This document shows positions 1 to 35,076 of a DNA stretch of 35,076 bases, piece after piece (positions within the stretch are counted from its first letter, which is position 1; every line of letters starts with the position of its first letter). Position numbers and translations under genes: made by a program. Source of the DNA: Thermoproteus sp. Its GTDB lineage: Archaea > Thermoproteota > Thermoprotei > Thermoproteales > Thermoproteaceae. The notes beneath the pieces were generated by a model. The model did no database searches. It saw only the letters and a program-made list of their open reading frames with translations, and was not told the DNA's origin. The DNA lies in the NCBI GenBank assembly GCA_049976425.1, contig JBMFIG010000015.1, forward strand, positions 1 to 35,076. Reading direction: 5' to 3'.

Positions 1-164
1 ACAGCATCTTTGGCTATATTTATACAGTTATACCCTCTACATATACTAAGTTCATCTATATAATATCTAAAATTTTCTATTACTTCTTCTAAAATCTTCT
101 CTATCAATATCCTAAGCTTCAGCGGGTTGTCGGCGGCGATTATCTTGTGGTCAACAACTGCCAC
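1..164 (-). CDS. Hypothetical low-GC protein, 5' part only (runs off the window start)
   Basis: Manually translated open frame from GTG at 164: MAVVDHKIIAADNPLKLRILIEKILEEVIENFRYYIDELSICRGYNCINIAKDA. AT-rich TATA-like tract (GTAAATAAA on the minus strand) at about 180-189. Not in the ORF track. Confidence 0.55.
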   Translation of the reverse strand, partial: MAVVDHKIIAADNPLKLRILIEKILEEVIENFRYYIDELSICRGYNCINIAKDA

Positions 165-233
165 GGGGAAGATGTGCTGTTTATTTACATCTTTCGAGGT
201 TAAGCTCTCGCGGCCGAGCGCCGTCTGTTGCCG

Positions 234-656
234 TTACGTCCTCACTATGAAGTAGGTGCCTAGGGCCTTGGCGGCGAGCACCCCGCCTCCCTTCCTCAGC
301 TCTCCGTCGACAACGATCGTGTGGAGGCCTCTCCTCAGCACTCTGCCCGTCACCTCGTAGATCCCGCCGTCGAGAGGCTCGAGGAAGTTCACCTTGAGCT
401 CCAACGTGACGTTGTTCTCGCCCCTGGCGGAGGCCATGGCTGCGAACCCCATAGTCGTGTCGAGCGCTGTCATGATCACGCCGCCGTGTATTATCCCGCC
501 TATCCTCTCCAGCCTCTTGTCGTGTTGGAACACCGCCTTGGCGTACCCGTCGCCGAGCTCGACCAGCTTGTATCCAATGAACGAGAGGATGCCTACCTCC
601 GAGATCCTCTTGTTTATCGCGGCCAGAACCTCCTCGTAGTTCCCGCCCCAGGCCAT
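234..656 (-). CDS. PaaI-family (hotdog fold) thioesterase
   Basis: GIIHGGVIMTALDTTMG motif, TLELKVNFLEP, C-terminal AKALGTY; 140 aa. Confidence 0.9.
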   Translation of the reverse strand: MAWGGNYEEVLAAINKRISEVGILSFIGYKLVELGDGYAKAVFQHDKRLERIGGIIHGGVIMTALDTTMGFAAMASARGENNVTLELKVNFLEPLDGGIYEVTGRVLRRGLHTIVVDGELRKGGGVLAAKALGTYFIVRT

Positions 657-704
657 GGGAGAGGCCCGACGTTAAGGTTTTTATTGTGTAAGGCCTATCG
701 GTCC

Positions 705-968
705 ATGTCAGTCGGGGATTGGATTGCCTTGGGGATGGGCCTCTTCCTCCTCGGCGTCTTCCTCATGTTCCTTGCGTTTTTCCTGGAGGCGGCGAGGAGG
801 GGGGAGGGGGACGGCGGGGAGAGGGCGGAGGCTGGAGGCGTCGTGATAATTGGGCCTGTCCCCATAGTCTTCGGGTCCAGCCAGAGAATCGCGAAGGCCG
901 TGTTGATCCTGGCGATAGCCTTGACGGTCTTGGTCCTAGCTCTGTACCTGCTTCTTTACTGGTATTAG
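705..968 (+). CDS. Small membrane protein, DUF131/TIGR00304-like
   Basis: From ATG 705: TM helix, charged linker, GGVVIIGPVPIVFGS motif, second TM helix. TATA-like TTTTTATT at 678-685. The 321 start in the ORF track is an overextension. Confidence 0.8.
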   Translation: MSVGDWIALGMGLFLLGVFLMFLAFFLEAARRGEGDGGERAEAGGVVIIGPVPIVFGSSQRIAKAVLILAIALTVLVLALYLLLYWY

Positions 969-1199
969 CAACAACAGCGAGATCAGGAAGAGCGCGGCAA
1001 GTATTACGGCTGTGACCAGCACGGCTAAGCCGGCGAGCTGGGGTTGCCCAGCGCCGAAACATACAGGTATGAAGAATAGGAAGACGCAGCCCGCCACGGC
1101 GGTCTGGGCGCCTCCCCCAATCTGTAGCAGGGGGGCCGCCGCCATGATGAAGAACCCTATAAGGACTAGGGCGAGCCCCGCCGCGAACAGCTTGTTCAT
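936..1199 (-). CDS. Small membrane protein, probable divergent DUF131-like paralogue
   Basis: 87 aa, TM-linker-AGCVFLFFIPVCFGAG-TM. The start overlaps the ATPase stop (ATGA). Confidence 0.65.
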   Translation of the reverse strand: MNKLFAAGLALVLIGFFIMAAAPLLQIGGGAQTAVAGCVFLFFIPVCFGAGQPQLAGLAVLVTAVILAALFLISLLLLIPVKKQVQS

Positions 1200-1891
1200 A
1201 TGCCCTCCCCAACCTGCCTATAAAAATCGTATCTCGGCAGAAACAGCTTGCGGCCTCCCGACCGGACGACCTCTATGGGGACTCCGTATGTCTCCGACAG
1301 CACCTCGCTGTCCACCTCCTCGGGCTTAAGTTGCGTCGCCCTTCCTCCCCTCAGCAACACCACCGAGTCGGCTATGTTTATGAGGTCGAGGTCGTGGGAG
1401 GCCACCACGAACGTCTTGAGCCTCTTCAGCCTCTGCAGGACGCCCATTATGGCGGCCTTGTGGGCCGGGTCCAAGTTCGCCGTGGGCTCGTCCAGCAACA
1501 CCAGCCTGCCCTCTGCGAGGGCCTTCGCCAGCAACACGAGCCTCTTCTGCCCGGTGCTGAGCTCCGAGAATATACGCCGCTCGTAGCCGCCTAGGCCGAC
1601 GGCGGCCAGCCACGCCAGATATCTGCTCGGCGCCCTCCCGCCGCCAGCCAACAACACGTCCATGACCGTCATGTAGGCGTCGGAGAACTCGGCGGGCATG
1701 TAGCCTATATCGCCGTCGACCTCCACGAAACCCCTCTGCGGTCTGTATATGCCGGCTATGGCCCTCAGCAGGGTGGTCTTCCCCGACCCGTTGGGGCCCA
1801 ACACTAAGTTCAGCCCCTCGACTATGTCGAACGAGACGTCTACGAGTACGGGGACGCCGCCGAGGCTAACGGTCAACCCTCTTACCCGCAT
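1196..1891 (-). CDS. ABC transporter ATPase, Fe-siderophore/cobalamin type
   Basis: Walker A GPNGSGKT, signature LSTGQ, Walker B LLDEP, SHDL H-loop, C-terminal LSETYGV. Confidence 0.9.
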   Translation of the reverse strand: MRVRGLTVSLGGVPVLVDVSFDIVEGLNLVLGPNGSGKTTLLRAIAGIYRPQRGFVEVDGDIGYMPAEFSDAYMTVMDVLLAGGGRAPSRYLAWLAAVGLGGYERRIFSELSTGQKRLVLLAKALAEGRLVLLDEPTANLDPAHKAAIMGVLQRLKRLKTFVVASHDLDLINIADSVVLLRGGRATQLKPEEVDSEVLSETYGVPIEVVRSGGRKLFLPRYDFYRQVGEGI

Positions 1892-2849
1892 GGGCCAGCG
1901 CGAGTATGATGACGGGCGCGGACAGCACCGAGGTTATCGCGGTGACGGGGATCGAGAATCCGAGGAGGCCGCGGGCCAGGGCGTCTGAGGCGAGCAACAC
2001 GGGCGCCCCCAGCGCCGCGCTTGCGGGGACCACGGCAGTCGCCGACCCGTTCCTCAACGCCATCCTGGCCATGTGGGGCACCATGAGCCCCAGGAAGCCC
2101 ACGACGCCGACCTGCGACACTATCAGCGCTGTGGATAGTGATATGGCGGATATCCAGAGGAGCCTATATCTGTCTGGCCTTATCCTCCTGACGTGCGCCA
2201 GCTCGTCGCTTATGGCGACGAGGTCCATTCTGCGCGCCTCCTTGACGGCCGCGGCTATGAGCCCCGCCGTTGCGGCGGCCAACAGCGCGTCGGCCTTATA
2301 GCTGACGTAGTCTATGTAGCCGAAGAGCCAGAAGGCGAGGGGAGGTATCTGCGGCAGTCGGGACGAGAGGTACGAGAGGCCTATCGTCGTGGCGGCCGAG
2401 AATATGTACGAGACGGCGACGCCGCCTATGACGGTGGCGTATATGTTGCCTCTGCCGACCGCGAGCGTGGCTACGCTGGCCGCCGCCGCGAATAGAAACG
2501 CGAGGGGGACCTGGTAGAGCAACATGTAGGCCGGGGAGAGGCCGGCGATCACCAACACGTACGCCAGGAGGGCCCCGAAGGCGGCCCCCGATGCGGTGCC
2601 CGTTATGTAGGGGTCCAGAAGGGGGTTTCTGTAGAGCGTCTGCATGACGGCGCCCGACACGGCGAGGGTGGACCCTATGAGGGCCGCCGCTATGGCGGCG
2701 GGGAGCCTAATGCCGTATACTATCACCGAGTAGGGCCCTCCCGCGAACAGCTTGTCGGGGGCCAGCAAGACGGCGCCCGTGGATAGGAAGAGGATAAGCA
2801 GAGGGGGGAGGGATATCAGCGACAAAAAGATGAGGGTTCTTGTCCTCAT
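1866..2849 (-). CDS. FecCD/BtuC-family ABC permease
   Basis: IRLP, GAVMQTLYRNPLLDPYITGTASGA and GVVGFLGLMVPHMAR motifs. ATG 2849 overlaps the upstream stop. Confidence 0.9.
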   Translation of the reverse strand: MRTRTLIFLSLISLPPLLILFLSTGAVLLAPDKLFAGGPYSVIVYGIRLPAAIAAALIGSTLAVSGAVMQTLYRNPLLDPYITGTASGAAFGALLAYVLVIAGLSPAYMLLYQVPLAFLFAAAASVATLAVGRGNIYATVIGGVAVSYIFSAATTIGLSYLSSRLPQIPPLAFWLFGYIDYVSYKADALLAAATAGLIAAAVKEARRMDLVAISDELAHVRRIRPDRYRLLWISAISLSTALIVSQVGVVGFLGLMVPHMARMALRNGSATAVVPASAALGAPVLLASDALARGLLGFSIPVTAITSVLSAPVIILALAHAGKRVDR

Positions 2850-3970
2850 CCCGTCGGTATGGGGTTGGGGAACTGTTGCAAGAACCACCTCGTGCCGATG
2901 CACTGCGGGGCGTTCCCCGTTATTATCTTGTTGAATACGGCCACTGCATAGACCGACATGAGCGACGGCTGGTCGACTGCATCTTCGGCGAGGCCCGTGA
3001 GCACGTAGACCCTCCCGCTCTTGTAGGCCGCGACGCTCGACACGTGGGGTATTTCGTCCAGCGCCTTTAGGGCGTACGTGCAGTTTGCGCCCATACTGCC
3101 CAGCACTATCACGCTCGGGTTAGCCGCTATGAGGAGCGACGGCTCGAAAGGCCCCCAGCCGCCTTGGCCTATGGCGTTTACGCCGCCTGCGGCCCTTATC
3201 TCGACCGCTATGAAGGTGTTGTTGCCGGCCGCGTAGAAGGACCCGTCTGGGTTTATCCAGGCTATTTGGGCCACCGTGACGTTGGTCTGCACGCGGTATT
3301 TCGCAAGCTCGGCCTCCATCCAGCTCACCACGGCGGCCGCCTTCTGGGCCCTATCGAAAATCTCGCCGACGGCCTTTATATCCCACTCTATATCGGCGAA
3401 CGAGGAGGCGCGCGTTCCGTAGAGGAAGTAGACGGGCACGCCTATCCTCTGTATGTCCTTGGCCCACAGCGCCTCGAAGCCGCTGTCGACGAGGACTAAG
3501 TCCGGCTTCAGCAAGATTATGGCGTCTCCGTTAAAGCCGGTGGGGCTCATGGCGTTTATCTCTACCACCTCGGCGTTTGAGGGGAGGCAAGACGTGTAGT
3601 TGAGCTCCTGGAGTAGCTGGTAGCTGAACTGGTCAAGCCCCACGATTCTGTTGCAGAGGCCCAGAGCCACGAGAATCTGAGTTATGCTAGGGGCCAGGGA
3701 CACGATCCTGGCGGGCTCCGCCGATATTTGGACGGTCCTGTTGAGCGCGTCGACGACCGTTATGGGGTAGTACCGGCTAGTGATCGTTGCGGTGACGGTG
3801 GCCGTCGTCGTGGCTGTAACGGTAGTGGTGGTTGTCGCGGTTGCCGTGACCGTCGTCGAGTAGGTTACCGAGGTCGTTTGGACCGCCGGGGCTCTCGAGT
3901 AGTAGCCGGCGAGCCACCCGACGACGATTGCGACGACCGCCACGGCGACTATCCAGATTTTCGAGGCCAT
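2846..3970 (-). CDS. BtuF/FecB-type ABC substrate-binding protein with N-terminal membrane anchor and Thr-rich linker
   Basis: MASKIWIVAVAVV anchor, poly-Thr linker, YPITVVDALNRTV..EPARIVSLAPSIT, LKPDLV. TTAAATA TATA-like element about 20-25 nt upstream of ATG 3970. Confidence 0.9.
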   Translation of the reverse strand: MASKIWIVAVAVVAIVVGWLAGYYSRAPAVQTTSVTYSTTVTATATTTTTVTATTTATVTATITSRYYPITVVDALNRTVQISAEPARIVSLAPSITQILVALGLCNRIVGLDQFSYQLLQELNYTSCLPSNAEVVEINAMSPTGFNGDAIILLKPDLVLVDSGFEALWAKDIQRIGVPVYFLYGTRASSFADIEWDIKAVGEIFDRAQKAAAVVSWMEAELAKYRVQTNVTVAQIAWINPDGSFYAAGNNTFIAVEIRAAGGVNAIGQGGWGPFEPSLLIAANPSVIVLGSMGANCTYALKALDEIPHVSSVAAYKSGRVYVLTGLAEDAVDQPSLMSVYAVAVFNKIITGNAPQCIGTRWFLQQFPNPIPTG

Positions 3971-3992
3971 ATAAGGGAGAAATATCCCATAT

Positions 3993-4754
3993 TTAAGCAT
4001 TGTGCAGATGCTGAGGAGGATATACCACTATTGACCTGCTCCGTCTGCCCTCGCCGTGCATCCTCACGGCCACATACCTCTGCGCTCTCTCAACCGCGTC
4101 GCGTAGCTCCTCCTCGGTCGGCCTCCGCCAGCCGGTCCCGGGCACCGGTATTAGGGGATCGATTATGAGGACCGCATCGCCCACGTTCTCTCTCAGATAT
4201 TTCGCTATCCTCTCCACGTCCTCTGGGCCGTTTAGCCCCGGTATGAGGACCGTCTCGAACAAGGTCCTGACGCCTGCCTCCACCAGCACCGAGATATTGC
4301 GTAGCACGGGCCCCAGCGGCTTGCCCGTGTATTTCTTGTGCTTCTCCGCATCGAGCGTCTTTATACTTACGACTACTTCGCATGTGGCGCATCTGCGCAA
4401 CTCGTCGAGCAGTTCCGCCGTCAACCTATAGGCGTTAGTCAGTAGCCTCACCCGGGCCCTACTCGCCAGATGTCGTACCACGGCCGGCAAGGTATCGTCC
4501 ACTGTGGGCTCCTCGCCGCCCAACACGGCTTCCTCCATGCCGTCTGAGACTAGCCTGTCTGCGATCTCCCGGAAGGCCCGCAGGCTTAGGAAGCCGCTGG
4601 CCCTCAGCGAGGCCAAGGTTTGGCCGTCAAGGTGGTGATCCCAAGGCGTCAGCCTCCTAATGCACCAGGGGCACGAGAAGTTGCATCCGGCGAATTGGAA
4701 GTAGGCGGATCTTATGTCGAGGTAGTACGTAACGTGGTAGATTCTGGTGAGCAT
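3993..4754 (-). CDS. Radical SAM protein (PFL-activating-enzyme-like)
   Basis: CNFSCPWC (CxxxCxxC), GGEEPT, LLTN, ETVLIPGLN. Confidence 0.85.
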   Translation of the reverse strand: MLTRIYHVTYYLDIRSAYFQFAGCNFSCPWCIRRLTPWDHHLDGQTLASLRASGFLSLRAFREIADRLVSDGMEEAVLGGEEPTVDDTLPAVVRHLASRARVRLLTNAYRLTAELLDELRRCATCEVVVSIKTLDAEKHKKYTGKPLGPVLRNISVLVEAGVRTLFETVLIPGLNGPEDVERIAKYLRENVGDAVLIIDPLIPVPGTGWRRPTEEELRDAVERAQRYVAVRMHGEGRRSRSIVVYPPQHLHNA

Positions 4755-5917
4755 TAGAACAGCCTTCTGAACTTCTGTAGATTGTTGGGGAGCAACATGC
4801 CGGCTACCTTCTGGGGCGCCTTCTTGATCAACATCATAAGGACCGCCTCGACGAACTCAGGCGTCACCCTCACGTAGCGGTCAACCTCGTCGAGGATCTG
4901 GGGATAGCCCGTGACAGTCGACGACGTGGCGGCCAGGAAGGCCAGCGCCTCCTCGAGGCCGGGCCCCAAGTCCAGCACCTCGACCCTCACGGCGGTCTGG
5001 GACCCCGGCGGCATGTAGTACGCGACGGCCACGTCGCCCAGCAGACGTAGGTGGGGGTATTGGCTCGACGAGAGGACCGACGCGAAGTTCTCCCCGAATT
5101 CCTTCAGCCTCTCGCAGAGCCTCGCGGCTTTGGCCGACCCAGCCGCGGCGCCTTCCCGGGCACACCTGATCACCTCGTCCCTCAGCCGGCCTCCCTCGCA
5201 CTCGGCGTAGTGTATCTCGGCCCACCGCGGGAGCACGTCCTTGAGACGGCCCAGGACCATGTACTCGCCTGGTCTCAACACCAGAGAGGCGGCCGCCCTA
5301 TCGTTCACAGGCAGGCAGCCGCCGTAAAGCACCGAGAGGTAGCGCGATCTGACCCTCTTGGCGAGCCCCACCAAGGTGGCGCGCGCCTCCTCGGCGGCGG
5401 CGAGGAGGGACTCGACGGCCTTGTTCACCTCCTCGTACTTTCCTCCAGGCACGGCCAGGTTGAAGGGCAACGGGTGGAGGGCGAGCTCGCCGTCCAGGAG
5501 GAGGATGTCGAAGTCCTTGAGCCCTCTGGCCTTCCGCCTGAGCAGGCGCGCCGCCAGCTTGCGCTCCAGCAACGCGGCGTAGCGCGAGAGGTCTTGTTCG
5601 TCCCTGTCCTCGAAATAGACGGCGCCGCCCAGGAATTTATCCACCCCCTGCCTCGACCGCCCCACGTAGCCGTAGGCTATGACTGTGAAGACGCCGCCCA
5701 CGAGCTCCAGAGGAGGGCTCCCGTAGGAGGAATCCACGGCGTAGGCGTAGTGCTCGCCGGCCGGCCTAGGTATCTGACCTATCGCGGCCCTGTCCCTTAT
5801 CGACGATATGCTCTCCGCCAGCTTCTCCAGCCTCCCCAGCCTCTCCGCGCTTTTCTCCACGTCGTACCTCACGGCGTTCAGTAGATCGGGCTCCAGCCAG
5901 TACTCTATGTCCTCCAC
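4754..5917 (-). CDS. nurA: NurA-family nuclease
   Basis: RNase-H-like NurA motifs AVDSS, LLDGEL, VGLAKR, VRVE, GYPQILDEVDRYVRV. TTTATAAT upstream on the minus strand (about 5932-5939). Confidence 0.8.
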   Translation of the reverse strand: MEDIEYWLEPDLLNAVRYDVEKSAERLGRLEKLAESISSIRDRAAIGQIPRPAGEHYAYAVDSSYGSPPLELVGGVFTVIAYGYVGRSRQGVDKFLGGAVYFEDRDEQDLSRYAALLERKLAARLLRRKARGLKDFDILLLDGELALHPLPFNLAVPGGKYEEVNKAVESLLAAAEEARATLVGLAKRVRSRYLSVLYGGCLPVNDRAAASLVLRPGEYMVLGRLKDVLPRWAEIHYAECEGGRLRDEVIRCAREGAAAGSAKAARLCERLKEFGENFASVLSSSQYPHLRLLGDVAVAYYMPPGSQTAVRVEVLDLGPGLEEALAFLAATSSTVTGYPQILDEVDRYVRVTPEFVEAVLMMLIKKAPQKVAGMLLPNNLQKFRRLF

Positions 5918-5966
5918 GTGGCTATGGCGCTATTATAAATTAAAAAGCCTCGGGCCAGGCCGGCGG

Positions 5967-6815
5967 CTAGACGCAAGCGTTCTCGAGGACGGCCTTGCAC
6001 TTGGCCTCTACGCCGCTGGGTATCTTGGGCACCGCCTCCGCCACGACGCGCCTGACGATGTCCATCTTCTCCGACATCATCTTCTCGACGGCCTCGGCCG
6101 TGACCGGCTGGTGGGGGACCCAGATGTCGTAGTCGGTCACGAGCGCCAGTAGCGCATAGCACATGCCCAGCTCCCGCGCCAGGTTTATCTCGGGGACCAG
6201 GGTCATGCCTATTATGTCGCAGCCGTACACGTCGCGCCAGATCCTGGACTCCGCCTTCGTGCTGAACCGGGGCCCCTCGATACAGACGTAACAGCCCGAC
6301 GTGTGTACCTTGTTGTACTTCGAGGCGGTTTCGATCAGCATCTTCCTGAGCTCCTCAGTGAAGGGCTCCAGCCCTATCTGGACGTGGCAGGTCCTCGGCC
6401 CATCGTAGAAGGTGTACTCGCGGCCCTTCGTCATGTCGACGAACTGGTCGGGCACCACGAAGTCGCCCGGGGCGTAGTCCTGCCGGAGGGATCCCACGGC
6501 GCTGACCGCTATCACGTGTCTCACGCCCAGCGCGTGGAGCGCGTATATGTTGGCCCTATACGGTATGCGGTGCGGCGGGTACTTGTGGCCTCTGCCGTGT
6601 CTCGGGAGGAACGCGACCCACCTCCCGCCCACCCGCCCCACTATGACGTTGTCGCTGGGGAGGCCGTAGGGCGTGTGCATCTGCACTTCTATAGGCGACT
6701 CGAATATGCCGGGGTCGTAGAGCCCGCTGCCGCCTATTATGGCAACCGCCGGGAGCTCGTCGATGCCTAGGTCCTTGGCCGCGACGGGCGTGGACGTCAC
6801 CTTCACTACCTTCAT
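5967..6815 (-). CDS. mtnP: 5'-methylthioadenosine phosphorylase
   Basis: [41 protein letters not shown]. Confidence 0.95.
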
Positions 6816-6890
6816 GGAGGTCGGAATAGGACGGCTAATTAAACTTCGCGCGCCCGGGCTATATTTTTAACTCGCGTCCAACTCTGCCAC

Positions 6891-7385
6891 GTGTCTGTGT
6901 CGGATTTCCTCAACGCGTCGTACGGCGACTTGGTTAAAAGGTACGGCGCAGTCAAAAAGGACGACGTGTACGAGGTCCCTCTGCAGAACGCCCCGTGGAT
7001 CTTCTCCCGGCCCCTCTCGGCGTTTTTGAGCGCTGGCTCGACATATGTAGTGGAGGGCGTGGACGTGAGCTGGGAGGGCCCCGGCGAAGTGTACGTCGTA
7101 TTGACGAACTGGGAAGCGGGGTTCGGCTTCGTCTTGGCTCGGAGGAGGCGGCTCTTCAGATGTATAAGGAGGCAGTACGCGGCGCCTTATGGCGTGAGGC
7201 TCCCCCAGCACATCAAGGTGAGGCCGGTGGAGCTGGTCCTCTCGGACTCCAACGCCATAGAATGCGTCGATAGGCCTCTCGAGGCCAAGGCCATCGCCGT
7301 GCTCCCCTCGACTGTGTACGTCCTAAACTCGTTGCGGGTCGACCTAAGCAACGCGCGGTTGAGGGAAAATCGGCGAAACGTTTAA
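6891..7385 (+). CDS. Hypothetical protein
   Basis: 164 aa ORF with host-like codon usage, divergent from mtnP; TATTTTTAA at about 6862-6870. Confidence 0.7.
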
Positions 7386-7411
7386 AAGGAGATAGTGCGT
7401 TGGGTATTAGA

Positions 7412-7774
7412 ATGGGCGTTGAGTTCCCAGAAAAGGACGCCGAGGACATAGTCAGCCAATTGTTGGGCGGCGGCGAGGAGAACGAGATCATCCAATCCAT
7501 AACCAAGGAGAAGGCCCTGATACATATACGGCTTGAGAAAAGGAAGAGCCACCTCGTCACCATAGTGGACTTCGGCAACTCGGACGACGCGAAACAGCTG
7601 GGCATAAAGGATCTGGCGAGGGAGCTCAAGAAGAAGCTGGCGGCCGGAGGCACCATAAGGGACAGCTGGATCGAAATACAGGGGGACCACCGCCAGAAGA
7701 TAAAGAAGATGTTGATCGACATGGGCTTCAAGGAGGAGAATATACTCGTCGACGAGGAGGTCAAGGAGGTTTGA
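7412..7774 (+). CDS. sui1: Translation initiation factor aIF1 (SUI1)
   Basis: [33 protein letters not shown]; TTTAAAA at 7381-7387. Confidence 0.92.
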
Positions 7775-8064
7775 TGTCGGAGGAGGCCCGAAGGCTTGCC
7801 GAGAGCGGCGACTACAGAGGCCTGGCGCACCTATGCCTCAAGATATTGAACTCCTCTGACTGGGACGAGGCATGGGCCAAGGCATCCGAGCTAGCCGAGA
7901 GGACGAGAGAATATGTAATCTTGAAGTTCCTGGCTGTTGCCTACGCCCTGACCAACGACAGAATATATAGCCTATTGACGGAGTCGGGGAGGGAATTCCT
8001 GGCGAGGGATTTAGCCGTATGTGTGGATAAGGTCAAGCAGTTGCTGGATCTACATCCTCTGTAG
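7774..8064 (+). CDS. Hypothetical alpha-helical protein
   Basis: About 96 aa; TGATG overlap with the sui1 stop suggests translational coupling. Confidence 0.7.
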   Translation: MSEEARRLAESGDYRGLAHLCLKILNSSDWDEAWAKASELAERTREYVILKFLAVAYALTNDRIYSLLTESGREFLARDLAVCVDKVKQLLDLHPL

Positions 8065-9939
8065 TATCGGCACCCCCAAGATGTTGAGCCCATTCCTCAT
8101 GACCGTCCTCACGGCGTGTACCAACGCCAGCCTGAAACTCCTCACCGGCTCCTCCGACTTTATGACGGGATACTTCTCGTAGTAGCTGTTGAACAGAAGG
8201 GAGAGAGAGTTGAGGTACTCCGATATATAGTCGGGCCTCAGATCGCGGGCCGCCGAGGCCACAGTCCACGGCCACATGGCTAGTCTCTCCACCAACTCCG
8301 CCTCCTCCGGCTGCATCTGGGGCGGTATCTGGGGCGGGGAGCCCGGCGCAGAGCCCGCCTTCTCCAGGATCGAGGACGCCCTGACGTAGGTATATTGTAG
8401 AAACGGCCCGGAGTTGCTCCTCATGTTGAGGACCACGTCCCACTTGAAGTCTATGGGCTTCCGCGGGGAGGCCGATAGGTAGAAGAAGCGGATGGCGCCT
8501 ACGCCGACCTTCTCCCCCACCACCGAGGCTATCTCTCTGTCCTTCTCCTTGACCATCTCGGCCGACCTCTCGGCGGCCTCGTCGAGTATCTCGTCCAGCG
8601 CCACGTACTGCCCCCTTCTCGCCGACATCTTCATGCCGGGCATGTTCACCATCTCGTAGCTATAGTGGAGCAGCTTCTTCGCCTCCTCGCGGTAGCCCAG
8701 GGCGTAGAGTACGATCCTCACGTGAGCCTGTTCGTGCGTCTGTTCGGACGAGATGACGCGGATCACCTTGTCGACGGGCCGGCGGCTCTGCCAGAGGGCG
8801 TAGGCGACATCTCTGGTCACGTAAAGCGTGGTGCCGTCAGAACGCGTAAGCGTCACCGGCGGGATGAACTTGGGCAGATCCAGCTCCTCCCTCAGCTTGA
8901 GGTCCTCCGCGAACTTATCGGCCCTAAACACCACGGCCCCCTCCTTGTATTCTATATAGGCAGGCCACCTCCTCCTCAGATCCTCGATCAGCTGGGCCGC
9001 CGCGTTGTTCCAGACGGCGAGCTCGCTCTCGTAGTCCCAGCTGTCCACGGAGATGCCGAGACGCCTCAACGTCTCCTGCTGGCCTCTAAGCACAAGCCCC
9101 ACGACCGCCCTCACCTTTCTCTTGACCTCATCGTCCCCCCTCTCGTAGAGCCGGTTGAGCTCCGCGGCCTCCGCCGAGAGGTCGCGTTGGCCTAGCCTCT
9201 CGGTCAAGGCGTTCACCAGATCCGGCTCCACGTCGAGGTGGCGCTTGATTACGCCCAGCCACTCGTCGATCTCGGCCAAGATCTCCCGCCTCTTCTCGTC
9301 GGGCTGGCCCTCCGCCAGCTTCTTCAGCCTGTTTATCTCCGCTATCGCCGTCGCCACCGAGTAGACGTAGCCGACCGCCAGATCGGGCTTAACGCCTCTC
9401 CCGATCAACTCGTCGACTTCCCGCCGCGCCGCCTCGTACCCCAACGCGGCGTACATGACCTGCGACCCGCAGTCGTCGACGTAGAAGTGGACCTCGACCT
9501 CGCTACCGCAGAAGCGGAGGAGCCTAACCAGCGCGTCGCCCAACACGGCGTTGCGCCCGTGGCCCACGTGTAGCGGATGCAGAGGGTTGGCGGACGTGTG
9601 CTCCACCAGATATCTGCCGCGCACGCATCTGTCTGAATAGCCGTACCTATCGCCCATGGCGTAGACGGCCTTGAAGAGCTCCTCGGCGAGCCTCGCCGGG
9701 TCGACGTCGGCGTTTATGTAGAGGTTCTCTAACCTGACATTCGTCAGATATTTGAACATATAGGTCGAGAGTATATCGGCCACCTTCGACGGATCTACTT
9801 TAAATTTATGCAGACGAGCTGATATGAATGCAAATTTAGATGGAAAGTCGACATCCGGCTTCCCCTGAAGCGAGAGGGCCGTCGAAATCCTCGCGAGCAA
9901 GCCGTCGAACTCCGACAACACAGGCTGTAGCGGATCCAC
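8050..9939 (-). CDS. argS: Arginyl-tRNA synthetase
   Basis: EHTSANP, HVGH (HIGH), KMSARRG (KMSKS), GPFLQYTYVRA, C-terminal ..QRM. Confidence 0.97.
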   Translation of the reverse strand: MDPLQPVLSEFDGLLARISTALSLQGKPDVDFPSKFAFISARLHKFKVDPSKVADILSTYMFKYLTNVRLENLYINADVDPARLAEELFKAVYAMGDRYGYSDRCVRGRYLVEHTSANPLHPLHVGHGRNAVLGDALVRLLRFCGSEVEVHFYVDDCGSQVMYAALGYEAARREVDELIGRGVKPDLAVGYVYSVATAIAEINRLKKLAEGQPDEKRREILAEIDEWLGVIKRHLDVEPDLVNALTERLGQRDLSAEAAELNRLYERGDDEVKRKVRAVVGLVLRGQQETLRRLGISVDSWDYESELAVWNNAAAQLIEDLRRRWPAYIEYKEGAVVFRADKFAEDLKLREELDLPKFIPPVTLTRSDGTTLYVTRDVAYALWQSRRPVDKVIRVISSEQTHEQAHVRIVLYALGYREEAKKLLHYSYEMVNMPGMKMSARRGQYVALDEILDEAAERSAEMVKEKDREIASVVGEKVGVGAIRFFYLSASPRKPIDFKWDVVLNMRSNSGPFLQYTYVRASSILEKAGSAPGSPPQIPPQMQPEEAELVERLAMWPWTVASAARDLRPDYISEYLNSLSLLFNSYYEKYPVIKSEEPVRSFRLALVHAVRTVMRNGLNILGVPILQRM

Positions 9940-10053
9940 TTAGCGGCCTACCCAACGGCTTATAAAAACTTCGCCCTTTAGGGAGCGTTTAAGTTCTGTA
10001 CGGATATCCAAGAGGCTCGGACGAAAATTCGCGGTAAAATACAGTTAAAAGAC

Positions 10054-10506
10054 CTACTTCCTGGCCGGAGCTATAGGGCCTAGCCCGTACTTGCTCCTCG
10101 CCTCGTTTATCCTCGCCACGAGGCCCTCGAGCTCGCCTGCGGCCTGCCCAGGGTCTATCACCACTGCGGCGGCCGCCGAGACGTTTATGCCGGCAGCCTT
10201 GCCGAGCTTCTCCTTGGACGGCACGTAGATGTAGGGCACCTTCTTTTCCTCGCATAGAATTGGGAGATGCGCCACGACCTCCGGCGGGTCGACGTCCTCG
10301 GCTATCAGCACGAGCTTGGCCAGTCCCCTCTCGACTGCTTTAGTGACCTCGTTTGTGCCTTTCTTTATCTTGCCTGTCTGCCTCGCTGTGTTTAGGATCT
10401 CGTACGCCTTCTCTGCGAGCTCGGCAGGCACCTCGAACCTCACGTAGAATGGCTTACCCTGCACCGAGTTCGCGTAAAATGTCTTGGGGTCTACGGTGGT
10501 TGCCAT
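10054..10506 (-). CDS. rpl7ae: Ribosomal protein L7Ae
   Basis: [32 protein letters not shown]. Confidence 0.97.
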
Positions 10507-10526
10507 GGCCTTGCAAATTAGGTCGG

Positions 10527-10533
10527 ATATAAA
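10527..10533 (-). promoter_or_regulatory. TATA box for rpl7ae
   Basis: TTTATAT on the minus strand, 21-27 nt upstream of ATG 10506; spacing typical of leaderless transcripts. Confidence 0.6.
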
Positions 10534-10556
10534 TATTTTCGAGCGGCTCGGCTTTC

Positions 10557-10748
10557 CTACTTGGCCTTCTGGGCCTTCCTGGCCTTTCTAACCCAAGCCA
10601 AATCCCTTGGATCTCTGCCGTATTTGGTCGCGTTGACGAAGCATCTGTGGCTGCAGAACCTCAAGACGGTGCCGTCTGCCTTTATATACATTATACCGAA
10701 GCCGGGATTTATCGGCGCCCCGCAGAAGCTACACCTGTAGACCCTCAT
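10557..10748 (-). CDS. rpl24e: Ribosomal protein L24e
   Basis: CSFCG..I.PG.G.MY, FCSHRC, R.PR.L.W. Confidence 0.95.
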
Positions 10749-10978
10749 CTCGCCGAGATCTTCCTGGCCTCTCTTTCGGTCTCCCTAAGCATTACGATAT
10801 CGCCCAACCTCACAGGCCCCTTGACGTTGCGCGTCAGCACTCTGCCCTTGTCTCGGCCCTCCAACACCCTCACCTTGACCTGCGTCACCTCGCCGGCCAC
10901 GCCCGTCCGCCCTAGTATCTGGACCACTATAGCAGCGACGGCGTCTTCGTAGGGCGAAAACTTGACCTCCTGAGCCAT
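10745..10978 (-). CDS. rps28e: Ribosomal protein S28e
   Basis: From ATG 10978: [33 protein letters not shown]. Confidence 0.95.
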
Positions 10979-11111
10979 GCCGTCAAGATGGCGGCCCTTT
11001 ATTAATTTTTCCCGCGGAGGCGGCTCCACCTCTCAGAACTTATGCGGATCTGCCGCGGCTTGGCTACAAGCCTTTTATACTGGCGAGAAGGTGGCGCCAT
11101 GCGAGGGGAAT

Positions 11112-11873
11112 GTGCTTGAGGGGAAAGACCTCAGCTTCGGCTACGGCAACTTCAGAGTATTCGAGGACATAAATATAGCGGTCGACGAGGGGCAGATCGT
11201 CGCCATAGTGGGCCCGTCGGGCATAGGGAAGTCCACTCTTCTGAGAATTCTCGGCGGGTTCCTCAAGCCGTTGACCGGCGTCGTCCTCCTCTTCGGCAAG
11301 CCCGTGGTTAGGCCGACGCCCCAGATAATGCTGGTGCATCAATCAATTGTCACGTTCCCTTGGATGACCGCCCTGGAGAACGTCATGTTGGGGCTCCAGT
11401 ATATGAAGATGGATCGGAGGGAGGCCGAGGAGGAGGCACGCCGGATCTTGGAGCTGGTGGGGCTTAAAGGCTTCGAGAGCTTCTACCCCAAGGAGATGTC
11501 GGGGGGCATGAGGCAGAGGGTGGCCATAGCCAGAGCTCTGGCCGCCAGACCCTCGGTATTGCTTATGGACGAGCCCTTCAGCCACCTCGACGAGCTGACT
11601 GCTGAGAACCTCAGACGCGAGATATACGGCATACTTTTCAACGAGTCCAGCTCGCTGAAGGGTGTCGTCCTCGTCTCGCACAACCTCTACGAGGTGGTGG
11701 AGCTCTCGGACGTCGTCTATGTCCTGAACGGCCGCCCCGCACACGTGGTCGACATAGTCAATATAGACCTTCCTCGCCCCAGAAGCCTAAAGGACCCCTC
11801 AGTCACGAAGTACGTGGACATGCTCTACACGAGCTTGACCTCGCCTAGGGAGCAGAAAGAGGGCGAGATATGA
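11112..11873 (+). CDS. ABC ATPase, nitrate/sulfonate (TauB/NrtD-like)
   Basis: GPSGIGKS, FPWMTALENV, MSGGMRQR, LMDEPFS, LPRPR. Probable GTG start at 11112 after GAGGGG. Confidence 0.88.
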   Translation: MLEGKDLSFGYGNFRVFEDINIAVDEGQIVAIVGPSGIGKSTLLRILGGFLKPLTGVVLLFGKPVVRPTPQIMLVHQSIVTFPWMTALENVMLGLQYMKMDRREAEEEARRILELVGLKGFESFYPKEMSGGMRQRVAIARALAARPSVLLMDEPFSHLDELTAENLRREIYGILFNESSSLKGVVLVSHNLYEVVELSDVVYVLNGRPAHVVDIVNIDLPRPRSLKDPSVTKYVDMLYTSLTSPREQKEGEI

Positions 11874-13501
11874 TCGGCTATCTCGAGATAGCCCTCGCGA
11901 CGGTAGTCTCGACGGCTAGAGTCCTGGCGTTAATAGGGGCTTCCATAGTCACCGGCTGGCTCTTGGGCTATATAGCCATCAAGAGCAAGGTTTTCGAGAA
12001 CGTCTACACGTCGCTTATAGGGGTTTTCGAGTCCGTCCCGGTCTTCAGCTTCTTCCCGGTGGTCCTGGTCTTCTTTGTGAGCGGCATCGGCGGATATCTC
12101 GGGGCGGAGCTCGCGGCAGATTTCTTGGTGTTCACGGCCGTTGTGTGGAACATCTGGATGGGCATATACCAGGCCTTCAAGACGGTCCCGAGGGAGATGG
12201 TGGAGGTGGCCGAGAACGTGAGGCTGGGCTTCTTAAGCAGGATGAGGCACCTCTATATACCCTATTCCATGCCGCGGATAGTGGCCAATCTAATGCCCAG
12301 CTTCTCGGACGGATTTTTCTACATAACCGTGAGCGAGGTCTTCTCCGTGGGCTCCTCGCAGTACAGCGTGTTCGGGATAGGCTCCGTCATAGCGGAGCTG
12401 ACCGCCGAGGGGAATTGGGGAAATCCCGCCTTCGTGCACCGCTACCTGTTCGCTCTGGGCATGTTGGCGCTTGCGGTGGGCTCCGTGATCTACGGCTTCA
12501 GGGAGCTCGCCAACTACGTGGCTGGGAAATACGCCCTAGACAGCTCCGTGCCCGTTAGGAGGATCAGGCTGATACCTCCGTGGCTGGCCAGAGGCGTGGG
12601 AGGGCCTTTGGCGAGGATTGCCAGGATCACCGCGGCGGTCCAGAGAAGGGCGACGCGGGAGCCCGTGTGGTACGAGGAGGAGAAAGGCCACGAGCGTCTG
12701 TTTAAGGTAATAGGCGCGGTTGTAGGCCTCGCCGTACTCGGCGCCATTATCTACGGCGCCATATCTGTGATCACGTCGACGCCGGCCTCTCTGTGGCGCA
12801 GTCTGCTGGATCAGACCGGCCAGATCTTGTTGGCCCTGGCGCTGGACTACGGCAGGGTTTTCGCCATAACGTTGCTGTCTATGGCCTTGGGTGTGACCCT
12901 CGGCTACTACCTCGCCACGCATCACGAGGTCGAGCGCATCGTCGTGCCGGCGATACAAGTCTTCGCGGCCTACCCCGCCCCCGTATACTTCCCCCTAATC
13001 TTCGCGGCGACGTACCCCGTGATCTACGGCGTACTGGGGTACTACGGCAACGAGCTCTACGCCATACTCCTGGGCTTTATATCCACGTTCTACTACGTCT
13101 TCTACAGCTTTTGGATGGGCCTTAAGGCCATGCCGCACGAGATCTGGGAGCTCATGGATAATCTGAACCTACCCTACTGGGGGAGGTTAAGGCTGATTCT
13201 GCTCCCGGCCGCTATGCCGTATCTGGTAGCCGGGATCTCGTCGACTATCGACAGCGCCTGGGGCGGCCTAGCCATAGGCGAGTATTGGCCCGGCATATAC
13301 GACGGCCACGACCTAGCCGTCGGGAACGGCTTGATGAAGCTCATAGTGATATCCACGGCCGAGGGCAACATAGCGCTCGCCGCGTGGGCCTCCTTGATCT
13401 TCGGCGTGGTGGTCGTGTTGTTCGCGATATTCTTCACTAGGAGGTTGATGGATCTGGCCCAGAAGAAGTACGTAGTGGAGGAGGCCATATACGCGGCCTA
13501 G
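11870..13501 (+). CDS. ABC permease with duplicated membrane domain (anion-transport type)
   Basis: Two repeats of a permease unit (FKTVPREMVE..LYIPYSMP and LKAMPHEIWE..ILLPAAMP). ATGA overlap with the ATPase. Confidence 0.88.
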   Translation: MIGYLEIALATVVSTARVLALIGASIVTGWLLGYIAIKSKVFENVYTSLIGVFESVPVFSFFPVVLVFFVSGIGGYLGAELAADFLVFTAVVWNIWMGIYQAFKTVPREMVEVAENVRLGFLSRMRHLYIPYSMPRIVANLMPSFSDGFFYITVSEVFSVGSSQYSVFGIGSVIAELTAEGNWGNPAFVHRYLFALGMLALAVGSVIYGFRELANYVAGKYALDSSVPVRRIRLIPPWLARGVGGPLARIARITAAVQRRATREPVWYEEEKGHERLFKVIGAVVGLAVLGAIIYGAISVITSTPASLWRSLLDQTGQILLALALDYGRVFAITLLSMALGVTLGYYLATHHEVERIVVPAIQVFAAYPAPVYFPLIFAATYPVIYGVLGYYGNELYAILLGFISTFYYVFYSFWMGLKAMPHEIWELMDNLNLPYWGRLRLILLPAAMPYLVAGISSTIDSAWGGLAIGEYWPGIYDGHDLAVGNGLMKLIVISTAEGNIALAAWASLIFGVVVVLFAIFFTRRLMDLAQKKYVVEEAIYAA

Positions 13502-13555
13502 ACGCCACCTCCTCTAAGGTAATACAAATCGACGCCAGCTAAGCGCTCAACAGCT

Positions 13556-13588
13556 GACTAAAACTTTTAGTCTACTCTACTATATAAA
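13556..13588 (+). promoter_or_regulatory. Perfect palindrome plus TATA box upstream of the tgt-like/queF-L operon
   Basis: GACTAAAA-C-TTTTAGTC (13556-13572) and TATATAAA (13581-13588); GTG start at 13608. Confidence 0.6.
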
Positions 13589-13607
13589 CCCTACAGTTAA
13601 TTTAGCC

Positions 13608-14561
13608 GTGAGGGTAATTCTGGGCACGCCCGTTAGGACGGAGCCCAAGCCCTGGCTCTACTTCGGCGTAGACGCCGTGATGATAAACGCCTTGGATGCC
13701 GACGGGAGGGCCAGAGAGCTCCTGGGGTTCGAGGGCGAGCTATGGGTCGACTCGGGAGGCTATCAGATACTCAAGAGGGGCCTCTCCATATCGCCCTACA
13801 CGCTGGCTAAACGTTATCGGAGCATCGGATGCGACGTCTGCCTATCCCTCGACATACCGCCGACCCCCTCGGATCCGCCGGACGTGGCCGATAGAAAGGC
13901 CGAGGCCTCCTACAGGAACTGGCTGGTCCTCAAATCGGAATTGCCGGGGGCCAGGATAGTGCCGGTGGTCCACGTATATCCGGACGAGGGGCTCTTCTTG
14001 AAATGGATCAAGCGCTACGACGGGGCCGAGGAGCTGGCTGTGGGCGGCGCCGTGCCGTATATACTGATCTCCCGCGGAGCGCCCCGCGGCTCGCGCTCAG
14101 TTGCCTTAAAGCTGATCGCGACGGCCAGGCGCGAGTTCGGCGGCAGGCTCCACGCGCTTGGGCTCGGTAGCCCGTCCATCTCGGCGGCTCTCGAGGCGCT
14201 TCGTATAGACTCGACCGACAGCGCCACGTGGAGGCTCAAGGCCGCCTACGGCAAGGTGCTTCTGCCTGGAGGGGGCGAGCGACATGTGACCGATCGCCAG
14301 GTGAACTTCGGCAAGAAGAAGGCCAGAGACGAAGAGCTGGTCGAGCTCTATCGGTTCCTGAAAAGCTCCGGCTTCCCCGTCCTCGACGGGTTCGAGGACT
14401 ATATAGCCCGTCTCAAGGCCAGTTTCGAGTACCGCGCCCTCGTCAACGCCTGGATAGTGTTGAGGAGCCGCGAGCCTCCGCGGTCGAAGGTCTTCCAGAA
14501 GCTTTATCAAGAGGCGTTAAGCCTCCTCCGTGTCGATACGCCTCTCCAAAAGACCCAGTAG
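13608..14561 (+). CDS. tRNA-guanine transglycosylase-superfamily protein (short, DpdA-like motifs)
   Basis: WVDSGGYQ, SLDIPP, PVVH, AVGG, LHALGLG, DSTDSATW. No CxCxxC Zn site and no PUA domain. Confidence 0.8.
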   Translation: MRVILGTPVRTEPKPWLYFGVDAVMINALDADGRARELLGFEGELWVDSGGYQILKRGLSISPYTLAKRYRSIGCDVCLSLDIPPTPSDPPDVADRKAEASYRNWLVLKSELPGARIVPVVHVYPDEGLFLKWIKRYDGAEELAVGGAVPYILISRGAPRGSRSVALKLIATARREFGGRLHALGLGSPSISAALEALRIDSTDSATWRLKAAYGKVLLPGGGERHVTDRQVNFGKKKARDEELVELYRFLKSSGFPVLDGFEDYIARLKASFEYRALVNAWIVLRSREPPRSKVFQKLYQEALSLLRVDTPLQKTQ

Positions 14562-14862
14562 GGTAAAGCTCAGGGGACGGGCGGAGGCGATCTGCCCCGT
14601 GAGCAAGACAGTCGACGAGTACGTGGTCGAGGTGGAGTACGTGCCGAGGGAACACGCCTTGTTGATAGAGGAGTTCGAGAAGATCTTGGAGAGCTATAGG
14701 GACAGGGAGATATTCCACGAAGAGATAGCGGTGGATATAGCAGAGAGGATAAGAAACGCCATATCGCCTGCATACGTCAAGGTCGTGGCGAGGTCGACCT
14801 ACAGAGGCGTGGAGGTCGAGGTGACGGCCGAGATCGGCGGCCAGCCCACCATATATATTTAG
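14530..14862 (+). CDS. queF-L: QueF-like (QueF-L) T-fold amidinotransferase, archaeosine synthesis
   Basis: 110 aa with catalytic CPVSKTVD, EYVPR..LLIEEF and REIFHEE. Closely resembles the recalled sequence of Pyrobaculum calidifontis QueF-L. Confidence 0.88.
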   Translation: MSIRLSKRPSRVKLRGRAEAICPVSKTVDEYVVEVEYVPREHALLIEEFEKILESYRDREIFHEEIAVDIAERIRNAISPAYVKVVARSTYRGVEVEVTAEIGGQPTIYI

Positions 14863-14883
14863 GCACGCCGCGAGGTCGATCCC

Positions 14884-15765
14884 ATGATCGCCGCTGAGGG
14901 GCTCGGCAAGAAGTTCGGCGACGTGTGGGCGCTACAAGACGTCACGTTCTCGGCCGACGCCGGGCGCGTTGTGTCCATCCTAGGCCCTAACGGCGCTGGC
15001 AAGACCACTCTAGTGAGGATACTGATAACGGAGCTGTTGCCCACGAAGGGTAGAGCCTACGTCGCGGGCCACGACGTGGTCAAGGAAGCCGAGAAGATAA
15101 GGCGTAGGATAGCCGCAGTTCCGCAGGAGGGCTCGCCCATAGGGTTCCTCACCCCCTACGAGTTCGTATACGCCTACCTCCTCTTGAGGGGATACCCCCG
15201 ACGAGAGGCGCGGCGAAGGGCCGAGCAGGCGTTGGCGGAGCTCCAGCTCTCCGACGTGAAGGGGAGGGAGATACAGACCTTGTCGGGCGGCACTAAGAGG
15301 CGCGTGCTCCTCGCGGCCGTCCTAGCCGCCGACGTGGACGTGGTGTTCCTCGACGAGCCGACCACAGGCTTGGACGTATTCTCGCGCAGGATTGTGTGGA
15401 ACGCTGTGTCGTCGATGAGGCGGAACGGCGTCACGGTTCTCCTGACCACCCACTACGTGGAGGAGGCCCAGACGTTGAGCGACTACGTCGTCTTGATAAA
15501 CAAAGGCAGGGTGGTGGACGTGGGCTCTCCCGGTGCCTTGATAGAGAAGGTGCCGGGCAAATACGTGGTCGAGGCATACGGGATCCCTAACTCGATAGAT
15601 AGGAAGCCTCATATGGCCATAGGCGATAGGGGAATATACTTCGTCGACGACCCCGGCGAGATCGCCGACAGCTTGATCAGAGCCGGGGCTAAAGTGAGCA
15701 TACGGCAGAGATCCCTCGAGGACTACGTGTTGTATAAGATAGGAGCCATATCGGAGGAGTCATGA
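14884..15765 (+). CDS. ABC-2/DrrA-type exporter ATPase
   Basis: GPNGAGKTT, LSGGTKRR, LDEPTTGLD, TTHYVEEA, SLEDY. Confidence 0.9.
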   Translation: MIAAEGLGKKFGDVWALQDVTFSADAGRVVSILGPNGAGKTTLVRILITELLPTKGRAYVAGHDVVKEAEKIRRRIAAVPQEGSPIGFLTPYEFVYAYLLLRGYPRREARRRAEQALAELQLSDVKGREIQTLSGGTKRRVLLAAVLAADVDVVFLDEPTTGLDVFSRRIVWNAVSSMRRNGVTVLLTTHYVEEAQTLSDYVVLINKGRVVDVGSPGALIEKVPGKYVVEAYGIPNSIDRKPHMAIGDRGIYFVDDPGEIADSLIRAGAKVSIRQRSLEDYVLYKIGAISEES

Positions 15766-16496
15766 AGAAGCTCTTGAGGGATATACTAGTAATTGGTTGG
15801 CTCAACGGCTGGGTCCCGCTAGTGCGTAGCTGGATCTGGCTCGTGGCAAACTCCGTGACGCCCCTCAGCTTCTTGATAGTCCTGGCCATTTATGCGGGCG
15901 AGGCCGGCCTCAGATGGGGTTTGCTGGGAGGCTTGATATGGACCGTCGCGTCCAACGGCATATCCCTAATAGGCGACGCCACCTTCTACAGACTGGAGAT
16001 AAAATTCCAACAGATGTTGGTGGCCGCACCGGTGAGCCCAATCGCCTACGCGCTCGGCCTTGCGTTGAGCTCGTTCATATTCGCGGCGCCCGCCATAGCC
16101 TTCTACGTGGGTTACCTTGCGGCGCTCGGCGCGTTCACGATCATGGGAGCCGCCACGCTGGCTATCTCCATGATACTGCTGTGGGTGTCCACGGCGGGCT
16201 TGGGCTTCGCCATATCGACCCTCATCAAACAGATGCGGTACGCCTGGGCCGTGCCGGGTATACTGAGCGCGGTGTTATCGGCCATGGCGCCTGTCTATTG
16301 GCCGGCCACCGTGTTGCCCAACGAGCTTCTCGGCGTCCTGTTGCCGACGGGCGCGGCGGGCATAATAGGCCAATCGGCTCTAGGCATGGTCCACTACGGC
16401 GCCTATGCGATCGTTGCGTCTTGGATCTCGCTCGTTATATACACCGTGATCTCGCTGGTCCTACTAGCCAAGGTGGCCCGGTGGAGGCAGGTCTAG
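15762..16496 (+). CDS. ABC-2 type exporter permease
   Basis: About 6 TM helices, APVYWP motif; ATGA overlap with the ATPase. Confidence 0.85.
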   Translation: MKKLLRDILVIGWLNGWVPLVRSWIWLVANSVTPLSFLIVLAIYAGEAGLRWGLLGGLIWTVASNGISLIGDATFYRLEIKFQQMLVAAPVSPIAYALGLALSSFIFAAPAIAFYVGYLAALGAFTIMGAATLAISMILLWVSTAGLGFAISTLIKQMRYAWAVPGILSAVLSAMAPVYWPATVLPNELLGVLLPTGAAGIIGQSALGMVHYGAYAIVASWISLVIYTVISLVLLAKVARWRQV

Positions 16497-16647
16497 CTCA
16501 GCGTCTGCCGGTGCCGATAGAGGCCGGTTGGGCTATGGCTCCGTCGAAGGTTCCTGCGGCCTGGCGGAAAATTTCCTGTCCAAGATATCAAGTATAACCC
16601 GCCTCAGTTCTACGTAGCTCACGTAATATTCTCCTGATATTTTTAAG

Positions 16648-19600
16648 CTACTGCCGCATCAACACCTCCTGTAGGAACTCGGTGAACAGCTCGTCTAGGA
16701 CGGCGACGTAGTTCTTCCTCCCGTTCTCCACATCGTCCATATACTTCTCTATCAGCCTAGTCCTCTCCTCGCTGACCAGTTTGCCGTAGTTCTCCCTTAG
16801 GTATCTATAGATCTCTATACCTCTCTTGGTGGGGATCATGAACTTCCTCCTCCCTCTAACTACCACGTAGCCCCTCCGCGACAGCACCTCGAGTATCTTG
16901 GCATAGGTGCTGGGTCTGCCGATCCCTCTCTCCCTCATCATTCTGAGGACGTCGGCTTGCGAGAGGAGCTCCACGAGCCTCTTGGCGTATGCTATCTCTA
17001 CGTCGACCTCGCCCGTCGGCAGGCGCGGCTCCAGCTCCACCGATCTGTACTCGGCCAAGAATCCCTCGTTCTTAACTTCTACGACCCGCCTCACCTCGGC
17101 GTTAAAGCCGTCGAGCGAGAGCGCGTATCTAGCCACGACCACCTCGGCCTCGCGCATTTGGCTCGCCATGAATCTCCTGAATATGAGATCGTAGGCCGCG
17201 TAGTGGTTCCTCGTGAGTCTTATGGTCGGCTGTATCACGCCAGCCGCCACGAGGCCTCTAAGCTCCTCGGCGTCTATGGGCCTGGTGGGCCTGATCGCCT
17301 CGTGCGCTCCCTCCTCGCCGGCGCTCCAAGTCCTCGGCTTAAAGGCATCGGCGCCGTGGCGCCGTGTAACGTACTCCCTAGCCACGCCTATGCCGGTCGT
17401 CGAGATCCTGGTGCTGTCGGTGCGGTGGTATGTGATGAACCCGCTCTCGAACAGATCCTGCGCTATGTTCATGGCATCCTCCGCGCTTATGCCCAGCTTA
17501 TTCACCGCGTCGCGCATGTATTCGTCGGTGGTATACGGCGGCGGGGGCTGTATGGTCTCGGTCTTCTCCTCCAGCAGAGATATCCTCGCCTTTCTGTTTT
17601 CCCTAAGCGCTTTGTAGACGTCCTCGGGGAGGGCCAGCCTTATCTGTCCATCGCCTATCTTGAGCACCACGTCGAACTTGCGCTCCGCCTTGGAGTTCTC
17701 GTAGCGTTCTACTATCCAGCCGAGCACAGGCGTCTGGACTCTGCCGGCAGAGAGGAAGGCGAGGCCGTGGGCCTCCTGCACCTTCCTGCTTAAGCCAAAG
17801 CCGAGCCATCTATCCTCTATCCTCCTAACGATCTGGGCGGCGACCATCGAGAGGTTGACGTCTCTCGGCGACGCCAAGGCGTTCATAATAGCCCTCCTGG
17901 TCACCTCGTGGAACTCTATCCTCTTGATGAGCCCTACGTAGGGCCGCAATATTAGATATACGTCGTAGGCTATCTTCTCGCCTTCGGAGTCGGGGTCGGT
18001 GCCTAGGTAGACTGCGTCTACTTCGGCCGCGAGCTCCCTCAGCGTGGAGACCATGTCGAGGGGCTTACAGCCCTCAGGCACGTCGAGGTCGTCGACGAAG
18101 GAGCTTCCGGGGCACTTATATATCCTGTTGTATATGGGCACGTACCCCGCCTCTGTCTTGACCACGGAGTAGTCCATCGGGCTGTAGGGACCTGCCGCCA
18201 CAGGCTTCACGAGCCTCCAGATTTTCCTACGTTCGTCTTCGGCCACTCTCTGTAGGTTTGTGGGCAGCTCGTATATGTGGCCCATAGTGGCTATGACGGT
18301 CAACATGGAATCCCCTGTGGACACCTCGTAGGCCGGCATGCCGCCTATTATCAACATGTTGGGCCTCCCGAAGAAAGAGGCTATCGTCCTAGCCTTAGTT
18401 GGGGACTCGACCACCAGCAATATGCTTTTCATGAGATCCCTAGACGCGAGCTCCTCGGGCTTCAACATCCCCGATAGTATGCGCCTTATGTTCTCCCGGT
18501 CCTCATCGACGCTCTTCAAGATGCCGTCTAGGTCGGCCTTCGAGAGCTCCTCGAACCGCACGTCGTCGAATCTCAGCTCCATCTCTCTGATCAACGCGTT
18601 CAGCACCTTCTCGTCGTCGACAAGGACCACGCTGAGGCCTCTCGAGAGGCCTCCGGCGTAGAGGCGCGAGGTCCTCCCGCTTCCCTGTATATATGTCGTG
18701 ACGTCCGGCAGAAGGACATATAGCTGTTCTCCTATATAGGTCAATTTTATCTCCGTGGAGGTCTCTATGGCCTTCCTGATATCGTCCCGGCTCAGGAGAC
18801 TGGCGACGAACTCCACGGCCGATTTGGCGACGCCTAGGACGTACTCCTCGAAGGAGTTTGAGGCCCCCTCTTTCAATATTTTGTCAAGTCTGGCCGAATA
18901 GGGCGCTATGCGCCTCAGTTGCGCTATGAGTCTGTCGGCCCTGAACCTCAGATCTTGCGGCAGGATAGCCCTGACGTTGTAGAGGAAGCTCAAGAAAGCC
19001 GGCACGGAGAACTCGTCCAGCTTGACCCTGAACTTATACTTGGGTATCCCCACGAACACGACGTACCTTATCACGTGGGGCAGATCTATGCCTCTGACCA
19101 GCGCAGATCTAGGCGACGCCAGCCCCACCAAGACAGAGAGCTGGCCTTGCTCGAAGGCCTCCAAGACCTTCCTCCTCGGCCTGAAGAAGTGCTCCGCCTT
19201 GATGCCGGAGGCTTGGAGATGCTGGACAAGATCCTTGCCGAAGTCCTTGTCGAGCACGTAGATTATGCCCCCTCCTCCCAGCCTCTTGACGAGCTCCGCC
19301 ACCTGCGTCTTGGGATCCTCGGCCATCTTCGCGTAGAGGTCGTATACGTTCCTCAGACCCTCGGCCCTCCCCCCTACGTCGAACCCCAAGATCTCTCTGA
19401 ACAGGAGCAACCGCGCCGTGCGTCTGGCCTTGGCGAGGGCGCCCGACGCCACGAAGACTCCAAGCCTCAACTCCGCCTTCATCCTCCTCAACTCCTCTCT
19501 GGCCTTCTCGATCTCCCGCTCTATCCTCTCGGCCTCCTTCTCATCGCCGGCCAGCACCGCCTTGCCCCTCTTCTTGCCCAGTTCTATGAGCTCGAAGGCC

Positions 19601-20322
19601 TTGCCGAGCACCTCGTCGGTGGCGCCCAGCAACTTGAGCAACCGCTCTATGTTCTTGCTGGTGGCCCTCAATACGCTGTCCACGTCGTCGGTGGCTACGA
19701 AGGCGAATTTATGCCTCGCCAAAAGCTCGAAGTACTTGGGGAGAAACGCGGAGGTTATGACCAGTATATCGAAATCCCCCGCCTCGATCCTCTTGAGAGC
19801 CTCCTCCCTCTCCTGGGGCTTGAGCATCGTGTTGTACGTCACTATTCTCGGGGCGAGGCCGGCGCGGGAGGAATAGTCTAGTAGCTTCTTGTAGGCTTGA
19901 TAGGCCAGCGCCGATGTGGGGAACACCAGCAACGCCTTGCCTCGGCTTGTCATATACAGCGCCGATATGAGGAGGAAGGTAGTCTTGCCGGAGCCGGTCG
20001 GCGCAACTACGGCGAAGCTCTTGCCGGCGGCCAGACGCCTAGCCCACAGCCTCTGCGCCCCCCACATGCGGAATCCCACCACCTTCTCGAAAAGGTTCGC
20101 GATTTCCTCGTACCTCCTCAAGACGTCGGCCAGAGGCGCCAGACCCCGCAACGCGTTCCGCCGCCTTAGATTCTCTATGACCCGTCTGATGTCGCCTCCG
20201 GCGACTTCTCCCGGGAGGCATTCGGAGCAGGGAAGCCCTTCGGCGAGTCTATACGACTCTACGGCGCCTCCGCAGTTGGGACAGCTGTGTAGGTACAGAG
20301 CAGGAAGAGCGCGGAAGTCCAC
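16648..20322 (-). CDS. rgy: Reverse gyrase
   Basis: N-terminal CPNC..CSEC Zn finger, SF2 helicase motifs APTGSGKT/DDVD/QGSGRTSR, Toprim VESPTKA and DPDSEGE, topoisomerase IA active site GFITYHRTD, GRPSTY. Confidence 0.97.
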   Translation of the reverse strand: MDFRALPALYLHSCPNCGGAVESYRLAEGLPCSECLPGEVAGGDIRRVIENLRRRNALRGLAPLADVLRRYEEIANLFEKVVGFRMWGAQRLWARRLAAGKSFAVVAPTGSGKTTFLLISALYMTSRGKALLVFPTSALAYQAYKKLLDYSSRAGLAPRIVTYNTMLKPQEREEALKRIEAGDFDILVITSAFLPKYFELLARHKFAFVATDDVDSVLRATSKNIERLLKLLGATDEVLGKAFELIELGKKRGKAVLAGDEKEAERIEREIEKAREELRRMKAELRLGVFVASGALAKARRTARLLLFREILGFDVGGRAEGLRNVYDLYAKMAEDPKTQVAELVKRLGGGGIIYVLDKDFGKDLVQHLQASGIKAEHFFRPRRKVLEAFEQGQLSVLVGLASPRSALVRGIDLPHVIRYVVFVGIPKYKFRVKLDEFSVPAFLSFLYNVRAILPQDLRFRADRLIAQLRRIAPYSARLDKILKEGASNSFEEYVLGVAKSAVEFVASLLSRDDIRKAIETSTEIKLTYIGEQLYVLLPDVTTYIQGSGRTSRLYAGGLSRGLSVVLVDDEKVLNALIREMELRFDDVRFEELSKADLDGILKSVDEDRENIRRILSGMLKPEELASRDLMKSILLVVESPTKARTIASFFGRPNMLIIGGMPAYEVSTGDSMLTVIATMGHIYELPTNLQRVAEDERRKIWRLVKPVAAGPYSPMDYSVVKTEAGYVPIYNRIYKCPGSSFVDDLDVPEGCKPLDMVSTLRELAAEVDAVYLGTDPDSEGEKIAYDVYLILRPYVGLIKRIEFHEVTRRAIMNALASPRDVNLSMVAAQIVRRIEDRWLGFGLSRKVQEAHGLAFLSAGRVQTPVLGWIVERYENSKAERKFDVVLKIGDGQIRLALPEDVYKALRENRKARISLLEEKTETIQPPPPYTTDEYMRDAVNKLGISAEDAMNIAQDLFESGFITYHRTDSTRISTTGIGVAREYVTRRHGADAFKPRTWSAGEEGAHEAIRPTRPIDAEELRGLVAAGVIQPTIRLTRNHYAAYDLIFRRFMASQMREAEVVVARYALSLDGFNAEVRRVVEVKNEGFLAEYRSVELEPRLPTGEVDVEIAYAKRLVELLSQADVLRMMRERGIGRPSTYAKILEVLSRRGYVVVRGRRKFMIPTKRGIEIYRYLRENYGKLVSEERTRLIEKYMDDVENGRKNYVAVLDELFTEFLQEVLMRQ

Positions 20323-20350
20323 TGAGATAATTGCGGGTATAAAAAGGGAT

Positions 20351-21241
20351 CTATCTCTTGAGCTCGCTCACCTTCTTTATCAATATCGGGACGATCTTGT
20401 AGAGGTCCTCCACCACGCCGTAGTCGGCGTATTGGAATATCGGGGCGCTCGGGTCGCTGTTTATCGCCGCGATTATGCGCGAGTCGAGTATGCCCGCTAT
20501 GTGTTGGGGCTGGCCGGATATGCCTATCGCCAAGTAGAGCTTCGGCCTCACCTTATGGCCCGACAAGCCCACCCAGTGGTCCTCCGACAGCCACTTGAGA
20601 TCTGCCGCTATAGGCCTCGAACAGCCCACCTGGCCGCCGAGCGCCTTGGCCAAGTCGAACGCAAGCGCTAGATCCTCCTTCTTCTTGAAGCCCCTGCCGG
20701 CGGATACTATTATCTCGGCCTCCTCTATCTTGACGCCGCCCGACGCCTTAGGCTCCACGCTCGATATCTTGAAGAGCTGTGCCGGTTGGGGCGACAGCTC
20801 GACTATCTTGGACTGGGCCTTGGGTAGCTCCCCCATGAATTTGCCAGGGGCTATCGTCAAGATCGCCGGGACGGATAGCCGCAGAACCGCCACGGCCTTA
20901 TTGCCGAACACGTACCTCTCGACCACGAGCTTGTCGCCTTCTTGCCTAAGCGATGTCACGTCGGTCGCAAAGGGGGCGCCTAGCCTCTGCGCTATGTACC
21001 CGCCCAGAGTCTTGGAGTCCTTATGGGAGGGCATCACGACTACGTCGTAGTCCTTCGCAAGCTGGAGGACGGCGGAGATCCTCAGCCCCAGATCCCTCGG
21101 ATCGCCCTTGACGAAGTACACTACCGGGGTCCCCTCGGCGCTTTTCAGCTCGGCATCGCCTACAGCGAGGGCCGCGTACTCGCCAATGGCTGAGGCTGCG
21201 TAGAGCGCCTCTCTGTTTGGGTATACGACTAGCGCCTTCAT
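20351..21241 (-). CDS. etfA: Electron transfer flavoprotein alpha subunit
   Basis: IIVSAGRG, GCSRP, VGLSG, GISGQPQH, AINSDPSAPIF..ADYG. Confidence 0.93.
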   Translation of the reverse strand: MKALVVYPNREALYAASAIGEYAALAVGDAELKSAEGTPVVYFVKGDPRDLGLRISAVLQLAKDYDVVVMPSHKDSKTLGGYIAQRLGAPFATDVTSLRQEGDKLVVERYVFGNKAVAVLRLSVPAILTIAPGKFMGELPKAQSKIVELSPQPAQLFKISSVEPKASGGVKIEEAEIIVSAGRGFKKKEDLALAFDLAKALGGQVGCSRPIAADLKWLSEDHWVGLSGHKVRPKLYLAIGISGQPQHIAGILDSRIIAAINSDPSAPIFQYADYGVVEDLYKIVPILIKKVSELKR

Positions 21242-22014
21242 ATCACCCCTTCCTGTCTTAGGTATTGAAGTAGTTTGTCTGCCTTCTCCTCGGGCGTCCC
21301 GTCCTTGATTATCACCCTCTTGCGCTGGATCACCACGGGCCTATACTCCACGAGCTCGGCCCTCGGCTCCGGCTTCAGCCCCAGATCGGCTAGGCCGAGC
21401 TTGTTCACCGGCTTCTTCATGGCGGCCCTAATGGCCAGTAGGGTCGGTATACGGGGCTGGTTTATCTCGCGCGTCACCGAGATCACGGCCGGCGGCTGGA
21501 CCTCGGTGATCTCTACGGAATCCTCGAGATCCCTCCTGGCTATTATCCTCCCGCCCTCGGCCTTTATCTCCCTTACGTATGTTAGGAGGGGCCAGCCTAG
21601 CTCCGCCGCCACTCGCGGCGGCACCTCGCCAGTGTAGTTATCTATAGAGGCCTCCGCCGCGAGGACTAGATCGGCCCCCACTTTCTTAACCACTGCGGCT
21701 ATGGCCCTGGCGGTGGTGGTCTGGTCGGCGTTTATAAGGCCTTCGTCCGCCACCAGATACGCCTCGTCAAGCCCCATGGCCAACGCCTCGCGCAACAGGT
21801 TCTCGGCCTCCTGCGCCCTCCTCTGTAGAGGGGGCCATTTCAGAACCGAGACCGCATACGCCTTGTCGCCTCCCTTCAGCTTGAGGGCCTCCTCTATGGC
21901 GTTTCGGTCTATGTCGTTGATCTTCAGAGGAGTTTCCTCGACTACGACTCGCCCCTCTCTGACTCTGAGTTGGCTTGTGTCGAGCGCGGGCTTTACCAAT
22001 ACAGCTATTTTCAT
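21238..22014 (-). CDS. etfB: Electron transfer flavoprotein beta subunit
   Basis: INDIDRNAIEEAL, REALAMGLD, NQPRIPTL; ATGA-coupled to etfA. Confidence 0.93.
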   Translation of the reverse strand: MKIAVLVKPALDTSQLRVREGRVVVEETPLKINDIDRNAIEEALKLKGGDKAYAVSVLKWPPLQRRAQEAENLLREALAMGLDEAYLVADEGLINADQTTTARAIAAVVKKVGADLVLAAEASIDNYTGEVPPRVAAELGWPLLTYVREIKAEGGRIIARRDLEDSVEITEVQPPAVISVTREINQPRIPTLLAIRAAMKKPVNKLGLADLGLKPEPRAELVEYRPVVIQRKRVIIKDGTPEEKADKLLQYLRQEGVI

Positions 22015-22079
22015 CAAGGCCGATATGACTCCGATATTTAATTATATCCCTCGACTTGGCGAGATGTCTATTACGCCCG

Positions 22080-23156
22080 TCAAGCGGAGCGCCAGCCCAA
22101 GACGCCTTTCAGATAGTCGTCGAGATACGGCACGACCCTCATTCCGGCGCCCAGAGCCTTGCCTATCAGCGAGGGCCCGTGCACCACATCGCCGGCGGCG
22201 AACACGCCCTTCCTCGTGGTCCTGAACGCCTCGTCGACGTTGATGGTGCCGTCCGGGTTCAGCTTGATGCCGGCGCAACCGTCGGGGAACGGAGGGGTCG
22301 GCTCCTCGCCGAGCGCTAGAAGGACTGTGTCGAACTCCTCGGCGAACTCGCTGCCCGGCACGGGCTCAGGCCTCGGCCTCCCCGATCTATCCGGCGCGCC
22401 CAGCCTCATTCTGACGAACACGGCCCTCTCCAATTTTCCCGATCCCTCGAAGCGTACGGGGTTTATCAACTCTCTGAACTCTATCCCCCTATCTATGAGC
22501 TCTTTCTTTATGTTGGACTCGCCGGCCGGAGCCTCCTTTATGGTGCGTCTGTACGACACGACGACCTTCTTCGCTCCGTGCATCAGAGCCTCGACCGCCG
22601 CATCTATGGCGGTCAGCCCTCCTCCCACCACGAGGACTTTGGAGCCTAGAGGATACGTCTTCTCTTTGGGCAGATAGCCCAGCTCGTGTGAGTAGAGCCT
22701 GAAGAGGAAGTCCAGCGCTTGGTAGACGCCCGGCAGCTCCTCTCCGGGGATGCCCATGCGGCGGCTCCGCCAAGTGCCGGTCGCTATGACCACCGCGTCG
22801 TAGCTATTGATTATCTCGTTGAGATCTGCGAATTGCTTGGCGAGCAACAAAGCGTCGTGCTCCCTGGGCTTCTCCCCGCCGCAGTAAACAAAAGTAGAGG
22901 TGAAGAACTTAACGCCGACCTGCCTCAGCTCCTCGACGCCCTCCCTCACGCCTTCCTTAGAGACGCGGAAGCCGGGTATGCCGAATATGAGGAGGCCTCC
23001 GGGCTCCGGCAAGGCGTCGTAGACGTGCACCTCGTGGCCCAGACACCTTATCTGTCCAGCGGCGCCGAGGCCGGCGGGTCCCGCCCCTATTATGGCAACC
23101 CTCTTCCCGGTAGGCGGCTTTATTGTGTTGGGCTTGCACCGCAACAGGAACTTCAT
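22080..23156 (-). CDS. FAD/NAD(P)H oxidoreductase, GltD-like, lacking the N-terminal Fe-S domain
   Basis: IIGAGPAGL, GGLLIFGIPGFR, VVGGGLTAID, SYRR, FAAGD; 358 aa. Confidence 0.88.
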   Translation of the reverse strand: MKFLLRCKPNTIKPPTGKRVAIIGAGPAGLGAAGQIRCLGHEVHVYDALPEPGGLLIFGIPGFRVSKEGVREGVEELRQVGVKFFTSTFVYCGGEKPREHDALLLAKQFADLNEIINSYDAVVIATGTWRSRRMGIPGEELPGVYQALDFLFRLYSHELGYLPKEKTYPLGSKVLVVGGGLTAIDAAVEALMHGAKKVVVSYRRTIKEAPAGESNIKKELIDRGIEFRELINPVRFEGSGKLERAVFVRMRLGAPDRSGRPRPEPVPGSEFAEEFDTVLLALGEEPTPPFPDGCAGIKLNPDGTINVDEAFRTTRKGVFAAGDVVHGPSLIGKALGAGMRVVPYLDDYLKGVLGWRSA

Positions 23157-23187
23157 ATTTAAAGCGGAATCGGGCCGTTAATATCTT

Positions 23188-23757
23188 TTACCTACGTCCC
23201 GAGGCACATAAATTCTTGGAAAATTTAGCCGAAAGCGCCGTGCACACGAAGTCGAGGGTTATCCTCACAACGTCGGCTTGAGACAGATAGGTGGTGTCTA
23301 TAACCAGATCGAAGGGGGCGAGATCGGCTATATCGATATTGTAGATCTGTTTATACCGTCGCCTGTTCAACTCCTCCCGCTCGACTATCTCCCTCAGAGC
23401 CTCCTCGAAGGTCCGTCCGTCCCTCAAGGCCACCCGCCTGGCTCTGACCTCCGGAGCCCCCTTTAAGTATATACAGATATCTGCATAGGGCCTAACAACC
23501 CAGGCGGTCAGATGTCCCTCCAAAACGGCGTTCCCCATCTTGGCCTCCTCCACAGCCATAGCGTCCACCTCCCTATCTATCTCTGGATGCGCCTCGGCGT
23601 ATTTGTGGAACTCTATCAACTCCATCCCGTATTTCTTGGCCAACTCTCTGAAGAGAACGCCGGACGATCTCAGCCTAAGCCCCAAAACCCTTGCGATCTC
23701 CTTTGCGACCGTGGTCTTGCCCGAGCCGGGCTGGCCCGAAATGGCTATAACCACCAT
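23188..23757 (-). CDS. cmk: Cytidylate kinase (archaeal type)
   Basis: ISGQPGSGKTT, VLEGHL, RRRYKQIYNIDI..DLVIDT; follows rpl34e with a TAATG overlap. Confidence 0.92.
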   Translation of the reverse strand: MVVIAISGQPGSGKTTVAKEIARVLGLRLRSSGVLFRELAKKYGMELIEFHKYAEAHPEIDREVDAMAVEEAKMGNAVLEGHLTAWVVRPYADICIYLKGAPEVRARRVALRDGRTFEEALREIVEREELNRRRYKQIYNIDIADLAPFDLVIDTTYLSQADVVRITLDFVCTALSAKFSKNLCASGRR

Positions 23758-24011
23758 TACGATCTGACCGCGAGCCGCAGGGCCCGTTCGAGGACTTTAT
23801 GAGAGACGTAGCCGCCGTAGGGCCTAGACGGCGGCCTGAACCCCCCTCGCTCTGTTTTCACCATTTTGCCAACGCCTTGTATGGGCTCCCCGGTTACGGC
23901 GTCTTTAGGCGGCGAGGCGAACCTCTTGTAGTAATGGACCACAGTGCGGCCGCCCGGCGTCCTCCTCTGGACCCTCCGGAGAGATCTAGAACGCAGAGCT
24001 GGCCTAACCAT
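23757..24011 (-). CDS. rpl34e: Ribosomal protein L34e (Cys-free)
   Basis: From ATG 24011: MVRPALRSRSLRRVQRRTPGGRTVVHY..RPYGGY; 84 aa, the C-terminal part of the spurious 381-aa ORF. Confidence 0.93.
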   Translation of the reverse strand: MVRPALRSRSLRRVQRRTPGGRTVVHYYKRFASPPKDAVTGEPIQGVGKMVKTERGGFRPPSRPYGGYVSHKVLERALRLAVRS

Positions 24012-24137
24012 AGGAGGCTGGGTTAAGGCGGTTAAAAACATTACTGCGGGCATTGGATCTGTTGGCCGTCTGGGGTTTTCATCGGAAGCTGAAATAGAGG
24101 ACCTTAACTTATCTGACTTAGAGGAGATGATGTGTAC

Positions 24138-25556
24138 ATGGGCTCTAGAGTCTACATCTTGATAACCGTCGCGGCCCTCGGCCTGGCCGCCTCGCTGGCC
24201 TACCTCACTTGGCCCACGACGTTTGCGACGCCTTTCTTCTCCGTCTCGTATCAAAACAATTTGGTCCAACGCATAACGCTCAGGGTTGCCAACTGGAGCG
24301 GGTACCCTACCTATTTCTGCGCCTCTATATACGGCTGGCTCCCCAACGAATCCTTCATGTTCATTGACGTAAAGTGCGGGCTCGGCTCCGTGGAGCTTAA
24401 CGAGACGGCGTTGAGGAGATACGCCGAGTATTGGCGCGGCGCGGCCGGCCAGATCGGCGTCTTCGTCTTTCTCACATATGTCAACGGAACCAAGGGAGGG
24501 AGCTATACGCTGGGGAGGGCGGTGAAAGGGTTCCTGATAGATCCCAAAAGGGTGCTGGCCGGGCAATCCTTGACGGCAACGATATACGTGAGGGGCAAAC
24601 CGCCGAACCTCTCCACAGATTTCCACTTCGGCCCTACCTCGACCGCTGCGGCGCCTGCGTCGACGCAGTTCCAGAGCTGGCCCCCTCCCACTATAGATAC
24701 GGGATACTATGTCTGGTTCCTCAACACGGTATACGCCGAAGCCGCGGACACGCCTGTGCCCGTAATAGTCGTGAGGGTGGCAGATCCATTCTCGGCTTCG
24801 ATGATATACGGTGTGGCTATGTATTTTGAAGTATCCACGTCGCAAAGTACCGAGATCTATTTCAACGGGGGTGCCGAGGTTGTGTATAATGGAATTACAC
24901 AAGGTTTTGAATCAGATATATATTCTTTCAGTATTTATCAAAACGGCCAGGCCGTGTCGGCAGCGGCGACTTACTACCCAAGCAATCAAGGTCCCGGCGT
25001 AGCCGCGGTCGGCTTCTACGGCGATTACGCCATAGCTAACTACACAGAATACGAGGTGTATCCCGACGGCAGGATTTCGCCGACCGGCTACTCGGTAATA
25101 CTCTACGTCATAAGGCCAACTGGCGGGGGAGGAATAGTGGGTTATAGCGAGGTTGATGCTGGTGCTTCCTTCAGCACCTCGCGGCTCAATAACTTAATGA
25201 GCCAAGTGTCTGCCTATTGGACGCCCGAATATGTATACGGTACCGGGCCCGCTCTCGCTGTGGATTCATGGTCGCTTGTTCAAGATCAAGAAGGTATACC
25301 TATATTTAGTTTAGCAATACCAATAGTTGAGACTAGACTATTAGAACAGAATCTCAACTTAGCTACTGGCTTAGGCGCCAACATAAATGGCGTATATATT
25401 GGATATACCACCGCGTCGTTTGTCTACGGCGTTTCTTCACAGTACTTTTTAGTTGGGAAGTATTACATACCGGCGACTAAATATGAGTACAATGGTGTAT
25501 ATTACCCCATACCCTCTATGTTTATAGATGTATATGTAGGAGAGGGTACTACTTAG
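24138..25556 (+). CDS. Hypothetical exported/surface protein
   Basis: N-terminal hydrophobic segment; rich in Tyr/Ser/Thr/Gly and poor in charged residues; sequons NWS, NES, NET, NGT, NLS, NYT. Start ATG 24138 or GTG 24132. Confidence 0.75.
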   Translation: MGSRVYILITVAALGLAASLAYLTWPTTFATPFFSVSYQNNLVQRITLRVANWSGYPTYFCASIYGWLPNESFMFIDVKCGLGSVELNETALRRYAEYWRGAAGQIGVFVFLTYVNGTKGGSYTLGRAVKGFLIDPKRVLAGQSLTATIYVRGKPPNLSTDFHFGPTSTAAAPASTQFQSWPPPTIDTGYYVWFLNTVYAEAADTPVPVIVVRVADPFSASMIYGVAMYFEVSTSQSTEIYFNGGAEVVYNGITQGFESDIYSFSIYQNGQAVSAAATYYPSNQGPGVAAVGFYGDYAIANYTEYEVYPDGRISPTGYSVILYVIRPTGGGGIVGYSEVDAGASFSTSRLNNLMSQVSAYWTPEYVYGTGPALAVDSWSLVQDQEGIPIFSLAIPIVETRLLEQNLNLATGLGANINGVYIGYTTASFVYGVSSQYFLVGKYYIPATKYEYNGVYYPIPSMFIDVYVGEGTT

Positions 25557-25577
25557 AAATTATAAAGATATCTTTAT

Positions 25578-25850
25578 TTAGTTATTGTTTTTATTAAAAC
25601 TATATATCGGTACGGCATTAGAGATAGGGTACCATCGGCGTTGACGGTTGCCGCCCAAGTCCTCTGTGCAGTATATATAATAGCTGTAGGGCCTTGTCGG
25701 AGGGAAACCGTTGTATCCTTGAGTCCCTCGAATGCCTTGTATCGGCTCGCTGGCGATGGCGTCCTTGGGCGGCGGCGCGAAGCATCTACGGTAGATAGGT
25801 TCTACACGGCCGCCCGGCGCCCTCCGCCAGGTTTCGCGGCTTGGCTTAAT
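25578..25850 (-). pseudogene. Degenerate second copy of rpl34e (no canonical start codon near its 5' end)
   Basis: The minus frame reads IKPSRETWRRAPGGRVEPIYRRCFAPPPKDAIASEPIQGI..GFPPTRPYSYY, colinear with L34e RRTPGGRTVVHYYKRFASPPKDAVTGEPIQGV..GFRPPSRPYGGY. Recognisable similarity spans about 25675-25850. Confidence 0.8.
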
Positions 25851-25986
25851 CTATATTATAAATCTTCCGTTAATTATTATGCACTGATAAAGGCGATCGA
25901 TAATGGAAGTTATATAAGAATAATTTGAATAGATTTCGCTGAAATCGGCGAGTTAATTGATATAAATCAGAAAAGTATATCATATC

Positions 25987-26217
25987 GTGATTTTGTTCGT
26001 TTTTAAGAGTGGGGAAGCGCCTAAGATGCTTGATCTACCAGGCATCGAGGTGGCTACGGCGGACAACCTCCCTCCCATTGACGACAAGATAGTGGTCGTC
26101 GTGGGGGATCGGGAGCTGGCGGAGAGGCTGGGCGCGGCCTATATGTCCGAGGAGGAGATATCGAAATTTATAGAGTTCCTTAAGGGCGAGCTGGCACGCG
26201 CGGTCCTGCCCGCGTAG
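25987..26217 (+). CDS. Small hypothetical protein
   Basis: 76 aa with VVVVGDRELAERLG; TATAAA at 25961-25966. Confidence 0.7.
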   Translation: MILFVFKSGEAPKMLDLPGIEVATADNLPPIDDKIVVVVGDRELAERLGAAYMSEEEISKFIEFLKGELARAVLPA

Positions 26218-26262
26218 AGGCCGCGGCTCCAATATTTTTTAGCAAAGTATTGGCGGCTCTAC

Positions 26263-27447
26263 GTGAGGGCGTTGTTCTTGGGGCCTACCGGCGTCAACAT
26301 GAGGGAGGCCGTGGCCGCCGTTGCGAGGTATTTCTATAAGTCTAGGGGACTGCCCGAGGAGCTCGAGGATAGAGAGGCCAGGAAGGCCCTCGCCGTGTAT
26401 TTCCTGGAGGATTTCCTGAAGGCCAGAGTCGACTGGGTCGCCTTCCTCTCAAGCGACGACTATAGATGGCAGGAGGAGGAGTGGAGGTCGGCCTTCGGCA
26501 GGATGTTGAGGCGGATACACGACGAGGCGGCTGAGAACGTCGTCGTGGGGATGAATCTGCCCTTCTTCAACAGAAGCCGCTTCTTCCCCGCCTTCGACCT
26601 CTCCCCGTTCAGAGAGCTGAGGCCCGACATCGTCGTCACGTTGATAGAGGAGGAGCACGTCATGTGGAGGAGGGTGCAGATGAGGGAGGAAAGCGGGAGG
26701 CGCACTGGGGCGGAGTTTAGGCTCAAGGATATAGTGGCATGGCGCAACACGACCATACTCCTCGCCGACATAATATCGCGGGAGCTAGGCGTCGATAACC
26801 ACGTCGTTGCCGTTAAGCACCCGGCCTCGACCTTCTACAGACTGCTCTTCGAGAGGGGGGCCTTGAAGGTCTACCTATCCTTTCCAATAACCGCGGTTAG
26901 GGATAGGAAGGAGGCGAGGGCCGAGATCGACAGCTTCAGGAGGCGTATGCACGGCCGCTTCGCGGCGTTCGACCCCCTCATGGTCGACGAGAGGGCCTTG
27001 AGGACGGCGCTGGCGAGCTCGAAAGGCGACGTGGTGGAGGTGAGGGCCGAAGACGTCTGGAACGTGCCTGCCGGCATCGAGCCGGCTTGTAGAGACGAGG
27101 CGGGCCTCTACCCCATAAGGATACCGAGGGACCAAGTCGAGGAGGTTCTGCGCGATCTCGACAACATAATCCGGTACAAGGACTACCGCTACATCCAGCA
27201 GTCGGACGCCGTTGCCGCCTACAGGCCGTTCATGGGGAGGACGTTGAGCAGAGGGATGTTCGCCGAGATAAACTACGCGCTCAACACGGCGCATAAGAGG
27301 GTGTTCATATATTGGCCTAGGGAGGACTGGGAGCCCGGGATGGAGTCGCCGTTCGACCCCTCGCTGGGCGTGATCGAGCAGGACCTCGACAGGCTTGTGG
27401 CCGACCTCGAGGCCTACGAGGGGGAGCTCAAGACCCTCAGATCGTAG
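26263..27447 (+). CDS. Fusion of a degenerate NMP-kinase-like P-loop domain and a nucleoside 2-deoxyribosyltransferase-like domain
   Basis: N-terminal FLGPTGVN, PDIVVTLIE, IVAWR. C-terminal KVYLSFPIT, FDP, DYRYIQQSDAVAAY, SRGMFAEINYA..VFIY. Confidence 0.65.
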   Translation: MRALFLGPTGVNMREAVAAVARYFYKSRGLPEELEDREARKALAVYFLEDFLKARVDWVAFLSSDDYRWQEEEWRSAFGRMLRRIHDEAAENVVVGMNLPFFNRSRFFPAFDLSPFRELRPDIVVTLIEEEHVMWRRVQMREESGRRTGAEFRLKDIVAWRNTTILLADIISRELGVDNHVVAVKHPASTFYRLLFERGALKVYLSFPITAVRDRKEARAEIDSFRRRMHGRFAAFDPLMVDERALRTALASSKGDVVEVRAEDVWNVPAGIEPACRDEAGLYPIRIPRDQVEEVLRDLDNIIRYKDYRYIQQSDAVAAYRPFMGRTLSRGMFAEINYALNTAHKRVFIYWPREDWEPGMESPFDPSLGVIEQDLDRLVADLEAYEGELKTLRS

Positions 27448-27623
27448 AGGTATTTGAGGGCCTCCTCGCCCTCCACCTCTATGGAGCCTCCCCTCCTCTC
27501 GTCGTACGTATATAGGACTATGTCGGTTCCAGGCACCAGCACGACCTTGACCCCCGCCTTCCTGAGCGCGTCGGCGTGGGAGGCCAGAGGCGATTCCTTG
27601 CCGACAAACAATATGCCACGCAT
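27414..27623 (-). CDS. Small hypothetical protein
   Basis: From ATG 27623: MRGILFVGKESPLASHADALRKAGVKV.., 69 aa; TTAAAT TATA-like element about 20-25 nt upstream. Confidence 0.6.
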   Translation of the reverse strand: MRGILFVGKESPLASHADALRKAGVKVVLVPGTDIVLYTYDERRGGSIEVEGEEALKYLYDLRVLSSPS

Positions 27624-27798
27624 ATTGGCGCAACCTCGGCGCAATTTAAGGGCCTCGTTTATTTTCCCGAAGCGCACCGGCCTAAAACTTCTATTCTACA
27701 AAAATAGTAAGTAGAAGCCATATATTGAATAAATATAGTAATATAATTAACTATTAGAATACTAATTATAACAACGGCTTGCGGCCAACGCTGGCTAG

Positions 27799-28860
27799 TT
27801 AATTGTCGCCAGGAGGGACTATCCAGCGATCTACATATCTATCCAAGTTCTGCAATACGGCTATTCTGCTCCTCTCGTCGTCGTCCATATAGGCGAATCT
27901 CGCGCCTATACGCTCCAGCTCGTCCCTCAGCTTCTTAGCCCACTCGACGACCTCCTCGTGGGCGAGCATGTCCTCCCTTTTCAGACGGTGGGTGGAGTAT
28001 CCTAGGTGCATGTAGCTCTTCACCTCGACGAAGTGCGGATTCCCTCTCTTGACCAGCTGTGCGAATAGAGGTATGTACCTCTCGTCGTAGTTGAGGCTTC
28101 TGATTAGGGTGATGCGCACCACGGTCCTGGTAGGCATCGAGGCCAGGAGGTCGAGGCTTCTCAGCCATCTCTCCCAGGCGTCCTCTCTGTACATTACCGG
28201 GACGTTTATGAGGTAGTAGAGCTCCTTGTTGGGGGCGTTCATGGATAGGTACAGCTGGGTCGGCAAGGCGTCCTCCTTTATGAGCCTCTCCAGCATCTCC
28301 GGGTGCTGTCCGTTGGTGACTATGAAGACCGATTTCGTGTGGGGGAGCGACTTGATTAACTTGACTAGTTCGGGCAGTTTGGGGTAAAGGGCGGGCTCCC
28401 CCGATAGCGATATGGCCCAGTGCGTGGGGGCGAGCGCCTCCTTGACCCTCTCCTTGGCCTTCTCGTGGCCCCAATAGCCGGAGAGGAGCCTCTCCCTCTC
28501 CTTCAACACGCCCTTCACTATCTCGTCGGGCTCCATGACCCACCAATCCTCCGGCGTGAACGTGTCGAACTCTTGGGTAGGGCGCCAACAGTACACGCAT
28601 CTATTGCTACAGATCATCCCGACGGGGCTCATCTCCACGCATCTGTGGGAGCCTCCCGCCGGCGCGTTGTAGAACTTGACCTTGTAGCAAGAGCCCTTGC
28701 CGTCGAGGGAGTCCTTGGTCCACTTACAGAGCTCCACCGTGGCGTGGCCAGAAACACCGTAATGGGCCTCGACCAGCCTCCTGGCGGTTCCAGCCCTAAT
28801 GACTAGCCGCGGCCCAATAAGGGCGTGATGCCTCCCTATAGGCTCCTCCTCGCAAGACAC
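27799..28860 (-). CDS. taw1: 4-demethylwyosine synthase (Taw1/TYW1 radical SAM)
   Basis: ELCKWT, CYKVKFY, SHRCVEM, CSNRCVYCWR, AISLSGEP, PTQLYLS, EVKSYMHLG. Confidence 0.95.
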   Translation of the reverse strand: MSCEEEPIGRHHALIGPRLVIRAGTARRLVEAHYGVSGHATVELCKWTKDSLDGKGSCYKVKFYNAPAGGSHRCVEMSPVGMICSNRCVYCWRPTQEFDTFTPEDWWVMEPDEIVKGVLKERERLLSGYWGHEKAKERVKEALAPTHWAISLSGEPALYPKLPELVKLIKSLPHTKSVFIVTNGQHPEMLERLIKEDALPTQLYLSMNAPNKELYYLINVPVMYREDAWERWLRSLDLLASMPTRTVVRITLIRSLNYDERYIPLFAQLVKRGNPHFVEVKSYMHLGYSTHRLKREDMLAHEEVVEWAKKLRDELERIGARFAYMDDDERSRIAVLQNLDRYVDRWIVPPGDN

Positions 28861-29026
28861 AAGACATCGTCAACTCCACTTTAAAAACTCAGCTCCCCGC
28901 GCCGTAGGAAGAGGCGGAGCCAGACAACGATGCTCCGCCCAGGAAATCCGGCGACTTCCTAACCGCTGAAATTAGTTTCTACCTCGTAATAACGAAACAA
29001 ATATAGCTTTTTTCCTTCCGCCTTGC

Positions 29027-29821
29027 GTGATCTGGGTGGTTCTTCTGTTCGCTAACGGGAGCGTCCTCCTGGTGTTTAACCAGACCTTGGCGGGCTCGAT
29101 ATACGGCCTGCCTCTGCCGTCTCCTCCCCTATCGGCGCCGCTCGTCTTGAACAACGGCACTCCAGTCCCCGCGGTCTTGAACGGATCGACGCTGGAGGTG
29201 CCGGTTTTGGGCAAGGCCTTGATAACAGTCGAGTACGTGCCTAGGGTGTCGGCGTCTGGAGGAGTGATAAGCTTCAACGTAAGCGAAGGCCTATACCTCA
29301 TATGGGCCCAAGGAGGAGTGCTCCTCCTCCCCACAGTCAAGATACTCAACTACACGAAGGCGAACGGAGCAGTGCTCCTAGTAGCAGAAGGGCCCGGCAC
29401 AATAGCCTACACGATACAAGGCACGCCAGCGCCGGCAGCTACATCCGCTGGCAGTCCAAGCAATACGGCTCCAGGCGGCGCTACGTCCGCGAGCCAGGCG
29501 TCCGCACTAACCACGTCTACATCTACTGGCGGCGTCTCTAACGGCGGCCTGCCGTTTGTTTGGATTCTGTCGGCTGTGGCCGTCGCCGCCGTTGTCGCCG
29601 TCGTTGTGTTGGCTTCTAGGAGGCGCGCCCCCCAGCTCAACGACACGGATAGGCTCGTCCTCTCGTATCTGAGGAAGACGGGCGGCGCCTACGAGTCTGA
29701 CATAGCCAGAGCGCTCGGCCTGCCGAGAACCACCGTGTTCAAATCGGTCAGAAGACTAGAACAGACAGGCCTAGCAACCGTAGAGAAGAGAGACGGAAAA
29801 AACTTCGTAACGCCTAAGTGA
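29027..29821 (+). CDS. Membrane-anchored protein with extracellular beta domain and C-terminal winged HTH
   Basis: Beta-rich N-terminus with NGS/NQT/NVS/NYT sequons, Ser/Thr/Ala linker, TM helix, then LNDTDRLVL..YESDIARALGLPRTTVFKSVRRLE..G. Confidence 0.85.
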   Translation: MIWVVLLFANGSVLLVFNQTLAGSIYGLPLPSPPLSAPLVLNNGTPVPAVLNGSTLEVPVLGKALITVEYVPRVSASGGVISFNVSEGLYLIWAQGGVLLLPTVKILNYTKANGAVLLVAEGPGTIAYTIQGTPAPAATSAGSPSNTAPGGATSASQASALTTSTSTGGVSNGGLPFVWILSAVAVAAVVAVVVLASRRRAPQLNDTDRLVLSYLRKTGGAYESDIARALGLPRTTVFKSVRRLEQTGLATVEKRDGKNFVTPK

Positions 29822-29932
29822 GGGACTGCAATAAACCTTCGTAGAGATGCATCGCCTCGGATCCTCAGCCTGGTATTACTCCGGCCCTCCGCCGCGCCTC
29901 GGAACTCGGCGGCAGACGCCGTTGAGCAAAGG

Positions 29933-29940
29933 TTTAAATA
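29933..29940 (+). promoter_or_regulatory. TATA box for the TRAM gene
   Basis: TTTAAATA preceded by BRE-like CAAAGG, 20-27 nt upstream of ATG 29960. Confidence 0.6.
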
Positions 29941-29959
29941 CCGGTATTCATGTGGGCAG

Positions 29960-30199
29960 ATGGAAAGTGAAGGAAGGAGGCCGCGGCGAGGCGGCCGCGG
30001 CGGCCCGAGAGGGCCTAAACCGGTTAAGGAGGGCGACGTGATCGAGGTCGACATCGTCGAGAAGTCGAGGAGGGGCGACGGCGTCGCCAAGGTCGAGGGC
30101 TTCATAGTCTTCGTCCCAGGCGCCGAGCCTGGCCAGCACGTGAAGGTCCAGATAGAGAAGGTAGGCGGGACGTACGCTATCGCTAAAATAGTCGAATAG
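29960..30199 (+). CDS. Single TRAM-domain RNA-binding protein
   Basis: PVKEGD..V.I....RGDGVAKVEGFIVFVPG..G..VKV.I; Arg/Gly-rich N-terminal tail. Confidence 0.92.
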   Translation: MESEGRRPRRGGRGGPRGPKPVKEGDVIEVDIVEKSRRGDGVAKVEGFIVFVPGAEPGQHVKVQIEKVGGTYAIAKIVE

Positions 30200-30204
30200 G
30201 TTTT

Positions 30205-31329
30205 TTACCTCAGCTTAGAGCTGAGCCTATATTGATCCACTTTGTCCCTGGCCTTTTCCCTAGCCTCTCTGTGTTGTTTGAGGAAGCGCGATATCTTGTC
30301 GTGTAGCATTAGCTTGCACTCGCCGCAGAGCAACGCGCCGCTTCTGCAGTCCTGCCGTATCTTCTCCACGGACTTGTCGTCGGGGTCGAAGAGCATGTGG
30401 TAGTGGAAGACGGGGCATATGTCGGGGTTGCCCCCCAGCTTCCTCTGCTCCTCGGCGGTGGGCCTCCCGCCGGTGAAGGCGTTCATTATCTTGCGCCTCA
30501 CGGTCTTCTCGTCGTCGATCGTGTATATGGCCGAGTCGGGGTTGGAGGCCGACATCTTGCTCTCCCCCGTCAGCGACATTATGAACTTGGAGTAGAGTGT
30601 GGCGGGCTTGGGGTAGCCCAACGACTCGGCTATGTCCCTCGCCAGGCGGAAGTACGGGTCTTGGTCAATGGCGCAGGGTATCAACACGGGGGTCGCCTCC
30701 CCCCTCAGCTCTGTGGGGAGGAAAGCCACGGCTATCTGGAGAGACGGGTAGAATATCAGGCCTATGTTGGTGGAGTCGGTGAAGCCGAAGGTGGCCTTGA
30801 CGGTGTTCCAAGTGAGCTTCTTGGCGGTCTTGACGGCAATGGGGAAGAGGGGCTTTATGTCGAGCGTGTCTATGATCAGGTGTAGCCTGTCCGGCGTGAA
30901 GCCGAGCGCGATGACGTCCAGCGCGTTCTCGTAGGCCCAATGCCTCGTGTCGGCGAGCGACAGCTCGGGGTCGTCGTAGAACTTCTCGTCGTCGGTCATC
31001 TGGAAGTAGACCTCCAGACCGAACTTGTCGGAGAACCACTTGAGCAGTATCCACGGGACCATATGGCCTATGTGGATCGGCCCGCTCGGCCCCCTTCCCG
31101 TGTAGAGCGCCCAGGGCCTCCCCGATCCGTGCCACCTCAATATCTCGTCGAAATCCCTGTGGGCGTAGAAGAAGCCGCGCCTTATTAAGGGGTGCACCTC
31201 GCCTGCGTATTTCGCGAGGAGCTCTATGTCGGAGGGGGTCAGAGGCCTCGCGCCGAAATGCGCGAGGAGCTTGTCGTAGTCGACCTTCCCCCTTACCTCC
31301 CAAGGCGTGACTACGAACTCCTCTCCCAC
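30205..31329 (-). CDS. trpS: Tryptophanyl-tRNA synthetase
   Basis: VTPWEV, LYTGRGPS, HIGH, AIDQDPYFR, KMSAS, AFTGG, CGECK. Confidence 0.97.
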   Translation of the reverse strand: MGEEFVVTPWEVRGKVDYDKLLAHFGARPLTPSDIELLAKYAGEVHPLIRRGFFYAHRDFDEILRWHGSGRPWALYTGRGPSGPIHIGHMVPWILLKWFSDKFGLEVYFQMTDDEKFYDDPELSLADTRHWAYENALDVIALGFTPDRLHLIIDTLDIKPLFPIAVKTAKKLTWNTVKATFGFTDSTNIGLIFYPSLQIAVAFLPTELRGEATPVLIPCAIDQDPYFRLARDIAESLGYPKPATLYSKFIMSLTGESKMSASNPDSAIYTIDDEKTVRRKIMNAFTGGRPTAEEQRKLGGNPDICPVFHYHMLFDPDDKSVEKIRQDCRSGALLCGECKLMLHDKISRFLKQHREAREKARDKVDQYRLSSKLR

Positions 31330-31374
31330 CCCATGCCAACCCGCGAACGGAGCTCTTTTTAAGGATGTCGCCGG

Positions 31375-31707
31375 CTAGACGCGGGCGCCGACGCCCAGCT
31401 CCATCAGCTTGGCCATTACCCTCGACGTGAGCTCGTAGGTGGCAGATATGTTGGAGTTGAGGACCCTCAGCTGGTTCGAGATGAAGTCCAGCTTGTCCGA
31501 GAGATCCTTGTGCATTTCGTCGATCTTGGCTCCGAGCGACCTAACTTCTTCGCGCAGACCTCTCAGCTCGCCGATAGTGAGGTAAGCCAGGATCAGTAGG
31601 GCGTCCTCCCTCGATATCTCCCTCTTGCTGAGCAATGTAGGCAACTGCGACAACACGTAGTCCACGCCCTTAGTCGCGACTAGGCCCAACAACTCCGCGA
31701 TTTCCAT
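31375..31707 (-). CDS. Coiled-coil hypothetical protein (paREP15-like architecture)
   Basis: 110 aa; ISREDALLIL followed by heptad repeats (LREEVRSLGAKIDEMHKDLSDKLD). Family label is tentative. Confidence 0.6.
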   Translation of the reverse strand: MEIAELLGLVATKGVDYVLSQLPTLLSKREISREDALLILAYLTIGELRGLREEVRSLGAKIDEMHKDLSDKLDFISNQLRVLNSNISATYELTSRVMAKLMELGVGARV

Positions 31708-31736
31708 AGATGTACGTCCATCCTAGAATATTAGCT

Positions 31737-33032
31737 TTACTGCAACTCCTCCAGCGTCTTCTTGGCGGACTCCCGGCCCCTTACATGCCATATCGCGGCC
31801 GCGGCGACGCCTGCGGCCCAGACGGCGGCGTTCATGGCCATGAACGTCGGCGCGTCGACGAGGCCCTCGACAGCCACGAGGGCCGTGTTCACGCCCCAAG
31901 CGATCGCCGTCACCAACCCCACGACCGTGGCCCGGACGCCTGTGGGGAACAGCTCGCTCTCCAAGACGCCGAGGGAGCCCCAGGACCACTCGGCGAAGAT
32001 CGCGTTGGCGAACAGCGCGGCCAAGAAAGGCGCAAGCGGCGCCGCGAAGGCCAGATACCAGAAGAGGAGCGCGGTGAGGAGCCCGCCGAGGTATGCAGAG
32101 GTCAGCGAGGCCTTCCTCGACCTATCTATGAGGGGCAGTAGGAGGAAGGCGCCTATCGAGGCGCCCGCGTTGGCGACGGCCACAACTACAGGCGCCGAGT
32201 CCGCGCCGTAGGGGAAGCCCGACGCGTAGGGGAGGTAGTAGGCGGCTATGTTGTACGTGGCCACGTTTGCGGCGCTGACCGTCGCCAGGACCGCGAAGCC
32301 CAGCGCCTTTGTCCTCAAAACCTCCCTAAGGCCCACGCCCTCCGGTTGCGGGGGCGGATCGGCCTCGACTCCCGCGAAGGCGGCCACGACCCTCCTGGCC
32401 TCAGCCGCCCTCCCCCGCGCCGCGAGCCATCTAGGGGACTCGGGCAGGTGTAGCCTCGCCAGAAGCACCACGAGGGCCAGGGCGACGGCCGTGCCGAAAA
32501 TAGAGAGGACTACGGTGTGGGGGTCGTTGGAGAGAGCTGTGTAGACCAGCGAGAGGCCGGCGATCACCGCCGCCCCGACGTTCCAGAAGTTGGCGGCCAG
32601 CATCAGGGCCTTGCCCCTATGCCTCGCCGGCGAGAACTCGGCGAGCGCCGAGAAGGCCGGCCCTATCTCGCCCCCCACGCCGAAGTTCATGACGCTGGTG
32701 AGGACGAAGGCGGCGACTAGGCCGAGGGCGTTTAGCCAGAAGGCCGCGGCGAAGGCCGCGGCCGCCGCCGTGTAGAGGACTAGCGACACCACGAGGCCCA
32801 TCCTCCTGCCGAGGGAGTCCGATACCTTCCCGAAGGCAAGGGCCCCGGCCAGATACGCCAGGGAGTTGGCCGCGAATATGTAGGCCGCGTAGGGCTCTAG
32901 GTCGGGCAGCAGGTACGCCACGAGGGGGGCTAGGCTGAAGAGGACCCCGTCCAGCAAGAAGCTTAGGGACACTATCGCGAAGAGGACCCAGTGGGCCCTC
33001 CCCCAACGGCTCTCGTCGAGGGGATGCGGCAT
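31737..33032 (-). CDS. MFS transporter (sugar porter/aromatic acid-like)
   Basis: GKVSDSLGRR motif A, AEFSPARHRG, LPESPRWL, SELFPTGVRA. Confidence 0.92.
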   Translation of the reverse strand: MPHPLDESRWGRAHWVLFAIVSLSFLLDGVLFSLAPLVAYLLPDLEPYAAYIFAANSLAYLAGALAFGKVSDSLGRRMGLVVSLVLYTAAAAAFAAAFWLNALGLVAAFVLTSVMNFGVGGEIGPAFSALAEFSPARHRGKALMLAANFWNVGAAVIAGLSLVYTALSNDPHTVVLSIFGTAVALALVVLLARLHLPESPRWLAARGRAAEARRVVAAFAGVEADPPPQPEGVGLREVLRTKALGFAVLATVSAANVATYNIAAYYLPYASGFPYGADSAPVVVAVANAGASIGAFLLLPLIDRSRKASLTSAYLGGLLTALLFWYLAFAAPLAPFLAALFANAIFAEWSWGSLGVLESELFPTGVRATVVGLVTAIAWGVNTALVAVEGLVDAPTFMAMNAAVWAAGVAAAAIWHVRGRESAKKTLEELQ

Positions 33033-33061
33033 AAACCGTTTATCCTTTCCATATTAAAAAT

Positions 33062-33784
33062 TTATTGGCCCATTATAAGCCTGCCGAGCTTCTCCTCGTC
33101 CAGCTCCTTGGCGGGGCCCGAGTACCTAAGCCGGCCAGTCACCATGACGAATGCCCTATCGCCTATCTCGAGGGCCTTCCTGGCGTTCTGCTCCACGAGG
33201 AGGATCGTGATGCCCATATCCCTAATGGACTTGATCGCGGAGAACACGTCGGAGGCGACCTTGGGCGCGAGCCCGGCGGTTGGCTCGTCGAGCATGAGGA
33301 GCTTGGGCCTCTTCATCAGCCCCATGGAGATGGCCAACATCTGCCTCTCGCCGCCCGAGAGGAACTTGCCCTTGCGGTTCTCCAGCTCCTTCAGCTTGGG
33401 GAAGAGCTCCAAGACCTCTCTAAGGGCCTTCTCGGCCTCCTCCGGCCTCACCCCGGCGGCCGCAGCGATTAGGTTCTCCCTGACGGTCAGCTCCGGGAAT
33501 ATGTTGGGCGTCCCGAAGTTGTTGGGGGACTGCATCACGTACCCGACGCCCGCCTTCTGGATCTCCCCGGGGCTCCTCCCCGTCACGTCCCTCCCGTCGA
33601 CTACGATAGAGCCGCTGAATATGGTCGCGAGGCCCGCTATGGCGTTCAGGAGAGTGGACTTCCCCGCGCCGTTCGGGCCCAGGAGGACCGCTATCTCGCC
33701 CTTCTCGACCTCCAGCGACACGCCGTTCAGCACGTGGAACTTGCCGTAGCCGGCGTTTAGGTCGGAGATCTTGAGGAGCGCCAT
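33062..33784 (-). CDS. livF: Branched-chain amino acid ABC ATPase LivF
   Basis: GPNGAGKST, LSGGERQMLA, DEPTAGLAP, LVEQNA. Confidence 0.92.
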   Translation of the reverse strand: MALLKISDLNAGYGKFHVLNGVSLEVEKGEIAVLLGPNGAGKSTLLNAIAGLATIFSGSIVVDGRDVTGRSPGEIQKAGVGYVMQSPNNFGTPNIFPELTVRENLIAAAAGVRPEEAEKALREVLELFPKLKELENRKGKFLSGGERQMLAISMGLMKRPKLLMLDEPTAGLAPKVASDVFSAIKSIRDMGITILLVEQNARKALEIGDRAFVMVTGRLRYSGPAKELDEEKLGRLIMGQ

Positions 33785-33785
33785 A

Positions 33786-34544
33786 TCACCCGCCTATGTA
33801 GCTCTCTATCACCTTGGGGTCCTTGGCCACGACGTCCGGCGGGCCTTGCGATATGACCCTCCCGCTCGCCATGGCGTAGACGTAGTCCACGTACTTAAAC
33901 GCTATGTCTATGCGGTGCTCCACGACCCAGAAGGTGACACCCTTGGCGTTTATATCGCGGATGGTCTGGAATATGGAGTGGGCCTGCGCTATGGGTATGC
34001 CCGCTATCGGCTCGTCGAGGATTATCAGCTTGGCCCCCGCCATGAGGGCCCTCGCGAGCTCCAACAGCTTCATCTGGCCGGCCGAAAGCGAGTAGGCGTA
34101 GCGGTCCCACACGTCGCCCAGCCCCACCATGTCGAGGATCTTGAAGGCCCTCTCCGCCAGCTCCCTCTCCTGCCTTATCCACGCGCCCTCCCTCACGGCC
34201 TTCAACACATCCTCGCCTACCTGCCCTCTGGCCACCACGAGGAGGTTCTCTATCACGGTCATGCGCTGGAATACTTGCGGTATCTGGAAAGTCCTAACAA
34301 TCCCCTCGGCGAAAACCTTGTGAGGAGGCCACCCGGTTATGTCGACATCCCTCCCGTCGTCGTGGAAAACCACGCGGCCCGCCTCCGGCTTGTAGACCCC
34401 CGTCACCACGTTAATCAACGTGGTCTTCCCCGAGCCGTTAGGCCCGATGAGCAGAGTGACCTTTCCCCTCTCTATGTTCATGTCGACGCCGTCGAGGGCC
34501 CTAAATGCGCCGAACTGTTTGACTATACCCTTGATCTCAAGCAC
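33786..34544 (-). CDS. livG: Branched-chain amino acid ABC ATPase LivG
   Basis: GPNGSGKTT, GIVRTFQIP, LSAGQMKLLELAR, VEH, DPKVIESYIG. Confidence 0.92.
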   Translation of the reverse strand: MLEIKGIVKQFGAFRALDGVDMNIERGKVTLLIGPNGSGKTTLINVVTGVYKPEAGRVVFHDDGRDVDITGWPPHKVFAEGIVRTFQIPQVFQRMTVIENLLVVARGQVGEDVLKAVREGAWIRQERELAERAFKILDMVGLGDVWDRYAYSLSAGQMKLLELARALMAGAKLIILDEPIAGIPIAQAHSIFQTIRDINAKGVTFWVVEHRIDIAFKYVDYVYAMASGRVISQGPPDVVAKDPKVIESYIGG

Positions 34545-34586
34545 GTCGACAAAAAAGAAAAACCTTTTTAAAAATTATGAGAGGTT

Positions 34587-35076
34587 TTACGAGCTGAATA
34601 GGGGCTGTCCTTGCGGGAATGCTGTTATCTGTCCGGTTGTGCCGTTGTAGAAGCCGGCGTTTATCCATGTCGGCGTGCCGTTGACTACGGCGACGCCCAT
34701 TATCAGATAGCTGGCGTATATCCTGTCGTGGTACTGGTCGAGGTATACCGGCCCGGTGACCCCGACAAACGTGCCGTCCTTGCCCCACTGCTCAAGCACA
34801 GAGTTTATGACAGTCGGATCAGTGGAGCCGGTCTTGGCTATGGCGGTCATTATGAACATGGCGGCGTCGTAGGCGTAGGGATCGTAAGCCACAGGAGGCT
34901 GTCCGCAGAACTGCTTGAACTCCTGCACAAACTTCTGGTAGTGCGGGTCGTTCGGGTTCGGAGCCGCAATAGTGGCGAGGAACTTGGCGTTAGCCAGAGC
35001 CTGGCCGGTTTGTTGCACCATCACGGAAGAGCCAGCTATGCCGTCGGTGCCCACCCACCTGACCTTAGAAAGGACG
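34587..35076 (-). CDS. LivK/LivJ-type substrate-binding protein, 3' part (start beyond the window)
   Basis: Frame open to the window end (VLSKVRWVGTDG..); YDPYAYDAA, FVGVTGPVYLDQYHDR; upstream of livG. Confidence 0.85.
   Translation of the reverse strand, partial: VLSKVRWVGTDGIAGSSVMVQQTGQALANAKFLATIAAPNPNDPHYQKFVQEFKQFCGQPPVAYDPYAYDAAMFIMTAIAKTGSTDPTVINSVLEQWGKDGTFVGVTGPVYLDQYHDRIYASYLIMGVAVVNGTPTWINAGFYNGTTGQITAFPQGQPLFSS

What the first reader, a model, noticed from the sequence alone, without database searches (positions are those of the whole stretch)
13608..14862. Atypical, DpdA-like transglycosylase overlapping queF-L: candidate uncharacterised archaeosine-insertion module
Seen: a 317-aa TGT-fold ORF keeps the catalytic and base-binding Asp motifs (DSGGYQ, LDIP, DSTDSATW). 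It has His where canonical TGTs have Gln (PVVH). It lacks the CxCxxC..H Zn site, the matching stretch reading SSGFPV...RALVNAW, and it has no C-terminal PUA domain. Its 3' end overlaps queF-L by 32 nt. Established: canonical archaeal TGT is longer, binds Zn and inserts preQ0 at tRNA G15; QueF-L converts preQ0 to archaeosine; phage DpdA enzymes put 7-deazaguanines into DNA. Inference: the PVxH / HxLG / DSxxW pattern looks more DpdA-like than arcTGT-like. The pair may therefore place archaeosine in DNA, or at a non-canonical RNA site, in a cellular hyperthermophile.
Basis: partly seen in the sequence, partly recalled or inferred. Interest (0 to 1): 0.8.

Follow-up and report, generated by a model that had tools for sequence, protein, structure and literature searches.

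The report
Cellular DpdA-like transglycosylase beside archaeosine synthase
A hot-spring archaeon carries, besides its normal tRNA enzyme, a second guanine-swapping enzyme that is related to the enzymes viruses use to put modified guanines into DNA, and its gene overlaps the gene that finishes the modified base archaeosine, so the cell may mark its own DNA in this way.

Summary
ORF 13608-14561 (317 aa) overlaps queF-L (14530-14862) by 32 nt. It keeps the TGT catalytic Asp residues, has His where arcTGT and bTGT have Gln, and lacks the CxCxxC..H zinc site and any PUA domain.

The genome has a separate canonical arcTGT (523 bits against a cut-off of 350). The window protein scores only 35.7 bits on that model.

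In a 54-row ML tree it falls with phage DpdA1 (9g and CAjan type) and the Sulfolobus-virus DpdA. A 100/100 branch separates this group from arcTGT and bTGT.

The family is a core gene of the order: 60 of 61 genomes. It is patchy elsewhere in the phylum: 58 of 401 genomes.

queF-L adjacency is limited to one genus. In another family and in STSV viruses, however, the same enzyme sits beside a different G+ synthase (DUF5591), often with HerA or NurA.

Best reading (about 0.45): a Zn-less cellular DpdA1-type enzyme that inserts preQ0 into DNA, with QueF-L then making dG+. The main rival is a second RNA site (about 0.3). No activity has been shown. I found no paper on the cellular family in the held library.

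The parts
13581..13588 (+). TATA-like box (TATATAAA), which ends about 19 nt before the GTG start of the TGT-like gene. This would give a leaderless or near-leaderless transcript.
   Evidence: position. No TATA-like hexamer was found in the 150 nt before the queF-L start in the same script. Promoter function is inferred, not shown.
13608..14561 (+). 317-aa transglycosylase of the DpdA1-like branch of the TGT superfamily (TIM barrel plus C-terminal helices; no Zn site, no PUA)
13749..13766 (+). DSGGYQ. Asp48 is in the column of arcTGT Asp95 and bDpdA Asp95 (general acid/base). Tyr52 is in the place of the base-stacking Phe.
   Evidence: (D48, S49, G50, G51, Q53 invariant in 32 of 32). Residue roles are from PMC10164549 (passages read).
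13848..13859 (+). LDIP. Asp82 is in the column of the base-binding Asp (arcTGT and bDpdA Asp130).
   Evidence: (D82, P84 invariant)
13962..13973 (+). PVVH. His122 is in the column of Gln in arcTGT and Tgt, and of His in phage DpdA1, archaeal-virus DpdA and bDpdA (His181).
   Evidence: P119, H122 invariant; aligned to vaHG of 7ui4
14208..14231 (+). DSTDSATW. Asp204 is in the column of the nucleophile Asp (arcTGT Asp249, bDpdA Asp256). It is followed by WRLKAAYGK, which is shared with DpdA1.
   Evidence: (S202, D204, W208, R209, K211, A212, A213, G215 invariant)
14424..14453 (+). FEYRALVNAW. A C-terminal helix motif shared with phage DpdA1 (ESRAAxNLW). It stands where arcTGT has the His ligand of the Zn site (ALHNLW), and here there is no ligand.
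   Evidence: F273, R276, N280 invariant; second stretch, not significant on its own
14530..14862 (+). queF-L, encoding the 110-aa archaeosine synthase QueF-Like (T-fold). Cys22 (AICPVSKT) aligns with the catalytic Cys21 of the P. calidifontis enzyme.
   Evidence: The Cys21 role is from PMC5485725 (passages read).
14530..14561 (+). 32-nt overlap of the two genes, in different frames. This implies co-transcription and probably coupled translation.
   Evidence: Overlap or close adjacency recurs in the genus. Coupling is inferred.

Best explanation
What it is: the 317-aa ORF is a cellular, vertically inherited member of the DpdA1-type branch of the tRNA-guanine-transglycosylase superfamily. It is not an arcTGT.

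Proposed mechanism:
1. Asp204 attacks C1' of a target guanine nucleotide and displaces guanine, forming a covalent intermediate. Asp48 acts as acid/base. [quoted passage not shown]
2. 7-cyano-7-deazaguanine (preQ0), made by the cell's own pathway, is then inserted.
3. The most likely target is DNA, as for every characterised member of its clade.
4. The overlapping, probably co-translated QueF-L then converts the inserted nitrile to the formamidine of archaeosine (dG+), through its Cys22 thioimide and ammonium.

Shown here: homology, conserved residues, tree position, a separate arcTGT in the genome, and gene neighbourhoods.

Inferred: that the enzyme is active, that preQ0 is the incoming base, that DNA is the target, and that QueF-L acts on that product.
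For: 1. A separate canonical arcTGT lies on contig C14: TIGR00432 523.1 bits against a cut-off of 350, PF01702 236.5 bits. It is 74% identical to the arcTGT of a complete genome of the same genus. The window ORF scores only 35.7 bits on TIGR00432 and has no Pfam hit at E <= 1.

2. tblastn against 50,697 phage records gave 67 records:
- STSV1/2/4: 34-35% identity over 91% of the query, E about 1e-37
- rudiviruses: 25-29% identity, E 1e-11 to 1e-17
- E. coli Seuratvirus-type DpdA ('7-deazaguanosine inserting enzyme'; listed rows): 27.6% over residues 101-282, E 8e-5
- BLASTP to STSV2_15: 34% identity, E 8e-46

3. hhalign of the family profile to Seuratvirus DpdA gives probability 98.0, E 1.5e-13, 218 columns running through the C-terminus. 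Against the genome's own arcTGT it gives 97.1, 5e-11, 183 columns, stopping just after the nucleophile.

4. ML tree (54 rows, IQ-TREE LG+C20+F+G4):
- arcTGT + Tgt are split from {cellular family + phage DpdA1 + archaeal-virus DpdA} by a 100/100 branch of length 1.75.
- The phage clade has 100/100 support.
- STSV and SIRV proteins nest inside one cellular clade (100/100).

5. His122 replaces the Gln of arcTGT and Tgt in all cellular, viral and phage members aligned, and the Zn-site segment is deleted in all of them. bDpdA also uses His181 there (PMC10164549, passages).

6. Published activity in the clade: phage DpdA inserts preQ0 into DNA (PMC6884629, sections and passages read). STSV-2 encodes DpdA + ArcS2, and its DNA carries dCDG at 0.04% of G (PMC10516641, section 20 read).

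7. Pairing with non-homologous G+ synthases:
- queF-L abuts the gene in 7 of 8 genomes of the window's genus (G000 among them).
- DUF5591 (the ArcS core) lies within four genes in 6 of 6 loci of family f33. It is the only DUF5591 over cut-off in 5 of 5 of those genomes.
- DUF5591 overlaps the DpdA gene in STSV1, STSV2 and STSV4.
- The 4 of 4 f33 genomes tested also have a GAT-QueC-length QueC frame, so this module is additional to the tRNA pathway.

8. DNA-linked neighbours:
- HerA-type ATPase plus a protein of about 1015 aa with a weak BrxC/D hit in 3 of 6 f33 loci; NurA in 1 of 6.
- A HerA-type ATPase abuts the gene in three genera of the window's order.

9. The window genome itself has GAT-QueC as well as QueF-L. 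It therefore carries two transglycosylases and two candidate G+ synthases.

10. QueF-L made G+ in E. coli tRNA, where preQ0 sits at a different position (PMC5485725, passages). It is therefore not tied to one nucleic-acid context.
Against: 1. No activity was measured, and DNA as the target rests on phylogenetic bracketing alone.

2. The gene is a core gene: 60 of 61 genomes of the order at E <= 1e-30. That pattern fits a housekeeping RNA-modification enzyme better than a defence gene.

3. QueF-L is experimentally a preQ0-tRNA enzyme (PMC5485725). It is single-copy in this genome, so the adjacency could simply reflect the tRNA pathway.

4. The nearest solved structure is arcTGT: Z 27.4, rmsd 3.2, 288 residues aligned. 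bDpdA 7ui4 gives Z 21.6, rmsd 3.8, 273 aligned.

5. The window holds no restriction, helicase or ParB-like partner. The flanks are two ABC transporters. The genome's HerA-type orthologue is on another contig. No DpdC (PF03883) was found in a genome that is 99.4% complete.

6. Neighbourhoods differ between genera. In the sister genus the downstream gene is Trm112-like, which hints at RNA methylation.

7. The tree carries long-branch warnings for the phage clade, and it lacks bDpdA, DpdA2-4, the ArcS N-domain and Cap10.

8. STSV-2 DNA is modified only at 0.04% of G, with an unexpected base (PMC10516641). Even the closest virus is therefore not a clean precedent.
Confidence: 0.45

Rival explanations
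1. It is a second RNA-guanine transglycosylase. It inserts preQ0 at a tRNA position other than 15, or into another RNA, and QueF-L then turns the inserted base into archaeosine, as it does for tRNA.
For: 1. Core-gene distribution typical of RNA-modification enzymes: 60 of 61 genomes of the order. The families with a match in every sampled genome are f1 22/22, f3 12/12 and f32 5/5.
2. Its gene overlaps queF-L, whose only demonstrated substrate is preQ0-tRNA (PMC5485725, passages).
3. A Trm112-like gene lies downstream in the sister genus.
4. arcTGT is the closest solved fold (Z 27.4).
5. Multi-site insertion of G+ is known in Thermoplasma, at positions 13 and 15 (PMC4770233, abstract in the search listing only).
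6. Source databases name the protein 'tRNA-ribosyltransferase'. These are automatic names.
Against: 1. It lacks every tRNA-binding addition of arcTGT (C-terminal domains and PUA), and it lacks the Zn subdomain kept by arcTGT, Tgt and bDpdA.
2. It is separated from arcTGT and Tgt by a 100/100 branch and groups with enzymes shown to act on DNA.
3. In f33 it comes with its own G+ synthase and with HerA or NurA, although those genomes already have arcTGT-type hits and a GAT-QueC-length QueC.
4. In Thermoplasma the extra site is made by arcTGT itself, not by a paralogue (same abstract).
Confidence: 0.3
2. It is a base-exchange enzyme with another job. Options are: swapping damaged or deaminated guanines in DNA for guanine (a repair 'insertase'), salvaging or releasing 7-deazaguanine bases from nucleosides, or attaching a deazaguanine to a protein as the CBASS enzyme Cap10 does.
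For: 1. All TGT-type enzymes catalyse guanine-for-guanine exchange (established knowledge; the guanine-exchange assay of bDpdA is in PMC10164549, passages).
2. A core gene in hyperthermophiles would fit repair.
3. A radical-SAM protein with spore-photoproduct-lyase and DUF1848 hits abuts the gene in 2 of 3 f43 loci.
4. Cap10 is a structural relative (9ntn_B: Z 16.7, rmsd 3.9, 253 aligned).
5. A preprint describes TGT-fold 'TIM-B' proteins predicted to regulate effectors (10.64898/2026.10.19.760177, passages).
Against: 1. The recurrent partner is a G+ synthase of two unrelated folds, which points to a 7-cyano substrate on a polymer.
2. Cap10 scores well below arcTGT, Tgt and bDpdA.
3. No QueC-like Cap9 or CD-NTase gene is among the ORFs flanking the gene.
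4. PADLOC gives no hit.
5. The repair idea has no specific support.
Confidence: 0.17
3. It is a redundant or decaying arcTGT duplicate without a function of its own.
For: Weak arcTGT-model hit (35.7 bits); shorter than arcTGT.
Against: 1. 31 invariant columns across 32 sequences down to 33% identity, including all catalytic residues.
2. Intact in 60 of 61 genomes of the order.
3. Confident fold, pLDDT 91.3.
4. A deep, well-supported separate clade.
Confidence: 0.03

Closest known systems
Phage DpdA1 (Enterobacteria phage 9g, Escherichia phage CAjan / Seuratvirus '7-deazaguanosine inserting enzyme')
   Same: About 300-aa stand-alone TIM-barrel transglycosylase. The catalytic Asp columns are kept, His stands in the Gln column, and there is no CxCxxC..H Zn site. 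The C-terminal motifs are shared (DSS-W..AA-G, FG, RA-x2-N-x-W). It falls on the same side of the 100/100 branch that excludes arcTGT and Tgt. It is genetically linked to preQ0/G+ genes.
   Different: DpdA1 is phage-encoded and sits next to DNA polymerase and preQ0 synthesis genes. The window gene is chromosomal, a core gene of an archaeal order, and sits next to queF-L and transporters. Only about 23-28% identity. The phage clade lies on a long branch (1.53). DNA activity has been shown for the phage enzyme only (PMC6884629).
Sulfolobus virus STSV-2 DpdA (STSV2_15) with ArcS2 (STSV2_16, DUF5591 core)
   Same: Closest viral relative: 34% identity, E 8e-46, near full length. The gene overlaps a small G+-synthase gene downstream (23 nt in STSV2), as the window gene overlaps queF-L by 32 nt.
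   Different: The partner is the ArcS core (DUF5591), not the T-fold QueF-L. It is viral. It nests within the cellular clade of another family (f33), not with the window's order. Its DNA carries dCDG at 0.04% of G rather than dG+ (PMC10516641, section 20).
Archaeosine tRNA-guanine transglycosylase (arcTGT/TgtA; 1iq8; TIGR00432)
   Same: Best solved structural match (Z 27.4, rmsd 3.2, 288 residues aligned, 19% identity). DSG-Q, LDIP, H-x-x-G and D-x-x-DS motifs align. preQ0 is the expected substrate.
   Different: 35.7 bits against a cut-off of 350. His in place of Gln, no Zn site, no C-terminal C1/C2/PUA domains. A true arcTGT is encoded elsewhere in the genome. The two are separated by a 100/100 branch.
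Bacterial DpdA of the Dpd restriction-modification system (S. Montevideo, 7UI4)
   Same: TGT fold without PUA. His (His181) reads the base. The same Asp acid/base and nucleophile are present (PMC10164549, passages).
   Different: bDpdA keeps the Zn site and has specific insertions. It needs the ParB-like ATPase DpdB and works with DpdC and restriction genes (PMC10164549). Here the profile match is only E 0.33 and the PADLOC bDpdA model gives no hit. No DpdC was found in the genome, and the protein is 317 aa against 413-436.
BREX-related capture (BRC) systems with HerA/FtsK + TGT (+GNAT), predicted (PMC12839542, section 36 read)
   Same: A TGT-fold enzyme next to a HerA-type translocase and a BrxC-like P-loop protein. 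This is the arrangement seen around the f33 orthologues.
   Different: No PglZ, DUF4007, STAND or GNAT protein was seen in the f33 loci examined, and none of these partners is in the window. Whether the TGTs are of the same subfamily was not tested. The paper's supplements could not be opened.

Membership tests
arcTGT / TgtA (TIGR00432) | Scores above the curated cut-off of the equivalog model | tested here: not met
   35.7 bits against 350. The genome's real arcTGT scores 523.1.
arcTGT / TgtA (TIGR00432) | Catalytic Asp (acid/base), base-binding Asp and nucleophile Asp | tested here: met
   D48, D82 and D204 align to the arcTGT motifs. All three are invariant in 32 of 32 sequences.
arcTGT / TgtA (TIGR00432) | Gln in the P-I-Q-G motif that reads the base | tested here: not met
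   His122 occupies that column.
arcTGT / TgtA (TIGR00432) | Structural Zn site CxCxxC...H | tested here: not met
   There are only two Cys (75, 78) and neither is conserved. The segment is a gap in the alignment.
arcTGT / TgtA (TIGR00432) | C-terminal tRNA-binding domains (C1, C2, PUA) | tested here: not met
   The protein is 317 aa and the model ends after the barrel and four helices. No homologue of 623 aa or more was found at E <= 1e-10 (weak evidence).
arcTGT / TgtA (TIGR00432) | Inserts preQ0 at G15 of tRNA | not testable with these tools
   Needs an enzyme assay.
DpdA1-type DNA 7-deazaguanine transglycosylase (phage and archaeal-virus DpdA) | Significant, near full-length homology to recognised members | tested here: met
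   STSV2 DpdA: 34% identity, E 8e-46. Seuratvirus DpdA: hhalign probability 98.0, E 1.5e-13, 218 columns. phrog_887: 1.1e-17. The best BFVD match is a rudivirus protein, E 2e-17.
DpdA1-type DNA 7-deazaguanine transglycosylase (phage and archaeal-virus DpdA) | Groups with DpdA1 to the exclusion of arcTGT and Tgt | tested here: met
   100/100 branch. Caveats: long-branch warnings; bDpdA, DpdA2-4, the ArcS N-domain and Cap10 are not in the tree.
DpdA1-type DNA 7-deazaguanine transglycosylase (phage and archaeal-virus DpdA) | Conserved His of DpdA ('position 196' in PMC6884629; His181 in bDpdA) | tested here: met
   H122 is invariant and shares its column with the His of the 9g, Seuratvirus, Dp-1, STSV2 and SIRV2 proteins.
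DpdA1-type DNA 7-deazaguanine transglycosylase (phage and archaeal-virus DpdA) | Genetic link to preQ0/G+ synthesis genes | tested here: met
   It overlaps queF-L here. DUF5591 is the partner in f33 and in the STSV viruses. Not met in every genus.
DpdA1-type DNA 7-deazaguanine transglycosylase (phage and archaeal-virus DpdA) | Encoded by a virus | tested here: not met
   Chromosomal core gene: 60 of 61 genomes of the order. The tree follows the genera.
DpdA1-type DNA 7-deazaguanine transglycosylase (phage and archaeal-virus DpdA) | Exchanges guanine in DNA for a 7-deazaguanine | not testable with these tools
   Needs LC-MS/MS of DNA or an in vitro assay.
Bacterial DpdA (Dpd system) | Matches the bDpdA profile | tested here: not met
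   PADLOC gave 0 families at E <= 10. In the whole genome PDLC02807 touches only arcTGT, E 0.008. 7ui4 by profile: E 0.33. Control: a true phage DpdA1 reaches only E 0.0013 on that model and STSV2 DpdA gets no hit, so the model does not see this branch.
Bacterial DpdA (Dpd system) | Partners DpdB (ParB-like ATPase) and DpdC (DUF328) | tested here: not met
   No PF03883 match in the genome, which is 99.4% complete. DpdB was not searched for. The flanking genes are ABC transporters.
ArcS (archaeosine synthase alpha, NF040592) | Matches the ArcS model or carries the DUF5591 core | tested here: not met
   The NCBIfam scan at E <= 1 lists only TIGR00432. PF17884 in the genome gives only a sub-threshold hit inside arcTGT.
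QueF-Like archaeosine synthase (for the 110-aa ORF) | Full-length similarity to the characterised P. calidifontis enzyme, with the catalytic Cys | tested here: met
   5jyx: E 1.3e-37, residues 3-110 against 2-109. The CP-SKT motif is aligned. Cys21 role from PMC5485725.

The most novel reading that the evidence does not exclude
Thermoproteales and several other crenarchaeal lineages post-replicatively place archaeosine (or preQ0) in their own chromosomal DNA. They do this with a core, vertically inherited, Zn-less DpdA1-type enzyme. This would be a housekeeping 7-deazaguanine DNA mark in cellular archaea, comparable to orphan Dam or CcrM. Sulfolobus viruses, and possibly the phage DpdA1 lineage, would have captured the gene from this cellular family. 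In the window's genus the cell would then run two parallel pathways: arcTGT with GAT-QueC for tRNA, and the DpdA-like enzyme with QueF-L for DNA.
Probability: 0.35. Interest if true: 0.85.

Novelty: new variant of a known kind. Interest (0 to 1): 0.68.

Why it matters
7-deazaguanines in DNA are so far known from phages, a few archaeal viruses and bacterial Dpd islands. If this core archaeal enzyme acts on DNA, several things follow.

- Archaeosine would be a chromosomal base in cultivable hyperthermophiles. That opens questions about genome stability at high temperature, self/non-self marking against their many viruses, and the origin of viral DpdA.
- The claim can be tested at once by LC-MS/MS on DNA of existing strains.
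- QueF-L, the first T-fold enzyme known to act on a nucleic acid, would have a second substrate class.

If the enzyme acts on RNA instead, it would define a second, PUA-less and Zn-less route to archaeosine in RNA.

In either case the database name 'tRNA-ribosyltransferase' for about 170 proteins rests on no experiment.

Tried and rejected

The family's outer limits therefore rest on the word-indexed search, the genome surveys and the phage tblastn searches.

3. Papers not held: PMC3289047 (Phillips 2012), PMC4801273 (Thiaville 2016) and PMC3763556 (Iyer 2013). Any of them may mention this paralogue. I could not check. My recollection of them is not used as evidence.

4. Literature searches.
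- No held paper describes the cellular crenarchaeal family or dG+/dPreQ0 in crenarchaeal chromosomal DNA.
- In one search, none of the 20 listed papers held 'deoxyarchaeosine' or 'dPreQ0'.
- The search for TgtA3/TgtA4 found only unrelated uses.
- Supplements are closed. Supplementary Data 1 and 2 of PMC6884629 and S1 of PMC10516641 and PMC12839542 may list cellular homologues.

5. No RNA holder was listed for the stretch (one hot-spring metagenome DNA holder, one further run of the same study).

6. A search for fused or longer forms (623-2000 aa) found none at E <= 1e-10. The tool itself calls this weak evidence.

7. The radical-SAM gene next to the f32 orthologues looked like QueE by its Pfam pair (Radical_SAM + Fer4_12). 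NCBIfam gives only weak, unspecific radical-SAM hits, with QueE models at 22-23 bits. It is not counted as a preQ0 gene.

8. The HerA-type gene next to the orthologues in three genera of the order has its orthologue on another contig in this genome. Its high-scoring orthologues are found across the order (f1 21/22, f3 11/12). The adjacency may therefore be inherited synteny, and I weigh it lightly.

9. The 115-117-aa gene downstream in genus g9 has no Pfam or NCBIfam hit and no tblastn match in this genome.

10. Suspicion that the arcTGT contig is a contaminant, because the protein looks low in G+C: rejected. It is 74% identical to the arcTGT of a complete genome of the same genus.

12. The low-GC stretch at 25-26 kb has no Rfam match, no tRNA, and only one 16-nt two-copy repeat.


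Full report
**What is in the window**

One search lists a 317-aa ORF at 13608-14561 (+, GTG start) and a 110-aa ORF at 14530-14862 (+, GTG start). They share 32 nt. The first ORF stops at TAG 14559-14561.

The protein has only two cysteines (75, 78).

A TATA-like box (13581-13588) ends about 19 nt before the GTG. No such box precedes queF-L. The two genes are therefore probably one transcript, which is an inference.

The flanks are two ABC transporters: an ATPase plus permease upstream, and an ATPase plus a 244-aa ORF without a Pfam hit downstream. A 1224-aa ORF on the minus strand follows. I read it as reverse gyrase from its sequence features only.

**The small ORF is QueF-L**

It matches the solved archaeosine synthase QueF-Like (5jyx/5k0p) over residues 3-110 against 2-109 of 109, E 1.3e-37, with the Cys-Pro motif aligned. 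It passes Pfam QueF (43.5 bits against a cut-off of 27.3).

**The large ORF is a TGT-fold enzyme, but not an arcTGT**

- Pfam gives no hit at E <= 1.
- The arcTGT equivalog TIGR00432 gives 35.7 bits against a cut-off of 350.
- PADLOC gives nothing at E <= 10.
- phrog_887 'queuine tRNA-ribosyltransferase' gives 1.1e-17.
- phmmer against PDB sequences finds only arcTGT 1iq8 (E 1.1e-6). The three Asp motifs align.
- The AlphaFold2 model built on 32 homologues has pLDDT 91.3.
- An all-against-representatives structural search ranks arcTGT 1iq8 first (Z 27.4, rmsd 3.2, 288 aligned). Next come Tgt 3unt (22.9), bacterial DpdA 7ui4 (21.6, rmsd 3.8, 273 aligned), QTRT2 (20.7) and Cap10 9ntn_B (16.7). 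Generic TIM barrels follow at Z <= 14.8.
- Foldseek against PDB agrees on TGTs.

**The genome has its own arcTGT**

PF01702 and TIGR00432 find a 508-aa frame on contig C14, at 236.5 and 523.1 bits, over both cut-offs. The window ORF is the only other hit, at 31.4 bits. That arcTGT is 74% identical to the arcTGT of a complete genome of the same genus, so it is not a contaminant.

**Relatives and conservation**

The word-indexed search returns 170 proteins at E <= 0.001 among 5242 candidates. The sources name them 'tRNA-ribosyltransferase' or 'hypothetical', from Thermoproteus, Pyrobaculum, Vulcanisaeta, Caldivirga, Ignisphaera and others.

A 32-sequence alignment (A1, down to 33% identity) has 31 invariant columns. 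They include:
- W46, D48, S49, G50, G51, Q53
- D82, P84
- P119, H122
- G146, P150
- H182, L184, G185
- S202, D204, W208, R209, K211, A212, A213, G215
- P220, G223, E224
- F273, R276, N280

None is a Cys.

**Link to viral DpdA**

tblastn against 50,697 phage and virus records gives 67 records: 31 Sulfolobus, 2 Sulfolobales, 31 Escherichia and 3 others.
- STSV1/2/4: 34-35% identity over 91% of the query, E about 1e-37
- Rudiviruses: 25-29% identity
- E. coli Seuratvirus-type phages (listed rows): 27.6% over residues 101-282, E 8e-5

BLASTP to STSV2_15 gives E 8e-46. The family profile aligns to a Seuratvirus DpdA with probability 98.0, E 1.5e-13, over 218 columns that run through the C-terminal helices. 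Against the genome's own arcTGT it aligns with probability 97.1, 5e-11, over 183 columns that stop just after the nucleophile. In BFVD the best structural match is a rudivirus protein (E 2e-17).

The literature calls these viral proteins DpdA:
- Phage DpdA inserts preQ0 into DNA, and 12 Ligamenvirales and 2 Bicaudaviridae carry 7-deazaguanine pathway genes (PMC6884629, section 8 and passages read).
- STSV-2 encodes DpdA plus ArcS2, and its DNA holds dCDG at 0.04% of G (PMC10516641, section 20 read).

**Active-site comparison**

An 11-sequence MAFFT alignment shows that His122 shares its column with His in the STSV2, SIRV2, 9g, Seuratvirus and Dp-1 proteins, and with Gln in two arcTGTs and E. 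coli Tgt. The CxCxxC segment of arcTGT and Tgt is deleted in all cellular, viral and phage DpdA1-type rows.

For bacterial DpdA the roles are Asp95 acid/base, Asp130 and His181 base reading, and Asp256 nucleophile. It keeps the Zn site (PMC10164549, passages read).

The window protein therefore shares the His with all DpdA types. The Zn loss it shares only with the phage and virus type.

A control on PADLOC: a genuine phage DpdA1 hits PADLOC's DpdA model at only E 0.0013, and STSV2 DpdA does not hit it at all. The blank therefore says nothing against DpdA1-type membership.

**Tree**

The tree has 54 rows: the window protein, 31 other cellular homologues, 6 archaeal-virus proteins, 8 phage DpdA1, 7 arcTGT and E. 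coli Tgt. It uses 347 columns and IQ-TREE LG+C20+F+G4 (quick run, finished careful run).
- arcTGT + Tgt are separated from everything else by a 100/100 branch of length 1.75.
- The phage clade has 100/100 support.
- The window protein sits with its genus (100/100) and the sister genus (99/99).
- STSV and SIRV proteins nest inside the cellular clade of family f33 (100/100).

Caveats printed by the tool: long end branches (phiSM, Arbiter, Tgt, G299, G061b), long branches meeting, and six rows with unusual composition. Not in the tree: bDpdA, DpdA2-4, the ArcS N-domain, Cap10 and euryarchaeal arcTGT.

**Distribution**

In the class survey (120 genomes including G000), 60 of the 61 other genomes of the window's order have a family-level match (best E <= 1e-30). 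The exception is G087, which is 54% complete. Only 2 of the 58 genomes outside the order do (G009, G020). The weaker hits elsewhere are arcTGTs in frames of about 500-570 aa.

In the phylum sample, 58 of 401 genomes (22 of 161 genera) match at E <= 1e-25: f1 22/22, f3 12/12, f32 5/5, f33 9/15, f4 1/2, plus 8 of 87 genomes in further families, among them f43 and f52. Nearly every genome of the order with the gene also shows the arcTGT-type hit. The few with a single match are incomplete or hold only a fragment of the gene.

**Neighbourhoods**

queF-L (41 of 120 genomes at E <= 1e-5):
- In the window's genus it abuts the gene in 7 of 8 genomes (G000 among them): six co-directional and one convergent. 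The eighth genome, 76% complete, gave no match.
- 6 of the 30 loci examined show the pair, all from that genus.
- In the sister genus it lies 3-33 kb away on the same contig.
- In g8 and g9 only weak (27-37% identity), distant matches exist.
- In g3-g7 there was no match with this query.

Family f33:
- All 6 loci carry a 174-202-aa gene of BLAST cluster c1 within four genes of the enzyme. It is directly downstream in 3, divergent-adjacent in 1, two genes upstream in 1, and four genes away past a transposase remnant in 1.
- Pfam DUF5591 was confirmed for 4 of the 6 (E 9e-17 to 4e-21). The other two belong by BLAST cluster.
- 3 loci continue with a HerA-type ATPase (DUF87, 1.3e-30 for the one scanned) and a 1010-1020-aa protein with a weak BrxC/BrxD hit (4.9e-4, below cut-off). 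One locus has a NurA-domain gene next to the enzyme (2.2e-22).
- That DUF5591 gene is the only one over cut-off in 5 of 5 f33 genomes.
- 4 of 4 tested also have a QueC domain in a 466-492-aa frame, the length of GAT-QueC.
- STSV1, STSV2 and STSV4 have the same DpdA-then-small-gene overlap. The STSV2 partner hits ArcS models over the core only.

Window's order: a HerA-type ATPase (HAS barrel + DUF87) abuts the gene in g9, g6 and g3. In this genome its orthologue is on contig C12.

Other contexts are mixed:
- Trm112-like and DUF134 in the sister genus
- a radical-SAM gene in f32
- a photoproduct-lyase-like radical-SAM gene in f43
- ribonucleotide reductase and an AIR-synthase-related gene in f52
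- ribosomal protein L35Ae in one f32 locus

A published prediction of HerA + TGT defence systems exists (PMC12839542, section 36 read).

**Two G+ synthases in this genome**

The only full QueC hit in G000 lies in a 497-aa frame (C19:13408-14901) whose N-terminus reads MCSIGG after the first residue of the frame. That is typical of a class-II amidotransferase fused to QueC. Two complete genomes of the genus show the same (491 and 497 aa). Two genomes of the sister genus have short QueC frames (279 and 285 aa).

The genus in which queF-L overlaps the DpdA-like gene therefore also has GAT-QueC. That would allow one pathway for tRNA and one for another target. This is inference.

QueF-L converted preQ0 to G+ in E. 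coli tRNA as well (PMC5485725, passages), so it is not bound to position 15.

**Verdict**

Classification is well supported (about 0.85): a Zn-less, PUA-less, cellular member of the DpdA1-type branch, distinct from arcTGT and from bacterial DpdA.

Function is inferred:
- DNA as the target, with QueF-L finishing dG+, is the best single reading (0.45). Its support is that the characterised clade members act on DNA and that the gene recurs beside dedicated G+ synthases and HerA or NurA.
- A second RNA target is a serious rival (0.3). Its support is the core-gene pattern, the tRNA-proven QueF-L, and the lack of DNA-linked partners in the window.
- Other base-exchange roles take most of the rest.

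Searches of the held library found no description of the cellular family. Three key papers and all supplements could not be read.

Noticed in passing
G000 contig C19:13408-14901 (outside the window): The genome's only full QueC lies in a 497-aa frame that begins with an Ntn-amidotransferase-like MCSIGG, that is, GAT-QueC. The organism therefore has two candidate archaeosine synthases, GAT-QueC and QueF-L. The same holds in two complete genomes of the genus. The sister genus has short QueC frames.
   Followed up: partly
L040 (G262:C1) 6001-12232; also L042, L044: In another crenarchaeal family there is a four-gene row: DpdA-like, then DUF5591 (the ArcS core), then a HerA-type ATPase, then a protein of about 1015 aa with a weak BrxC/BrxD hit. 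It looks like an undescribed modification-plus-capture defence module. In L041 a NurA-domain gene sits next to the DpdA-like gene.
   Followed up: partly
Tree: The STSV1/2/4 and rudivirus (SIRV2, SIRV11, SBRV1) DpdA proteins nest within the cellular clade of family f33 (100/100). This points to gene exchange between these viruses and their hosts' lineage. The direction was not tested.
   Followed up: partly
L002 (G000:C14) 1327-2853, minus strand: The genome's canonical arcTGT reads LPCSTKLCDK where another arcTGT of the class reads LPCTCPVCSK. One Cys of the usual CxCxxC Zn motif seems to be missing in this genus.
   Followed up: no
window 16648-20322, minus strand: A 1224-aa ORF with an N-terminal Zn-finger-like CPNCGG, a helicase-like part and a topoisomerase-like C-terminal half. 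I read it as reverse gyrase, the hyperthermophile marker, from the sequence alone. No family scan was run.
   Followed up: no
window 25000-26260: G+C falls to 0.448 (against a window mean of 0.59) over the end of one ORF and a gap of about 700 nt with no ORF of 100 aa or more. There is no Rfam match at E <= 0.01, no tRNA, and only one 16-nt two-copy repeat. Unexplained.
   Followed up: partly
L053 (G079:C1) 4327-7352; L004: In genus g9 the gene order is HerA-type ATPase, then DpdA-like, then a conserved gene of 115-117 aa that has no Pfam or NCBIfam hit and no tblastn match in the window's genome.
   Followed up: partly
G110:C19:19991-21249: In one genome of the window's genus, queF-L lies next to the DpdA-like gene but on the opposite strand (convergent). 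The adjacency survived an inversion.
   Followed up: no
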